Positions 1-64,000 of a DNA stretch of 64,000 nucleotides are shown in pieces. Within the stretch, counting starts at the first letter, position 1. Each line of letters begins with the position of its first letter. The stretch is from contig CAKUYE010000002.1 in the NCBI GenBank assembly GCA_934702375.1, positions 16,188 to 80,187 on the forward strand, read 5' to 3'. The position numbers were made by a program, and so were the translations under genes. The notes under the pieces are model-generated. The model was not told the DNA's origin and did no database searches. It worked only from the letters and a program-made list of their open reading frames with translations. This stretch comes from an uncultured Bacillota bacterium (lineage in GTDB: Bacteria > Bacillota > Dehalobacteriia > UBA7702).

Positions 1-782
1 CCTTTGTTGCGCCGTCCTTGACGATCAGAGTCGGTTCGGTTTCGGCCTGAAAGAGCTTTTGCATTTCCTCATAGAGCCGTTGATATTCGTAGATCCCGGC
101 GGTATCCAACGTTTCGCTGCTTTCCAAGCCGGCACGGTATACGATTTCCGCCGCCGTCTGGGGGGATATGCCGTCCATGGTTTTCAGTAAGGCCTTGGGC
201 AGCGTGAGGGAAAGCTCCTGGTCCGTCAGAACCGCGGTAAACTCCTCTTCGCTGAGGAAAAAGGGATTGACCTTTCCCGAGGGGGGCGGCAGAATATAGG
301 CCTCATGAGGCAGCACCTGACGGTATCGGGATACGTTGTTGCCGTATTGTTTGGCTGCGGCCAGAATGGTCATATCGTCATCGCAGAGGATAATATTACT
401 GTGTTTCCCCATGATTTCCACGATAAGGTGACGCTCCACTGTATCGCCGATCTCGTTGCGGGCTTCCACGGTGATGTCGGCAACCCGATCCAGACCGGCC
501 TGGGTGATATTGACGATGCGGCCCCCTTCGATATGCTTCCGCAGCACCATGGCAAAGAGCGGCGGTGTTTTGGGGTTGTCGTAGGCGGCATCGGTCAGCT
601 GCAGCCGGGCATTTTGCGGGTGGGCTGTCAGCAGCAGGGTGCAGCCGCCCCGGGTCCGGGATTTCAGCTTTAGGGTGACGGTATAGCGATCCGGCTGGTG
701 GACGCGGTTGATTTTGGCATCCAGCAGGTGGGGGGCAATTTCCGTTAGCAATTTATTTAAAAAAAGTCCGTCCAGTGCCATT
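1..782 (-). CDS. NFACT/FbpA/Rqc2-family protein (RqcH-like), N-terminal part; partial CDS whose remainder lies upstream of the window on the minus strand
   Basis: Reverse-strand translation from ATG at 780-782 gives MALDGLFLNKLLTEIAPHLLDAKINRVHQPDRYTVTLKL..., the typical NFACT-N domain start. Open to the window edge. Synteny with the Bacillus yloA-yloB-yloC cluster. Confidence 0.7.
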
Positions 783-995
783 TTTTTCTCCTCATATTAT
801 TATAAATAAAAGAGTGAAAGCGCACTGAAATTATCGAGGGCCCGGATGAAAGAGGCCTTCCGACCCCTCGATTGCTTCAGCGATTCCTTTCACAGCCACC
901 ATTATAACACGAACTGCGGCAAATGTCACCCTTTTCCTGTCATTGATTTTCCGGATTTTGCATAGAGATAGAGGGACAGGAAGGGAGGACGTGTT

Positions 996-3590
996 ATGTG
1001 GTATCAAAAATCGGTAGAAGATACGGAACGTCATTTCAGAACAGACCGAAACAGCGGTCTTACGGCACTGGAACATGACCGCCGCCGGGAACATCATGGC
1101 CCCAATGCCTTGGAGCAAAAGAAACAGACATCTCCGGCAGGGCTGTTTTTCCGTCAGTTTGCAGACTTTATGGTCATGGTGCTGATGGCGGCGGCGGTGG
1201 TCTCCGCCATGCTGGGGGAGAGGGTCGATGCCCTGATGATCCTGGCAATCATCGTGATGAACAGCATCCTTGGCTTTATTCAGGAGTATAAGGCAGAACA
1301 GTCTCTGGGTGCGTTAAAAAAGCTCACCGAGGATGAAGCCCGGGTGCTTATCGGCGGAGAATTGGCAGTAAAAAAGGCCGAGGAGCTTGTTGTCGGTGAT
1401 GTGGTATTGCTGGAGACCGGAACAAAGGTCCCGGCGGATCTGCGGCTCACCGAGTCTCTGCGGCTTCGTGCCGAGGAGTCCATTCTCACCGGGGAGGCAA
1501 AGGATGTCGCCAAAACCATAGCGGCTTTGAGCGGCGATATCCCTTTGGCAAAGCGCAGTAATATGTGCTACAGCGGCACGGTGATTACCGGCGGCCGCGG
1601 CCGCGGCGTTGTGGTGGCCACCGGGATGGATACGGAGCTGGGGCATATCGCAAAGCTGCTGGAGCACGGCAAACCGGAGCTTACGCCGCTGCAAAAGCAG
1701 CTGAAGCACCTGGGCAAGATTTTAATTTTACTCTGCACCGTGGTTTGTGTGATCGTTGCCGCTGCCGGCTTTTTTATGGGCGGCGCACTTTACGAAATGA
1801 TTCTTACCGGCGTCAGTTTGGGGGTAGCCTCCATTCCCGAAGGGCTGCCCATTGTGGTGACGATATGCCTTGCTTTGGGGGTGCGGCGGCTCACCGCCGT
1901 TCACGCCATTGTGCGGCGGCTGCCGGCGGTGGAGACCCTTGGCTGTGTCACCTGTATCTGTACGGACAAAACCGGCACCCTTACGAAGAGCCGCATGGAA
2001 ACCCAGTTTTTTTACGGCAACGGTCGTTGGTATCCGGCGGCGGAGTTCGGCTCTGCGGGAAAGCTGGCAAAAGATGTGAATCTGGTTATCGGCAATTGCA
2101 ACAGTCTCTATCGGGAAGGAGATCGCTATTTTGGCGATGCTACCGAAGTAGCGCTGATGATCGGCGCCGAACGAAACGGTGCTCCCGTGGAAAAGCTCTC
2201 CCGAACCGATGAGATTGCCTTTGACTCCGACCGCAAGATGATGAGCGTTGCCGTGACTTTCCGGGGGCATACCATGAGTTTGGTAAAGGGTGCGCCGGAT
2301 CGCATTGTGGATCGCTGCCGATATATTTCTATCGAAGGAAAAGAGCTGCCTTTGGGCTATGAGGAGAAAAATCTGCTCCGCCGCGCCGTTGCCGCATACA
2401 GTGCCGACGGATACCGTATTCTGGCTTTGGCCCTGCGCCGGCAGATTGCTGCCGCCGAGGATATGGAGACGGAGCTGACCTTTCTGGCCTTTGCCGCCAT
2501 CAGTGATCCCCTGCGGGAGGATGCGGCATCGTCGCTGGCCCGGGCTGCCGCCGCCGGGGTGCGCAGCATCATGATTACCGGCGATCAGAAGGGCACCGCC
2601 CTTGCCATCGGCAGAAAGCTGGGGATCGCCGAGGAAGAAGCCGACGCCGTGACCGGCAGCGAGGTTCAGAAGCTCAGCGACGGAGAGCTAAGCACCCGCC
2701 TGGAAAAGGTGTCGGTGATTGCCGCCGCATCTCCTGCCGATAAAATGCGGGTCGTTTCGGTACTGCGCTCCAAAGGGGAAATCTGCGCCATGACCGGGGA
2801 TGGCGTCAACGACGCCCCGGCGTTAAAAAAAGCGGATATCGGTATCGCCATGGGGCAAAAGGGTACCGATGTAACGAAGGAAGCCGCCGATTTTATTTTG
2901 GCCGACGATAATTTTTCTTCCATTGTAGAAGCGATTTATCAGGGGCGGGGAATCTACGATAATATTCGCAAATTCATTCGCTACCTTCTTTCCTCCAATC
3001 TCGGCGAGATTCTGGTGATGTTTCTCGGTGTGGTTCTCTGCTTTCCTCTGCCGCTGCTGCCTTTGCAGATCCTCTGGATCAATCTGGTTACCGATGGTTT
3101 TCCTGCTTTGGCTTTGGCCATGGAGCCGCCCCGGGCTTCCCTATTGCAGGAGCCGCCGCGAAAAGCCGGTGGCAGCGTTTTCAGCGGCGGTTTGGGCCGA
3201 AAGATCGCCCTTCGCGGGGTAGCCATAGGGGTTCTCTGTTTTTCCGCCTTTTTCCTTGGTATCTACCTCTCCGAGGACATTGCCGTTGCCCGCACCATGG
3301 CCTTTAACGCCCTCGTTCTTTCTCAGCTCTTTTATGTTTTCGATTGCCGCAGCGAACACGGTCTTTTAAAAGGGAAGGATTGGTTTTCCAACCCCTTTTT
3401 GCTGATCACCGTTGCCGTTTCCCTTCTTTTGCAGTGGATTGTTGTATATCATTCCTTTTTTAATGCATTATTTCACACTGTGGCTCTTTCTTCGACAAAT
3501 CTCCTGTTATCCATAGCTTTGGCGGCCTTACCTTCGGCTTTTTCTGCGGTTATCTCGGTAATTTCTCAAAAGAAAAACGAAAAATTTTAG
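996..3590 (+). CDS. Calcium-translocating P-type ATPase (P2-type, YloB/PacL-like)
   Basis: 864 aa. DKTGTLT phosphorylation motif, PEGLP in TM4, GDGVNDAPALKKADIGIAMG hinge motif. RBS GGGAGGA upstream of ATG 996. Confidence 0.9.
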   Translation: MWYQKSVEDTERHFRTDRNSGLTALEHDRRREHHGPNALEQKKQTSPAGLFFRQFADFMVMVLMAAAVVSAMLGERVDALMILAIIVMNSILGFIQEYKAEQSLGALKKLTEDEARVLIGGELAVKKAEELVVGDVVLLETGTKVPADLRLTESLRLRAEESILTGEAKDVAKTIAALSGDIPLAKRSNMCYSGTVITGGRGRGVVVATGMDTELGHIAKLLEHGKPELTPLQKQLKHLGKILILLCTVVCVIVAAAGFFMGGALYEMILTGVSLGVASIPEGLPIVVTICLALGVRRLTAVHAIVRRLPAVETLGCVTCICTDKTGTLTKSRMETQFFYGNGRWYPAAEFGSAGKLAKDVNLVIGNCNSLYREGDRYFGDATEVALMIGAERNGAPVEKLSRTDEIAFDSDRKMMSVAVTFRGHTMSLVKGAPDRIVDRCRYISIEGKELPLGYEEKNLLRRAVAAYSADGYRILALALRRQIAAAEDMETELTFLAFAAISDPLREDAASSLARAAAAGVRSIMITGDQKGTALAIGRKLGIAEEEADAVTGSEVQKLSDGELSTRLEKVSVIAAASPADKMRVVSVLRSKGEICAMTGDGVNDAPALKKADIGIAMGQKGTDVTKEAADFILADDNFSSIVEAIYQGRGIYDNIRKFIRYLLSSNLGEILVMFLGVVLCFPLPLLPLQILWINLVTDGFPALALAMEPPRASLLQEPPRKAGGSVFSGGLGRKIALRGVAIGVLCFSAFFLGIYLSEDIAVARTMAFNALVLSQLFYVFDCRSEHGLLKGKDWFSNPFLLITVAVSLLLQWIVVYHSFFNALFHTVALSSTNLLLSIALAALPSAFSAVISVISQKKNEKF

Positions 3591-3610
3591 AAAAAAAGAA
3601 GGATTTAATG

Positions 3611-3639
3611 TTGTTCTATGGAATAATTTATGGTATAAT
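3611..3639 (+). promoter_or_regulatory. Putative sigmaA promoter for yicC (TTGTTC-N17-TATAAT with TG extension)
   Basis: -35 TTGTTC at 3611-3616, 17-nt spacer, TGgTATAAT at 3631-3639, about 45 nt upstream of the yicC start. Confidence 0.45.
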
Positions 3640-3684
3640 TCTTGCCGATATAGTTTTGAGAGGTATATTGTTTTGGTTAGAAGT

Positions 3685-4551
3685 ATGACTGGCTACGGCC
3701 GTGAAACAGCAGAATCTGAATCCTGGAAGGTTACGGTTGAAATCAAAAGCGTGAATAATCGCTTTTTGGATGTGTCGGTCAAAATGCCGAAGCAGTATAA
3801 TCCTTTGGAAGAACTGATCAAGAAAGAAATTTCCGCGGTCCTCAGCCGCGGTCATGTCGACGCTTATATCACCGTGGAAGAAATCGGTGAAGCCAAGCAG
3901 TCCATTGCCGTCGATAAAGATCTGGCTTTGGATTATTGCCGGGCAATGCGGGAGCTTTCCGACATTACCGGTATTCCTTACCAAATGACCCTTAAGGATG
4001 TTGCCTCCTATTACGGGGTTTTGACTGCTCAAAAAGAAGAATCTGATCTTGATGAGCTTTGGAGCACGATGAGTGATGCCATCAAAGGCGCTTTAAAGCA
4101 GCTTTTTGAAATGCGCGTCATCGAAGGTGAAAAATTAGCGGCGGATATTCTCGCCCGCATAGATATATTAGCCATGATCCGGGAAAAGATCCTGGTCAGA
4201 AGTCCTCTCGTCTTAAACGATTACAGAGAAAAGCTGACCCGAAGGATCGAAGAAGTTCTCGGTGAAATAGAAATTGACCACGATAAAATTTTAAATGAAG
4301 TAGCCTTTTTTGCCGATAAGGCCGATATTGCCGAAGAACTGACCCGGCTTTTAAGCCATTTTGATCAGTTCAAGAGTAATCTGGCCAAGGATGAACCCGT
4401 CGGCCGAAAGCTGGACTTTATTTTGCAGGAAATGAACCGCGAGGTCAATACCATTGGATCCAAAGCGAATGATACAGAAATCAGCCACCTGGTGATTGAA
4501 GCCAAGGGAGAGCTGGAAAAAATTAGAGAGCAAGTACAAAATTTCGAATAA
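3685..4551 (+). CDS. yicC: YicC-family stress-induced protein (YloC-like)
   Basis: MTGYGRETAESESWKVTVEIKSVNNRFLD N-terminus is characteristic of YicC. The ORF track starts at a TTG (3673) but the ATG at 3685 gives the canonical MTGYG start. Confidence 0.85.
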   Translation: MTGYGRETAESESWKVTVEIKSVNNRFLDVSVKMPKQYNPLEELIKKEISAVLSRGHVDAYITVEEIGEAKQSIAVDKDLALDYCRAMRELSDITGIPYQMTLKDVASYYGVLTAQKEESDLDELWSTMSDAIKGALKQLFEMRVIEGEKLAADILARIDILAMIREKILVRSPLVLNDYREKLTRRIEEVLGEIEIDHDKILNEVAFFADKADIAEELTRLLSHFDQFKSNLAKDEPVGRKLDFILQEMNREVNTIGSKANDTEISHLVIEAKGELEKIREQVQNFE

Positions 4552-4615
4552 GTTTTGAGTCCATAACCGCTGCCTTAGGCAACGGAAATTATATATAACT
4601 ATGGAGGATAGAACT

Positions 4616-4921
4616 ATGGCAGTTCCGAATTTATCTACCCAGGAAAGAGCAAACGCTCTTGCCAAAGCGCAGGAAATGCGCACCAAACGAATGGAATTAC
4701 GTAAGGAATTAAAAGCCGGTACCATCACCCTGGCGGAAGTTTTAAAGAGAGATGACGAGATCGTCACCCGCATGAAGGTGAAGTATTTGCTGGAATCCCT
4801 GCCCAACGTCGGTAAGATTACCGCCCTTTCCATTATGGAGGAAATCGGCATCAACGAATCCCGCCGCGTACAGGGCCTTGGCAAACGTCAGCTGGCATTG
4901 CTGCTGGAAAAATTAGCATAA
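4616..4921 (+). CDS. Small helix-hairpin-helix DNA-binding protein, mIHF-like (integration host factor, actinobacterial type)
   Basis: About 101 aa. HhH motif LPNVGKITALSIMEEIGI. Sits between yicC and gmk as mIHF does in other lineages. GGAGGA RBS before the ATG at 4616. Confidence 0.6.
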   Translation: MAVPNLSTQERANALAKAQEMRTKRMELRKELKAGTITLAEVLKRDDEIVTRMKVKYLLESLPNVGKITALSIMEEIGINESRRVQGLGKRQLALLLEKLA

Positions 4922-5158
4922 GGAACCGGATTTTTCGGTATCCTACCCGGTAAGAATAAAGATTTTGACCCTACCGATACACAATTTTCCCGCATTTTCA
5001 TACGGAAATCTTTGTGTTTGCTTTATGCGCACTTCCGGCGGTTATTAGACCTCGATTTTCTTTCCAATAAGATAAATAAGCAGCGCGTGACAAAAATAAG
5101 ATGATTCCGTGGGAGGCCTTCCCACAGAGGCATTCGGAAAATTTGGGATGATGATAAA

Positions 5159-5776
5159 ATGAAGTCTGAAGGACTCTTGATTGTGATATCCGGCCCCTCC
5201 GGCGTTGGCAAAGGCACCGTTTGTGCTTCTTTGCTGGAACAGCTGGAGACCCTTAAGGTCTCCTTGTCCGATACAACGCGAACGCCGCGAGCAGGTGAAA
5301 AAAACGGCATAAATTATTCCTTTATTACCAAGGAACAGTTTCTTACCAACATAGAAAACGAAGTCTATCTGGAATGGGCGGAAGTCTATGGAAATTTCTA
5401 CGGCACACCAAAAGCCGCCGTGGAAAATAATATAAAAAATGGTGTAGATACGCTCCTTGAGATCGATACTCAAGGAGCTTCTCTTGTTAAAAAACAGTAT
5501 CCCGACGGCGTGTATATCTTTATTGCACCGCCGGATTTCAAAACTCTGGAGAGTCGCCTTCGCGGTCGTAAAACCGATAGCGAAGAATCGATCCTTCGGC
5601 GTTTGAATCTGTTTCAATCGGAGATCCAGAAGATCCCCATGTACGATTACGTCGTTGTCAACGACAGCGTGGACAGCGCCGTAGAAAAGGTTCGGGCCAT
5701 CCTCACTGCGGAACATCTGCGGTTTGAACATACCCTGACCTATACAAATCTATTTTCGGAGGACGATTCATTATGA
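5159..5776 (+). CDS. gmk: Guanylate kinase
   Basis: P-loop GPSGVGKGTV. 205 aa. Conserved gmk-rpoZ synteny. Confidence 0.95.
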   Translation: MKSEGLLIVISGPSGVGKGTVCASLLEQLETLKVSLSDTTRTPRAGEKNGINYSFITKEQFLTNIENEVYLEWAEVYGNFYGTPKAAVENNIKNGVDTLLEIDTQGASLVKKQYPDGVYIFIAPPDFKTLESRLRGRKTDSEESILRRLNLFQSEIQKIPMYDYVVVNDSVDSAVEKVRAILTAEHLRFEHTLTYTNLFSEDDSL

Positions 5777-6066
5777 TGGTTGAACCCGGTATGGATGTTT
5801 TGCTTGCTCATGTCGATTCCAAATATACTTTGGCTTCGGTAAGTGCAAAACGTGCCAGAAAAATCTTAATTAATAATCGCGGCTCACTTGTGAACCCCGT
5901 GACCGTTGCTTTGCAGGAAATCGCAGATGGAAAAATCACCTGGGAACGTGAGGATGAGGAAGAACCCGAATACAATCTGACCCCGGCAGCCTCCGGTGTC
6001 GGCGGTATGATTGACCTGGATGATGACAGCGACCTGCACTCCGGAGAGGAACACGAAAATGAATAA
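5773..6066 (+). CDS. rpoZ: DNA-directed RNA polymerase subunit omega
   Basis: 97 aa. DVLLAHVDSKYTLASVSAKRARKI core motif of omega. Overlaps the gmk stop; acidic C-terminal tail. Confidence 0.85.
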   Translation: MMVEPGMDVLLAHVDSKYTLASVSAKRARKILINNRGSLVNPVTVALQEIADGKITWEREDEEEPEYNLTPAASGVGGMIDLDDDSDLHSGEEHENE

Positions 6067-7264
6067 GAAAACCATCGCCATCGGTGTCTCCGGTGGTATC
6101 GCGGCGTATAAAGTCATTGATCTTGTGAGCCGCCTGGCGAAAAAAGGCTTTCAAACTGAAGTGATTATGACAGAGGCCGCCGCAGAGCTTGTGGGGCCTT
6201 TTACTTTTGCCACAATCTCCGGCCGCCCGGTTCACACAAAAATGTTTCAGGAACAATACGGCGACCATATGGAAGTGGAGCATATTGCCATTGGCGACCG
6301 CGCCGATCTGATGGTGATCGTACCGGCTACCGCCAACATTATGGCCAAGGCCGCCCATGGGATTGCCGATGATCTGCTGTCCTCGGTGATTTTGGCGGCA
6401 GACAGCCCGGTGATGTATTTCCCGGCGATGAATACCCGGATGTGGGAAAACCCCGTAACTCAGGAAAACGTGGCAAAGCTGCGCTCCCTGGGCCATGAGG
6501 TCATTGACCCCGATGCCGGCTTCCTTGCCTGCGGAACTGCGGGAAAGGGACGTCTCGGCAGCATTGAAATGATTGAGGAAACCATCCTCAACGCCATGGC
6601 GGCTTTGGAAAAGGGCCGGGATCTGGAAGGCAAAACCGTTTTGATCTCTGCCGGCCCCACCGAAGAAGCCATTGATCCGGTACGCTGCATCACCAACCAC
6701 AGCAGCGGTAAAATGGGCTATGCTTTGGCTAAGGCGGCTTATCGTCGCGGCGCCGAAGTTCACCTTGTCAGTGGTCCGGTGGCATTGGAGCCTCCCGCCG
6801 GCGTTCATTGCTATCCGGTGCGTTCCGCACTGGAAATGAAGGCTGAAATTGATGGGCTTTACGGACAAGCCGATATTACCATTATGGCAGCGGCGGTGGC
6901 GGATTACCATGTCAAGGAGATCGCCCCTCATAAATTGAAAAAATCAGGAACCACCCTTACCCTGGAGCTGGAGCCGAATCCGGATATCCTTGCTTCTCTG
7001 GGTGCAAATAAACATGGCATTCTTGTGGGCTTTGCCGCAGAAACGCAAAATCTCAAGGAAAATGCCATGAGTAAGCTGGAAAGAAAGAATCTCGACCTCA
7101 TTGTGGCAAACAATGTAGCGAAAGAGGGCGCCGGCTTCGGCAGCGATACCAATATTGTGACGATCTACACGAAAAACGGCGCTGTCGATATTCCAAAGAT
7201 GCCAAAGGACGCATTGGCCGATGTGATCTTTGACTATATAAGAAAACAGGAGGAACAGATTTAA
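6059..7264 (+). CDS. coaBC: Bifunctional phosphopantothenoylcysteine decarboxylase / phosphopantothenate-cysteine ligase
   Basis: [18 protein letters not shown] flavoprotein N-terminus, then a CoaB ligase domain. The ORF track begins earlier at 6011; the ATG at 6059 has a GGAGAGGA RBS. Confidence 0.9.
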
Positions 7265-8418
7265 TGAGAAAACTAATTACATCCGAGTCGGTCACCGAAG
7301 GACATCCCGATAAGGTCTGCGATAAGATCGCCGATGGGATCCTCGATGCTTTGCTGGCCGAAGACCCCCAATCCCGGGTGGCCTGCGAAGTCGTTGTCAG
7401 CACCGGTATGGTGCTTGTGACCGGTGAAATTACCACTGATTGCTATGTGGATATTCCGAAGGTAGCCAGAGATACCATCAAAGAAATTGGCTACACCCGT
7501 GCAAAATATGGTTTTGACGGCGACACCTGCGCCGTTTTGACTTCTATCAAAGAACAAAGCCCCGATATTGCCATGGGGGTAAACGAATCTCAGGATGATA
7601 AATCCACCGGCGCCGGCGACCAGGGGATGATGTATGGCTATGCCAGCGATGAAACCGAAGAGCTGATGCCTATGCCCATCGTTATGGCTCATCGCCTTAC
7701 CCGCCAGCTGGCCAAGATCCGCAGAGAAGGGGTTTTGCCCTACCTCCGTCCCGATGGCAAAAGCCAGGTTACTGTGGAATATGATGATGACAAAGCCGTG
7801 CGCATTAATACCGTTGTCATTTCCACTCAGCATGATCCCGATGTAGATCACGACACCCTGGAAAAGGATATCATCGAAAAGGTCATCAAAGCGGTGCTCC
7901 CGGCAGAGCTTCTCGATGAAAAAACTATCTATCACGTCAATCCTACCGGCCGTTTTGTTATTGGCGGTCCCGTAGGGGATGCCGGTGTTACCGGTCGTAA
8001 GATTATTGTCGATACTTACGGCGGTGTGGGCCGTCACGGCGGCGGCGCTTTCTCCGGGAAGGATCCCACAAAGGTAGACCGTTCCGCTTGCTATGCCGCC
8101 CGCTACGTGGCAAAGAACATCGTTGCTGCCGGCTTGGCCCATAAATGCGAAGTTCAGGTGGCCTATGCCATTGGCATTGCCAACCCGGTTTCGGTTATGG
8201 TCGATACCTTTGGTACCGGCGTTCTTCCCGATGACCGCATCGGAGAGCTGATCAAGGAACATTTTGACCTTCGTCCCGCTGCCATCATTGACCATTTTGA
8301 CCTGCGCCGTCCTCTGTACAGTCAGGTTGCGGCCTATGGTCATTTCGGCAGAAACGATTTGGATCTGCCCTGGGAAAAAACGGATAAGGCAGAAGTATTG
8401 TCCCAATACTTAAAATAA
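7264..8418 (+). CDS. metK: S-adenosylmethionine synthetase
   Basis: [20 protein letters not shown] and [16 protein letters not shown] motifs. 384 aa. The start overlaps the coaBC stop (TAATG), so no room for an S-box leader. Confidence 0.97.
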
Positions 8419-8645
8419 ATGAAAAAAAGATTCGGTGCGCCACTGTAATGTTTCGTTGCCGACGCGCAGAATCGCGGATTATGCCAAAATCGGCGGGAAT
8501 CGCACCATCGGATACTTTTATACCGATGGCACGTTTCCCGCCGTTTTTATGTTTTGAAGCCATGGGTTCCACCCGAAGTGAAATGGGGCGCTGTTGTCGG
8601 AAACTTGATTTTTCATTTATAATTTGATACAATAGTGAACTGTAA

Positions 8646-9746
8646 ATGGAGGAGTCCGCATTGGAAAGATGTATATTGATCATTCCGGCCATGGAGCCTC
8701 GAAAGGACTTTGCCGGTTTTATCGACGAATTACTTCAATTACATATGGGGCCAATCATCGTGGTAGACGATGGCAGCGGCATGAAATTCCGCAATCTTTT
8801 TCGCAGCATCAATGCAAAAGAAAACTGCACCGTATTGTATCATGAAAAAAATTACGGCAAAGGTGCTTCCATCAAAACGGCGATTCGCTGGTGTCTGGAG
8901 CATTTTTACAGCTTTAAAGGCATCATCACCGTCGATTGCGATGGCCAGCATCTGCCCAAGGATGTGAAGGCGGTTTACGATAAGCTCATCACGTTACAGG
9001 AAAATGAGCTTGTTCTCGGGGTGCGTTCCTTCGATAATGAAGAAACGCCGGAAATGAGCCGCTTGGGCAACCGTGTTTCCTCCTGGATCATGAAAACGCT
9101 GTACAGCATTGATCTTCAGGATACCCAAACCGGTTTGCGGGGCTTTCATCGTTCCCTGCTGGAGTGGCTTCTCACCGTTGGCGGCGATCATTACGACTAC
9201 GAATTGAACGTGTTGATCGAAGCCAAGAAAAAGAGCGTGACATTCAACCTGGTTCATGTGGAAACGGTTTATTTTCGGCGTAATATCGACAGTCACTATC
9301 GTCCCTTTACCGATTCCCTTTATATTGCCCGAATCATGGCCCACGGTGTGATGAAGTATTTTGCTTCTTCTCTCACTGCCACAGCTCTGGATCTCTCGAT
9401 CTTTACGATTTTGACGAAAGTTGTGTTCAGTCATTTGCCTCTTTCCTTCCGTCTCTTATTCGGCACCCTGATTGCACGTATCTTTTCGTCGATCCTCAAT
9501 TATTCCATTAATCGGCGGCTGGTCTTTTCCCAGGATACCCGATTTTACCCCACGATGCTCAAGTTCTACACCGTGTGGATCTGTCAGCTGTCGATCTCCT
9601 ATTCCCTCGTTCTGGCCCTAACCGCGGCCAGCGGTATTGATGAGGTCTTTATCAAAATGTTGGTGGATGCCGTTTTGGCATTGTTCAGTTATCAGGTGCA
9701 GTTGAGGTGGGTGTTTAAGAACCCGAACCACGAAATCCGCCGTTAG
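8646..9746 (+). CDS. Family-2 glycosyltransferase fused to a GtrA-like membrane domain
   Basis: N-terminal GT2 signature (IVVDDGSG, DCDGQH). C-terminal half is hydrophobic with a GtrA-like pattern. Start ambiguous: ATG 8646 or TTG 8661. Confidence 0.75.
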   Translation: MEESALERCILIIPAMEPRKDFAGFIDELLQLHMGPIIVVDDGSGMKFRNLFRSINAKENCTVLYHEKNYGKGASIKTAIRWCLEHFYSFKGIITVDCDGQHLPKDVKAVYDKLITLQENELVLGVRSFDNEETPEMSRLGNRVSSWIMKTLYSIDLQDTQTGLRGFHRSLLEWLLTVGGDHYDYELNVLIEAKKKSVTFNLVHVETVYFRRNIDSHYRPFTDSLYIARIMAHGVMKYFASSLTATALDLSIFTILTKVVFSHLPLSFRLLFGTLIARIFSSILNYSINRRLVFSQDTRFYPTMLKFYTVWICQLSISYSLVLALTAASGIDEVFIKMLVDAVLALFSYQVQLRWVFKNPNHEIRR

Positions 9747-10155
9747 GTACGGATGTGCTAAATGCACAGAATCCCGCAAAATCTTCGCTAAACCGCTTCC
9801 GGGTACAAGGAGTACACCTCCAGCGATTTAACGAAGCTTTTACGCGATTCAGCACATTTATCCCATCCTTTTCCGGGTAAGGTATGGATGGGTTAGATTT
9901 ACGCACTTGGAGTTATTTTTTACGTTAAAAGTAGTCAACTCGCATGGCTTCTCCTCGAGGAGAAGCTGGCAGCGTTAGCTGACTGATGAGGTGGCGCGAT
10001 GGGGGTAATGGTATCTTATTATAAAACGTTTCTGCGGCGCAGCACCTTTCCTATATAGAAGGACTGCTTTGCTTGTGATATCCGGCGTGATTTGCCGGTT
10101 TTTTGCATATTTTCAGAATAGATAAAAAGTGTGAAAACATGAAAGGGATGAAAAC

Positions 10156-12216
10156 ATGTCTGTTGTATTGGGTATTGACACCGGCGGAACCTTTACCGAT
10201 GCGGTGATCATTGATTTGGAAACAAAAAAAATTCATGCGGAAACGAAATCGGAAACGACCCATTTTCATCTGATCGAAGGCATTTCCAAAGCCATCGATC
10301 AGCTGGAATACGATGATTTTTCCAATGTCGCCTATGCTTCTCTCTCCACTACACTGGCAACCAATGCCATTGTGGAAGGGCGGGGCTGCCGCGTGGGGCT
10401 GATCGTTATGGGCTTTGCGCCCAAGGAGCTGCCCCGGTGCGAGTTGGCGGTGATCCCCGGCGCCATCGACCTTCACGGCGGTGTGGCAGAGCCTTTGGAT
10501 TCGGAAAAAACCCGGGCTGCCATTGAAAGCTTTCGGGGCAAGGTAGATGCTGTTGCCGTTTCCTGTATTTTGAGTATCCGTAATCCTTCTTTGGAAAACG
10601 AAGTTAAAACCATGGTTCGGGAGCAGCTGGGGTTGCCTTGTGTGGCTGCCCATGAGCTTTCTTCGGCTCTGGGGATGCAGGAGCGCACCGTTACCGCAGC
10701 CCTCAATGCCCGGCTGCTGTCGGTAATTGATGATCTCTTTGCCGCAGTAAAAGAGGCTCTTGCCAAAAAGGGCATGGATATCCCCATTATGATCGTAAAA
10801 GGGGATGGTAGCCTGATGACGGAAGCCACGGCGAAATACCGCCCCATTGAAACGATCCTCTCGGGACCGGCGGCCAGTATCATCGGCGCTACCTTTCTCA
10901 ACGGTACCGATCACGGGTTAATCCTTGATATGGGCGGAACAACGACGGATATCGCCGTGATGAAAAACGGACGCCCCCGCATTAATCCTCAGGGAGCATC
11001 GGTGGGTGGTTGGCGCACCCGAGTGGCGGCGGCAGAGGTCAATACCTTTGGTCTTGGCGGCGATAGCCGTATTCATCTGGATATGGTGGATCATAAGGTG
11101 AAGGTGGGACCGCGACGGGTTTATCCTCTTTCCACCATTTGCCGTCTTTACCCCCATTACCGCCGGGAAATGCACACCCTTGTATCGCAGCGCATCGGCT
11201 TGATGAAATATGAGCTTTGCGAAGGCTTTTTCCTTTTGCGGGAGCTTCCCGTTGGGATGCTTTCTCTTTCCAATACCCAGTATGCGGTGTTGCGGGAGCT
11301 GAAGGATGGCCCCCACACGATTCGGGAGCTTTCTTCCCGTATCGGCGTTGATCCGGATTTCATCCATATGGATCTTCTTGTGGAGCACGGTATTGTGGCA
11401 TTGGTGGGTTTTACCCCAACGGATCTTCTTCACGCCGTCGGGGAATATACCCGGGGCGATGCCGAAGGCTCCAAATTAGGGCTTACTCTCCTTGCCCGGC
11501 GTTGGGATATGACCGAGGAGGATGTGGCGGCCACCATCCGGAAAAAGATCACCGAAGGGCTGGCGGAAACAATTTTGGACAGTGCCTTTGCCTATGAAAA
11601 GCTGCCCTTGGATGCCGCTTCCACGGAGCAGCTGAAAGCCATGGTAAAAAAAGCCTTTTACGAGGATAAGGAAGATCTTTTGAGCATTCTTTTCCGGCTG
11701 AATATGCCGGTGGTGGGGATCGGTGCTCCCATTCGTTCCTGGCTTACACCGGCAGCGGAAAAATTCCACACCGATGTGATCTATCCGGAGCATTACCACG
11801 TTGCCAATGCGGTGGGTGCCGCCGCCGGAAAGATCACCCATATTTATCGCATTACCGTCCAGAATCACGAGATTGACGGCATCCATGTTTATGCTCCCTG
11901 GGGTCGCACCGTATTTGGGGTGGATGAAGAGGAAGAGCACGGCGCCGAAGATGTCACCGCAGAACAGATGCACATCGGCAATCAGCGAAAAACCAGAGAT
12001 TTTGTGGTTAATCAGGCCATTCAATATGCCATCAGCGAAGGCAAACGCCGCATGGAAGCGGAGCTGAAAGCAGAAAACCTGAAAAACTATGAAATCCTGA
12101 CGGAACGTCACGACCGCACCGTAGGCTATACCTACAACGAAAATATTCAAATGTTCATCGAATCTCAAATCGAGATCATAGCCGCAATCAACCCCAACTG
12201 GCAATACGAAAATTAA
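10156..12216 (+). CDS. Hydantoinase/oxoprolinase-family protein (HyuA-like)
   Basis: 686 aa. N-terminal GIDTGGTFTDAV hydantoinase motif and a second LDMGGTTTDIA sugar-kinase-fold motif. AAAGGGA RBS before ATG 10156. Confidence 0.75.
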   Translation: MSVVLGIDTGGTFTDAVIIDLETKKIHAETKSETTHFHLIEGISKAIDQLEYDDFSNVAYASLSTTLATNAIVEGRGCRVGLIVMGFAPKELPRCELAVIPGAIDLHGGVAEPLDSEKTRAAIESFRGKVDAVAVSCILSIRNPSLENEVKTMVREQLGLPCVAAHELSSALGMQERTVTAALNARLLSVIDDLFAAVKEALAKKGMDIPIMIVKGDGSLMTEATAKYRPIETILSGPAASIIGATFLNGTDHGLILDMGGTTTDIAVMKNGRPRINPQGASVGGWRTRVAAAEVNTFGLGGDSRIHLDMVDHKVKVGPRRVYPLSTICRLYPHYRREMHTLVSQRIGLMKYELCEGFFLLRELPVGMLSLSNTQYAVLRELKDGPHTIRELSSRIGVDPDFIHMDLLVEHGIVALVGFTPTDLLHAVGEYTRGDAEGSKLGLTLLARRWDMTEEDVAATIRKKITEGLAETILDSAFAYEKLPLDAASTEQLKAMVKKAFYEDKEDLLSILFRLNMPVVGIGAPIRSWLTPAAEKFHTDVIYPEHYHVANAVGAAAGKITHIYRITVQNHEIDGIHVYAPWGRTVFGVDEEEEHGAEDVTAEQMHIGNQRKTRDFVVNQAIQYAISEGKRRMEAELKAENLKNYEILTERHDRTVGYTYNENIQMFIESQIEIIAAINPNWQYEN

Positions 12217-12246
12217 AGAAAACAGCCTCTCCGAATCAAAGGACCC

Positions 12247-12281
12247 CCAATACTGGACACTCCGTATTGGGGGTATTGTTA
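12247..12281 (+). terminator. Putative terminator hairpin after the hydantoinase-family gene
   Basis: ACCCCCAATAC-N10-GTATTGGGGGT inverted repeat followed by a weak T-tract. Confidence 0.4.
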
Positions 12282-12535
12282 TATGAAGTACAGCTATGAG
12301 TACAAGCAAAGGTGTTTATAAATGTGTCGACAAGGGAAATGGCCGGAGACACCAGATGGTGTGCAAGAAAAACTTTTCATGGCATGATTCGCGAGTGGTT
12401 CGAAATAGAGAAAGCTTGCGGTCCGGAGGCATTACAACACAAGAATCAAAACAAAGGCAAAAGTAAATTTCATATGCTTATGCAGCATGAAAATTCCCGC
12501 CTTGTTGTGGTGCAAGGCGGGAATATCTTTATCTA

Positions 12536-13336
12536 TTATTTTATTGGAAAGAAGTGGATGAACTTTTCTTCATCGCCGTTTTCCAGGCTTTGCAGCATAC
12601 CGTTTTTATCCATTCTGCAGGCAAAACAGCGGGTATGAATCTTGAATCCGATTTCAGGAATTTCACAGGAAACAGGCATAGTCAGTTCTTCACCCCAACG
12701 CTCTTTGTATTCTTTCCCTTCCTTTGCATACATTTCCGGGAATTTTATATTAACATATTGATCTTCCTGGGTTTGATCATACACAATGACAATATTCTCG
12801 GAATTTGGAACATGAACTATCTTTCGCACGACATCTTGAATTTCTTTTTCGTTCCGGCAATCATTGCCGATACAACCCCGAAGGAAGTAATCGACATTAT
12901 CAGGTTTGATTTCTGTGCCGGTTTGGTTTCCATAGAAATACTGGGCTACAATAAAGATAAGGTCTTTCTTCGTTTCAGCATCCTTTTCTTCCGCTAATTT
13001 TCGCATTTTTTCCAATTCCTCTTGTCTTTTTTGTTCCCGTTGGGCTTCATGTTCCCTGCGCATTTCATCGGTAGGGCGGACCCATTGCTCATCCCGTTCC
13101 CAATAGGGACACTCGTCCTCTACATCCATGAAGGTGCAGCCTCTGAAAACCTGCATGATATCTCCGTCACGATAGCTGTCATCGTTAAAGGTGAGGTCAT
13201 CATTGAATTCAAATAGCCAATCTGCGCCGATTTCCTGATAAAGGATATAGTCTTCACTTTTCAGTACTACGCCAAGGTATCCCGCTCTGTTTACAATGAT
13301 ATCGCCGGTATTCAATTCTTCTTTTTTCATATACAT
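12536..13336 (-). CDS. Hypothetical protein in an AT-rich island
   Basis: Start taken at MYMKKEEL, which has an AGGAGA RBS. Highly charged central segment. No recognisable domain. Confidence 0.5.
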   Translation of the reverse strand: MYMKKEELNTGDIIVNRAGYLGVVLKSEDYILYQEIGADWLFEFNDDLTFNDDSYRDGDIMQVFRGCTFMDVEDECPYWERDEQWVRPTDEMRREHEAQREQKRQEELEKMRKLAEEKDAETKKDLIFIVAQYFYGNQTGTEIKPDNVDYFLRGCIGNDCRNEKEIQDVVRKIVHVPNSENIVIVYDQTQEDQYVNIKFPEMYAKEGKEYKERWGEELTMPVSCEIPEIGFKIHTRCFACRMDKNGMLQSLENGDEEKFIHFFPIK

Positions 13337-13435
13337 AATAGATTCTCCTTGTATGATTTGATTCACAACGTTCTTTGTTGTTGTGAGCTTATTATACAAG
13401 AAGTATCTCTGAAAAGGCGCTCATAGCAGTAGCGA

Positions 13436-13921
13436 CTATTTGTTTCGTGTAATGAGTTTGCTTAAAGATTTATATCCGCGAGCATCCAGATAGAGATTCA
13501 GATCTATAAGGGTTCGATGTTTTTTTAGTGCATACCAGACGATGGCATCCCGTTTGCGCCGAGCATATAATGGCTGCTTACCGGAGTATCTCAGCAAGAT
13601 CTGTGTTTCCTCCACGGTTGCGCCGAGTCGAACGCAAAGCGCAAGTAAAACGTCACGAGAAGGGTTCAATTCCTCGCCGTTTACGATTTTACGAACATAG
13701 CTATGGGTCTTTCCGATTTCCAAAGCAGCCTTGTTTGGGCTCATCCCGTATCGGTCTAACAGGCGATACAGATAATCTCCCATAAGCAAATTTTCATCCA
13801 TCAAATCTTCGGAAAAATAATTTTCAAATTCTTCGAAAGATTCGATGCAATCAACGGCTCTTTCGATATCAATGGATGGATATTTGTGCTGAAAGAATAA
13901 GTTTCCGTCATGCATTTCCAT
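13436..13921 (-). CDS. XRE-family (Cro/C1-type) HTH transcriptional regulator
   Basis: HTH segment MSPNKAALEIGKTHSYVRKIVNGEELNPSRDVLLALCVRLGATVEE. Start taken at MEMHDG, with GGAGG 7 nt upstream. The ORF-track N-terminal extension lacks an RBS. Confidence 0.65.
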   Translation of the reverse strand: MEMHDGNLFFQHKYPSIDIERAVDCIESFEEFENYFSEDLMDENLLMGDYLYRLLDRYGMSPNKAALEIGKTHSYVRKIVNGEELNPSRDVLLALCVRLGATVEETQILLRYSGKQPLYARRKRDAIVWYALKKHRTLIDLNLYLDARGYKSLSKLITRNK

Positions 13922-14152
13922 GGCATAACCTCCGTTAGATATTATGTATTTATTCATTATTATATTATACTGCAAAACAAAAATGAAATCTACCGAAATA
14001 CACTCACACAAAAAGCTAACGAGATAAGCTCTCTGCAAAGCAAACCGGCGATAAACGAAAATATAATCAAAGACTCTTTGCTAATTCGATAAAATTCCCT
14101 TGAATTAGCAAAGAGTTTTTGCTATAATTAGCGTATTAAAGGTGGTGTTAGT

Positions 14153-15592
14153 TTGTTAACCGAAGAATTGATTGAATTAGCAAACAAAATAAGCAAACAA
14201 AAAGCCGAAGAGCAAACAATAGAACTGAAATCCGCAAAGACAGGTTGTCCCAAAAGGCTGTATGATACGTTATCAAGCTTTTCCAACCAGGACAGCGGTG
14301 GTATTTTGGTATTTGGTATTGATGAGAGCGCTGCATTTCAGGTTGTTGGCGTATATGATCCCCAGGATTTGCAAAAGAAAATAACGGAACAGTGCTTACA
14401 GATGGAACCTCCGGTTCGCGCTGTATTTACACTGGCAGAATATCAGGGGAAGATGATTTGTGCAGCGGAAATTCCCTCCATCGATATCACGGAGCGTCCC
14501 TGCTATTATCGGGGTGCGGGGCGAACGAAAGGTTCCTACATTCGTGTCGGTGATGCGGATTTGCCCATGACGGACTATGAGTTATACAGCTATGAAGCGT
14601 TTCGCAAGCACTTGCATGATGATGAACGACCCGTTGAGCGAGCAACAATGCAATTGTTGGATACGGAAAAAATCCAAGGATACATAAAAAAAATGTGCGT
14701 GGATCGCCCCGGATTTTCCAGGTTGACACCGGAACAAACCATGGAAATGCTGAATATTACGAGAAATGGCGTTCCGACATTGGCTGCTGTTCTGAATTTC
14801 GGCATTTTCCCTCAAGGTTTTTTCCCTCAGCTTGGTATTACGGCCATCGTAGTACCCGGGACCGAAATCGGTGATGTCGATGAAGAATCCGCGCGGTTTA
14901 TTGACAACAAACGAATTTGCGGAACCATTTCGGAAATGGTGGAAGAAGCTTTGAATTTTTGCCGCAGAAATATGAAAGTTAAAACCATTATCAGCAAAGA
15001 AACCGGTGCTCGCACCGATAAAACAGAGTACCCGGTGGAGGCACTTCGCGAGGCAATCCTTAATGCCGTCATTCACCGCGATTACAGTATTCATACCGAG
15101 GGAACTCCGGTTCAAATTGACTTTTTTACAGACCGTGTTGAAATTCACAGTCCCGGAAGTTTATACGGCCGGATGAGTATTGAACAGCTGGGGATTGCAA
15201 AACCGGATCTGCGAAATCCTGCCCTGGCGGTTATGGCAGAAATACTGACTGCCGCAGAACATCGCTATTCCGGTATTCCCACCATGCGCAATGCAATGAA
15301 AGAATATGGTTTGCCGGAACCGAAATTTGAAAACCGCCGAAACGAGTTTGTGGTAACCCTTTATAATAAAAAGGAAGCGGAAACTGCAACGGTAAATACG
15401 GAACCGGTTGATGATTTGTTGACCTTCTGTCATGAACCGAAAACACGGCAGGAGATTGCTACCTTTTTGGGTGTGAAAACCGTGTTTTATGCAATGCAGC
15501 ATTATGTTCGGCCTTTGCTTGATGCCAAAAAACTTGCAATGACTATGCCGGAGAAACCAAAAAGCAGAAATCAAATGTATTACACCGTTTGA
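14153..15592 (+). CDS. AlbA_2 (Schlafen-like) plus HATPase_c_4 ('RecG C-terminal-like') domain protein, a putative DNA-binding regulator
   Basis: N-terminal divergent-AAA/AlbA_2 pattern (SFSNQDSGGILVFGIDE) and C-terminal HATPase_c_4-like region (LREAILNAVIHRDYS). TTG start with AGGTGGTG RBS. Paralog of 32578-33891. Confidence 0.6.
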   Translation: MLTEELIELANKISKQKAEEQTIELKSAKTGCPKRLYDTLSSFSNQDSGGILVFGIDESAAFQVVGVYDPQDLQKKITEQCLQMEPPVRAVFTLAEYQGKMICAAEIPSIDITERPCYYRGAGRTKGSYIRVGDADLPMTDYELYSYEAFRKHLHDDERPVERATMQLLDTEKIQGYIKKMCVDRPGFSRLTPEQTMEMLNITRNGVPTLAAVLNFGIFPQGFFPQLGITAIVVPGTEIGDVDEESARFIDNKRICGTISEMVEEALNFCRRNMKVKTIISKETGARTDKTEYPVEALREAILNAVIHRDYSIHTEGTPVQIDFFTDRVEIHSPGSLYGRMSIEQLGIAKPDLRNPALAVMAEILTAAEHRYSGIPTMRNAMKEYGLPEPKFENRRNEFVVTLYNKKEAETATVNTEPVDDLLTFCHEPKTRQEIATFLGVKTVFYAMQHYVRPLLDAKKLAMTMPEKPKSRNQMYYTV

Positions 15593-15681
15593 ATTGACGG
15601 AAAAGCCAGCGTCGTGGAGGCGCTGGCTTTTGATTGTGGTTTATTTGATTTTTCATCCTTTTATCCTTTGGGATGATTTTT

Positions 15682-17226
15682 TTATTGGGGGAGGAGCGGG
15701 GTTTCCGGGAGGTCCGGGATATTTTCTTCGCTTTCGTCGTCGGGGTTTTCGTCGATATCCAGTTCAAACCAGAAATTTACCCCATTTTCACTGTTGAACA
15801 CACCGCATTTGTTGTTGTGGGCTTCCATAATGGTCTTTACGATGGTAAGGCCGATGCCGGTGCCGCCATAGCTGCCGGTACGGGCTTTATTGCGTTTATA
15901 GAAGCTGAGCCAGATCTTATCCAGTTCTTCCTCGGGGATGGGATCCCCTTCGTTAAAGACATTGATATGGAGCTTTTTGTCCATAGTCTCGGTGGTGATG
16001 CGGATATGGCCCTGAGCGGCGGTATGGTCGGCGGCATTGGTAATGAGGTTCACCAGTACCTGACCAAGCATATTGCTGTCGGCCAAAATCATACATTTTT
16101 CCGCGGTGCTTTTGATGTAGATCTGTTTTTCCTTAAACATCAGGTTGAATTTGGCAATGATGGTATCAATATAGGAGGCAATATCGAAGGATTCGATTTC
16201 CGGTTTGATCTTGCCCAGTTCCAGCTGGGAAAGGCTTAAGATCTGCCGTACCAGTTTGTTCATACGGTCGGCTTCTTCGATGATGACCGAGGTGTAGAAC
16301 TCCCGATCCTCCTGACTTTCGCTGATATTTTCCCTTAGCCCCTCGGCATAGCCCTGAATAATGGCAATGGGAGTTTTGAGGTCGTGGGAAACGTTGGCAA
16401 TGAGGTTTTGGCGCATTTCATCAATCTGGCGTTCTCTCCGCACTTCATCCTCTAAAATGGCATTGGCTTTTTGCAGTTCGGCAATGGATTCTTCCAAACG
16501 ATCCGAGAGGAAATTTACATTTTCCCCCAGTTCGCCGATTTCATCGGTGGTTTTGCCGGTGAATTTTTTACTGAAATCCAACTGAGACATACGTTTTGTG
16601 ATGTCGTTGATTTCCAGAATGGGTTTCACCCAGTGCCGTGAAATCAAAAAGGCCATAACCAGAGAAAAGAGGAGTGTAACACAGCCGGTGATCATGATAA
16701 AGAAGCGACTGTAGCCGATATTTGCTTCGATGGAGGGCACCGAGAGCCTTAAAACGATATAAAACATATCGCTGCCCAAAGGAAGCTGACCGATGAGTGT
16801 CAAAAATCGTCCCTGGGAAACTTCATCGTTTTGGGTATAGATGATATAGCCGTCATTTTCGATGTTGTTCCGAAAGGTGCGGATCTCTCTTTCGTAGATG
16901 TCCGAATCCATGGTGTCGGCGATTTTCTGGCGGATGTTGCCGTTATCTTCGATGAGAAAAGCGCTGACGGTATCGTAGGAGCTGTTGAGAAAGAGGATCT
17001 GCATTCCCGATGCCGATTCAAATTCCTGAATGTTGCTGGAGAGGTAGCCGTTATTTTCAATGACTTCATTGTAGATACGGTGGTAGGACTCTGCCAGCAG
17101 ATTTTTATTTTGAGCTACGGTATATTTGCCGTAAAAAAGAATGTGAGAGCAGGTGAGAATCATCATGAAAAACAGGATGATAAAACCTACCGTCAAAAAC
17201 AGTTTTGTTTGTATGGAATACTTCAT
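15682..17226 (-). CDS. Sensor histidine kinase (HisKA plus HATPase_c, two TM segments)
   Basis: H-box SHDLKTPIAIIQGY, then N, G1 and G2 boxes. 514 aa. Immediately downstream of the response regulator. Confidence 0.9.
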   Translation of the reverse strand: MKYSIQTKLFLTVGFIILFFMMILTCSHILFYGKYTVAQNKNLLAESYHRIYNEVIENNGYLSSNIQEFESASGMQILFLNSSYDTVSAFLIEDNGNIRQKIADTMDSDIYEREIRTFRNNIENDGYIIYTQNDEVSQGRFLTLIGQLPLGSDMFYIVLRLSVPSIEANIGYSRFFIMITGCVTLLFSLVMAFLISRHWVKPILEINDITKRMSQLDFSKKFTGKTTDEIGELGENVNFLSDRLEESIAELQKANAILEDEVRRERQIDEMRQNLIANVSHDLKTPIAIIQGYAEGLRENISESQEDREFYTSVIIEEADRMNKLVRQILSLSQLELGKIKPEIESFDIASYIDTIIAKFNLMFKEKQIYIKSTAEKCMILADSNMLGQVLVNLITNAADHTAAQGHIRITTETMDKKLHINVFNEGDPIPEEELDKIWLSFYKRNKARTGSYGGTGIGLTIVKTIMEAHNNKCGVFNSENGVNFWFELDIDENPDDESEENIPDLPETPLLPQ

Positions 17227-17240
17227 CGGGTATTCCCTCG

Positions 17241-17912
17241 TTATCCTTCAAAACGATAGCCGTAACCGCGTACCGTTTCGATGAGGTTGCCTTTTTCTCC
17301 CAGCTTTGCCCGGAGTTTTTTGATGTGGGTATCGACGGTGCGCAGGTCACCGAAATAGTCATAACCCCAGAGGGCGTTGAGGATCTGCTCGCGGCTGAGA
17401 GCTACCTTCTGATTTACGGCAAGGTAAACAAGGAGTTCGTATTCTTTGGGACTGAGGTCAATGCGTTCGCCATCGCAGGTTACCACACGTGCCACCTCGT
17501 CAATGACAAGACCGTCAAAGTCTTTTACGCCGCTGCCGCTGCTTTCCGGCTGCTGACGGAGAAGAAGCTTGATCCGGGCCATCAATACGATGGGACTGAA
17601 GGGCTTCGTAATGTAATCGCTGGCGCCCAGCTCCAAACCGAAAACCTCGTCGCTGTCCTCGGAACGGGCCGTAAGCATGATAACCGGCAGTTTGGAGTCT
17701 TTTTTCCGAATGTGGCGCAAAACGCTCCAGCCGTCATACTGGGGCATCATGACATCGAGAATCACCAGACTCAGCTGCCCCATTTTTGTTTCGATAATAT
17801 CCATAGCTTCCTGACCGTCGGCGGCTTCCAGAACGGTATAGCCTTCCTTGGTCAGAAAGTCCTTCACCAAACGGCGCATTCTTTCTTCATCTTCTGCAAT
17901 TAAAATATTCAT
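17241..17912 (-). CDS. OmpR-family response regulator
   Basis: MNILIAEDEERMRRLVKDFL receiver domain and winged-helix C-terminus (TVRGYGYRFE). AAGGAGG RBS before ATG 17912. Confidence 0.9.
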   Translation of the reverse strand: MNILIAEDEERMRRLVKDFLTKEGYTVLEAADGQEAMDIIETKMGQLSLVILDVMMPQYDGWSVLRHIRKKDSKLPVIMLTARSEDSDEVFGLELGASDYITKPFSPIVLMARIKLLLRQQPESSGSGVKDFDGLVIDEVARVVTCDGERIDLSPKEYELLVYLAVNQKVALSREQILNALWGYDYFGDLRTVDTHIKKLRAKLGEKGNLIETVRGYGYRFEG

Positions 17913-18010
17913 ACACAAAACCTCCTTGCAAAGGGTAATCTTCATTTTTCCTATCGTCATTATGGGGGAAAAGTATGACGATTTTGTGTTCGTATCGGCA
18001 AGGTTTCGTA

Positions 18011-19663
18011 TTATCCTTTTCGGTTACTGTTTTTGCTGCGGTTGCGGTTCCGGCGTTTTTGGGCTTCCTTTTTCTCTTTGATCTTTTCGTAATTGCGCCG
18101 ATTTTCCGATTTTCCGTGGCCGTTTTTGTGAGAATTTCCTGCATAGTAGGTGTCTTTTTCACTGCTGCGGTTTTGTGCATTTGGTGCATTTTGGCGGTAG
18201 CTGCCGCTTTGGGCTTTTTCCTTTTCGGCATTGATACGCATGCGCCGGACATAGGCTTTGCTCTTGCCGCTTTTGGCGCTGAATCGCCGCCAGAGGAAAT
18301 AGGCGATAATGAACACGGCTGCGGCAATGACCGGGATCAGCACGATCTTTATGATCACATCCCATACGGAGCGTTCGTTTCGTTCGTAAAAATTGATCGT
18401 CGTTACGGTGCCGGCATAGGAAGCTTCTTCGGGAAGGGTCAGCGTGATGGTACCCCGAAGGTAGCCGTTTTCGCTGTAGGCAATGGCGGCTTCCAAATCG
18501 CTTACCTTGTAATCGGTGGGTATAAGAAAGTCCTCATCGCCGCTGAAGCCCAGATCCAACGCAGATACCTTGTCCGGCAGGAGATGGTTCAGTTGTTTTT
18601 CCGTAATATTTGCCGGCTCCCATTTATAAAAGCCGAAATTCAGCAGAGCCTGAAGGTCATCGTAGATCAGGTTTTCATCGCCGTTCATCACCACGGCAAT
18701 GAGCTTTCGGTTTTCATTTTCGGCATAGACCATGGCGTGGTATTGCTCGGTGCTTTTGTTGTAGCCACAGCTGCCCCCAAGAATCCCGGAATAAAGGATT
18801 TCGCCGTTAAAAAGCTTGTTGGTGGTGGCGATGCGGAATTTTCCTGTGGTAGTGCCGGTAGATATCGTTTCCGTAGAGGCATAGGCTCCGGGGTTTTCCC
18901 AGGCCGGGTCGGAATAGGCGGTACCCTTTGGCACTTTGCCGCCGTTTTCTTCCTTCAGTGCGTTTTGCTTGTCCTTGTAATCCGAGGCCTGGTTATTTAC
19001 GGCGGAGGCATCTCCGGTGATATTCTTTGCTTTGGTGGTAAAGATCTTTTGAAAGGTCTCGTTTTTCAGGCTGTTTCTGATCAATCGCGCCACATCCGAG
19101 GGGCTGCATTGCTGAGTATCGTAAAAATGGCTGTCGGCATTGGTGGCTTTCATCGTCGGGCAGCAAAGCTCATCGACGGTGAGGTTCATTTGTTTTACGT
19201 AGGCATCAATGGCGGCAGCGGTTTTTTGCTGATCCGTCATAGCGGCATATTCGGCGGTGGAGGTATCCAACAGCGTCTGACCGAGATTTTCCGCAATCAC
19301 ATTGGCGGCATCGTTGTAGCCGCCGAGATAAACGGCATAAAGCATATCGTTGAGCTTTACCGTTTGCCCTTCCTTTAACCCCAGGTAGGGCGCGGAGGTA
19401 TAAATTTTCAGCGCCTGCTTCGTTACCACCAGCTCTTTGGGGGGATTGTCAAACCGCAAAGCGGTAATGACGTTAAGCAGCAGGTTGAATTCCCCCGATG
19501 CCGCAAGGGTATAGGGGTTTTTGCCGTAAAGGATCTGGCCGGTGTCGGCATCAATCACAATGGCAGAGCTGCTGTTGATGGTGATGGCGGCTTGGGCCGG
19601 TGTCGAAATGCCGCACAAGAGCATCAAGAGAATACATATAGGGAAAAGAACTTTCTTTTTCAT
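18011..19663 (-). CDS. D-alanyl-D-alanine carboxypeptidase (peptidase S11 / PBP5-like) with C-terminal TM and a long Lys/Arg-rich tail
   Basis: Signal peptide MKKKVLFPICILLMLLCGISTPAQA. S11 fold. After a C-terminal TM segment comes an ~90-aa highly basic tail. Confidence 0.75.
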   Translation of the reverse strand: MKKKVLFPICILLMLLCGISTPAQAAITINSSSAIVIDADTGQILYGKNPYTLAASGEFNLLLNVITALRFDNPPKELVVTKQALKIYTSAPYLGLKEGQTVKLNDMLYAVYLGGYNDAANVIAENLGQTLLDTSTAEYAAMTDQQKTAAAIDAYVKQMNLTVDELCCPTMKATNADSHFYDTQQCSPSDVARLIRNSLKNETFQKIFTTKAKNITGDASAVNNQASDYKDKQNALKEENGGKVPKGTAYSDPAWENPGAYASTETISTGTTTGKFRIATTNKLFNGEILYSGILGGSCGYNKSTEQYHAMVYAENENRKLIAVVMNGDENLIYDDLQALLNFGFYKWEPANITEKQLNHLLPDKVSALDLGFSGDEDFLIPTDYKVSDLEAAIAYSENGYLRGTITLTLPEEASYAGTVTTINFYERNERSVWDVIIKIVLIPVIAAAVFIIAYFLWRRFSAKSGKSKAYVRRMRINAEKEKAQSGSYRQNAPNAQNRSSEKDTYYAGNSHKNGHGKSENRRNYEKIKEKKEAQKRRNRNRSKNSNRKG

Positions 19664-19848
19664 CGTCAATCTCCAATTCCAAAAGAATCCATACATAGTC
19701 CATTTTATTATAGACGAAAAGACGGCTTTTTACAAATAAAATATTGCTTTTTTCGTAAATTTTCAAAAAAAAAGCAGAAAAAGACAGGGGATAGCAGGAA
19801 ATACCTCTTTGTTTTGCGAATTTATAAAGCACGAAAAGGAGAAATGCG

Positions 19849-22800
19849 ATGAAGTGTCAGCTGTTTTATGGCCGCAGAAATGCAGACCCCGCCGTGGCCT
19901 TGCAGAAAAGTTTATTGGAAACTCTGGACCGTGGCTCCGCCAAGGTCTATTTGATTTTGCCGGAGCAGGCCACTTTCCGCCGGGAAGTGGAGATTGCCGC
20001 AAACCGTGGCAATCACGATCTTTGGAATTTGGAAATCACCTCTTTTCGGCGGCTTGCCGATCGTTTTTTGCCCGGTGAGGTTCTGGATCCTTTGGGCCGT
20101 CGGTTATTGATCTACGATATTCTTTCCGTTGCCGGAGAGAGCATGAAGGCTTTAAAGCCCCAGCGGATTACCGTAGGCTTTGTGGATGATATCAGCGATG
20201 TGCTGAAGGAAGTCTCTATGAACGGCATCTCCACCGAGGCGCTTTTTGCCCTTGCCGCAGTTTTTGCCCAAAGGGATACCGCCGGAGATCTCGGCGATAA
20301 GCTTTACGATATTGCTTTGGTACAACAGGCCATGGAGGAACGGGGGCTTACCGATGAAAACGGCCGCCTTTTCGGCCTGGCGGAAGCCATCCGCAAGGAA
20401 AGGCTTTTTGCCGATACGTATTTCTTTTTTGATGAGTTTTTCGATTTTACCGCCGCCGAATATCAGGTCATTGCCGCTTTGGCCGAAGTCGGGGCAAATC
20501 TTTCCTTTGCCTTTCTTTCCGATCGCAGCGACGGTGTATTTGCCAAGACCAACGATGCCATTTCCCGAATCATTGCCATTGCCGGGGAAGCTTCTCTCTC
20601 TTTGGAGCTGACGCCGGTGGCCGGTACCGAAGAGGATACGGCTTTGGCCTTTTTGGAGCAGAACTATTTCTTACCTCAAAGCCCGCCGTTTTTTTGCGGC
20701 GCTGCCGCCGGGATTACCGTTGTTGCTGCGGAAAATAAACGGGCAGAGGTGCGCAGTGTTGCTCGGCAGATCTCGGATCTGCTGGCTCGGGGCCGCCGCC
20801 CCGGGGAGATCGGGGTATGCTTCCGCAATATCAGCGGCTATGAAAAATACATCGAAGATATCTTTGCCGCCTATGGCATTCGCTGCCATGTCGATGCGCC
20901 GACTTCTTTGTTGCAGCATCCGCTGTTCCGCTACGGTTTGGGGCTTTTTCGTCTTGCAGCGGAAAAATGGTCCTTCCCGGCATTGTTCTCCCTGTTGAAA
21001 AGCGGCCTTTTCCCCATAGACAGCGAAGCCTGCGATATTTTTGAAAATTACTGTCTGGCCCATGCCATTAAGGGGCGGCGCTTTTATCAGCCGGAGCCTT
21101 GGACCTATAAGGACGAACGGGAGGGAGAAGATCCCGAAGCGGTAAACCTTATCCGTCAGGGAATCCTTGAGGTGCTGCTGCCCTTTACCGAAGAAATTCA
21201 AAAGGAAGATACGCCCCAAAACTACGGCAGACTCCTTTGGCAGTTTCTGGAAGCCTGCGGCTGCGATAAGACCATTGATGCCTGGCGCCGCCGGGAGGAA
21301 GCCCGGGGGGCGATGACGAAAAGTGCCGAGCTGACTGCCGGGATTCAGGCATTTGCCGCCATGCTGGATCAGCTTTGCGCCGCCTTTCCTCAGCGCAGCT
21401 TTGGTCTGGCGGAATTTATGGAATTGTTGAAAATGGGAGCCGCCGCCATGACGGTGCGAACGATCCCTGCAGAGTTGGATACGGTGGAAATCTCCGTGAT
21501 CGGCGCCAGCCGCCCCGAACGCAAACCGGTGGTGTTTCTTTGCGGTGTCAACGAAGGGGTGCTTCCTGCCGGTGTCAGCGACGGCGGATTTTTGAATATT
21601 GCCGATCGCTCCCTCTTAAAAGAACAGGAAAACGGATGGGTACAGGATAAAACCTTCTTTTACGAAAGCGAGGATCTTCTGGTTTATCAGGCTCTCACCC
21701 AGGCCGAGGAGAGCCTGCGGATTTCCTATATTACCGGCGGCGAAGAGGAAAAGGTTTATCCTTCGCCCCTCATTGCCCGGCTGCAAAAGCTTTTTGGCGG
21801 TTTGCCGCTGTCCCACGTTGCCGACGATGTGACAGGGGAAGGGATCTTCGGCTCTTTGGAGGAGGTTCTTTATGCACTGCCTTTGTCCCTGCGGGAAAAG
21901 GAAGTATCCGGTTGGGAGGATGTGCAAAGCCTGCTTCTGACCGAGGAATCTACGGCCTCCCGCACGGAAACGCTGTTGACCTCTTTGGCATACGATGGCC
22001 GGAGCAAGCCCCTTTCGCCCTCGGTATTGGGCCATTATCCCGGAAAGAATCTTTCCCTCAGCGTCAGCTCTCTGGAGCTGTTCCGCCGCTGTCCCTTTTC
22101 CTATTTTGCCCGGTACGGCTTAAAACTCAAAGAGCGGAAGATCCTTCAATTTGCCGCCCCGGATTTGGGGAATATCTTTCACGAGACTCTGTGCGAATTG
22201 ATGGAAATGATGAAGGCCGGGAATGTTCCCTGGGCGGAGCTGCGGAGCTTTGCCACGGACAAGATCGACGGTATGGTGGCGGAAAAGCTCCAAACCCTTT
22301 CTGCCGGAAACCTTTTTCCCGAGGAGCACCTAAACTATATCCGTTTCATCCTCGGCGAGAATCTGCGATTCCTCATTGATATGATGGCGATTCAGGCGGA
22401 ATCCGGCGACCAATTCGTTCCTGCTCTGTGGGAAGTGCCCTTTGGCCGTCACGGCGGGATTCCGGGCTATGCTGTTTCCGTAGACGATGGTGCTCACCGC
22501 ATTGACCTCAATGGGGTGATCGACCGGGTGGATATCGCCGATAAGGATGGAAAACGGTATTTCCGCATCGTTGATTATAAAAGCTCCGGGAAGGAGCTTG
22601 GACTTGATGATATCTATTACGGCATTTCTCCTCAGCTCCCGGTCTATTCCATGGTTCTGGATCGAAAAAAGGATGTTCAGCCTGCCGGGATCTTTTATCA
22701 ATCCATGAAAGATGTGATGCTCCGGGAGGATCAAGCCCTCAGCGACGACCAGCTCCGGGCCAAGCTCAGTGAGGAAATGGCTTTAAAGGGATATATCATT

Positions 22801-23142
22801 GGCGACGGCATCAGCGAAAAGTGCTTTGCGCCGTCAAAAAAAACAGGGCAGATCTCCGTCAGTGAATACGACCTTGTGCGCCGCCATACGGAACGGCAGA
22901 TTGCCGCCGTGGGCAGGGAAATTTTTCACGGCTGTACCGAGATTCACCCCTATATACGCAACAATTACAGCAGTTGTTCCTTTTGCCCTTACAATCCGGT
23001 TTGCGGCTACGAGCCGGAGCTGATGGGCAAAGAGGAGGTGCTGCCTTCCCTCAAAGATACTGTGGTAAAGGGCCTGATGCTCCGGGAAGAGCAGCCGGAA
23101 ACCACCGATACGACCACCGACGGAAAGGAGGATGAACAGTGA
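19849..23142 (+). CDS. addB: ATP-dependent helicase/nuclease subunit B (AddB/RexB)
   Basis: 1097 aa. C-terminal nuclease with an Fe-S cysteine cluster (CSFCPYNPVCGYE). Translationally coupled to addA. Confidence 0.9.
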   Translation: MKCQLFYGRRNADPAVALQKSLLETLDRGSAKVYLILPEQATFRREVEIAANRGNHDLWNLEITSFRRLADRFLPGEVLDPLGRRLLIYDILSVAGESMKALKPQRITVGFVDDISDVLKEVSMNGISTEALFALAAVFAQRDTAGDLGDKLYDIALVQQAMEERGLTDENGRLFGLAEAIRKERLFADTYFFFDEFFDFTAAEYQVIAALAEVGANLSFAFLSDRSDGVFAKTNDAISRIIAIAGEASLSLELTPVAGTEEDTALAFLEQNYFLPQSPPFFCGAAAGITVVAAENKRAEVRSVARQISDLLARGRRPGEIGVCFRNISGYEKYIEDIFAAYGIRCHVDAPTSLLQHPLFRYGLGLFRLAAEKWSFPALFSLLKSGLFPIDSEACDIFENYCLAHAIKGRRFYQPEPWTYKDEREGEDPEAVNLIRQGILEVLLPFTEEIQKEDTPQNYGRLLWQFLEACGCDKTIDAWRRREEARGAMTKSAELTAGIQAFAAMLDQLCAAFPQRSFGLAEFMELLKMGAAAMTVRTIPAELDTVEISVIGASRPERKPVVFLCGVNEGVLPAGVSDGGFLNIADRSLLKEQENGWVQDKTFFYESEDLLVYQALTQAEESLRISYITGGEEEKVYPSPLIARLQKLFGGLPLSHVADDVTGEGIFGSLEEVLYALPLSLREKEVSGWEDVQSLLLTEESTASRTETLLTSLAYDGRSKPLSPSVLGHYPGKNLSLSVSSLELFRRCPFSYFARYGLKLKERKILQFAAPDLGNIFHETLCELMEMMKAGNVPWAELRSFATDKIDGMVAEKLQTLSAGNLFPEEHLNYIRFILGENLRFLIDMMAIQAESGDQFVPALWEVPFGRHGGIPGYAVSVDDGAHRIDLNGVIDRVDIADKDGKRYFRIVDYKSSGKELGLDDIYYGISPQLPVYSMVLDRKKDVQPAGIFYQSMKDVMLREDQALSDDQLRAKLSEEMALKGYIIGDGISEKCFAPSKKTGQISVSEYDLVRRHTERQIAAVGREIFHGCTEIHPYIRNNYSSCSFCPYNPVCGYEPELMGKEEVLPSLKDTVVKGLMLREEQPETTDTTTDGKEDEQ

Positions 23143-26100
23143 AATTCACGGAAAAACAACAGGAAGCCATTGATATTCGCGGCTGCAATGTTCTTGTTTC
23201 CGCCGCTGCCGGCAGCGGTAAGACCGGGGTTTTGACGGAACGCATCCTCTCCCGACTCCGGGATGGCGAAAGCATCGACGAGCTGTTGATGCTGACCTTT
23301 ACCCGAGCCGCCGCCGGAGAGATGAAAAACCGAATCCGGGAAAAGATTCGAGGGGAAGCCGATGGTGCCGGAGAAGAAAGCCGCAGCTTTTGGCAGCAAC
23401 AGCTGACGTTTCTCAGCGATGCACCGGTAACCACCATCCATTCCTTCTGTCTGCGGCTGCTGCGCCGCCACTATCACCTGATTCCCGGTCTGGACCCGAA
23501 ATTCCGCATTGGCGATGACCGCCGTATGGCGATTCTTCGGGAAGACCTTCTTTCCGCTTATCTCGAGGAGTGTTATACCGAAGCCGATGAGGAAAAACGC
23601 CGTCGCTTTTTTGACCTTCTTTCTCTTTACGGCTCTCGCCTCAGCGATGAGGGGTTGAAAAAAGAGATCCTTCATCTGATGGATTTCAGCTGCGCCCAGG
23701 GGGACCCCGAAGCCTGGCTGGATGAAAAGTACCGCCGCTTTTGTGATATCGACGGTTGGTACCGTGAAGTGATGGACGTTGCTCGGCAGGATATTGCCCT
23801 GCTGAAAGCGGAAACCCTCCATGATATTGAAACCATGAACGACCTGGCCGGTCCTCTTTCCGCCATCGAAACATTGAAAGGGGATCTGCTGGCCCTTTCC
23901 GAGCTGGAAACGGCGGAATGGGATGCCCTTTCCGGTGCCAAGCCCTTCGGTAAGAAAAAACCGAAGCGGAAGGAAGAGGATCCCGGGCAAAACGAATATA
24001 TCAAGCTGCGCCGGGATATCCGCAAAAAATATTTTGAGGATCGGGTCGCTGTTTATTTTCGCCGCCCTTTTTCCGACTATGCAAGGGAGATTTCTGCCGT
24101 TGCCGAAGCCATCGGTACTCTCACGGCAATGGTAAAGACGTTTTTTCAACGATACAGTGAAGAAAAGCTGAAAAAAGCAACCCTGGATTTCAGTGATTTG
24201 GAGCTGCTGACCTTACGACTGCTCAAGGAAAACCCCGGTTTGGTGCGGGAGTATCAAAGCTTTTTCAAGGAAGTCCTTGTCGATGAATATCAGGACATCA
24301 ACCCCTTGCAGGAACAGATTCTTTCCCTGTTGGCAGGGGAGGGGAGGCTGTTCGCCGTCGGTGATATCAAACAGAGCATCTATGGCTTTCGTCTGGCGGA
24401 TCATCGCCTGTTCCAAAACCGCATGGTCAGCTATGGTTTGGAAAAAGCCAATGAAAACGGCCGGCTGATCTACTTGAATCGAAACTTCCGCTCCCGGTGG
24501 GAAGTGCTGGACCTGACGAATCACGTCTTTTCCGCGTTGATGAATCCCGGTGTGTCCGGGCTTTCCTATGGTACCGAGGAGGCTCTGTACTGCGGTGCCG
24601 ATTATCGGGAGCAGCCCGGAGCCGAAGCGGAGCTGGTTGTACTGGATATCCCTAGGGAGGATCCCAAAGGTGAGTATGAAAACCTTGCCTGTCACGGTCG
24701 GTTTATCGCCAAAAAAATTGAGGAAATGATGGAAAAGGGCTTTCTCGTTCAGGAGCGGGACGGCACCCAACGGCCCTTGGCTTACGGCGATATCGCCGTG
24801 CTGATGCGCTCTGCCAATCAACAGGGGGAGGGCATCGGTACGGAGCTGGCGGCCCGGGGCATTCCGGTACAAACGCCTTCGACCACCGGCTTCCTTTCCG
24901 GCAGAGAAACCCGGCTGCTGCGCTCTTTTCTGGCGGTGCTGGATAACCCCTTGCAGGATATTCCTTTGGCGGCGGTGATGCGTTCCCCTCTCTTTGGCTT
25001 TGATGAGGATGCTCTGTTGCTGCTATCTCTGGATCGAAAGGGCAAAAAGCTCTGGGAGCAGATCCTCACCGTAGAGGAAGCGGACACCGAGGGACTGGAT
25101 AAAGAAAAGGTTATCGCCTTTCGGGAGGTCATTGGTGTTTGGCGGCAGCGGGCAAAGATTTATCCCGTTGGGGAACTGGTGGATATGATATTGAAGGAAT
25201 TCGACTACGCTGCCTTTTGGGGCGGTTTACCCAACGGTCGCAGGCGGATCAAATATCTGAACCATTTTGTCGAAGAAGCCTTTGGTTTTCAGCAGGAGGA
25301 AGTCGGCGGTCTCTTTGATTTTCTCCGTTATCTGGATCACCTTGCCGCCGGCGGCGGCGATGCTGTTGGCGAAGGGGAGGGCAGCGACGATTGCGTTCAG
25401 GTCATGAATATCCACCGCAGCAAAGGTCTGGAATTCCCCGTGGTCTTTTTGGTGCGTACCGAAAAACGGTTCAACCGTTCCGATCTTACCGCCACTCTGG
25501 TGGTGGATGATCTTTACGGCTTCGGCCCCCAGTGGAAGGACCGGAAACGGCGCATCGTCACCGATACCCTTCCTCGCATGCTGATCCGCAGCCGTAAGCT
25601 GAAGGACGACACCGCCGAGGAAATGCGCGTTCTCTATGTGGCTCTGACCCGCGCCAAGGAAAAGCTTATCATTACCGCAGCCAATTCTGCCACCACCAAG
25701 CTTTCGGTAGCCGAGCGTTTGGGGCAGTACGGCGATGCCGTCTATTATGATGATTGTCCTCAGCTGCCGGCAACGCTGCTGATGGCCGACAGCTCCTATG
25801 AAGGCTGGATTCTCCATGGATTGTCACCCCGCCGCTGTCCGGTGCCCTTTCAGGGCAACGTCCTTACGGAACCGAAGGTGGTGGATGCCTTGCCGCCGCT
25901 GCCCCCCTTCCGCCAGGAAAAGGTGGTGCGCAAACTCTCTCCGGCGGATCTGGAACGTCTCAAAGATACGCTGCACCGCAAGGAAGCTGCACCGCTGCCT
26001 TCAAAGGTCAGCGTGACTTCACTGCTGCCTCCCGCCGAAGAGGAGGATACCTCTGTAACCCTGCCTCGGCCCCGATTTTTGCAGGACAGCGATACCCTTA

Positions 26101-26636
26101 CCGCTGCAGAAAAAGGCACGGCATTTCATCTCTTTATGGAAAAGCTGTCTTTGGATCGGGAGTGGCAGGATCATGAGCTGGAAGCCTTTGCCGCAGAGCT
26201 GGTAACTCGGGGGGTATTGTCTCCGGCAGGCTGCCGCTCTCTGGATCTCGTTACGGTGCAGGCCTTTTTGCAAAGCCGCTACGGCCGTGAGCTGCAAACC
26301 GCCGGGGAGCTTCGCCGAGAGCTGTCCTTTGTCGGCGGTTTCCCTGCTTCCTCACTGTTTCCCGATGCCGCCGGAGATGACCGTACGGTGATCCTTCAGG
26401 GGGCGGTGGATCTGATCTACCGCCGGGATGACGGCACCTGGGTATTGGTGGATTATAAGACTAATGATATCCGCCACCGTGGTAAAGAAGCTTTTCTGGC
26501 AAAATACGGCCGCCAGATGGAGCTGTATCGGGAAGCCATGAAGCGGATCTACGATATCGACGTTGCCGAAAGCGTGTTCTTTATGACGAAGACTCGGGAA
26601 TTTATCAGTTATGAAAGAGAAGATCGCTCCATATAG
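23139..26636 (+). CDS. addA: ATP-dependent helicase/nuclease subunit A (AddA), UvrD-like
   Basis: GTG start with AAGGAGGA RBS. Walker A AAAGSGKTGVL. 1165 aa with a C-terminal PD-(D/E)xK nuclease. Confidence 0.92.
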   Translation: MKFTEKQQEAIDIRGCNVLVSAAAGSGKTGVLTERILSRLRDGESIDELLMLTFTRAAAGEMKNRIREKIRGEADGAGEESRSFWQQQLTFLSDAPVTTIHSFCLRLLRRHYHLIPGLDPKFRIGDDRRMAILREDLLSAYLEECYTEADEEKRRRFFDLLSLYGSRLSDEGLKKEILHLMDFSCAQGDPEAWLDEKYRRFCDIDGWYREVMDVARQDIALLKAETLHDIETMNDLAGPLSAIETLKGDLLALSELETAEWDALSGAKPFGKKKPKRKEEDPGQNEYIKLRRDIRKKYFEDRVAVYFRRPFSDYAREISAVAEAIGTLTAMVKTFFQRYSEEKLKKATLDFSDLELLTLRLLKENPGLVREYQSFFKEVLVDEYQDINPLQEQILSLLAGEGRLFAVGDIKQSIYGFRLADHRLFQNRMVSYGLEKANENGRLIYLNRNFRSRWEVLDLTNHVFSALMNPGVSGLSYGTEEALYCGADYREQPGAEAELVVLDIPREDPKGEYENLACHGRFIAKKIEEMMEKGFLVQERDGTQRPLAYGDIAVLMRSANQQGEGIGTELAARGIPVQTPSTTGFLSGRETRLLRSFLAVLDNPLQDIPLAAVMRSPLFGFDEDALLLLSLDRKGKKLWEQILTVEEADTEGLDKEKVIAFREVIGVWRQRAKIYPVGELVDMILKEFDYAAFWGGLPNGRRRIKYLNHFVEEAFGFQQEEVGGLFDFLRYLDHLAAGGGDAVGEGEGSDDCVQVMNIHRSKGLEFPVVFLVRTEKRFNRSDLTATLVVDDLYGFGPQWKDRKRRIVTDTLPRMLIRSRKLKDDTAEEMRVLYVALTRAKEKLIITAANSATTKLSVAERLGQYGDAVYYDDCPQLPATLLMADSSYEGWILHGLSPRRCPVPFQGNVLTEPKVVDALPPLPPFRQEKVVRKLSPADLERLKDTLHRKEAAPLPSKVSVTSLLPPAEEEDTSVTLPRPRFLQDSDTLTAAEKGTAFHLFMEKLSLDREWQDHELEAFAAELVTRGVLSPAGCRSLDLVTVQAFLQSRYGRELQTAGELRRELSFVGGFPASSLFPDAAGDDRTVILQGAVDLIYRRDDGTWVLVDYKTNDIRHRGKEAFLAKYGRQMELYREAMKRIYDIDVAESVFFMTKTREFISYEREDRSI

Positions 26637-26670
26637 TGATAGTGTACGGACTTCACAAAGGAGCGGTTTT

Positions 26671-26874
26671 ATGGGAAAGATACATCATTTTTGGAAAAGG
26701 TTTCTCGATTCGCAATGCGCCATGTTGTTCTGCCCCGGTCCCGGCTTTGTTCGGGTTATGGTCATGACCAGTATTTTATTGCTGCTTCTATACAGCTTGG
26801 TATTTCATAATTTTGTCATCATTTTCGTTGTGCTGCTGCAGGTGCTGGCGCTGATCGGTACTTTTTTCGGTTAA
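26671..26874 (+). CDS. Small hydrophobic protein (hypothetical)
   Basis: AAGGAG RBS before ATG 26671. 67 aa with one long hydrophobic stretch. No homology recognised. Confidence 0.3.
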   Translation: MGKIHHFWKRFLDSQCAMLFCPGPGFVRVMVMTSILLLLLYSLVFHNFVIIFVVLLQVLALIGTFFG

Positions 26875-26908
26875 TTTATAAAATCTCTGTTATGAGGAGG
26901 AAAATGCT

Positions 26909-27601
26909 ATGAGAATCAAATATTTAAGTCACAGTGCCTTTCTGATCGAAGGCAGTAAATCCCTGCTCTTTGACCCTTATCTTACCGGTAACCCTAAAGC
27001 CGTTGCCACTCCCTATGACCTGAAGCCGGATTTTATCCTTGTCAGCCACGGTCACGGCGACCACTTTGGTGATGCCCTTGATATTGCCCGGTACAACGAT
27101 GCCACTATCATTGCCCCCAATGAGCTTGCCCTTTACTGCACCCGCCGGGGTGTTGATGCCCACCCCATGCACATCGGCGGCAAGCATCGCTTTGGCGAAA
27201 GTCTCACCGTAAAGCTTACCCCTGCTCTCCACGGCAGCGCCATCATTGAAGAGGGCTTGAGCCAGTACCTTGGCATGCCCTGTGGTTTTCTGGTGGAGCT
27301 GGATGGCAAAACCATCTATTTTGCCGGAGATACGGCACTGACCTACGATATGAAGGCCGTGATCGGGGATCTGCACCATGTAGATGTTGCTCTGCTTCCC
27401 ATCGGCGATAACTATACCATGGGCCCTGAGGATGCCGCCGTTGCCGCCCGGTGGGTGGATCCGGATATCGTGATCCCGATGCATTATAATACATTTCCCT
27501 TAATAGAACAGGATCCCGAAGCCTTCCGCAAACAGGTGGAGGAAGAAACACCGGGAAGAAAGGTATTCGTTTTAAAACCCGGCGAAATTTTAGAGCTTTA
27601 A
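26909..27601 (+). CDS. Metallo-beta-lactamase-fold metal-dependent hydrolase (UPF0173 family)
   Basis: MRIKYLSHSAFLIEG...VSHGHGDHFGD metal-binding motif. 230 aa. Confidence 0.8.
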   Translation: MRIKYLSHSAFLIEGSKSLLFDPYLTGNPKAVATPYDLKPDFILVSHGHGDHFGDALDIARYNDATIIAPNELALYCTRRGVDAHPMHIGGKHRFGESLTVKLTPALHGSAIIEEGLSQYLGMPCGFLVELDGKTIYFAGDTALTYDMKAVIGDLHHVDVALLPIGDNYTMGPEDAAVAARWVDPDIVIPMHYNTFPLIEQDPEAFRKQVEEETPGRKVFVLKPGEILEL

Positions 27602-27710
27602 AATAGATTTAAAGGATTTCGAAAAAGCTTTTGTGGAAAACATTTCTCTGTCTTGTCAGTTTTCTTGTTTCGGATCGACCTTCTGAAAGCTGCGGCGGCC
27701 CTTTATTCTA

Positions 27711-27739
27711 TTGACTTACCGTTGTTTCTCTGCTAAAAT
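27711..27739 (+). promoter_or_regulatory. Putative sigmaA promoter of the cytoplasmic hydrogenase operon
   Basis: TTGACT at 27711-27716, 17-nt spacer, TAAAAT at 27734-27739, about 65 nt upstream of the first gene. Confidence 0.5.
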
Positions 27740-27805
27740 TATGCTTAGGAGAGTATATTAAAAACAGATACGAGGTGTCTGTTTTAAGGAAATGGGGGAA
27801 AATTT

Positions 27806-28303
27806 ATGCAAAATGTAAGCAGCGTACCGTCGGCGGATATGTCCCGGGTCGCAGCCATTGCCGCCCGGTATAAAAATGAACCGGATCAGCTGATGCGTAT
27901 CCTTTTTGATGTACAAGCGATTTGCGGTAACTGCCTGCCGCGTCAGGCTGTCGTTATGATCAGCAGTGTGACCGGTATTCCCGAAGCGGAAATCTATGGT
28001 TATATATCCTTTTACGCCATGTTTTCGGACAAACCCCGGGGCAAATACGTTGTGCGGATGTGCAAAAGCGCACCCTGTCACATTGTGGGTGCTGCCGAAG
28101 TTGCGGCGGCCATCAGCAGCTGCCTTGGAATCTCCGATGGAGAGACCACGGCCGACGGTATGTTTACTTTGGAATATTGTGAGTGTATCGGTCTTTGCGA
28201 TACGGCGCCGGCCATTATGGTCAACGATGCCGTATATACCAACTTAACACCTCAATCTGCCGTGAATCTCATGGATTCCTATAAAAAGGGAGGTGTGGAG
28301 TAA
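27806..28303 (+). CDS. NuoE-like [2Fe-2S] thioredoxin-fold subunit (HydC/HndA-type) of a multimeric [FeFe]-hydrogenase
   Basis: 165 aa. Cys ligands in RMCKSAPCHIVG...CECIGLCDTAP. Confidence 0.85.
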   Translation: MQNVSSVPSADMSRVAAIAARYKNEPDQLMRILFDVQAICGNCLPRQAVVMISSVTGIPEAEIYGYISFYAMFSDKPRGKYVVRMCKSAPCHIVGAAEVAAAISSCLGISDGETTADGMFTLEYCECIGLCDTAPAIMVNDAVYTNLTPQSAVNLMDSYKKGGVE

Positions 28304-29559
28304 TGCAGGAAACAAGGATCGTATTGCGCAACGTCGGGAAGTACAATCCCCGATCCTTAGCAGAATTTTGTGCTTTGGGCGGTTATACCGGCTTGAAAAA
28401 GGCTTTGACCATGTCGCCCCGGGCCATTGTGGATGCAATTAAGGAATCCGGTCTGCGCGGTCGGGGCGGTGCGGCTTTCTCCACCGGCATCAAATGGGAA
28501 ATGATTTCCGGCATCTCTGCAGATCAAAAATATGTTGTTTGCAATGCCGATGAAGGGGAACCCGCTACCAATAAAGACCGGGTGATTATGGCCGGAGACC
28601 CCCACAGCCTGGTGGAGGGCATGGTCATTGCCGGCTATGCCGTTGGGGCAAACAAAGGGTATATTTACCTGCGTTATGAATATCCCTACCTTTTCCCTGT
28701 GCTGGAGCAGGTCATTGCCGATGCCAAAGCTGCAGGCTTCCTTGGGGAGCATATTTGCGGCTCTGATTTCAGCTTTGAACTTACCGTTGTTTCCGGCGGC
28801 GGCGCTTATGTCTGCGGCGAAGAAACGGCTATGCTGGAATCCATTGAAGGCAAACGGGGGGAACCACGCTACAAACCGCCTTATCCCAGTGTTTTCGGGC
28901 TTTATGAAAAGCCTACGCTGATCAATAATGTCGAAACTCTTGTGAATGTCCCTGCCATCGTAAATAACGGTGCTCAGTGGTACGCTTCCTTCGGTCTTAA
29001 CGGTGCGGTGGGAACCAAAGTATTCACCCTTTCCGGGAATCTGGTTAACCGCTGCGTTTGCGAATATCCCAAAGGCACCAGCCTGCATACTTTGATCTAT
29101 GAAGTCGGCGGCGGCTGTCCCAACGGCAGAAAAGTTCTGGGGGTTCAGACCGGGGGTGCTTCCGGGAATATCATTAACAGCGATATGCTGGATATCCCCA
29201 TGAGCATCAAGGGCTGTGCCGAAAACGGTGCGACCTTTGGCGCCGGTGATATTATGGTTTTTGACGACAGCAACGATGTTTTGGATATCGTCGAAAATCT
29301 TATGGAATTCTTTACCCATGAAAGCTGCGGTAAGTGTACGCCCTGCCGTGAAGGGAATATGCGCCTTTTGCAGCTGGTTCGTAAAATTAAAAACGGCCGG
29401 GGTGAAATGAAGGATCTCGATACCCTTCAGGAACTCTCCGCCACGATGATGGATTGCTCCCTCTGCGGTTTGGGTCAGGCTTCGCCCTCGCCGGTGGTGT
29501 CCACCTTGAAAAATTTCCGCAGTGCCTATATCAATGCGATTGAAAGGGGGCAGAAATAA
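28303..29559 (+). CDS. NuoF-like NAD(H)-binding flavoprotein subunit (HydB/HndC-type)
   Basis: NADEGEPATNKDR FMN/NADH motif and C-terminal 4Fe-4S (ESCGKCTPCREG). 418 aa. Confidence 0.85.
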   Translation: MQETRIVLRNVGKYNPRSLAEFCALGGYTGLKKALTMSPRAIVDAIKESGLRGRGGAAFSTGIKWEMISGISADQKYVVCNADEGEPATNKDRVIMAGDPHSLVEGMVIAGYAVGANKGYIYLRYEYPYLFPVLEQVIADAKAAGFLGEHICGSDFSFELTVVSGGGAYVCGEETAMLESIEGKRGEPRYKPPYPSVFGLYEKPTLINNVETLVNVPAIVNNGAQWYASFGLNGAVGTKVFTLSGNLVNRCVCEYPKGTSLHTLIYEVGGGCPNGRKVLGVQTGGASGNIINSDMLDIPMSIKGCAENGATFGAGDIMVFDDSNDVLDIVENLMEFFTHESCGKCTPCREGNMRLLQLVRKIKNGRGEMKDLDTLQELSATMMDCSLCGLGQASPSPVVSTLKNFRSAYINAIERGQK

Positions 29560-38408: not shown

Positions 38409-39761
38409 TTACAGCATGAAGGTGCCGGATTCGTTGTCTTTTACGATGAAGATATCTTCTTCTCTGCCGTTTTCGGCGTTGATGTAAAGAAGGTATTCGG
38501 TATCATCCTTTTGGAAACGGAATTCATAGCAGAGGACTTCGCTGCCGTTGTTTTTTTGGATGATGGCCTTTTGAACGGCTTCCGGGGTCACTCCGGCAGG
38601 GAGGTGAGCCGCGGCGGCATCCTTTGTCAGTGTCAGCATGGGCATAGTGCGGTCCTTATGGAATTCCAGATAGTTTTTAGCGTCCAGACCTGCAATTTTA
38701 CCGGTGGCAAGGTCAACAGAAACCTTAATCATATCGGGATAAACGACGGTATCGCCGAGGTGGGCCATGAAATTGATGGTGATGATATTATCCTCGGTGA
38801 TGTGATATCCCGGCTGCATATCGTTGTATCCTGCCAAAGCCAGAAAGTCTGTGGCGGTGGTCAGGGCTTCCTCGGTGCCGATGGCTGCTTTTCCCGGCTC
38901 TTTATTGGCGGTGTACTGCACCGGGTAGCCGCCATGCACGCTGATGTCCAGGTAGCCGATGGCATGATCCTCGTTTTCATTTTCCTTTACGGCGACGGTA
39001 TACACGGCAAATCCCGCAGCTTTGGAGCTTTTTCCGTAGGCTTCGTAGCTTAGTTCCGTACCGAAAAGGGCCTTTGCTTTTTCTTTGGCGGTGTTCCAGT
39101 CGATGAGCTCGCCGCTTAAAGTCACTTGGCCTTTATTTTCCAAATGGTCGGAATAAGGGCCGTCGTAGATGAGGGAAGGGGTTTTGGAAACATTTTGGTT
39201 AATGTTGGTTAAAGAGCTGTAAGCGGTGCCTGCATTTTCCCCGTCGCTTTTCTTCAGGCTTTTGCCTGCGGCCTGAATCGCTTTATAGGAAAAAATATTT
39301 TCTTTGGAGTTCTCCATTTTATGCAGGGCTTCTGCCACTTGGTTTAAGGAGCCGTTCAGGCTTTGCAATGTTTCGGCTTCTTCCGGAGTCAGGGCTTCGT
39401 TTCGGGCAGCTTTGGCTACCAGCGAAGCGGAAAAATCGCCCACTTGATTTAAAAAGCTTTCCGTTCGGGAGAGGGTGCCGTTATAAACCGGCAGCATAGC
39501 CAGATTTTCCTGGGCTACATAGGCCTTGGAGCTGATTTTGGCGTAAAGGTCAGCTCGGCGGTCGCTGTCGCTGACCACAAGAGCTTTGCCGGTAAGGACG
39601 GTTAACTCATCGGTGGCATCCACCAGCTCGTAAAAGGCTCGGGAAGCATCGTTTTCGATGCGGGTCGCTGCGGTATCGGTTTTGTTTGTTTCGTAAAATC
39701 CCCAGCCAAAGCCGATTACCGCCAAAAGGGCGAGAGCGGCGATCACAAGATTTTTTTTCAT
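38409..39761 (-). CDS. ypeB: Germination protein YpeB (PepSY-domain, membrane-anchored)
   Basis: N-terminal TM segment and C-terminal PepSY repeats. Immediately downstream of sleB in the classic sleB-ypeB arrangement. AAAGGAG RBS. Confidence 0.8.
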   Translation of the reverse strand: MKKNLVIAALALLAVIGFGWGFYETNKTDTAATRIENDASRAFYELVDATDELTVLTGKALVVSDSDRRADLYAKISSKAYVAQENLAMLPVYNGTLSRTESFLNQVGDFSASLVAKAARNEALTPEEAETLQSLNGSLNQVAEALHKMENSKENIFSYKAIQAAGKSLKKSDGENAGTAYSSLTNINQNVSKTPSLIYDGPYSDHLENKGQVTLSGELIDWNTAKEKAKALFGTELSYEAYGKSSKAAGFAVYTVAVKENENEDHAIGYLDISVHGGYPVQYTANKEPGKAAIGTEEALTTATDFLALAGYNDMQPGYHITEDNIITINFMAHLGDTVVYPDMIKVSVDLATGKIAGLDAKNYLEFHKDRTMPMLTLTKDAAAAHLPAGVTPEAVQKAIIQKNNGSEVLCYEFRFQKDDTEYLLYINAENGREEDIFIVKDNESGTFML

Positions 39762-39776
39762 AACACTGCTCCTTTC

Positions 39777-40240
39777 TTAGCGGGCAAAAACGTGGTTGCC
39801 GTATTGCACCGTGATGGTTCTTGTCCACATCCACTTATTTACGGGCTTATAGGGGTTCCAGAAGTACAGAGCACCGTAGGTGGGGTCCCAGCCGTTTAGG
39901 GCATCCTGGGCGGCTTTGATGGATTCCTGACCGGCTTCGGTGGTCATGCGTCCGTTACTCACCGACTCCAGAGCGCTGCTCTGATAGATTACACCGCTTA
40001 AAGTATTGGGAAATTCCGAATGGTTAACCCGATTGAGGAGTACCGCACCTACGGCAACTTTGCCGGTGTAGGGTTCACCTTCGGCTTCGGCATGGATGGC
40101 CCGGGCCAAAAGCATGGTTTGTTCATCGTAAGAGGAAGCCGCCGCTGCGGAAGCAGGGGTTTGATCCTCAACGTAAAGCCAGGTAACGGCTGCTGCAAAG
40201 AGAAGTAAAAACAGGATTGATTTGGTGTATTTTGCCATGA
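39777..40240 (-). CDS. sleB: Spore cortex-lytic enzyme SleB/CwlJ-family cell wall hydrolase
   Basis: Signal-peptide-like N-terminus, then a Hydrolase_2 domain (LLARAIHAEAEGEPYTGKVAVGAVLLNRV...YFWNP). Start at MAKYTK, with GGAGG 5 nt upstream. Confidence 0.8.
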
Positions 40241-40307
40241 TAACCTCCGATTTCATTGGTGTAGCTATATTTTTTTCCAGAAAATGAAAAATATACGTAA
40301 AAAGGGG

Positions 40308-40336
40308 TTGAAATCTCATTTCATCTGTGGTATTAT
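40308..40336 (+). promoter_or_regulatory. Putative sigmaA promoter for tRNA-Cys (TTGAAA-N17-TATTAT)
   Basis: -35 at 40308-40313, -10 at 40331-40336, about 15 nt upstream of the tRNA 5' end. Confidence 0.55.
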
Positions 40337-40350
40337 ATATATCGTGGCGC

Positions 40351-40425
40351 GGCGCCATAGCCAAGTGGGAAGGCAGAGGACTGCAAATCCTTTATTCATC
40401 AGTTCGAATCTGATTGGCGCCTCCA
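40351..40425 (+). tRNA. tRNA-Cys (GCA anticodon), CCA encoded
   Basis: GGCGCCA acceptor stem pairs with TGGCGCC. Anticodon loop CTGCAAA. T-arm GGTTCGAATC-like (AGTTCGAATCTGA). 3'-CCA present. Confidence 0.85.
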
Positions 40426-40433
40426 AACAAAAA

Positions 40434-40466
40434 GCCTGCTAGAGATGACTCCGGCAGGCTTTTTTG
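40434..40466 (+). terminator. Rho-independent terminator after tRNA-Cys
   Basis: AAAGCCTGC-N12-GCAGGCTTTTTTG. Confidence 0.7.
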
Positions 40467-40612
40467 TTGCATTTTTTGAGGTTTGAATCTTGAGAATATG
40501 CCGTTTTTTGGCGATATTTGACGACTATGGTGAGATAAATTTGAGATAAAAATTAGATGCTATTTTTTCTGATTACTCTGTGATATCCATTTTTTAAAAG
40601 GGGAACGATAAA

Positions 40613-40807
40613 ATGTCTATCAAAGAATTGCGAAAATTGACAGGGATGACGCAAAAGGCCTTTGGCGAATATTTTAATATTCCGCACCGCACCATTCAAA
40701 ATTGGGAGGGTGGTCAAAATGAGTGTCCCGCCTACCTTTTAGAGCTGATTGCCTATAAATTAGAGAACGAAAATCTTATAACAAAAGAAAATATTGCTGC
40801 GAAATGA
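40613..40807 (+). CDS. Small XRE-family HTH regulator (phage-like)
   Basis: 64 aa. LRKLTGMTQKAFGEYFNIPHRTIQNWEGG HTH. Confidence 0.65.
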   Translation: MSIKELRKLTGMTQKAFGEYFNIPHRTIQNWEGGQNECPAYLLELIAYKLENENLITKENIAAK

Positions 40808-40891
40808 TGCAGCTCCTGAACGAAGGAAACAGTTCCTTCGCCAAGCCTACGATGAAAGTGAAGAGATCAACACGATAAAGGAGTATACGTT

Positions 40892-41026
40892 ATGCGCAGT
40901 TTAACTTATCTTGCTGTTTTCAAGCCTTCTGCCGATGGGTACGGCGTGTTTTTTCCGGATCTCCCCGGATGTATCAGTTTTGGGAAAAATATCTCCGAGA
41001 CAATCTTCCCCAACACCGTAAAATGA
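40892..41026 (+). pseudogene. Truncated HicB-family antitoxin (N-terminal 44 aa only)
   Basis: MRSLTYLAVFKPSADGYGVFFPDLPGCISFGKNISETI matches the HicB N-terminal fold signature (FxPxxDGGYxVxFPDLPGC) but stops after 44 codons. AAAGGAG RBS. No hicA partner. Confidence 0.5.
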
Positions 41027-41040
41027 TAAGGAAAACCGTT

Positions 41041-41077
41041 AAAAGCGCTATCTGACTTGAGGTCAAATCAGATAGCG
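41041..41077. terminator. Strong hairpin, a likely bidirectional terminator between the HicB remnant and guaA
   Basis: AAAGCGCTATCTGA-N9-TCAGATAGCGCTTT perfect 14-bp stem. Confidence 0.55.
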
Positions 41078-41161
41078 CTTTGCTGTAAATAAAGTAATAT
41101 TGCCCTGCGGTTGCCGTTCTTCATAGAAAACGGAGTGTTTTCCGCTTTTTGGGAAATGTGT

Positions 41162-42694
41162 TTATTCCCACTCGATGGTTGCCGGAGGTTTTTGGGTGAT
41201 GTCGTATACTACTCTGTTGATGTGGTTTACTTCGTTGGTGATGCGGTTGGAGATGGTGGCTAAGAGGTCGTGGGGGATATTGGCCCAGTCTGCGGTCATG
41301 AAGTCGTTGGTGGTAACGGCGCGGAGAGCCAGGAGGTAGTCGTAGGTACGTTCATCGCCCATCACGCCGACGCTGCGCATATCGGTGAGGACGGCGAAAT
41401 ACTGGTTGATGTTTTTGGCAATGCCGTTTTGTTCCAACTCTTCCCGGAAGATGGCATCGGCATCTTTTAAGATCTCCAGCTTTTCATCGGTGATTTCGCC
41501 GATGATGCGAACGGCCAGGCCGGGGCCGGGGAAGGGTTGACGGAAAACGAGGAACCGGGGGATCCCCAGCTCGATGCCGAGGGCGCGCACTTCGTCCTTA
41601 AAAAGGTTGCGAAGAGGCTCTACAATGGCTTTGAAATCCATTACATCGGGAAGGCCGCCCACATTGTGGTGGCTCTTGATGACCTGAGCCGTTTGGCTGC
41701 CGCTTTCGATGACATCGGGATAAATGGTTCCCTGAATCAAAATATCGCAATGACCGAGTTTCTTGGCTTCATCTTCAAAAACCTTGATGAATTCTGCGCC
41801 GATGATCTTGCGCTTTGTTTCCGGATCGCTGACACCGGCCAGCTTGGAAAGGAAGCGGTCTTTGCAGTTGACGCGGATCAGATTGATATCAAACTGATCC
41901 CGGAATACTTTTTCTACCTGGTCGCCTTCGTTTTTCCGCAACAGGCCGTGATCCAGGAAAATGCAGGTAAGATCCTGACCGATGGCCTTGTGAGCCAAAA
42001 TGGCCGCCACAGAGGAATCTACACCGCCGGAAAGGGCGCAGAGGACCTTTTGTCCTTTGAGCTGTTCTCTAAGGGCGGCGATGCTTTCTTTGGCGAAGGA
42101 TTCCATTTTCCAATCGCCGGAGCAGTGGCAGATATCGTAGAGGAAGTGGCGGAGCATATCGGTGCCGAAGGGAGTATGCTCCACTTCGGGATGGAACTGC
42201 ACGCCGTAGAATTTCTTTTCTTCATTGGCAATGGCTGCGTTGGGGCAGGTTTCGGTATGGGCAACGGAAACAAAGCCCTTTGGCAATGTGCCTACCTGGT
42301 TTGTGTGGCTCATCCAGCAGCTATGGGTGCCGGTAAAGCCTTTAAAAATGGGGCAGGCTTCCAAGGTGATATCCTGGGCGCCGTATTCTCGCTTTTCTGC
42401 CCGAACGATGGTGCCGCCTAAAACATGGCTCATGCTTTGCAGGCCATAGCAAATACCAAGGACAGGGATGCCCAATTCAAAAATTTCTTTGTTGGGAAGG
42501 GGGGCGCCTTCTTCATAGGCATTGTAGGGGCCGCCGGTAAGAATAATGCCCTTGGGCTCCAATGCTTTGATCCGATCCATATCGGCATTGAAGGGGAGTA
42601 ATTCACTGTACACACCGGCTTCACGAACGCGGCGAGCAATGAGCTGATTGTATTGTGCTCCAAAATCAAGGAGTACGACGGTTTCATTTTTCAT
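41162..42694 (-). CDS. guaA: GMP synthase (glutamine-hydrolysing)
   Basis: Class-I amidotransferase plus ATP-pyrophosphatase (SGGVDSSV) domains. Ends with the canonical ...EWE. Start ambiguous between MVNTM and MKNE. Confidence 0.95.
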
Positions 42695-42994
42695 AGTATT
42701 CACCATATCTTATTTATTCTATCAGGAAATAGTTTATCTTAATATTCTAATACTTTTCATTTTGATATGCAATAGCAGATTTTTTATCTAATCGTTTTAG
42801 GGTGTCATAGGTTGAATATTTTGTTTGTTTTCGAGGTGTTTTGATGTCGTTTAACAAAATGCCTGCTAGAAATATTTGTTTGGGGAGGCAATAATTGTTG
42901 ACAAATTTTGTATTGCACTAGTCAACGAAAAGTAGACACAAGATTCAAAAAGTAGACACTCCAAAGGGGAAAAATACCCCCAGGGAAGAGAGTG

Positions 42995-43207
42995 TTAGGA
43001 AGCGTAGAGTTGCTTGAACTGACATGGTGTTAAATAACCAAGAGAGTAAGCGGGGCGTTCTTCATTGAAGAACTTAATGTAATTGTCCACTTCAGTCTGA
43101 ATATCTAGTGCGCCTGTTATGTGAAAGTCGTTAAATAACTCGGATTTAATCCAGCCATTGATAGACTCCATAGCAGCGTTATCGGTGGGAGTACCGGCGC
43201 GCGACAT
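42995..43207 (-). mobile_element. IS3-family transposase (OrfB) C-terminal fragment, a remnant
   Basis: RAGTPTDNAAMESINGWIKSELF...ERPAYSLGYLTPCQFKQL is the integrase-core C-terminus. Only about 70 codons, no upstream catalytic region, and no inverted repeats found. Confidence 0.7.
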
Positions 43208-43209
43208 AG

Positions 43210-43989
43210 AACGCTCGAAGTGATAGTTTCCTTATATGTTTCCAGTCCTTCAAGAGCAGAGACTCTTGCATCTTCTTGTTTTTGTTTGTAATGACTATAG
43301 ATGGCAGACCCAATTGTTGCTACTGTAGATACCGCCATAATAGCAAGGTTAGCTTTACCCAATGCCGTACTCAATCCAAGAGCTTCAGAGGCTGTAGATC
43401 TCATAGCTTTGCCATAAGCTTTTATAGGGTTAAGTTGTTTTCCTTTTTTATTTTTACTTTCTCTGTATAAGCCATAATAGATTCCAAAATTTTCGGACAT
43501 TTCACTAAACTTAGAACTTGTGGCTCTTGTACTATCTGCCATTTTGCTCAAAAAGTTCATTGAAGAATTTCTTTTAAACAAAGTAAAGGCAGCAATAGTT
43601 GCCATTAAAACACCTTTAAATCCACCTAAAGTCGTAGTTAATTTTTCAATCCCTTGTGTTCCTTTTGTTCCCCAGTCAACAAGTCCTTTAAGAAAGTCTC
43701 CGTTAATAACGGTAGAAGATAAGCTTTCAAATGCAGCTTTTAGCTGCGTGATTTTAGCCTCTAAACTATCCATCCGTGTTTCTTGTTCTTTCATTGCAGA
43801 ACCTTCGGAGTTTAAGGATGTATTGAGAATTTCTTCTGCCTGAGACATTGATGTCAAAAGGGCGGTAATAGAGTTACCTCGCTGTTTACCTGCGATAAGT
43901 TCAATTAAGGCAGCTTGGTCAATGTTCGACATATCTTTCCACACTTTACTGATACCAAGCATCATCTCATAAGTGCTTTTTTGATTCAA
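43210..43989 (-). pseudogene. Phage tail tape-measure protein N-terminal fragment (truncated at the IS remnant)
   Basis: MMLGISKVWKDMSNIDQAALIELIAGKQRGNSITALL... with a TMP-like coiled region. The reading frame runs into the IS fragment out of frame. AT-rich. Confidence 0.5.
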
Positions 43990-44038
43990 TTTTGTTATTC
44001 TTCATATAAGAAAAGACAGGCTAAATACCTGTCTTAAC

Positions 44039-44674
44039 TCATTCTATAATTTTTACTTTTTCTGGACTATAACGAATATCATAGAAACTAATATCCCAAA
44101 AATCAGGATCAGGTGGTGATACGGTTATGTACAAATTACCTGTTTCCCAAAGCATATCTTTAGATCCATATAAAACACCAGATTCTTTATGATGTTCGCC
44201 AAAAGCATCAACTATTGCATCATAATAGTAATCATACGCATATTTATCATGAGAACAAATCCTTACGTCAATTAATGTATCGTCTGAAAAGGAATAATTC
44301 CTATTGACATCAGCTAGAGATACATCTCCAACGGAAGAATCAATCTTTACATGAAAATATAAATCTTTAGTATAAGCATTTTCCCCTGTTTTTTTGTATT
44401 TGTATTTTTTTTCAACGGTATCATCAATATCGTGTTCTATTATATGCAATGGATTGCAGTTATCGAGTTCAATACCATTCACATCATCATACGACATTCC
44501 AATCTCAACGCCGTTCAACCCAGGAATTTCTTTTGTGTCCCAGTTTGAACCTTGCTCGATATTTTTATTTGTAGTAAAAAACATATAATTGATGTTTTCT
44601 ATGCCAAAAAGTATACCGACACCCAGAATAAGAATCATACAAAATAAAAGTGTTTTCCTAATAGGTTCCGTCAT
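44039..44674 (-). CDS. Hypothetical membrane-anchored protein (AT-rich island)
   Basis: N-terminal TM segment (LLFCMILILGVGILFGI), Asp/Tyr-rich ectodomain. No known domain. Confidence 0.45.
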   Translation of the reverse strand: MTEPIRKTLLFCMILILGVGILFGIENINYMFFTTNKNIEQGSNWDTKEIPGLNGVEIGMSYDDVNGIELDNCNPLHIIEHDIDDTVEKKYKYKKTGENAYTKDLYFHVKIDSSVGDVSLADVNRNYSFSDDTLIDVRICSHDKYAYDYYYDAIVDAFGEHHKESGVLYGSKDMLWETGNLYITVSPPDPDFWDISFYDIRYSPEKVKIIE

Positions 44675-45112
44675 TCCTCCACCTCGCAATCTATTTACTG
44701 CTATGAGTATACCATATTTTGCCAGTGAAGTCAAGAATAATTTGATCTAAATTCAATAATTTGCTTGTTTTTCTTATATGAAAAAGACAGGTCATTTCTG
44801 CCTGCCTCTGCAATTTCGTTGTTAAGTTATATTTGCAGTTCAGACTATACCTTTCGCTGTGAAATTCTAAACACAGCTTATCTGCATATGTCACGCAATT
44901 ACTTACGCAACTGTAGTCGTTAAGGGATTCTCAAATACTAAATTGTATGAATGGTTTTTGAATTTTTTACCGTGTATTTGAGCCTTACCCTCGGTATTGT
45001 CCTCTTCAGGATGTCCACCGATTTGAGCAGATTTAGCGAGAACCATTTCATAATCCTCGTTCAACATGATATCGAAACCGCCATTTCCATCCACGTTGGT
45101 TAGTGCCTTAAT

Positions 45113-45850
45113 TTGTTCTCTAAGGAAGATTTTTATCAGGTACAAGAGTTACTTAAAACACGGAGAAGATCTTGTAAAGATAAAACGGTTAATATATTTT
45201 CCGGATTAGTAAAATGCGCCGATTGCGGAAAGAATATGAACTTAAAAAAGTCTAAAAAAACATATCCAGTGTTTATGTGTGGCGGATCTTTAATCGCAGG
45301 AAAAAAAGAATGTACTTATCACTACACTAGATACGAAGATGTGTATAATTTGGTTCTTAATTCTTTAAATACCTTAATTGAAGGAGTGCAACTAAATAAA
45401 GATAATATTTTAAAGCAAATTATCAGCAGGAACGAAAAAAGTCAGGATAGTAAAATAAAAGAATCAAAAAAACGCTTGCAAGAAATCAATATCAGGCAAG
45501 CGGAAATACAAAAGGTATTTGCAAAACTCTACGAAGATTTAGCCCTTGAAAAAATCCAAGAGGACGTATATATAGGGTTGCAAAACAAATTCTCTAAAGA
45601 GCAAGCTGAACTTAAAAAAGAAGCTAGTGGATTAGAATTGTTTTTACAAGACAACAAGGATGATTCTGATGAAACAAGAGAATGGTTTGACTATATTTCT
45701 TCTTACGAGAAAATAGAAGAGCTTACGCCTAAAATTCTTAGAACTTTTATTGATCGGATTGAAATTCACGAGGCTACTGGCAAAAGAAAAGATCGTGAAC
45801 AGCAAATAGATATTTACTATAAAGTCATTGGCAAAGCTTCAGTACTTTAA
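45113..45850 (+). pseudogene. Large serine recombinase C-terminal fragment (zinc-ribbon plus coiled-coil), N-terminal catalytic domain missing
   Basis: LVKCADCGKNMNLKKSKKTYPVFMCGG recombinase zinc-beta-ribbon, coiled-coil, and terminal DRIEIHE...IDIYYKVIG typical of serine recombinases. No resolvase domain upstream. Confidence 0.65.
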
Positions 45851-48544
45851 GTAACACCATCCCAAGGGGATGTAACGAAAACCAAGGACTTCCCGGTAAC
45901 GGTCTATGCTCAGACCAATGATTCCTTGAAGGAAGGTTACTATCTCACCCAGAGCAAATACCTCAAGAACAGAGCCATCAATGGCTATTGGGCCATTTAC
46001 GCAGCCTATGCTGCTCTCGGTGATTACATTGCCGATCCTGCCAATGGCTATACCTTTATCTTGAGTTCTCCCCAGGCCAACTGGTATGGCGTTCAGTACG
46101 GTGCCACCGTTATGGGCATCTGCGCCATGGGTGGAAATCCCTACAACTACAACGGCGAAAACTGGGTACAGAAACTGTACGATAACTATGGCGGCCCCTA
46201 TGCCGGCGGTCTCTACTCCGCTCTTGGCATGGAAGCAGCCGGTGCCAACAGCACCATGTATACCCCGAAAGGTGATTATCAGGTCAACCAGCTCTCGGAA
46301 TCGAGCATGGCCATGGGTATCGATATCGCCGGTTGGGCTGCCGTTCTGGTTGCAAAACATCATGACTTCCCCGGTTATGAAGAAAGCAATACCGCCGCAT
46401 TGAAAGCATGGCTCAACTATTTGAGAGGGTTAGGCATTGATTCCGATGGTAACTTCGTTGGTTGCAACGATATCTCTACCGGTTGTGCTGTTACCGCTTT
46501 TGCTGCCCTTTACAGCATCGGCATCACTGATGCGGATCCTGCCCTTGATACCTGGAAGAATGCTGCTACAGGCAAAGGCATTATCGATGCCATCTATGAA
46601 CAGGGTCTTGTTCAGGATAAGATTCCCGGCTACATGACTCAGATGGAAATGGCTATCTGTGATATGTACAATGCTAAGTACAATGGCAGCACCTCCACTT
46701 GGATCAAGTGTGGTGTGACCAAAGCAAAATTAGATGCTCAGGTAGCCAAAGCCAATGCCATCTTAGCCGATGAAACCAAGTATGAAGCTTCTTCCATTAA
46801 GGATATCAAAGCTGCAATGGAAAAGGTTAATGCCATTTCCGAAGAACGCTTGAACAACAAGATTGCCGATTACGGCGAAGAATACTACGCATTGTACGAT
46901 GCCGTACGCTATGCTAAATTAGCAGGCCAGAGCGAAATGGATCAGGCTGCTGCCGATAAAGTAACAGAACAGATCAACGCTTTGAACGATGAAATTACCT
47001 TGGCCGATAAAGACGCCGTAGATGCTGCCAAAGCTGCCTACGATGCTCTTACCAACGACCAGAAAGCTCTCATCGCCGAAGATGTTGTTGCAAAACTCAC
47101 TGCCGCAGTTGATACTATCGCCGGTTTGGAACAGGCCGAAGTTGATAAAGAAGCTGCTGCTAACGTAATCAACGAAATCAACAAGATTAACGAAAATGTA
47201 ACCCTCGATGATCAGTCCGCTGTAGCTGCCGCTCGTGCTGCCTACGATGCCTTGACCAAAGAACAGAAAGCTCTCGTAACCAACCTGGATAAACTGACCA
47301 AAGCCGAAGGCACCATCAAGGAACTCCTTGAAAAGGACAACGGCAAGGTCAAGAACATGACCGATGTAATCGAAGGTCAGTGGTACTATAATGATGTTGC
47401 CTATGCTTTGGATAATAATATCTTCAAAGGTACCTCCGATACGACTTTCAGTCCTAATCAGGCTATGACCCGCGCTATGTTCGTTACTGTCCTCGGCCGC
47501 AACGCCGGTGTGGAAGATTCCAGCGCATCTTATCCCTCTACCTCCGTCTTTGACGATGTGGCAAACGATGCCTACTATGCTTCCCATGTAAAATGGGCGG
47601 TAGAAAACGGTATCACTGTAGGGGTAAGCAAAACGGAATTTGCACCCAATGCTCAGATTAGCCGTCAGGATATGGCAACGATGATGCTCCGCTATGCCAA
47701 AGCCATGGGCATCCGGCTGCCGGAAATGAGCAAAGAACTCTTTGCAGATGATGCAGACATCGCAGTATATGCCAAAGAAGCTGTTTATAAACTGAAAGCT
47801 GTAGAAATTATCAACGGCAAAGATGGGAATGTATTCGATCCCAAAGGCAGCACCACCAGAGCGGAAGTCGCTGCGGTGCTCCACCGTTTCCTCACCTACA
47901 AATACGAAGACTTCGTAAAAGTTGATGATACCGACAGCGTTATTGTTGATATCGAAAAATTCACCCTCGGTCAGGGCTTCATTATGGAACCTGTAGTTGT
48001 GAAATGGGAAGAAGGGGACACCGCCGCCGATGTAACGATCCGTGCTGCCGAACAGGCCGGCATCGAGCTGAAATACGGCGATACCGACATGGGCTTCTAC
48101 CTCTCTGCCATTCGTGATAATGAAACGGCAGCCGCCAATATTCCCCAGTACCTAAAGGATGCCGCCGAAGAAAACGGCTTCACCATTGGAGAACGCGCCA
48201 ATGCCGATTGGCTGAGCCAGTTCGACTATACCTCCGAATCCGGCTGGATGATCTGGGTCAATCATGTAGAAATTGATAAATCCGCCGGTGTATGGCCGGT
48301 AACTCCCGGCACCGTGATGCGTTGGCAGTACACCGTGTGCGGCTACGGCCGTGACCTCGGCTCCGGTAGTTTCGACAAACCCTACGTAACCGTAGGCAAT
48401 AAGGACGCTCTCGTTCATGCCATGGCCGTAGCCAGCAAACACGAAAAAGCCGGCAAAGCCTACGAAAATGCTGTAAAGGTGATGGAAAAGATGGATGCGA
48501 CACAAGCAGAAATCGACGCCGCTACGGAAGCGCTAAACGACTGA
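45851..48544 (+). pseudogene. S-layer-homology (SLH) domain cell-surface protein, apparently 5'-truncated
   Basis: Frame is open from directly after the recombinase-fragment stop (45848-50) with no RBS or ATG. First in-frame start is a TTG at 45926. The protein has coiled-coil internal repeats, three SLH domains (e.g. WYYNDVAYALDNNIFKG) and a C-terminal domain. It may still be expressed from an internal start. Confidence 0.6.
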
Positions 48545-48634
48545 TACTTGGCAAAATCGCCGGCCGCCGACAATGGGCATACCGCATTGTATAGCCCATT
48601 GCCGCTAACCGGCGAGTTTCACCGAGTCTAAGCC
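48545..48634. repeat. Fourth copy of the nested-hairpin repeat element seen at 36010-36335
   Basis: Left arm GGCAAAATCGCCGG, right arm CCGGCGAGTTTCACCGAG. Inner CAATGGGC / GCCCATTG carries compensatory changes relative to the other copies. Ends with GAGTCTAAGCC. Confidence 0.7.
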
Positions 48635-48670
48635 GTTGATCGCTTCCTCTCCCGGAAGCAATCCAATAAA

Positions 48671-48710
48671 AAAGTAGGCAACCCGCCCAGGCTTCTCCTC
48701 GAGGAGAAGG
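48671..48710. repeat. AAAAGTAGNCAAC-N7-GCTTCTCCTCGAGGAGAAG palindromic element (second copy at 9928-9966)
   Basis: The 20-bp perfect palindrome GCTTCTCCTCGAGGAGAAGC occurs at 9947-9966, and 19 of 20 bp at 48691-48709. Both copies are preceded by AAAAGTAG(T/G)CAAC. No T-tract follows. Confidence 0.6.
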
Positions 48711-48784
48711 CATGTGTAGCAGGTACTTTGTTTCGAAAAATACACTAATTAGCATTGCGGAGCAATGCTTCCATAATGCCGACC

Positions 48785-48925
48785 GTAGGGAGGTATTTCA
48801 TGCTGCCGCTAGGCAGTATTTCATGCCCCGAAGGGGTATTTCATGCCGACTATCGGGAGGTATTTCATTTTCTCACCCCGGCCAAAGGCCGGGATTTCAC
48901 CCTTCCGCAGGAAGGTATCACGCTT
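48785..48925 (+). repeat. Iteron-like array of about six direct repeats (GG-N-GTATTTCATGCC) with ~21-bp periodicity
   Basis: GTATTTCATGC(C) at 48793, 48816, 48836 and 48860, degenerate copies at 48893 and 48916. Preceded by the hairpin GCATTGC-gga-GCAATGC (48751-48767). Lies between convergent genes. Confidence 0.55.
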
Positions 48926-49943
48926 CCGGTAGAGGAATGGTTTTTATTGTGTTGTGGTTATCGTTGATATGGTAGATTAGGAGTTCGTTGCAGATCTCCA
49001 TATCAATATAATCATCGGTGATGGTGGTTAGCGTTGTTGTTTCTTCGCTATCGGTATCCCAGCGATAGATCGTGGTTTCGATGCGGTTGCCTTCACCATC
49101 GTAGGTGTCGGCAGTGAAATAGAGGGCAATCCCATCGGTATTTATAGTGGAGATCCGTTTTGCATCGTTATAGATCACTTCGAGGTTTTCACCATTCATC
49201 GGTAGGGAGCAAAGCTCATCGTTGGCATTCTCCGTTTCTCCGGCTCTGGTCAGGTAGATCTGATCGTCATTGATCACCATGTTGCCAATCCAGCGGTCGG
49301 CGGTAAAAAGCTTTGTCTTTTCCTTTCCATCCAAGGAGGCACAGTATATGGTATTTTCGCAGATATAGTAAAGCTTGTCTTCGTAAATATTCAGAGAGCG
49401 AATGGGGGTGTTTTCCGTAAGCAGGGTTGCTTCCGTTTGGGCCTTAACATTGATGGCGCCGATCTTGGAACGTTCTTTTTCATTTGTGGTTACATAGATC
49501 AAAAGATCATCGGCGGCGGTAAGGTAGGAAGTGGATTCACCGGCTTTCATGGTATAGATGCTGTTTTGTTCTTGCCCATCCAATCCTACGGAAAAAATGG
49601 CTTCGGTGCGGGTTTCATTACTGTCGTAGGTGATCCCCAAAAAATAGATCGTATCATCCATAACATTTAAAAATTGGATGTATCCGGTAATACCGGTAAG
49701 GGCTTTTTGCGGTTCTCCGTTTTCATCGGCTTCATAGATCAAGTCGTATTCCGTTTCCGTACCGGTGTAGTATAGGGTATGGTCTTTGGCAGCGGCCAAC
49801 CCCAGATTATTGATATTGCTGTCGGTGTTGCCGCGGTCGTTGATGGTGAGATTGCCGGTGGTGCTGCCGCCGCAGGCGCTGAAAAGCAGTCCGGCGGAAA
49901 GGATTAGAGCAAGTACTGCCCCTATTGCGGATCTTTTTTTCAT
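48918..49943 (-). CDS. DUF5050-type beta-propeller lipoprotein
   Basis: Lipoprotein signal MKKRSAIGAVLALILSAGLLFSAC. Repeated ...IYY/LYY... blades. AAGGAG RBS. Confidence 0.7.
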   Translation of the reverse strand: MKKRSAIGAVLALILSAGLLFSACGGSTTGNLTINDRGNTDSNINNLGLAAAKDHTLYYTGTETEYDLIYEADENGEPQKALTGITGYIQFLNVMDDTIYFLGITYDSNETRTEAIFSVGLDGQEQNSIYTMKAGESTSYLTAADDLLIYVTTNEKERSKIGAINVKAQTEATLLTENTPIRSLNIYEDKLYYICENTIYCASLDGKEKTKLFTADRWIGNMVINDDQIYLTRAGETENANDELCSLPMNGENLEVIYNDAKRISTINTDGIALYFTADTYDGEGNRIETTIYRWDTDSEETTTLTTITDDYIDMEICNELLIYHINDNHNTIKTIPLPEA

Positions 49944-50065
49944 TTTTACTCCTTATGTTGGCTTCTGTAAGTGTTGTAGGAAAAGGTATTTTTTACTTCG
50001 ACAGCGGCATGAATATTCCCTTTACGGTATCGGCTTTGGCTTGGAATTTTGGACAAATTCCCCTG

Positions 50066-50094
50066 CTTGACACTGGAAAAAAAAATCGGTATAA
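50066..50094 (+). promoter_or_regulatory. Consensus sigmaA promoter (TTGACA-N17-TATAAT) upstream of the tatB / periplasmic-hydrogenase operon
   Basis: Perfect -35 at 50066-50071, 17-nt spacer, perfect -10 at 50089-50094. About 105-nt leader containing short TTTTCCG repeats and a hairpin. Confidence 0.65.
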
Positions 50095-50199
50095 TGAAAA
50101 CATTATAAGTTAGATTGGATATTTATTTGCAAATTTAAGGAGATTTTCCGTTTTTACGGTAAATTTTCCGTGAGATGCGGGAAAAACAGGAAATTTCAG

Positions 50200-50499
50200 A
50201 TGTTTAATATAAGTTTTGCCGAACTTATCGTTATATTGATTTTGGCATTTGTCATCCTCGGCCCCGATGAAATGGTAAAGGTTGCCCGGTTTTGCGGTCG
50301 TGTGGTGCGTAAGAGCAGACGTTTGCTGTGGCAGATCAAAGAATACGTGAACGATGAAGCCGCAGAAACCGGTCTGGATGAGGTGAAAAAAGCTGCTGAC
50401 GAGGTGAAAACCGCAGCGGCCGAAGCTGATATGCGCAAGGAGCTTACCCGTGGGCCAAAGAAGGCCGCCGAAAAGCCAAAGGACACGGAGGAAAATTGA
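50200..50499 (+). CDS. tatB: TatB-like (TatA/B family) Sec-independent translocase component
   Basis: MFNISFAELIVILILAFVILGPDEMVKVAR, i.e. an N-terminal TM helix plus amphipathic helix typical of TatA/B, with a charged C-terminal tail. Confidence 0.7.
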   Translation: MFNISFAELIVILILAFVILGPDEMVKVARFCGRVVRKSRRLLWQIKEYVNDEAAETGLDEVKKAADEVKTAAAEADMRKELTRGPKKAAEKPKDTEEN

Positions 50500-50515
50500 C
50501 AGCGGAGGTGCTATT

Positions 50516-52135
50516 TTGAAAAAACAGGGAAAACAAAAGAAACAACCAAATCATGAATCACCCAAGCTCACGCGCCGTCAATTTCTCGGTGTTGCTGCCG
50601 GCATCGGTGTCGCAGCGGCGGTTTCCGGCTGTGATATCGTCGATGACCCCGGAGCCGATGGCTGGCTGCCGGAGCAATATCACAATAGTAACGGTTATCC
50701 GGCTCAGGTTCGAGGGAGGGTTCCCATTGATGTGAATAACCCTTCTATTTTACGGGATGATAAAGCCTGCATTCTTTGTGGCCAATGTTTGGAGGTATGT
50801 CAGAATACCGAAACGATCTATAATTATTATGAATTGCCGGTAGTGGATGAATTTATTTGCGTGCATTGTGGCCAGTGTGCCATCAATTGTCCCAGCGGAG
50901 CTATTCGGGAGCGCAGCTATATTGACGAAGTTCGGGAGGCCCTGGCGGATCCCAACAAGGTCGTGGTGGTTGCCACTTCTCCCGGGGTTCGTGTTTCCCT
51001 TGGGGAAGAATTTGGTGCTCCCCAAGGCAAGTGGGTACAGGAGCAAATGATTACCGCTTTGCGGGAACTCGGCTTTGATTACGTGGTGAATATTGACTTC
51101 GCTTCGGATGCCACGATTATGGAAGAAGGAAGCGAGCTGGTACATCGTTTGACCCAGGGAGGTGCACTGCCTCAGTTTACTTCCTGTTGCCCCGGTTGGG
51201 TAAAATTTGTGGAGTATAATTATCCCGATTTGATTCCGAATATTTCCACTGCCAAAAGCCCTGTTGCGGAAATGGGTGCTTTGCTGAAAACATATTGGGC
51301 GAAAAAGAAGAATATTGCGCCTTCGGATATCGTGGTGGTCAATGTACCTCCCTGTACCGCAAAGAAATTTGAATTGAGCCGCCCGGAAATGAATGCCGCC
51401 CAACGTTATTGGGATGAAGAAGGCAAAAGCTACGGAAAAATGCGGGATGTGGATATCGTCCTTTCTACCCGGGAATTAGCGAAAATGATTCGGGATAAGG
51501 GGTTGGATCTCCTGCATTTGCCAAAAGGCAAGTTTGATCCCATCGTCAGTGAAGGCAGCGGCGCTGCGGTGATTTTTGCCAACAACGGCGGTGTTATGGA
51601 AGCCGCTTTGCGTACCGCCTATTATCTTGTCACCAACGAAGATCCGCCGGAATCCTTTTATCATCTGGATATGGTTCGGGATAACGATATGGATGGTTAT
51701 GCCGAAGCCAGTGTGGAGTTCCCCGGTTACGGCACCGTCCGTGTGGCTATATGTAACGGCCTTCATGCTGCCCGTACCCTTTGCGAGGAGATTCGGGCCG
51801 GGAAACGCAATGATCTGCATTTTCTGGAGGTTATGACCTGCCCCGGGGGTTGTATCGGCGGCGGCGGTCAGGCAAAAACCGTGGTTCCGCCATCGGATGT
51901 GCTTCGGGGGCATCGGATTGATTCTCTCTATGCTGCCGATGAAAGTATGGCGAAAGAACAGCGGGTCAGCTATAAAAATAAAGAGATCGCTGCTTTGTAC
52001 GATGATTTTCTCGGAAAGCCCTTGAGTGAGTTGGCAGAGAAAATCCTTCATACCACCTATACCGACCGCAGCGGTTCTATCCACACCAAGGATACTTCTG
52101 ATTATGTGGATGTTTGTATCCGTGGAAAATCCTGA
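50516..52135 (+). CDS. Tat-exported [FeFe]-hydrogenase (two ferredoxin-like 4Fe-4S clusters, H-cluster domain and a small-subunit-like C-terminal extension)
   Basis: TTG start with GGAGG RBS. Twin-arginine signal KLTRRQFLGVAAGIGVAAAVSGC. Clusters CILCGQCLEVCQ and CVHCGQCAINCP. H-cluster motifs TSCCPGW, PPCTAKKFE, VMTCPGGCIGGGG. Confidence 0.85.
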   Translation: MKKQGKQKKQPNHESPKLTRRQFLGVAAGIGVAAAVSGCDIVDDPGADGWLPEQYHNSNGYPAQVRGRVPIDVNNPSILRDDKACILCGQCLEVCQNTETIYNYYELPVVDEFICVHCGQCAINCPSGAIRERSYIDEVREALADPNKVVVVATSPGVRVSLGEEFGAPQGKWVQEQMITALRELGFDYVVNIDFASDATIMEEGSELVHRLTQGGALPQFTSCCPGWVKFVEYNYPDLIPNISTAKSPVAEMGALLKTYWAKKKNIAPSDIVVVNVPPCTAKKFELSRPEMNAAQRYWDEEGKSYGKMRDVDIVLSTRELAKMIRDKGLDLLHLPKGKFDPIVSEGSGAAVIFANNGGVMEAALRTAYYLVTNEDPPESFYHLDMVRDNDMDGYAEASVEFPGYGTVRVAICNGLHAARTLCEEIRAGKRNDLHFLEVMTCPGGCIGGGGQAKTVVPPSDVLRGHRIDSLYAADESMAKEQRVSYKNKEIAALYDDFLGKPLSELAEKILHTTYTDRSGSIHTKDTSDYVDVCIRGKS

Positions 52136-52155
52136 AGAAAGGGGAGACAAATGGA

Positions 52156-52947
52156 ATGAAAAACAGCGCTGTATTGTTTGATGTGACCAAATGCGTTGGC
52201 TGCGGCAGCTGCACCGTTGCCTGTAAGCTTTGGAATGGTCTCTCCTTTGAAGAGGGCAACGCCCATGGCTACGATGTGGAATTAAATGAAAATAACTGGA
52301 CGGTGGTAGAGTACCATTCTTTGGAAGATAAGGATGGGAAAAAGCTGCGGTTTTTGAAACAGCAGTGTATGCATTGTTTGGAGCCCAGCTGTGTTGCGGT
52401 TTGTTTTGCCAAGGCCATCCGAGTGGCGGAAAGCGGAGCTGTGGTTTACGATGCCAAAAAGTGTGTTGGCTGCCGCTATTGCATGATCGGCTGTCCTTAT
52501 GATGTACCGAAATACGAGTGGGATAAGGTGTTCCCCTCGGTGATGAAATGTCGGCTTTGCGCCGATAAGCTGGAACGAAATGAATCTCCGGCCTGTGTTT
52601 CCACTTGTCCTTCGGGAGCGCTGACCTTTGGAGATCGTGACGAGCTTTTGCAGAAGGCAAAAACAATGATTGCCGGTGATAAAAAATACATCAATTATGT
52701 CTATGGTGAAAAGGAGGGCGGCGGTACCCGCTGGCTTTATATCTCCGATGTTCCCTTTGAGGAACTGGGGCTGCCGGTGAATATTACAAAACGCTCCATT
52801 CCTTCGATGGTTCATGATTATACCAAGTGGAAACCGGGCGTTTTTGCCGGAGCTGCTGCGGTTTTTGGTGCTTTGGGGTTGTATACCCATCGCCGATTAA
52901 AGGTGGAAGCCGCCCAAAGGGAAGAGGAGGATAGCGCCGATGTTTGA
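52156..52947 (+). CDS. HybA/PsrB/NrfC-like 4x[4Fe-4S] ferredoxin subunit with a C-terminal TM anchor
   Basis: Four Cys clusters (CVGCGSCTVAC, CMHCLEPSCVAVC, CVGCRYCMIGCP, CRLC...CVSTCP). C-terminal hydrophobic helix (VFAGAAAVFGALGLY). GGGGAG RBS. Confidence 0.8.
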   Translation: MKNSAVLFDVTKCVGCGSCTVACKLWNGLSFEEGNAHGYDVELNENNWTVVEYHSLEDKDGKKLRFLKQQCMHCLEPSCVAVCFAKAIRVAESGAVVYDAKKCVGCRYCMIGCPYDVPKYEWDKVFPSVMKCRLCADKLERNESPACVSTCPSGALTFGDRDELLQKAKTMIAGDKKYINYVYGEKEGGGTRWLYISDVPFEELGLPVNITKRSIPSMVHDYTKWKPGVFAGAAAVFGALGLYTHRRLKVEAAQREEEDSADV

Positions 52948-54103
52948 TTATAACCTGCGTCTGAACAAAAAAACGACGCTCCGCTTTACTTTTGGCCGCT
53001 TGTGTCTTTTGGCTTTGGGTGGCATTGGTCTTTTGCTGATGGTCTATCGGTTGGTCAACGGCCTTGGCGCCGCAACAAATCTTTCGGATTCCTGGACGTG
53101 GGGGCTGTGGATTTATTTTGATATGATTCTCAGTGCTTTGGGTTCCTGCGGTTTTGCGGTGGGGATTCTTACTCATGTGCTTCATATCCCCAAGTATCAA
53201 CCGTTGGCTCGTCGGGCATTGCTGGTGTCCTTTTTCTGTTATCTTTTGCTTTTTCTGATTCTCTTTGCCGAGATTGGTCGCTGGGATAACTTTTACTGGA
53301 TCTTTATTTCCTTTGCCTGGTCCTCTCCTCTGTATGAGGTTTTTATCTGCTTGACGCTGTACTTTTTGGTGCAGATTGCCGAGATCGAAGAAATTTGGGT
53401 GGAACGGTACTTGCCTTTGCCCTGGCTGCAAATGATATTGAAGTATCTGATGCCCTGTGTATTTTTGGTTGCCTGTATTTTACCCTTTGGTCAGGAAGCT
53501 GCTTTGGGTGGGATTTATCTTGCCATGCCCAATAAGCTCCATACCATCTGGTATTCCCAAGCCTTGCCCTGGAATTGTTTGATTTCCGCATTTTACGGCG
53601 GACTTTGCTTTATTGCCTTGGAATACTATGGCTCCAATCGCTATTTTCGGGAAAAATCCGATACCGGAATGATCTCCTCGCTGCTTCGCATAGCCGGTGT
53701 GGTGATCGGTGTCAATCTTGTGGTTAAAATCGTTGATCTTTCGGTACGAGGTGCATGGAGCGCTGTTTTTTCCGGGCAGTATGAAAGTGTGATGTTCATT
53801 GGCGAGATCGTCGTTGGTTCTCTGATCCCTCTGCTGATACTGCTTACCCCCTTGAGAAAGGGAAAGAAAGGGCAGATTCTGGCAGCTCTTTGTGGTGTGA
53901 TCGGGATCTTATGGAATCGCTTTAATTTCATTTTTACCGGTATGGCTCGTCATGCAGGGGAAAGTTATTTCCCTTCCTTTGTGGAGTGGGGGATCGTGAT
54001 TGGGCTGATGGCCTTAATGGTGGTCATTTATATCTTTCTTGTAGAGAATCTGCCGGTGCATCGCAATAAGGACGATGAAAAACCGGAAATCGTGATTCGC
54101 TGA
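52940..54103 (+). CDS. NrfD/PsrC/HybB-family integral membrane quinone-interacting subunit
   Basis: 387 aa, about 8-10 TM helices, NrfD-like topology. Overlaps the stop of the ferredoxin subunit. Confidence 0.75.
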   Translation: MFDYNLRLNKKTTLRFTFGRLCLLALGGIGLLLMVYRLVNGLGAATNLSDSWTWGLWIYFDMILSALGSCGFAVGILTHVLHIPKYQPLARRALLVSFFCYLLLFLILFAEIGRWDNFYWIFISFAWSSPLYEVFICLTLYFLVQIAEIEEIWVERYLPLPWLQMILKYLMPCVFLVACILPFGQEAALGGIYLAMPNKLHTIWYSQALPWNCLISAFYGGLCFIALEYYGSNRYFREKSDTGMISSLLRIAGVVIGVNLVVKIVDLSVRGAWSAVFSGQYESVMFIGEIVVGSLIPLLILLTPLRKGKKGQILAALCGVIGILWNRFNFIFTGMARHAGESYFPSFVEWGIVIGLMALMVVIYIFLVENLPVHRNKDDEKPEIVIR

Positions 54104-54134
54104 TGGTTTGCATAAATTCCTAGGAGGTATTGAT

Positions 54135-54344
54135 ATGAGATTGGGTATATGGGAAATTCTCCTGATTATTGTTTTGGCGCTGATCCTTTTCGGCGGTAAA
54201 AAGCTTTCCGGTGTGGGAAAGTCTCTGGGAAAAGGGATTCGGGAGTTTAAAGAAGAAATCCATGCCGATGATGAAAAGGATGCCGGGTCGCCCAAACCCG
54301 AAGCCGCCAAAGCCGAAGATGATGACAAAGCTTCGAAGGAATAA
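54135..54344 (+). CDS. tatA: TatA (Sec-independent translocase)
   Basis: MRLGIWEILLIIVLALILFGGKKLSGVGKSLGKGIREFK, the canonical TatA N-terminus. GGAGGT RBS. The ORF track starts at an upstream in-frame ATG. Confidence 0.85.
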   Translation: MRLGIWEILLIIVLALILFGGKKLSGVGKSLGKGIREFKEEIHADDEKDAGSPKPEAAKAEDDDKASKE

Positions 54345-55073
54345 GTGGTGACGCCCTTGGATAGCGAAGTAAAACAGGCTTTTTTCGAGCACATTGCGGA
54401 GCTGCGAAAGACGTTGATTCTCTGCATTGTGACGATCCTTGCCTTTTTCATTCTTATTTTCTGCGTTTTTCAAGATACGCTGATGGATTTTTTCCTTTCC
54501 GGTGTACGCAGCATTGGTTTGGAGGTCGTTTATACGACGGTAGGCGAGGTTTGGACCACGAAGATGAAAGTTGCCTTTATGGCGGCTCTGGTGGTTTCCT
54601 TTCCCTTTACAGCTTTTTTTCTTTGGCGGTTTCTGGCCCCGGCGCTGTACCCCGGAGAAAAGAAGATTTTCAGCCTCTGCTTTTTTGCTGCGGTGTTCTT
54701 ATTTGCCCTCGGGGTTGCCTTTGCATATTTTGTGGTACTGCCCTTTACCTTGCGCTTTTTCGTAGCCTTTGGTGAAGGCACAGCCACCGCTATGCTCACC
54801 GTGAGTAAATACGTTAGTTTCCTGATCGGCTTTATTGTACCCTTTGGCTTGATTTTTCTGATGCCCCTCTGTGTGTATCTTTTAACAAAGCTTGGTATTC
54901 TTACCCCGGATGTATTAGTGCGCACCCGTCGTTATGTCCTGATCCTGCTTCTCATCGTTGCCGCGATCCTGACGCCGCCGGATGTAGTCTCACAGCTGAT
55001 GCTGTTTTTCCCAATGATGGGGTTGTGGGAGGTTGGCATCTTAATTTCCAAACGCACCTTTCGGCGGCGCTAA
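54345..55073 (+). CDS. tatC: TatC
   Basis: GTG start. 242 aa, 6 TM helices. TatC signature (FEHIAELRKTLILCIVTILAFFI...). Confidence 0.85.
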   Translation: MVTPLDSEVKQAFFEHIAELRKTLILCIVTILAFFILIFCVFQDTLMDFFLSGVRSIGLEVVYTTVGEVWTTKMKVAFMAALVVSFPFTAFFLWRFLAPALYPGEKKIFSLCFFAAVFLFALGVAFAYFVVLPFTLRFFVAFGEGTATAMLTVSKYVSFLIGFIVPFGLIFLMPLCVYLLTKLGILTPDVLVRTRRYVLILLLIVAAILTPPDVVSQLMLFFPMMGLWEVGILISKRTFRRR

Positions 55074-55482
55074 ACGTCTTTTCTTCGGCAAAATCTATCC
55101 ATGCCGGCCATCCGGATACGTTTTAGTATACCGGCTGACCGTCCTGAAAAGCTTTTACCGAATAAAAGCCGTTTATCGCCGCCTTTCCGGCTCTGCTTAA
55201 ACGGTTTTTCTTCGGCAAAATCTATCCATGCCGGCCATCCGGATACGTCTAGGTATACCGGCTGACCGTCCTGAAAAGCTTTTACCGAATAAAAGCCGTT
55301 TATCGCCGCCTTCCCGGCTCTGCTTAAACGGTTTTTCTTCGGCAAAATCATCTCGTGTCGGCCATCCGGATACGTTTTAGTATACCGGCTGACCGCCCCG
55401 AAATGCTTTTGCCGAATAAAAGCCGTTTATCGCCGCCTTTCCGGCTCTGCTTAAACGCTTTTCCTCGGCAAAATCTATCATA
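55074..55482. repeat. Tandem repeat of about 3.2 copies of a 127-bp unit
   Basis: Units begin at 55074, 55201, 55328 and a partial one at 55455. Each has hairpin-prone segments (CCGGATAC-gtttta-GTATACCGG; GCCGTTTA...TAAACGG plus T-run). Motifs ttcggcaaaatc and ttttaccga resemble the 36-kb repeat family. Confidence 0.8.
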
Positions 55483-55525
55483 ATAAAGCAATTAGCCGCC
55501 TTGGTTTTTTACCTTGGCGGCCATT

Positions 55526-56248
55526 TTAGTGGTTGTTTTCTTTTCTCGTGTGGGATTGGATCCATTCCTGTACCTCGGCTTTTTTGCTTTGGCTGATCGG
55601 CAGCTTGATATTTTCGGCAAGGAAAATGTGGCTTGGTGTTACGGCTTCAATGTATCGGCAGTTTACCGCAATGGAATTGTGGATTCGCAGAAAAGGAAGG
55701 TCTTTGACGGAATCCAATAATTCACTTATCTTACCGTAAAAAATTTGGGTTTCGGTTTTTGTGTGGATATGGATGTGTCTTCCTTTGCTTTCGATATACA
55801 AAACATCTTTTGCGGTGACACGCCGAAGTTCTCGACCGGAACGAAAGGCAAAATGATTGTCGAAGCGGTGAATTAGCGTATTGCAGATAGGAAGAATTTC
55901 ATTGATATTTTTCTGTGAAATGGGTTTGATTAGAAAGTGCAGGGGGTGCATCTCAAAGAAAGGCATTACGTCGATGAGTTCTTTGGACATATAGACGATT
56001 TGAACAATATGATTTTTCTGCTCTTTACGAATATAATGGCTGATTTCCAGACCACGGTTCTCCGGAAGGGATACTTCCAGAAAAATCAAATCATACTGTT
56101 CCTCGGCCAAAGCCTGTCGCAAACCGGTTTCGGTGTAAAAAATTTCGATTGTCTCTTGAATCTGCTCTGTATGAGCCGTTTTGGTGATTTTTTCCTTTAA
56201 GTCCTGGCAGGTCATTTCATCGTCGTCACAAATAGCAATTCGAAGCAT
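55526..56248 (-). CDS. LytTR-family response regulator (AgrA/ComE/LytR-like), with no cognate kinase in the window
   Basis: Receiver domain (MLRIAICDDDE...) plus C-terminal LytTR DNA-binding domain (LYIESKGRHIHIHTKTETQIFYGKISEL). AGGAGA RBS. Confidence 0.85.
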   Translation of the reverse strand: MLRIAICDDDEMTCQDLKEKITKTAHTEQIQETIEIFYTETGLRQALAEEQYDLIFLEVSLPENRGLEISHYIRKEQKNHIVQIVYMSKELIDVMPFFEMHPLHFLIKPISQKNINEILPICNTLIHRFDNHFAFRSGRELRRVTAKDVLYIESKGRHIHIHTKTETQIFYGKISELLDSVKDLPFLRIHNSIAVNCRYIEAVTPSHIFLAENIKLPISQSKKAEVQEWIQSHTRKENNH

Positions 56249-56352
56249 GGATTCTCCTAGTATCTAAATTTAAAAAGATAAACTATAATTAGGATACCAT
56301 ACGATCCTTAAAAAAGGAATGTTTTTAATAGATTTTTAATAAATTCATTAAA

Positions 56353-56382
56353 TTATGACATCAAATCGATGATTTATGACAT
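56353..56382 (+). promoter_or_regulatory. LytTR-type binding site: two 9-bp direct repeats TTATGACAT separated by 12 bp, upstream of an extended -10
   Basis: TTATGACAT at 56353-56361 and 56374-56382 with a 12-nt spacer. TGtTATAAT about 27 nt downstream. Lies in the divergent region between the RR gene and the membrane-protein genes. Confidence 0.55.
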
Positions 56383-56530
56383 TTTGCCGCACAGACACTA
56401 CCTTTGTGTTATAATAAATTTATTAAATATATTGTGCACGATACTGTTGGAAACAGTGTTCTTTGTGAGGAAAATGATTTTGTTAGCCGTATGAGTATCT
56501 AAGATTTTATTTCTAAAAGAAGGTGATTAT

Positions 56531-57067
56531 ATGAGCGTTGGTTTTTGGATTGGCCTTTGCCGGATTTGGTCTTCGTTTATCCCCGGTTGGTTAATGGAAT
56601 TTTTTTATCACAATACGCTGTTTTTGGTGTTGGTTACCTGGGCCGTTTTTCTTTACGCGTGCAAATTTCATCGTGACTTTGCTTTTTCCAAGCCGATGCT
56701 GGTGGTCTTCCTTCTTTTTGTTGCCTTTTATTCGGTTTACTTGTTTTCGGATGCTTTGAAATATGTAGATATGCTTTTCCCCAACGAAAAGCTCCTGATT
56801 GGAAATGATATCATTGGTCTCAATGAGCGCTCTTTGCTTGTGCCGGAACCCGGGGAGTATTATCCTTCCAGATATCCTTTGGATGGAAGCTATTATAACG
56901 TAATTGAGAAAGAGATGGGAAATCGGATTGCAGATAGCATCTTTTTGCGGTTGGCAACTTCAATACCAACAGGAATTGCCTGCATTGTGTATGATTTCCT
57001 ATTTGTTGTATCCTTGGTACGCAACCGTAAGCATAGGGAAGTGAAAGGAGTGGGCAGTGATGAGTGA
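56531..57067 (+). CDS. Hypothetical integral membrane protein
   Basis: 178 aa, about 4 TM segments. GAAGGTGA RBS. AT-rich codon usage. Confidence 0.5.
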   Translation: MSVGFWIGLCRIWSSFIPGWLMEFFYHNTLFLVLVTWAVFLYACKFHRDFAFSKPMLVVFLLFVAFYSVYLFSDALKYVDMLFPNEKLLIGNDIIGLNERSLLVPEPGEYYPSRYPLDGSYYNVIEKEMGNRIADSIFLRLATSIPTGIACIVYDFLFVVSLVRNRKHREVKGVGSDE

Positions 57068-57608
57068 TCTTATTCTTTCGGTATTGCATCCTCTTGTTGT
57101 TCATTTGCCCGGTTGCAAAAACCTTGGGATTTCCTGTTCCTGGATCGTTTTTCTTGTTTTTCTTTTGAATTTGCTGGTGTTATGCTTTTCCGTTATAAAG
57201 GGACGACCTTTGTTTACTCGCTCTTTAAAGGAAACCGCAGGAGCGGAAAAAGGGATGATGGCGATGATTCTCTTAACGACTTTGGTGGAAATTGCTTTGG
57301 TTCTTGTTGTCTATCGCCTGTCCATGCGTTTTACGCAGTTGCCGATATCCTATGAGAATACAATGTACGGCGGAATCATGGGTTATTTCCAAGATCCCGA
57401 TGGCATTGAAACGCCGGCTCCGTCCTTTGGAAAACCTCGCGGATTGGACTTGGTACAAATTATCTCTGCCAATGAAAAGGAGTGGCTCTACCTTGGGTTT
57501 ATCGCGAATATCCTGTTGACCTATGTCAATTTCTTCTTTGCTTTGGTTTATTATGGATCTTGCTTTATCCGGGAGAACTTGGTAAAATGGAAGAAAAAGA
57601 ATGCTTAA
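57057..57608 (+). CDS. Hypothetical integral membrane protein
   Basis: 183 aa, about 4 TM segments. Overlaps the upstream gene by 11 nt. AAAGGAG RBS. Confidence 0.5.
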   Translation: MMSDLILSVLHPLVVHLPGCKNLGISCSWIVFLVFLLNLLVLCFSVIKGRPLFTRSLKETAGAEKGMMAMILLTTLVEIALVLVVYRLSMRFTQLPISYENTMYGGIMGYFQDPDGIETPAPSFGKPRGLDLVQIISANEKEWLYLGFIANILLTYVNFFFALVYYGSCFIRENLVKWKKKNA

Positions 57609-57734
57609 TGCTTTATTCCGGCTGCAATATCATGCAGTCGGAATTTCTTTATGGCATTTCAAGAAAAATGTCGCGAATTTATTGTACTTATGGTAAAATA
57701 GAAGAAGAATGACATGGATCAGGAGGCTCTTTTT

Positions 57735-60368
57735 ATGGCAGAGCAGGTGGAAAAAAACTTAAAAAAGCGTATCGTTCTGGGGCTTTTGGCCCATGTGGAT
57801 GCCGGTAAAACCACCCTTTCCGAAGGGCTTCTTTATCTTTCCGGTCAAATCAAAAAGGTGGGGCGAGTCGATCACGGAGATTGTTTTCTTGATACCCATG
57901 CTTTGGAGCGGGCCAGAGGAATCACCATTTTTTCCAAGCAGGCAAGGTTTTCTCTGGGTGATACGGAGATTACTCTTTTGGATACTCCGGGTCACGTTGA
58001 TTTTTCCACGGAAACCGAGCGCACCCTGAGTGTGTTGGACTATGCTGTTCTCGTTATCAGCGGCACCGACGGTGTCCAAGCCCACACCGAAACTCTTTGG
58101 CGGTTGCTGCGGAAATATCATATTCCCACTTTCTTTTTTATCAGCAAATGCGACCTCGCCCATGCCGATGGGAATAGGACTTTGGCAGAGCTGAAAGATC
58201 GGCTTTCTTCGGCCTGTATAGATCTCTCTCATGGCTTTGATCCCGAAGAGATCGCTCTTTGTGATGAAGCTTTGTTGGAGCGTTATTTCCGTACCGATAC
58301 CGTTACGGATCGTGATATTGCGGCATTGATTCGAGAGGAAAAGCTCTTCCCCTGCTTCTTTGGTTCCGGCTTGAAGTTGGAAGGGATGGAACCCCTGCTT
58401 TATGCTTTGGAGCATTATACCTTGATGCCCTCTTATTCCGAGGATTTTGGAGCGATGGTCTACAAGATCGACCGGGACGAAAAAGGAAATCGTCTTACTT
58501 ATATGAAAATCACCGGCGGCACTTTAAAGGTGCGCATGCCGGTATCTTACCTTTCTTCCCATACCCGGGAGGAGACCACGGAAAAAGTCAGCCAGCTACG
58601 GCTCTATGCCGGAGAAAAGTACAGTACCGCCGACGGAGTTTATCCCGGTACTGTCTGCGCTGTCCTGGGATTTTCGGAAACGGCTCCGGGGATGGGTTTG
58701 GGTGCTGCGGCAAACGGTGTTCCGCCGTTGTTGGAGGCCGTATTGAATTACCGCGTTGTTTTGCCTGAGGATATCGACCCCGCCGGATTTTTACCTAAGC
58801 TGCGGCTCTTGGAAGAGGAAGACCCGGCTCTTCATGTGGTATGGCAGGAATCTCTTGGAGAAATCCACCTGCGATTGATGGGAGAAGTGCAGATTGACGT
58901 TATCAAAAATCTTATTGCGGAGCGGTTTGGTGTCTCTGTGGATATTGCCGATGGCAGGATCCTTTATAAAGAAACCATCAAAGAGCCGGTGGTGGGCATT
59001 GGCCATTTTGAGCCTCTGCGCCATTATGCCGAAGTGCATTTGCTCCTGGAACCTTTGGCACCGGGCAGCGGTATTGTTTTTGACAGTAAATGTAGCGAAG
59101 ATCTTCTGGATCGTAACTGGCAAAGACTGATTCTGGGACAGTTGGCATCTCATGAGCTTATCGGTGTTCTTACCGGTTCACCTTTGACGGATCTGCGGAT
59201 CACTCTGGTGGCAGGGCGCGCCCATTTGAAACATACCGAAGGCGGCGATTTCCGTCAGGCGGCGATCCGTGCTTTGCGTCACGGACTGATGCAGGCAGAA
59301 AGTGTTCTTCTGGAACCGTATTATCACTTTGCACTGGAGCTTCCCGGGGAGTATCTGGGCCGTGGAATCCATGATATTCAGGCGATGAACGGCACCTTTG
59401 GTGCTCCTGAGGAAATTGGTGAAATGATGCTTCTCAAAGGCACGGCTCCGGTGGCTGCCATGGCCAATTACCAGACAGAGGTTTTGGCTTATACTCATGG
59501 CAAGGGGCGGCTCCGTCGGGAAATCTGCGGCTATGCTCCCTGTAAAAATGCGGCTGCCATCATCGAAACCGCCGGATATGATCCGGAGCACGATCCGGAT
59601 AATCCTGCTTTTTCCGTTTTTTGTGCCCACGGTGGCGGTTTTAACGTGCCTTGGCAGGATGTCCGGGAGTATGCTCACGTGGATAGCGGAGTAAAAACCT
59701 CTCCCGATGCCATGCCTACGCTGCCCAACCCCAAAGTTTTTGCCCGTAATCTGAATATAGACGATAAAGAACTGGAAGCGATTATGGAGCGGGAGTTTGG
59801 CCCCATCAAACGCCGCCAATATAAAAAAACGGTGGCCGATGATCGTTTTCATTCCGGTAAAAAGGTAGAGATCAAAAAAGATTATCTTATTGTAGATGGT
59901 TACAATATGATTTTTTCCTGGGAGGGATTAAAGGAGCTGGTTGATACCGATGATATGGATCTTGCCCGGCATCGCCTTATCGAATTGCTCAGTCATTATC
60001 AGGCCTTTGTTCGTTGTGAATTGGTCTGCGTTTTCGATGGATATAAAATCAAAGGAAATCCCGGAGACCACCAAACCGTTGACGGTATTCATGTGGTTTA
60101 TACTAAGGAAGGGGAGACGGCGGATCGCTATATTGAGACCTTATTAAAGGAGATCGGCAGTCACTATAATGTGCGGATTGCCACTTCCGATGCTTTGATC
60201 CAGCTTTCCGCCGTTAGCAGCGGTGTTTTGCGCATGACTGCTGGGGAACTGGAGGAGGAAATCTCCGGGGTTCAGAAAAAGTTGGCGCTATTGGTGGAGG
60301 AGCTGAACCGTAAAAATGAAAAGCTGAGAAATCGGCTGGATCTGACGGAGAAAAACGAAGGAAGATAA
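57735..60368 (+). CDS. Translational GTPase (TetM/TetO/EF-G-like, domains I-V) fused to a C-terminal YacP/Rae1-type NYN ribonuclease domain
   Basis: G1 AHVDAGKTTL, G2 RGITI, G3 DTPGH, G4 SKCD. The C-terminal ~180 aa (LIVDGYNMIF...VCVFDGY...VVYTKEGETADRYIE...VRIATSD) aligns with the B. subtilis YacP (Rae1) NYN domain. CAGGAGG RBS before ATG 57735. Confidence 0.8.
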   Translation: MAEQVEKNLKKRIVLGLLAHVDAGKTTLSEGLLYLSGQIKKVGRVDHGDCFLDTHALERARGITIFSKQARFSLGDTEITLLDTPGHVDFSTETERTLSVLDYAVLVISGTDGVQAHTETLWRLLRKYHIPTFFFISKCDLAHADGNRTLAELKDRLSSACIDLSHGFDPEEIALCDEALLERYFRTDTVTDRDIAALIREEKLFPCFFGSGLKLEGMEPLLYALEHYTLMPSYSEDFGAMVYKIDRDEKGNRLTYMKITGGTLKVRMPVSYLSSHTREETTEKVSQLRLYAGEKYSTADGVYPGTVCAVLGFSETAPGMGLGAAANGVPPLLEAVLNYRVVLPEDIDPAGFLPKLRLLEEEDPALHVVWQESLGEIHLRLMGEVQIDVIKNLIAERFGVSVDIADGRILYKETIKEPVVGIGHFEPLRHYAEVHLLLEPLAPGSGIVFDSKCSEDLLDRNWQRLILGQLASHELIGVLTGSPLTDLRITLVAGRAHLKHTEGGDFRQAAIRALRHGLMQAESVLLEPYYHFALELPGEYLGRGIHDIQAMNGTFGAPEEIGEMMLLKGTAPVAAMANYQTEVLAYTHGKGRLRREICGYAPCKNAAAIIETAGYDPEHDPDNPAFSVFCAHGGGFNVPWQDVREYAHVDSGVKTSPDAMPTLPNPKVFARNLNIDDKELEAIMEREFGPIKRRQYKKTVADDRFHSGKKVEIKKDYLIVDGYNMIFSWEGLKELVDTDDMDLARHRLIELLSHYQAFVRCELVCVFDGYKIKGNPGDHQTVDGIHVVYTKEGETADRYIETLLKEIGSHYNVRIATSDALIQLSAVSSGVLRMTAGELEEEISGVQKKLALLVEELNRKNEKLRNRLDLTEKNEGR

Positions 60369-60379
60369 AGAGGGATATC

Positions 60380-60964
60380 GTGAAAAAAGATCGTGATTAT
60401 GAGGATGATCCTTACCTGGAGGATTTTGAGGAATTTGATATTCCGGAGTTGGGCAATGTGCCGAATCCCGGTACAGTTTCTGCCGGTGAATTTAACCGCA
60501 GATTTCAAAAGAAAATCTTTACGCCGAAAGGAAAGGGAAAATATATTGTCGCCGTTGTGTTGTTGGTGCTGCTCTGTTCTGTTGCAGCCGGTTTTGGCGG
60601 TTATCGGCTGGGGTATAGCCGCAGCTTTAGTCAGGGATATGATGCCGGTTATGACGAAGGCAACGATCTTGGCTATAACGAAGGTATGGAGTTGGGCAAA
60701 GAAGATGGCTACGATGTTGGCTACGATGAAGGTTATGCCGACGGCGCCGACGGAGCCAAAAACGATGCTTACTACGGCATTTTAGATGGCGGCGGACAAG
60801 CTCAAACTGCTGGTAGCGGTGATGTCGTATACTGTACGGCTTCCGGCAGCTGCTATCATCATGAAGGTTGTTCCTATATTGCCGGGAAAAGCGGGCTGAA
60901 AACTATGTCCGAAGCCGAGGCAATCAATAGCGGCTACTCTCCCTGTAGTCGCTGTGGGAAGTAA
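60380..60964 (+). CDS. Hypothetical membrane-anchored protein with GYD/GYN repeats and a C-terminal Cys-rich (zinc-ribbon-like) motif
   Basis: GTG start. Acidic N-terminus, one TM segment, repeated (D/E)GYD(V/A)GYDEG units. C-terminal CTASGSCYHHEGC...CSRCGK. Confidence 0.5.
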   Translation: MKKDRDYEDDPYLEDFEEFDIPELGNVPNPGTVSAGEFNRRFQKKIFTPKGKGKYIVAVVLLVLLCSVAAGFGGYRLGYSRSFSQGYDAGYDEGNDLGYNEGMELGKEDGYDVGYDEGYADGADGAKNDAYYGILDGGGQAQTAGSGDVVYCTASGSCYHHEGCSYIAGKSGLKTMSEAEAINSGYSPCSRCGK

Positions 60965-61074
60965 AGTGATTTTACGAGAATAAAATCTTAAAAAGTTTTT
61001 TAAAATAGTGGTTGACAAGGGTTATGCAAAGTGATAGAATACAAAACGTAAACAAGTTCCGTTTTGGAGACGCT

Positions 61075-61719
61075 ATGGCAAGATATAGTAAAGGAATCGA
61101 AACAAAACGAAAATTAATATTGCTTACCTACCACAAGTTGTTGGAGCAAAACGTTTCTTCCATCACCGTAAGAAATTTAGTGGCAGAGGCGGGTTATTCC
61201 CCATCAGCACTTTATCGTTACTTTGGCAGCCTGGATGATCTTATTGTTGTTGCTTCTGTGCGATTTTTAGAGGAATATATCCGAGGTTATGCGGCTTTGC
61301 TTGATCGAAATGATGATTTTATGAAAATCTATCGCGATGGTTGGCAGCTCTTTAATTACCATGCCTTTTCTCGTCCGGATGTTTTTTACGGATTATTCTG
61401 GGGAGAATATAATGGTAAATTTGCCAATGCCATGGAAGAGTACTACCAAGTATTTCCCTTTGCCGGTTCTCAAAAATCACCGGATCTTTTTTCTCGCTTA
61501 TTTTTTCAAAATAATATTTATGAGAGAGATTATCGTGTGTTAAGTGAAGCGGCGGCTCGGGGCTGTATCTCAAAAGAAGATGCTGCCTATTTCAGTAGGG
61601 TTGTGCCTCTGGTTGTAAAAGGGATTCTTGATGAATACCGATACTGTGATATGGCAGAACGGCGAAAAGGAGAAAACGAATGTAATGAATTGATTCGCAG
61701 ATGCCTTGCTCGTATCTGA
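61075..61719 (+). CDS. TetR-family transcriptional regulator
   Basis: HTH ITVRNLVAEAGYSPSALYRYFGSLDDL. About 214 aa from ATG 61075, which has a GGAGA RBS. Confidence 0.75.
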   Translation: MARYSKGIETKRKLILLTYHKLLEQNVSSITVRNLVAEAGYSPSALYRYFGSLDDLIVVASVRFLEEYIRGYAALLDRNDDFMKIYRDGWQLFNYHAFSRPDVFYGLFWGEYNGKFANAMEEYYQVFPFAGSQKSPDLFSRLFFQNNIYERDYRVLSEAAARGCISKEDAAYFSRVVPLVVKGILDEYRYCDMAERRKGENECNELIRRCLARI

Positions 61720-61780
61720 AACCGAAGAGATTTTGCAGTGCATGTTCCTCCTTCCGGGAGGAATCTCTTTTGACCGTAAA

Positions 61781-61884
61781 AGTGAACAAGTTCTCTATAT
61801 GTTAAAAAATGAACTTGTTCTTAAAGTTGCTAATTCGATAGCAAGAATGGACCTTGTTTTTTCTTTGCGTTAAAAAATGAACAA
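61781..61884 (+). promoter_or_regulatory. Three copies of a TGAAC-AA/TT-GTTC palindromic operator-like motif upstream of the MttB-family gene
   Basis: GTGAACAAGTTCTC at 61781-61796, TGAACTTGTTCTT at 61812-61826, TGAACAAGTTAAT at 61871-61884. Confidence 0.45.
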
Positions 61885-61926
61885 GTTAATTTTTATTGTT
61901 CGCGAAAATAATAATTTAGGGAGGAC

Positions 61927-63339
61927 ATGATGATGTCTAGAGAACAGATGATCCACAACGCAGCAATGGAAGTATTAAACGAAGTCGGGGTAAAAATTCA
62001 CAATAAAAAAGCTTGTGAAATTTATCGGGAAAATGGCATCCGTGTAGAAAACGATACTGTGTTTTTTACCGAGGAGCAGGTAATGCATTGGGTGAAAATG
62101 GCACCTTCGGAGTTTACTCTTTACGGACGGAATCCGAAATATGACATGGTGATCGGCGGTGATCATGTGAATCCTGCCCCCACCTACGGCTGTGCTTTTA
62201 TTGATGATTGGGAAGGCAACCGCCGTCGGGGCTCAATTCAGGACTATTTGAAATGCTTAAAGCTGGTTCATGCCGAAGATACCTATGATATCAATGGCGG
62301 AATCATGATCCAGCCCAGTGACATTCCCGAAGAAACCGCGGCACTGGCTATGTTTTATGCAATGCTGAAAACAACGGATAAGGTCATGATGCTTCCCACC
62401 GGTTTTAAAGATGAAATGGCGCTGATTTTAGAAGCAGGTGCTGCTATTTTCGGCGGAAAAGAAGCCATGATTGAAAAACCACGGATGATTGCCTTGATCA
62501 ATACGGTATCCCCCTTATCCCTTGATGAAAGAATGCTTGATTGTCTTATGCTCTTGGCTGAATATGGCCAGCCTGCCATTCTTTGCCCTGCTGCCATGCT
62601 TGGCGCTACCGGTTCTCTCTCCATGGCCGGAACCCTTGTCACCGGCATTGCCGAAGATCTTGCCGGCATTGCCCTTGCGCAAATGGTGCGCCCCGGCACA
62701 CCTGTTGTTCTTGGCATTCAGTCCACAGCGGCAGATATGCGCGGTGGTATTACCTTTGCTTGCGCTGCTCCGGAAGGTACTTTGATGCAGGGCTTTGCTG
62801 CGAATATGGCTAAATTCTACGGCGTCCCTTCTCGTGGCGGCGGTTGTCAGACCGATGCTCCTGTTATCAACTGCCAGGCCGGTTATGAATCGATGCTTAC
62901 CTTTTCCTCGGCTTATCGTCACGGTATCAACCTGGTAATGGAAGCCGGCGGTGTTATGGATAGCGTTAACGCTACTTCCTTTGAGAAAATGATCATCGAC
63001 TTTGAAATCATTCGTCAGGTGAAAAAAGCATTTACTCCCATTGAAGTAACGGAAGAAACCTTGAATTTGAAGGAAATCAAAGAAGTGAATTCCACCGGCA
63101 GCTATGTTATGACCGATTACACCATGTTCCATTTCAATGATCTCTATGCACCGAAAATCGGTTCCCGCAGTGCCAAAGGAGATGCTTACTTCAAGGAAAG
63201 CATTGATAAAGAAATGGATCGCCTGTTGACAGTATACGAACAAAATCGTCCCCAGGAAGCCGAAGCAATGGCAGAAGCCAGAGCAATCATCGCCAAATCC
63301 GGTATGGATATGGACAAATTAGATGCGGAAATGGAATAA
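61927..63339 (+). CDS. Trimethylamine methyltransferase (MttB) superfamily protein, non-pyrrolysine type (quaternary-amine:corrinoid methyltransferase-like)
   Basis: 470 aa. N-terminal motif (MSREQMIHNAAMEVLNEVGVKIHN) and length typical of MttB/MtgB-family proteins. No in-frame amber codon. Three consecutive ATGs leave the start ambiguous. Confidence 0.75.
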   Translation: MMMSREQMIHNAAMEVLNEVGVKIHNKKACEIYRENGIRVENDTVFFTEEQVMHWVKMAPSEFTLYGRNPKYDMVIGGDHVNPAPTYGCAFIDDWEGNRRRGSIQDYLKCLKLVHAEDTYDINGGIMIQPSDIPEETAALAMFYAMLKTTDKVMMLPTGFKDEMALILEAGAAIFGGKEAMIEKPRMIALINTVSPLSLDERMLDCLMLLAEYGQPAILCPAAMLGATGSLSMAGTLVTGIAEDLAGIALAQMVRPGTPVVLGIQSTAADMRGGITFACAAPEGTLMQGFAANMAKFYGVPSRGGGCQTDAPVINCQAGYESMLTFSSAYRHGINLVMEAGGVMDSVNATSFEKMIIDFEIIRQVKKAFTPIEVTEETLNLKEIKEVNSTGSYVMTDYTMFHFNDLYAPKIGSRSAKGDAYFKESIDKEMDRLLTVYEQNRPQEAEAMAEARAIIAKSGMDMDKLDAEME

Positions 63340-63370
63340 AGCAGCGCTTGTTGTTTATGGGAGGTTAAAA

Positions 63371-64000
63371 TGGTTATTTCAGGAAAAAAGAAATGGATCG
63401 TTTTAGTTTTGATCTCACTTCTTTCCGGCGTTATGGTGTATGTGCCTTATTTGCGTTACAGCTACTACGACCAGATGGTGTTGCTCTTCACTCAATACAA
63501 ACCAATTGTTGATGCCGCAAATGTAAATGAGTTTATTGGCGATTTCAGCTTTTGGTTAGGGTTGATCTGTATGATTGGCTATCCCATCGGCGGTGTTCTC
63601 GTCGATAAATTTGGCGAAAAATGGCTTTTAATTATCGGTGCATTATTGATGGGAGCCTGCACCTTTTGGTATGGCATGCTTCCCGGGCGTATGGCAATCA
63701 TTGTGATTCATGGGCTTTTCGGTATCGGTACCAGCTTCTTTGTTTGGGGAGCATATCTTAAAACAACGCGTAAATTAGGTACCGGGGCGGAACAGGGCAA
63801 GCTCTTTTCTTCTTCGGAGTTCATTCGAGCCATCATTGGTATGACCTTGGGTTTTCTCGGCGTGGCATTGCTGAACCATGCGGTTATGCCCGGCGGTACC
63901 ACCGATCTTGAGCTTTTGGGAAAACAATGGCATACAATGATGTTCCTTAACGGCAGTATGTTTGTGGTTCTTGCCATCGGCGTTTTCTTCCTGTTGCCCG
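63371..64000 (+). CDS. MFS transporter (partial, runs off the window end), paralog of 37078-38340
   Basis: MVISGKKKWIVLVLISLLSGVMVYVPYLRYSYYDQM shares the N-terminal motif with the other MFS protein. Open to position 64000. Confidence 0.75.

Follow-up and report, generated by a model that had tools for sequence, protein, structure and literature searches.

The periplasmic [FeFe] hydrogenase of Desulfovibrio is a soluble, two-chain enzyme that carries its export signal on the small subunit and reduces cytochrome c3. E. coli hydrogenase-2 (HybOCAB) is a group-2 [NiFe] H2:menaquinone oxidoreductase. Closer to the enzyme described here are the [FeFe] hydrogenases that have appeared since about 2012 in genome papers on related bacteria. 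In Desulfotomaculum ruminis, a membrane-associated [FeFe] hydrogenase with a Tat signal is encoded by Desru_3431-3433 (PMC3569383), and the corresponding genes of D. nigrificans/carboxydivorans, Desca_0940-0938, include one for a subunit with 10 transmembrane (TM) helices, described as "orthologous to cytochrome b" (PMC4149029). This Desulfotomaculum-type enzyme was predicted to be extracellular and membrane-associated (PMC3569383; PMC4149029). S. wolfei Hyd2ABC (Swol_1925-1927) has been described as an externally oriented, membrane-bound, menaquinone-linked three-subunit [FeFe] hydrogenase whose physiology is syntrophic H2 production and whose membrane subunit was named a b-type cytochrome; among enzymes of this kind, it alone has activity-stain (in-gel), proteomic, and expression data (PMC5101538; PMC3582634). 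The operon analyzed here, found in a 64-kb stretch of DNA (the window), is another instance of this enzyme type. Its likely products are a membrane-bound [FeFe] hydrogenase of three subunits that faces outward and a dedicated set of TatA, TatB-like, and TatC proteins, all transcribed as a unit from a strong promoter.

Organization of the Operon

An earlier note on this DNA had described a six-gene operon with a perfect promoter, and that description is accurate, coordinates included. Six co-directional, tightly packed genes and the promoter occupy positions 50067-55073 of the forward strand (Table 1). The intergenic gaps are 16, 20, −8, 31, and 0 nt in gene order, the tatC start codon directly abutting the tatA stop codon. 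The TTGACA-N17-TATAAT sequence lies ~105 nt upstream of the start codon of the tatB-like gene and is the sole perfect copy in the 64-kb window; perfect copies were found in 0 of 100 shuffles. The start codons given in Table 1 are the likely ones; that of hydA is TTG, with GGAGGT upstream, and the tatA ATG is preceded by GGAGG.

Table 1. Features of the hydrogenase-Tat operon and positions in the window
Feature	Length	Coordinates	Strand	Remarks
Predicted sigma-70-type promoter, TTGACA-17 nt-TATAAT		50067..50095	+	12/12 consensus match
tatB-like gene	99 aa	50200..50499	+	Start ATG 50200; TIGR01410, 6.9e-13
hydA, group A [FeFe] hydrogenase catalytic subunit	539 aa	50516..52135	+	Likely start TTG 50516; Pfam and NCBIfam
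HydA signal peptide region		50516..50632	+	Basic n-region, TRRQFL, hydrophobic stretch, lipobox
HybA/HmcB-like ferredoxin subunit	263 aa	52156..52947	+	Start ATG 52156; Fer4_11
HybB-type NrfD-family integral membrane subunit	387 aa	52940..54103	+	Start ATG 52940; Pfam NrfD
tatA	69 aa	54135..54344	+	Start ATG 54135; TIGR01411, Pfam TatA_B_E
tatC	242 aa	54345..55073	+	Start GTG 54345; Pfam TatC, TIGR00945

A Group A [FeFe] Hydrogenase Subunit with a Tat Signal and Lipobox

The earlier note had recognized an [FeFe] catalytic subunit with H-cluster motifs, and profile searches agree, with matches to Pfam Fe_hyd_lg_C (3e-83) and Fe_hyd_SSU (1e-16) and a score of 438.6 bits against TIGR02512 ([FeFe] group A; cut-off 405.95). 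HydA is built from a Tat/lipoprotein signal, a linker specific to the family, two [4Fe-4S] sites with two CxxCxxCxxxC motifs, the H-domain, and a fused small-subunit-like C terminus. All three H-cluster motifs that define group A (TSCCPxW, MPCxxKxxE, and ExMxCxxGCxxGxGQ) are intact, as TSCCPGW at residue 222, PCTAKKFE at residue 279, and EVMTCPGGCIGGGGQ at residue 438. Matches in the PDB include HydA1 (7q4v, 6e-109), the Desulfovibrio periplasmic hydrogenase (8ryh, 3e-101), and CpI (4xdc, 2e-90); the 8ryh chain is a large-small fusion and aligns with HydA residues 80-524. HydA resembles Desulfovibrio HydAB in being a predicted Tat-exported group A [FeFe] enzyme with a 2×[4Fe-4S] F-domain and a small-subunit element, but here that element is fused C-terminally, the signal is N-terminal on a single chain, and the partners form a HybAB-like membrane module.

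The HydA N terminus, TRRQFLGVAAGIGVAAAV, follows the Tat consensus S/T-R-R-x-F-L-K with TRRQFL at residues 19-24 and continues into a hydrophobic stretch, in agreement with the twin-arginine signal proposed previously. The Tat motif was found in 117 of 120 HydA homologs. The signal peptide closes with V-S-G-C (residues 36-39), a lipobox by the pattern [LVI][ASTVI][GAS]C. Residues R20, R21, G38, and C39 are invariant in an alignment of 37 HydA sequences (49-83% identity), and [GAS]-C follows the RR after 19-23 residues in 116 of the 118 RR-bearing homologs, in the form LSGC, LAGC, LTGC, MTGC, or VSGC (116/118), mostly L[SAT]GC. The invariant lipobox that closes the Tat signal makes HydA a probable lipoprotein exported by Tat, whose signal would be cut at the lipobox and whose Cys39 would be lipidated. 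The papers on the Desulfotomaculum-type enzymes had predicted an uncleaved signal anchor (PMC3569383; PMC4149029).

A Signal-Less Ferredoxin and a HybB-Type Membrane Subunit

The two partners of HydA had been proposed to be HybA-like and HybB/NrfD-like, which is borne out by profile matches, full-length HybB homology, and ten TM segments. The ferredoxin subunit matches Fer4_11 (5.6e-23) and contains 16 Cys in four [4Fe-4S] motifs (positions 13, 16, 19, 23, 71, 74, 79, 83, 103, 106, 109, 113, 132, 135, 147, and 151). Its scores against the HmcB model (5e-73, 245.8 bits) and the HybA model (3e-65, 220.3 bits) are below the respective equivalog cut-offs of 420 and 263, and by these scores it is therefore a relative of HybA and HmcB rather than an equivalog of either. 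Its alignment with E. coli HybA starts from HybA residue 39 and shows 36% identity, and the subunit also matches FdnH (1kqf_B, 2e-40). Whereas HybA bears its own Tat signal, the window ferredoxin has none, and no RR is present in 72 of 72 family members, the first Cys motif of the family beginning at residue 10-21. Its C-terminal hydrophobic helix, GVFAGAAAVFGALGLYT, is followed by HRRLK, and such a helix with a basic tail is found throughout the family (72/72). Since the ferredoxin has this tail anchor and a signal peptide is absent from all 72 relatives, it is probably exported together with HydA through Tat.

The membrane subunit scores 64.4 bits against Pfam NrfD (cut-off 25.8) and aligns along its full length with E. 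coli HybB (29% identity, E = 6e-37), although its match to the NCBIfam HybB model (1.5e-57, 195.9 bits) is under the equivalog cut-off of 450. Ten hydrophobic segments are predicted as TM helices. The NrfD family is defined by a Pfam score above gathering and two four-helix bundles (8-10 TM helices), and both features are present. The AlphaFold2 model (pLDDT 87, pTM 0.88) has as its best fold match ActC of alternative complex III (ACIII) (TM 0.73, E = 1e-10), and a profile match to 6f0k_C was obtained at 1.5e-7. No His column is conserved family-wide among 71 membrane-subunit sequences, the best one having His in 66 of 71 and Gln in the window protein; because of this, the subunit is assigned from the alignment to a heme-less NrfD/HybB type that lacks heme ligands. 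The earlier label "cytochrome b" seems to have been inherited from the naming of HybB.

In HybB, replacement of R89, Y99, or E148 impairs H2 oxidation, H184 is also implicated in proton transfer, and D58, S129, and E133 are putative quinone-site residues (PMC8076601). The membrane subunit retains HybB residues R89, Y99, Y141, E148, S129, E133, E291, and R329; in the numbering of the window protein, R91, Y101, and E148 correspond to residues implicated in proton transfer, and D61, S129, and E133 to those of the putative quinone site. We regard the subunit as the putative quinone site and putative proton path. The equivalent of HybB His184 is Gln185 in the window protein and His in 66 of 71 relatives. 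The window's clade has GQEAA in place of LHQSS, with Ala at the equivalents of HybB Ser186 and Ser187. Given these replacements, proton coupling in this clade may differ from that of HybB or may be lost.

Compared with E. coli hydrogenase-2, the window enzyme has a homologous electron-transfer and anchor module with largely conserved proton-path residues and is likewise predicted to be Tat-exported and outward-facing with a tail-anchored FeS protein. It differs in having one [FeFe] chain, HydA, for catalysis where hydrogenase-2 has the [NiFe] HybOC pair, in that neither the HybA nor the HybB equivalog cut-off is reached, and in the absence of hyb maturation genes from the window locus.

Distribution of the Module and a Second Hydrogenase

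The hydA-FeS-NrfD module is conserved in ~70 species of several phyla, the three genes standing together in about 71-74 of 84 related loci. Carriers include Peptococcaceae and Desulfotomaculum-type Firmicutes, Desulfosporosinus, Desulfitobacterium, Holophaga, Desulfobulbus, Syntrophorhabdus, Planctomycetes, and Selenomonadaceae. The earlier note had called an NrfD-type anchor in this role unusual; because 71 of the 84 loci have its gene behind hydA and the FeS gene, such an anchor is, by gene order, the rule for the Tat [FeFe] hydrogenase family and not an oddity, and a 10-TM subunit had already been described (PMC4149029). Homologs from Desulfoscipio, Desulforamulus, Desulfotruncus, and Pelotomaculum, with the same partners in the same gene order, are 50-54% identical to HydA. 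The Desulfotomaculum-type enzyme shares with the window operon a Tat-motif HydA, an FeS subunit, and a 10-TM subunit encoded by three genes in the same order, but HydA identity is only ~50%, and the window's clade is set apart by a tatB and tatA-tatC bracket and by Gln at the HybB His184 equivalent. Our description also departs from the published ones in assigning the membrane subunit to the heme-less NrfD/HybB type and in ending the signal in a conserved lipobox.

The statement that such enzymes have not been characterized biochemically is only roughly true, with the exception of the in-gel activity, proteomic, and expression data for S. wolfei Hyd2ABC. The likeness of that enzyme to the window enzyme is drawn from published descriptions, and an annotation of Swol_1927 was not found in our literature searches.

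The window also encodes the second, cytoplasmic HydABC that had been noted at 27806-31283. Its label as NADH/ferredoxin-linked is doubtful because HydB has only 418 aa and in this resembles S. wolfei Hyd1B, which has 407 aa and is ferredoxin-independent. Genes for quinone (menaquinone) biosynthesis, a terminal reductase, and hydEFG were not found within the 64-kb window; hydG/E/F adjoin the orthologous locus in Desulfoscipio gibsoniae.

Proposed Mechanism and Direction of Electron Flow

We propose that HydA folds in the cytoplasm, where it would gain two [4Fe-4S] clusters and receive its H-cluster from HydEFG encoded elsewhere. It would then bind the four-cluster ferredoxin, and the folded pair would pass through Tat by means of the TRRQFL signal, a joint export that is suggested by the lack of a ferredoxin signal in all relatives. 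The C-terminal helix of the ferredoxin would span the membrane with its basic tail inside, and both proteins would dock on the 10-helix HybB-type NrfD protein. Electrons from H2 would move from the H-cluster along the two FeS clusters of HydA and the four of the ferredoxin, reaching a quinone site that the membrane subunit would have close to its outer face, and the quinol protons would be taken from the cytoplasm via the conserved Arg/Tyr/Glu path of that subunit. With electrons reaching an outer quinone site and protons coming from the cytoplasm, oxidation of H2 would generate proton-motive force, which has been suggested for E. coli Hyd-2 as well; in the reverse direction, menaquinol would be the electron source for H2 formation and proton-motive force would power it, the role suggested for S. 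wolfei Hyd2. From these sequence features, a quinone-linked [FeFe] hydrogenase located outside the cytoplasm, as the earlier note had it, can reasonably be predicted.

The same complex might instead serve in H2 production, with menaquinol reoxidized, H2 released outside, and proton-motive force spent on reverse electron transport. We give this a substantial chance, if a less than even one. S. wolfei hyd2ABC is upregulated ~20-fold when the organism grows syntrophically on butyrate, and activity of the complex is seen in membrane gels (PMC5101538); the HybB-type modules of Pelotomaculum have been argued to spend proton-motive force on H2 or formate (bioRxiv 10.64898/2026.06.25.734252). The short-HydB HydABC of the window organism resembles S. 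wolfei Hyd1, which would give it the same pair of enzymes. However, no sign of syntrophic fatty-acid oxidation is present within the 64-kb window, and H2 uptake is the role expected of the same enzyme in Desulfotomaculum-type sulfate reducers (PMC3569383; PMC4149029). The enzyme is probably reversible, so that its direction would be a matter of physiology rather than of mechanism.

In another, improbable reading, the exported, membrane-bound complex has no link to quinone: the NrfD-like subunit would do no more than anchor it or conduct protons, and a different extracytoplasmic or membrane partner would take the electrons. Modules with HybA-like and NrfD-like proteins have been kept by some organisms that lack quinones, a precedent being the organohalide-respiration complex of Dehalococcoides (PMC10772276). 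The altered HybB His184/Ser186/Ser187 patch of the window's clade and the lack of quinone genes in the window point the same way, although 64 kb is too small to show that quinone synthesis is absent from the genome. Against this, the window protein has kept D58, S129, and E133, the presumed quinone-site residues, as well as R89, Y99, Y141, and E148 of the channel, and no gene for an alternative acceptor was seen in the six-gene operon.

Returning to the quinone-linked complex, we tentatively extend it to the whole family, in a form that we consider somewhat unlikely to be right throughout. The family would consist of Tat-dependent lipoprotein [FeFe] hydrogenases that carry a signal-less, tail-anchored ferredoxin through Tat and, with a heme-less HybB-type subunit, would make up an [FeFe] equivalent of E. 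coli Hyd-2: an H2:menaquinone oxidoreductase that is reversible and coupled to proton-motive force. In the window's clade, with its own TatA, TatB-like, and TatC proteins and GQEAA, proton coupling could be altered or lost. The 2021 review of NrfD-type complexes (PMC8076601) mentions neither an [FeFe] complex nor a lipoprotein nature, and neither does the other literature we found.

Tat Genes in the Hydrogenase Operon

The flanking genes had been identified as tatB, tatA, and tatC. The latter two exceed their cut-offs: tatA scores 55.4 bits against TIGR01411 (cut-off 53.9) and matches Pfam TatA_B_E at 2e-16, and tatC matches Pfam TatC at 4e-58 and scores 169.8 bits against TIGR00945 (cut-off 132.7). 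The tatB assignment stands less firmly, as the best NCBIfam match, TIGR01410 tatB, is at 48.9 bits with a cut-off of 56.5, and the Pfam TatA_B_E score is also just under its cut-off. The product is a second TatA-family paralog with Glu8 and a Gly-Pro (LGP) hinge, both common to E. coli TatB, with which it shares the aligned N terminus MF-I-F-EL...LGP; the downstream paralog, TatA, has the TatA-type LFGxKKL motif and a Phe-Gly hinge. Orthologs of the tatB-like gene occupy the same position in loci L001, L004, L006, and L007.

Some cytoplasmic redox enzymes keep remnant Tat-like N termini, E. coli NarG being the standard example, and the RR motif of HydA could by this precedent be a vestige on an enzyme at the inner membrane face. 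That is very improbable: a deep HydA family shows no variation in S/T-R-R-x-F-L, the hydrophobic stretch, or the lipobox Cys, tatABC genes are in the same operon, the basic tail after the ferredoxin helix fits an N-out, C-in topology, and HybB-type complexes carry their peripheral subunits outside (PMC8076601).

In the related loci, tat genes adjoin the module in several independent arrangements. A tatC gene lies within 7 kb of the module in 16 of 83 loci, tatA-tatC is upstream of it in Desulfoscipio, and most other loci are without adjacent tat genes; the tatB...tatA-tatC bracket is confined to the window's gut/rumen clade and one other locus. In B. subtilis TatAd/TatCd-PhoD, a Tat translocase is encoded beside, and presumably co-expressed with, a particular substrate. 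The comparison of this system with a "private" Tat in the window is fair as an analogy, since the window locus also pairs translocase genes with one substrate, but it applies to some clades only. The window locus further differs from the B. subtilis system in having two distinct TatA-family paralogs, one of them TatB-like, in addition to TatC, and in having a multi-cofactor redox complex as the predicted substrate.

An Operon for a Probable Tat-Exported [FeFe] Hydrogenase

The operon described in the earlier note is real, and the enzyme that it encodes is of a type previously on record, here from an uncultured gut/rumen Firmicute lineage. On the forward strand, positions 50067 to 55073 of the window contain a promoter-like site and six ORFs that run in the same direction; the start codons of the ORFs were placed from ribosome-binding sites (RBS) and alignment with relatives. 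The promoter, claimed to be perfect, proved to be so: TTGACA-17-TATAAT at 50067–50095 matches the consensus at 12 of 12 positions and is the sole perfect match within the 64-kb window, and 0 of 100 shuffles gave one. Gaps between successive genes are 16, 20, −8, 31, and 0 nt, and the promoter/terminator scan found no convincing intrinsic terminator inside the operon, so the six genes likely share a single transcript. Rfam detected neither a leader nor a riboswitch in 49900–55700. The long ORFs antisense to hydA and the FeS gene (e.g., 51476–52666, minus strand) were dismissed as shadow ORFs because they lie wholly inside well-supported genes.

Genes of the hydrogenase operon (window positions)
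Gene	Start codon	Position	Strand	Basis for start
tatB-like	ATG	50200	+	RBS and alignment with relatives
hydA	TTG	50516	+	RBS (GGAGGT upstream) and alignment with relatives
FeS subunit gene	ATG	52156	+	RBS and alignment with relatives
membrane subunit gene	ATG	52940	+	RBS and alignment with relatives
tatA	ATG	54135	+	RBS and alignment with relatives
tatC	GTG	54345	+	RBS and alignment with relatives

A tandem repeat at 55071–55479 (127-bp unit, 3.2 copies, 92% matches) begins at the tatC stop codon and stops short of a convergent LytTR response-regulator gene. Each unit folds into an imperfect hairpin of ~105 nt (−40.3 kcal/mol, z = −4.6). The repeat has no Rfam match, and further copies are absent from the window and from 86 related loci; a terminator, an mRNA stabilizer, and a small mobile palindromic element are candidate roles.

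HydA and the Ferredoxin Subunit

In a profile search HydA matched Fe_hyd_lg_C (3e-83) and Fe_hyd_SSU (1e-16) and exceeded the curated cut-off of the [FeFe] group A model. Among solved [FeFe] hydrogenases, it matched HydA1 of a HydABC complex at 6e-109, the Desulfovibrio periplasmic enzyme (as a large-small fusion) at 3e-101, and CpI at 2e-90. It carries two CxxCxxCxxxC motifs, and the H-cluster motifs TSCCPGW, PCTAKKFE, and EVMTCPGGCIGGGGQ are intact, as the earlier note had claimed. The first of these motifs, canonical in the window HydA, reads TSCSPGW in 36 of 120 homologs among the matches listed, mostly Desulfotomaculum/Pelotomaculum-type sequences, and also in the solved HydA1 chain 7q4v_A. 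An alignment of 37 HydA sequences showed the first Cys of TSC[C/S]PGW to be invariant and the second not.

The predicted twin-arginine signal is likewise present, with TRRQFL at residues 19–24 and the RR motif kept in 117 of the 120 homologs (50–99% identity) among the matches listed. R20, R21, G38, and C39 are invariant in the 37-sequence alignment, and a Gly-Cys pair follows the RR motif by 19–23 residues in 116 of 118 sequences among the matches listed, in the contexts LSGC, LAGC, LTGC, MTGC, or VSGC. Judged by sequence, this segment is a textbook lipobox, and the simplest interpretation of HydA is a lipoprotein exported by Tat. In the D. ruminis genome paper, SignalP 4 was used and an uncleaved signal anchor proposed instead (PMC3569383). 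In our literature search, no paper connected an [FeFe] hydrogenase with both Tat and a lipobox. HydA residues 40–80 (window 50633–50755) form a linker of ~40 residues that separates the lipobox from the first FeS motif and in which W50, P52, Q54, Y55, G67, and R68 are invariant (GWLPxQY...VRGRVPID). The linker has no counterpart in solved hydrogenases, whose alignments begin at about residue 67–80, and it may be where the ferredoxin or the membrane subunit docks.

The 263-aa ferredoxin was correctly described as HybA-like: it contains 16 Cys in four cluster motifs, is 36% identical to Escherichia coli HybA, and has HmcB and HybA as its nearest profile models, with FdnH (1kqf_B) also near. It lacks a signal peptide, its first Cys motif beginning at residue 13, whereas E. 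coli HybA has ~38 additional N-terminal residues. The same holds for its relatives, in which the first Cys motif lies at residues 10–21 in 72 of 72 and an RR motif is found in 0 of 72. At the C terminus, a hydrophobic helix precedes basic residues. Most simply, the ferredoxin would be exported bound to HydA and end up tail-anchored. Neither the HydA lipobox nor the signal-less ferredoxin featured in the earlier note.

The Membrane Subunit Is of the NrfD/HybB Type

The 387-aa membrane subunit is a member of Pfam NrfD with ten hydrophobic segments, in agreement with the predicted NrfD-like identity. It also matches the HybB model and aligns with E. coli HybB at 29% identity along essentially the whole length (E = 6e-37). 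A single-sequence search against the PDB gave no match; solved NrfD-type subunits were reached via profile and fold searches only, the family profile hitting 6f0k_C at 1.5e-7 and the AlphaFold2 model (pLDDT 87, pTM 0.88) matching best the ten-helix ActC of alternative complex III (TM 0.73). The NrfD fold and the absence of a conserved His pair speak against a true cytochrome b anchor, which was rejected; no histidine was found to be conserved throughout the family, so the subunit is taken to be a heme-less NrfD type rather than a cytochrome b.

Across 71 family members, residues equivalent to HybB D58, S129, E133, R89, S95, Y99, Y141, E148, E155, E291, and R329 are each kept in 87% or more, and the window protein has the entire set. 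A 2021 review of NrfD-type proteins names these as quinone-site and channel residues of E. coli HybB (PMC8076601). The position of HybB His184, whose replacement lowers H2 oxidation in E. coli according to the same review (PMC8076601), is His in 66 of 71 members and Gln in exactly five, all from the window's clade. There the LHQSS of E. coli and the 66 relatives is replaced by GQEAA (membrane-subunit residues 183–189), a change confined to the window and four loci carrying related hydA genes (L001, L005, L006, and L007).

The expectation that an NrfD anchor would be unusual in this role was wrong for the family. Ferredoxin and NrfD-type genes follow hydA in 71–74 of 84 loci, the remainder being truncated contigs and four more distant paralogs without a signal, and the 2014 D. 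nigrificans paper describes an extracellular complex whose 10-TM membrane subunit is "orthologous to cytochrome b" (PMC4149029). Database names for homologs vary among "polysulfide reductase NrfD," "HybB-like protein," and "Ni/Fe-hydrogenase cytochrome b subunit," and these mixed annotations account for the cytochrome b label in genome papers. The HybB-type assignment corrects that label in several such papers and leaves the picture of the enzyme unchanged. A 2026 preprint makes the identical correction for FdnG-HybAB formate dehydrogenases of Pelotomaculum (bioRxiv 10.64898/2026.06.25.734252).

Relatives of the Module and Linkage to Tat Genes

The closest HydA protein (99%) comes from short ENA metagenome contigs, and a 77% relative on a 2.65-Mb ENA contig (ERZ21831019 ctg34037l) has the identical six-gene order and shares some of the flanking genes. 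With one genome taken per species, the best matches were a rumen MAG (76%) and Peptococcaceae UBA7702 (69%), followed at ~50% by Pelotomaculum, Desulfotruncus, Desulforamulus, Desulfosporosinus, Desulfitobacterium, Holophaga, Desulfobulbus, Syntrophorhabdus, termite-gut Planctomycetes, and Selenomonadaceae. In a Peptococcaceae MAG (L019 3629–15542), three HybA-like and NrfD-like pairs occur in succession, only one of them after a hydA; this would fit a HybAB-like module being combined with different catalytic subunits, a reuse reported for FdnG-HybAB (bioRxiv 10.64898/2026.06.25.734252).

The claim of a dedicated tatB and tatA-tatC was borne out in part: TatA and TatC scored above curated cut-offs, whereas the small upstream ORF had TatB as its best model yet scored under the cut-off. 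This upstream paralog shares Glu8 and a Leu-Gly-Pro hinge with E. coli TatB, and the downstream paralog has the TatA Phe-Gly hinge. With profile HMMs, 16 of 83 loci had a tatC within 7 kb and 18 had a tatA/B gene, in three arrangements: the tatB...tatA-tatC bracket (the window's clade and, besides it, a single JGI contig, L004), tatA-tatC directly before the module (the Desulfoscipio/Desulfotruncus group), and a divergent tatAC ~4 kb upstream (Anaerovibrio). Tat linkage is thus recurrent, far above chance, without defining the family. Desulfoscipio gibsoniae (CP003273.1; L002 1443–5736) has hydG, hydE, hydF, and a TM1266-like gene immediately before tatA-tatC-hydA-FeS-NrfD, which makes a complete island for maturation, export, and enzyme.

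Known Systems and Proposed Working of the Complex

The earlier note rightly stated that comparative genomics had noted this architecture, the enzyme being described in the D. ruminis and D. nigrificans genome papers. A Tat membrane [FeFe] hydrogenase type is reportedly described also by Pereira et al. 2011 (Front Microbiol 2:69) and by Junier et al. 2010 (D. reducens genome). In the D. ruminis paper (2012), two [FeFe] hydrogenases bearing a Tat signal are given as "membrane-associated" (PMC3569383). Hyd2ABC of S. wolfei, which we liken to the window family by published descriptions, is described as externally oriented and linked to menaquinone via a b-type cytochrome (PMC3582634), shows in-gel hydrogenase activity, and is induced ~20-fold in syntrophy (PMC5101538). 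Quinone-dependent membrane hydrogenase activity is documented in Thermacetogenium phaeum (PMC6895022); Tph_c06350-70 were dropped as biochemical support because the genome paper assigns them to a periplasmic [NiFeSe] hydrogenase. [FeFe] hydrogenases go unmentioned in the 2021 review of NrfD-type complexes (PMC8076601), and our literature search found no report of an outward-facing quinone-linked [FeFe] hydrogenase purified as a complex or structurally solved.

The functional prediction for the operon is a sensible one. By analogy with Hyd-2, six FeS clusters would carry electrons from H2 to a quinone site close to the outer face, and the protons for quinone reduction would come from the cytoplasm; H2 oxidation would then generate proton-motive force, and H2 production from menaquinol would consume it. 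No quinone, reductase, or maturase genes were found in the 64-kb window, and NrfD-type modules are known from quinone-free bacteria as well (PMC10772276).

Outward-facing, quinone-linked [FeFe] hydrogenases have been called on to account for H2 uptake in Gram-positive sulfate reducers and for energetically uphill H2 release in syntrophic fatty-acid oxidation. The present locus, from an uncultured gut/rumen Firmicute, is a clean, compact, and self-contained example, in which one strong promoter precedes three structural genes and a full Tat set, and at ~5 kb it could be a convenient cassette for heterologous expression. What is new is modest: the family-wide lipobox, the putatively tail-anchored ferredoxin without a signal, and the explicit HybB-type assignment with its conserved proton-path residues, all concrete and testable features of the family, together with the clade-specific His184-to-Gln change and the TatB-like paralog.

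Other Genes in the Window

The cytoplasmic HydABC at 27806–31283 is also real, comprising a NuoE-like protein (165 aa), a NuoF-like HydB (418 aa), and HydA (574 aa). Its description as NADH/ferredoxin-linked fits less well: the short HydB has FMN and NADH-4Fe4S domains only and resembles the 407-aa HydB1 of S. wolfei Hyd1ABC, which is ferredoxin-independent and NADH-dependent, rather than the ~600-aa bifurcating HydB. Together with the membrane enzyme, this HydABC gives the organism the two types of hydrogenase described for S. wolfei.

Downstream of the operon, positions 57714–60368 encode an 884-aa fusion protein in which an entire EF-G-like GTPase (GTP_EFTU, EFG_III, EFG_IV, EFG_C) is followed at the C terminus by a YacP-like NYN nuclease domain. 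The 77% relative carries this fusion too (L001 19560–21614). A gene for an MttB-family (trimethylamine-type) methyltransferase lies a few kilobases downstream of the operon in both (window 61927–63339; L001 17936–19357) and hints at methylated-amine or betaine metabolism in the lineage. A low-GC patch (0.34) at 44000–46000 contains a truncated serine-recombinase-like ORF (Zn_ribbon_recom and DUF4368, 45113–45850); this ORF and two Schlafen AlbA_2/HATPase_c_4 proteins (14153–15592 and 32536–33891) are possible remnants of mobile or defense elements. YpeB with an adjacent SleB-like cell-wall hydrolase (spore germination) and a large SLH-domain protein are encoded at 38409–40364 and 45926–48544; the source is thus probably a Firmicute that forms spores and bears an S-layer.

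Follow-up and report, generated by a model that had tools for sequence, protein, structure and literature searches.

A Translational GTPase Fused to a YacP/Rae1-Type NYN Nuclease in an Uncultured Bacillota Bacterium and Its Clostridial Relatives

A single gene of an uncultured Bacillota bacterium, lying in a window of 64,000 nucleotides (the whole stretch of DNA that was analysed), encodes a five-domain translational GTPase joined by a flexible tether to a YacP/Rae1-type NYN nuclease, and both modules look active in that the GTPase and nuclease motifs are intact. GTP_EFTU, EF-G domains II–V and a C-terminal NYN_YacP were all recovered by Pfam in one polypeptide, which bears out the union of the two modules proposed in a preliminary description of this DNA. 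We consider it an evenly balanced proposition that the protein is a GTP-dependent factor bringing a Rae1-type nuclease to stalled or collided ribosomes. The preliminary description did not recognise the architecture, which is already on record in two surveys and is not new: Tet/TetM-like proteins fused to NYN_YacP were listed from cultured Clostridia by Atkinson 2015 (BMC Genomics, Additional file 8, a FASTA list; PMC4342817) and reported in Clostridia by Matelska 2017 (NAR; PMC5499597). The window protein is a member of this clostridial fusion group, with which it shares an identical architecture, without structural difference, as well as GHFEPLRHYAEVHLLLEP, GRAH-KHTEGGDFR, SVFC-HG-G--V-W and LVDGYN. 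Both papers regarded the GTPase as a Tet protein and did not settle the function, Atkinson 2015 placing the fusions in the Tet subfamily and suggesting a new resistance mechanism via the RNase domain (PMC4342817). That the architecture is uncharacterised still stands, since no published experimental characterisation of any fusion member was found in the literature.

The Fused Gene and Its Flanking Signals

The gene is one ORF with no frameshift (Table 1). An in-frame ATG further upstream, at 57714, would give an ORF of 884 aa (57714..60368, + strand), by which the residues of the fusion protein are numbered here; the start at 57735 (Met8) is better supported, because a GGAGG stands 8 nt before it and because the nearest homologue among the matches listed (P0001, 97% identical) has 877 aa. 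The hairpin at 57615..57644 suggests that the fusion gene may start its own transcript, although terminator-like sites in the region are no more frequent than in shuffled sequence. The downstream ORF, which may be co-transcribed with the fusion gene, encodes a protein with a single TM segment, GYD repeats and a Cys motif at its C-terminus, and gave no convincing match in a Pfam search; it is 43% identical to the ORF at the same position in one compared locus (L033), and is absent from the other compared loci, being common to close relatives only. The GC content of the fusion gene (0.45–0.52) is like that of the rest of the window. The AT-richer stretch in which the gene had been thought to sit (GC 0.37–0.43, ~55500–57500) instead covers the upstream LytTR and membrane-protein genes.

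Table 1. Features of the fusion gene and its flanks (positions in the window; residues in the 884-aa numbering).
Feature	Position	Strand	Basis or remark
Terminator-like hairpin, T-rich tail, just 3' of upstream gene	57615..57644	+	consensus scan only
Shine-Dalgarno GGAGG	57722..57726	+	8 nt 5' of ATG 57735; direct sequence reading
GTPase-NYN fusion CDS	57735..60368	+	877 aa; single uninterrupted ORF
G domain (res 19-235)	57768..58418	+	Pfam GTP_EFTU, E = 5.9e-48
P-loop (G1) AHVDAGKTT	57789-57815	+	sequence motif
Switch I RGITI	57915-57929	+	sequence motif
DTPGH with catalytic His94	57981-57995	+	sequence motif
G4 SKCD	58143-58154	+	sequence motif
EF-G-type domains II + III (res 245-411)	58446..58946	+	Pfam EF-G_D2 245-323, EFG_III 362-411
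Domain IV (res 414-528)	58953..59297	+	Pfam EFG_IV
Domain IV tip loop GRAHLKHTEGGDFRQ, family-specific	59214-59258	+	alignment to Tet(O)
Domain V (res 531-613)	59304..59552	+	Pfam EFG_C
Family-specific GTPase C-terminal element (res 614-655)	59553..59678	+	GYDPE-D--NP--SVFCAHGGG--VPW------H
Flexible tether (res 656-722), E/R/K/P-rich	59679..59879	+	pLDDT 37-55
Conserved helix motif DDKELEAIMEREFG inside tether	59760-59801	+	family comparison
NYN (YacP/Rae1-type) nuclease core (res 723-842)	59880..60239	+	Pfam NYN_YacP
NYN acidic residue D728 (IVDGYN)	59895-59897	+	= Rae1 D7
NYN acidic residue D775 (VFDG)	60036-60038	+	alignment
NYN acidic residue D804 (ETAD)	60123-60125	+	= Rae1 D81
NYN acidic residue D826 (TSD)	60189-60191	+	alignment
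Long C-terminal helix (res 843-884)	60240..60365	+	AF2 helix 843-882; Pfam NYN_YacP match to res 879
Downstream ORF, 194 aa	60380..60964	+	12 nt past fusion stop

The GTPase Module and Its Place among Tet Proteins and EF-G

The N-terminal module carries the marks of the translational GTPase superfamily, namely G1–G4, a His after DxxG and domains II–V. The four motifs are intact, as had been read earlier, and are invariant across the family in homologue alignments, including the catalytic His of DTPGH; Foldseek returned matches to EF-G chains. Domain IV bears the GHFEPLRHYAEVHLLLEP block and a tip loop which aligns to GLYYSPVSTPADFR of Tet(O), yet lacks SP[VM][ST], and which is kept in fused and unfused members of the subfamily. 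The C-terminal element of the GTPase, with its conserved C610/C637/H639/H655, is likewise present in fused and unfused members, is missing in Tet(O), TetB(P) and an Otr(A)-like protein, and has no match in Pfam or NCBIfam. Its pLDDT is 81–86 within the full-length model as against 66 when modelled alone, and it probably packs on the GTPase body.

The five-domain body of the "TetM/EF-G-like" GTPase named in the preliminary description holds up, but the protein does not belong with the TetM-type protection proteins. Among NCBIfam models it matches tet_protect (NF012153) best, aligning end to end over residues 21-607 at 402.4 bits against a cut-off of 775, while the TetM/W/O/S model NF033148 gives 274 bits against a cut-off of 1100; five relatives score 365–422 bits on NF012153, fused and unfused alike falling under the cut-off. 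EF-G models reach 262 bits (TIGR00484, cut-off 659) and 303 bits (NF009381, cut-off 583) with the alignment split in two stretches, whereas Tet(O) aligns in one. With Tet(O), TetB(P) and the Otr(A)-like protein the GTPase shares 27–33% identity, as against 44–55% inside its own clade, and a neighbour-joining tree (no bootstrap) leaves the Tet references out of that clade. Loop III of domain IV is the functionally most important loop of Tet(M) and is held responsible for tetracycline displacement (PMC4750697); it reads GRAHLKHTEGGDFR in the window protein, YYSPVSTPADFR in Tet(O), FFSPMSTPADFR in TetB(P) and YSSPVTTAGDFR in the Otr(A)-like protein, and the family form is RAHLKHTEGGDFR, so that the Tet-type signature SP[VM][ST]T..DFR is lacking in the fusion protein. 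Tet(M) and Tet(O) share the five-domain EF-G-like body, but they end in a short extension in place of the ~45-residue C-terminal element, and the fusion protein is chromosomal and has the extra nuclease. By scores and alignments, the GTPase is no genuine Tet protein, and belongs to a distinct Tet-like/EF-G-like subfamily that also has unfused members. The fusion member of Agathobacter rectalis is named "TetM/TetW/TetO/TetS family..." by PGAP. The public resistance name given to some members is not supported by curated-model scores and loop motifs.

The unfused members are annotated as a "translation factor GTPase family" and are found, for example, in L. salivarius (pMP118, WP_164920261.1), Paenibacillus cellulosilyticus and Subdoligranulum variabile. 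They belong to the same GTPase subfamily at 44–53% identity, with the domain IV loop and the C-terminal element as in the fusion, but they end directly after that element ("...MH") and have neither tether nor NYN. Since such members exist, the basic job of the GTPase subfamily needs no RNA cleavage. In P. cellulosilyticus, the unfused GTPase and a separate YacP lie on a single 2.7-Mb record.

The NYN Nuclease Module and Its Tether

The profile search that had been proposed for the domain boundaries placed Pfam NYN_YacP (PF05991) at residues 725-879 (E = 6.3e-43; 147.1 bits against a cut-off of 24.6), spanning profile positions 1-157 of 166. D728 and D775, the two Asp residues singled out beforehand, as well as D804 and D826, do not vary among 54 aligned homologues; in 71 full-length representatives from further afield, each of the four is conserved to at least 95%. 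Chain residues 2-152 of B. subtilis YacP/Rae1 (5MQ8/5MQ9) align with the NYN part at E = 1e-20 and ~35–40% identity, the NYN_YacP fold and the C-terminal helix being shared; the equivalents of the catalytic D7 and D81 are kept, and Rae1 D7N D81N is the published catalytic-dead mutant. Rae1, the only characterised YacP-type enzyme, cuts mRNA upstream of stalled ribosomes in a translation-dependent manner and makes tmRNA substrates on collided ribosomes (PMC13622287). The likely shared substrate class is mRNA on stalled or collided ribosomes. The premise of the preliminary description that Rae1 cleaves in the A site is outdated, being a docking hypothesis of 2017 since replaced by its own authors. 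Rae1 is a stand-alone protein of 170 aa encoded in the gltX-cysS-mrnC-yacO(rlmB)-yacP operon (PMC5499597), whereas the NYN of the fusion is a tethered C-terminal module of an 877-aa GTPase, in unrelated gene contexts; none of the cysS-mrnC-rlmB-yacP operon genes was found near the fusion in the window or in 33 related loci.

The tether is 70–202 aa long (median 78) among 178 full-length members, of which 147 carry the motif E-L-x-x-I-[MF]-x-R-x-[FY]-G. A tether so long and disordered (70 residues or more in each of these members) fits a nuclease that reaches mRNA away from the occupied A site, an argument on geometry that is qualitative only, because the relative placement of domains in the full-length predicted model is unreliable (pTM 0.50).

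Distribution and Genomic Context of the Fusion Family

The fusion family is large. At least 120 homologue clusters have the fused ORF, as do 71 full-length representatives at 50% identity, most of the 23 genome loci taken from species representatives (two look interrupted and two are cut by a contig end) and RefSeq proteins of the cultured Agathobacter rectalis and Monoglobus pectinilyticus, and the linker and NYN region is matched at E ≤ 1e-30 by 302 representatives (50% clustering). All named relatives are Bacillota, comprising Oscillospiraceae, Lachnospiraceae, Anaerovoracaceae, Monoglobaceae and Eubacterium (Clostridia) and one Erysipelotrichaceae MAG. Candidate stand-alone "linker + NYN" proteins were rejected, as these short matches start at an internal Met of the fusion sequence and are truncated gene calls; a search of the fetched genome pieces for NYN returned just the fusion's own NYN in each piece. 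The fusion protein passed no NCBIfam model except the generic small_GTP domain, and none for its C-terminal half; the PDB holds no solved fusion structure, only EF-G/Tet chains and stand-alone YacP.

All-against-all clustering of the neighbours in 24 loci revealed no conserved operon, with nothing common beyond close relatives. The LytTR regulator to which the preliminary description had drawn attention is not conserved in these loci. Like the AT-richer stretch, it is no feature of the family, and the same holds for the window's TetR gene and its two membrane proteins. The remaining small clusters of neighbours consist of housekeeping genes (aldolase, flavodiiron protein, Spo0A, GNAT). The fusion gene stands alone on the chromosome, surrounded by housekeeping genes, and its surroundings are syntenic in related genomes. 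In 10 of 33 loci the next gene 3' of the fusion, read from the same strand, is a ylmH homologue; in several of these it overlaps the fusion stop by 1–13 nt or starts within 4 nt. The ylmH-linked loci span lineages with dissimilar upstream genes and with fusion proteins no more than 57–63% identical. YlmH acts in RQC, where it binds peptidyl-tRNA-50S complexes. Neither the window nor two thirds of the sampled loci have ylmH, for which reason the link could be lineage synteny within Oscillospiraceae.

An origin in defence systems or mobile elements was considered and rejected, given the housekeeping context, an empty PADLOC result for the fusion and three neighbouring proteins, and the lack of a relative in viral contigs (searched at low sensitivity with exact peptide patterns from one protein). 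"Plasmid" matches are large records carrying housekeeping genes, and the one checked of two "Bacteriophage sp." records with the fusion is bacterial DNA with housekeeping genes.

Proposed Function and Alternative Explanations

A ribosome-targeted nuclease, the reading put forward in the preliminary description, was judged the most coherent, and it is here that we infer ribosome binding, the RNA target, the cut position and the physiological trigger. In its favour count the intact motifs of both modules, the documented action of Rae1, the full five-domain body, the long tether, the ylmH linkage, the chromosomal setting and the size of the family. The GTP-bound five-domain body would dock at the factor site of a stalled or collided ribosome, with domain IV and the C-terminal element extending towards the decoding centre, and the tethered nuclease would cleave the mRNA at the ribosome edge, outside the A site. 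The truncated message left by the cut would allow the trapped ribosomes to be rescued by trans-translation or RQC (RqcH/YlmH), and GTP hydrolysis would free the factor and, more speculatively, may help split the ribosome. The tip loop of domain IV, conserved yet family-specific, is what would be expected of a decoding-centre reader that does not displace tetracycline. The logic is analogous to that of B. subtilis MutS2 and E. coli SmrB, in which a ribosome-state sensor is combined with an endonuclease acting on collided ribosomes before tmRNA/RQC rescue. The analogy does not extend to homology, as both have SMR nuclease domains, in MutS2 with an ABC-type ATPase clamp, and Pfam found no SMR domain in the fusion protein. 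A bolder version remains tentative, and we regard it as rather unlikely in its entirety: a self-contained sensor and effector, serving gut and cellulolytic Clostridia at stalled or collided ribosomes, that cuts mRNA at the ribosome edge, possibly splits the ribosome, and passes peptidyl-tRNA-50S to co-encoded YlmH/RqcH.

Among the alternatives, rRNA as the target is unlikely, though less so than the others; the protein would then be an assembly or maturation factor, or would inactivate or degrade defective or idle ribosomes near the factor-binding site. YacP was first predicted to process rRNA/tRNA from its operon with mrnC and rlmB (PMC5499597), one unfused relative adjoins an rpsN paralogue on the L. 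salivarius megaplasmid, and the tether would let the nuclease reach rRNA; against this, Rae1, the sole characterised enzyme of its type, cleaves mRNA, the recurrent partner ylmH encodes an RQC factor and not an assembly factor, and rRNA-processing genes do not recur nearby in the sampled loci. We consider it quite improbable that the protein is a tetracycline ribosomal-protection protein whose extra RNase domain provides a new resistance mechanism, as its replaced loop III, scores below both Tet cut-offs (as in its relatives), identity to Tet references lower than within a clade that excludes them, and chromosomal setting among housekeeping genes with no mobile elements outweigh the end-to-end tet_protect match, the PGAP name in A. 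rectalis and the earlier Tet-subfamily placement.

There is little to recommend a toxin or anti-phage effector that stops translation by triggered RNA cutting on ribosomes, an idea floated in the preliminary description that found no support. Fusions of nuclease and NTPase are a common defence architecture, and in A. rectalis the gene is preceded by a BrnT/CopG toxin-antitoxin pair, but no antitoxin-like or immunity partner recurs, the housekeeping context is syntenic, conservation is high over hundreds of clusters, and the PADLOC, viral-contig and "phage" record results given above point the same way. Equally remote is a purely GTPase protein whose NYN is a catalytically silent ribosome- or RNA-binding appendage: unfused members show that the GTPase can function without a nuclease, but four acidic residues that stay invariant or nearly so at 38–53% overall identity would be unexpected in a dead nuclease. 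As for a false joining of two neighbouring genes through an error in sequencing or assembly, this is scarcely conceivable for a single frame without a stop, whose linker bears its own conserved motifs and which recurs as the same fused ORF across hundreds of independent assemblies as well as finished genomes from cultured species.

Implications

If the bolder version is the true reading, this fusion of sensor and effector would be a GTPase-based functional counterpart of MutS2. How Rae1 is recruited and how stalled or collided ribosomes are recognised are current questions, the two key Rae1 papers dating from 2025 and 2026, and a natural Rae1-GTPase fusion points to a specific way in which Rae1 could be recruited and to a class of partners open to testing. 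On the bolder version, the fusion taken as a "Rosetta stone" would also imply that the stand-alone Rae1 of other Firmicutes works with a translational GTPase, either of the unfused subfamily or EF-G. The naming of some members as TetM/TetW/TetO/TetS resistance proteins could make the resistomes of gut metagenomes look larger than they are. Members abound in human-gut and cellulolytic Clostridia, and the cultured, well-studied hosts among these, for instance Acetivibrio thermocellus, C. cellulolyticum, L. phytofermentans and A. rectalis, should make experiments feasible.

Gene and Domain Architecture

The open reading frame is uninterrupted over 884 codons, from the first of which residues are numbered here. 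Since GGAGG with an 8-nt spacer stands before the internal ATG 57735, and P0001, the closest homologue (97% identity to the window's protein), is 877 aa long, the gene likely begins at this ATG, where the preliminary description had placed it. Pfam supplied the domain boundaries that had been sought from profile searches, finding GTP_EFTU, EF-G domains and NYN_YacP in one ORF (see the table). Over residues 1-660, Tet(O) and EF-G score nearly equally (249 and ~234 bits), and EF-G-type chains were the sole matches returned by Foldseek with the AlphaFold model. The protein has the G motifs AHVDAGKTT, RGITI, DTPGH and SKCD, as well as all four NYN acidic residues, D728, D775, D804 and D826; both sets are invariant across 54 aligned homologues, including D728 and D775, the two aspartates whose conservation had been in question, and remain conserved at 95% or more in 71 more remote full-length representatives (38-53% identity). 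The C-terminal part aligns with chain residues 2-152 of the B. subtilis YacP (Rae1) crystal structure (5MQ8/5MQ9, E = 1e-20). This pairs D728 with D7 and D804 with D81 of Rae1, the two residues replaced in the published catalytic-dead mutant D7N D81N (PMC10351889).

Locations of the features discussed (L numbers denote homologue loci fetched for comparison)
Feature	Location	Strand	Remarks
Fusion ORF	window 57714..60368	+	
Likely fusion gene	window 57735..60368	+	
GTP_EFTU	residues 19-235		Pfam, E = 5.9e-48
EF-G_D2	residues 245-323		Pfam
EFG_III	residues 362-411		Pfam
EFG_IV	residues 414-528		Pfam
EFG_C	residues 531-613		Pfam
NYN_YacP	residues 725-879		Pfam, E = 6.3e-43, 147 bits (cut-off 24.6)
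C610, C637, H639, H655	window 59541-59543, 59622-59624, 59628-59630, 59676-59678		
Hydrogenase-Tat cluster and MttB	window 50450-55073 and 61927-63339		
LytTR-type response regulator	within window 55526-57608	-	no histidine kinase adjoining
Overlapping unannotated membrane-protein ORFs	window 56531-57067, 57057-57608		next after LytTR
Small ORF	window 60380-60964; L033 6602-7096		12-13 nt past fusion stop
Region syntenic with window cluster	L030 106-9798		2.65-Mb genome
Unfused GTPase	L026 5992-7926		L. salivarius pMP118, WP_164920261.1
Unfused GTPase	L027 4956-6965		Paenibacillus cellulosilyticus ORF
Unfused GTPase	L028 4962-6968		Subdoligranulum variabile ORF
A. rectalis fusion	L024 7102-9903		WP_306784676.1
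Interrupted fusion ORF	L011 8168-10759		split at ~9748/9758
Interrupted fusion ORF	L019 ~5500-7982		two NYN pieces, different frames
ylmH overlapping fusion stop by 1-13 nt	L004 10262-11008; L005 3114-3482; L031/L032 12564-13316; L035 6585-7331		
ylmH, 4-nt gap	L012 10763-11506		
ylmH, 57-214-nt gap	L013 ~10891; L019 8157-8942; L034 6592-7191		
'Plasmid' records	L024 NZ_CP143948.1; L025 NZ_OY725736.1; L028 OY725836.1		251 kb; 518 kb; 155 kb
'Bacteriophage sp.' records	L029 MT835563.1; MT835514.1		

A Distinct Tet-Like GTPase and Its Tether

As judged from its sequence, the GTPase falls outside the genuine Tet proteins and belongs to a distinct Tet-like subfamily. Of the TetM/EF-G-like character given to it earlier, the EF-G/Tet-like body and G motifs stand, but a genuine Tet identity does not, as the scores fall below the curated cut-offs: the top NCBIfam match, tet_protect (NF012153), reaches 402 bits against 775, the TetM/W/O/S model 274 against 1100, and the EF-G models 262-303 against 583-659. 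The Agathobacter rectalis and Monoglobus pectinilyticus fusions and the unfused relatives score 365-422 bits with tet_protect. Loop III of domain IV, on which the function of Tet proteins depends most (PMC4750697), reads YYSPVSTPADFR, FFSPMSTPADFR and YSSPVTTAGDFR in Tet(O), TetB(P) and an Otr(A)-like protein, respectively, and RAH-KHTEGGDFR at this position in the family studied here; unlike the family, these three references also lack a ~45-residue C-terminal element. Identity over 630 aligned GTPase columns is 44-55% within the family and 27-33% to the references, which fall outside the family clade in a neighbour-joining tree without bootstrap. Several members, among them the A. rectalis protein and the L. 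salivarius records, are labelled 'TetM/TetW/TetO/TetS family tetracycline resistance ribosomal protection protein' in RefSeq, with scores close to 50% of the curated cut-off for Tet. The name is probably an over-annotation, one that could lead to resistance genes being overcounted in gut metagenomes.

In the plasmid collection, the closest G-domain relatives after Monoglobus are 644-aa proteins of L. salivarius megaplasmids (50-52% identity), compared with only ~40% for genuine Tet(O). The three unfused proteins in the table (~644-660 aa) have no NYN domain, share the domain IV loop and the C-terminal element of the family, end a few residues past the element's final 'MH', and nest among the fusions in the neighbour-joining tree, which was not bootstrapped. 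The fusion is thus best described, from these shared sequence features, as a distinct Tet-like GTPase subfamily joined through a tether to a Rae1-type NYN domain. P. cellulosilyticus has the unfused GTPase and a separate YacP within one 2.7-Mb record. The L. salivarius unfused gene adjoins an rpsN (S14) paralogue and a 'putative metal homeostasis protein'.

The C-terminal element follows domain V, with the consensus GYDPE-D--NP--SVFC-HG-G--V-W------MH. Its residues 614-655 have a pLDDT of 81-86 within the full-length model and of only 66 when modelled in isolation; the element probably packs against the GTPase body. The tether, residues 656-722, is modelled with low confidence (pLDDT 37-55), and the NYN core confidently, with a long helix at 843-882. 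Across 178 full-length members, 70-202 residues (median 78) separate the element's conserved Trp from the DGYN motif, the tether is rich in E, R, K and P, and a helix motif, E-L-x-x-I-[MF]-x-R-x-[FY]-G, is kept within it in 147. Residues 614-722 had no sequence match in Pfam, NCBIfam or PDB. C610, C637, H639 and H655, located within the C-terminal element or shortly ahead of it and conserved family-wide, could form a candidate metal (zinc) site; C610, C637 and H655 are common to the unfused GTPases too.

Distribution and Previous Records

The fusion proved common when its phylogenetic distribution was checked. Among the matches listed in a homologue search were 120 clusters of 844-884 aa, all with PF05991 fused to GTPase domains, and a search with residues 612-884 gave 2839 representatives (50% clustering, E <= 0.001), 302 of them at E <= 1e-30, the full-length ones being 832-1156 aa long. 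Short matches in the latter search were rejected as truncated gene calls, as they begin at an internal Met of the fusion sequence. A scan of species-representative genomes found 23 loci in Oscillospiraceae, Faecousia, Anaerovoracaceae, Acetatifactor, Waltera, Erysipelotrichaceae and Eubacterium, most being fused ORFs of 825-1002 aa; two end at a contig edge, and two look interrupted. The interrupted ORFs could be pseudogenes or assembly errors. Cultured species with RefSeq fusions include A. rectalis (933 aa) and M. pectinilyticus (WP_320690501.1, 862 aa); the former protein has a ~26-residue T/A/D-repeat-rich insertion in the G domain, between switch I and DTPGH, and its tether far exceeds that of the window's protein in length.

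As an architecture the fusion is already on record; functionally it is uncharacterised. Fusion sequences were published in Additional file 8 of Atkinson 2015 (PMC4342817) from species that include Ruminococcus albus 7, Eubacterium eligens, E. rectale ATCC 33656, Butyrivibrio proteoclasticus, Clostridium cellulolyticum H10, C. lentocellum, Lachnoclostridium phytofermentans, Ruminiclostridium thermocellum ATCC 27405 and Desulfitobacterium hafniense, and signature motifs of the window's protein recur in them; a second earlier report is that of Matelska et al. 2017 (PMC5499597). The view that this is not a characterised family therefore holds for function, as no functional study was found in a literature search covering only a minority of subscription journals, but not for the architecture. 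Recent papers on Rae1 and on YlmH make no reference to the fusion.

Genomic Context

Of 33 loci with sufficient sequence, 10 have a ylmH homologue directly 3' of the fusion and in the same orientation. YlmH_RBD was above the Pfam threshold in all six tested and the S4 domain in three of them; L010 and L011, with ylmH ~870 nt downstream, are the weakest cases because of this distance. With three near-duplicate pairs set aside, the fusions of these loci share 57-63% identity, and the genes upstream differ; collapsing near-duplicates leaves about seven lineages, apparently all within Oscillospiraceae-like Clostridia. The linkage is real and may be clade-limited; it is absent from the window, and no mention of it was found in YlmH or Rae1 papers. 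Across the more distant loci, no neighbour gene other than ylmH is conserved.

Around the fusion, the window encodes a LytTR response regulator, two unannotated membrane proteins, a small Cys-motif membrane protein, a TetR regulator and MttB, with TatA/TatC, NrfD and [FeFe] hydrogenase farther upstream. The hydrogenase-Tat cluster comprises [FeFe] hydrogenase, a ferredoxin-like protein, NrfD, TatA and TatC, plus an MttB-family methyltransferase. Gene order is partly kept in L030 (hydrogenase-NrfD-TatA-TatC…MttB-fusion; fusion 62% identical) and L033 (TatA-TatC-fusion-small ORF), which indicates vertical chromosomal inheritance. In the product of the small ORF, an acidic N-terminus and one TM segment are accompanied by GYD-rich repeats and, at the C-terminus, Y-H-x3-C…C-x2-C; the versions of the window and L033 share 43% identity, and the ORF was seen in no other loci. 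The LytTR gene is among the neighbours of the fusion, as had been noted, but is not kept across more distant loci; the AT-richer setting also ascribed to the fusion (GC 0.37-0.43 over 55526-57608) spans the LytTR and membrane genes and leaves out the fusion gene. That stretch might constitute a small independent module with no link to the fusion.

Proposed Mechanism and Alternatives

GTPases of the EF-G family dock at the factor site of the ribosome, and their domain IV extends to the decoding centre. The A site would not hold GTPase body and nuclease together, and a flexible, conserved tether of at least 70 residues would fit a nuclease reaching mRNA at the ribosome periphery. Cleavage in the A site, a premise of the preliminary description, has been withdrawn as a model by the Rae1 authors (PMC12407103), and collision-induced tmRNA tagging requires Rae1 (PMC13622287). 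Were the GTPase to sit on a trailing, collided ribosome, the mRNA entering this ribosome would be the segment emerging from the stalled leader, which is the segment in which Rae1 cuts; the truncated message could then pass to trans-translation or RQC. The RQC branch requires split ribosomes, and, as the ylmH operon link points to RQC, GTP hydrolysis might, speculatively, also split them. We give the general model, in which a GTPase brings a Rae1-type nuclease to arrested ribosomes to cut their mRNA, about an even chance of being correct, and consider the fuller version, a collision sensor feeding RQC, rather unlikely. The earlier mechanistic intuition was reasonable, and the underlying observation is correct.

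Among other explanations, a factor directed at rRNA, for maturation or ribosome inactivation, is decidedly unlikely. A true tetracycline-protection protein, despite the Tet-like body, is very unlikely in view of the curated scores, loop III and the genomic context. The toxin or defence effector initially entertained appears highly improbable: no defence-system match was found, nor any relative in viral contigs (in a scan of low sensitivity), and the context is one of housekeeping genes. The 'plasmid' and 'phage' records with the fusion are large or unannotated, and two of the former and one of two 'phage' scaffolds (L024, L025 and L029) contain housekeeping genes, among them map, secA, prfB and DAP epimerase, and look like chromosomal DNA. 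In L028 the region is without annotation. It is equally improbable that the NYN domain, with its four acidic residues, is a dead nuclease. An artefact is scarcely conceivable, since the fusion in a single frame, as first described, has no frame break across the ORF and recurs in other genomes.

Concluding Remarks

Four points appear to be new: the distinction between the GTPase and genuine Tet proteins, the unfused relatives, the conserved tether with its helix motif, and the recurrent ylmH linkage. Together with the 2025-2026 findings on Rae1, they make this family a good experimental target.
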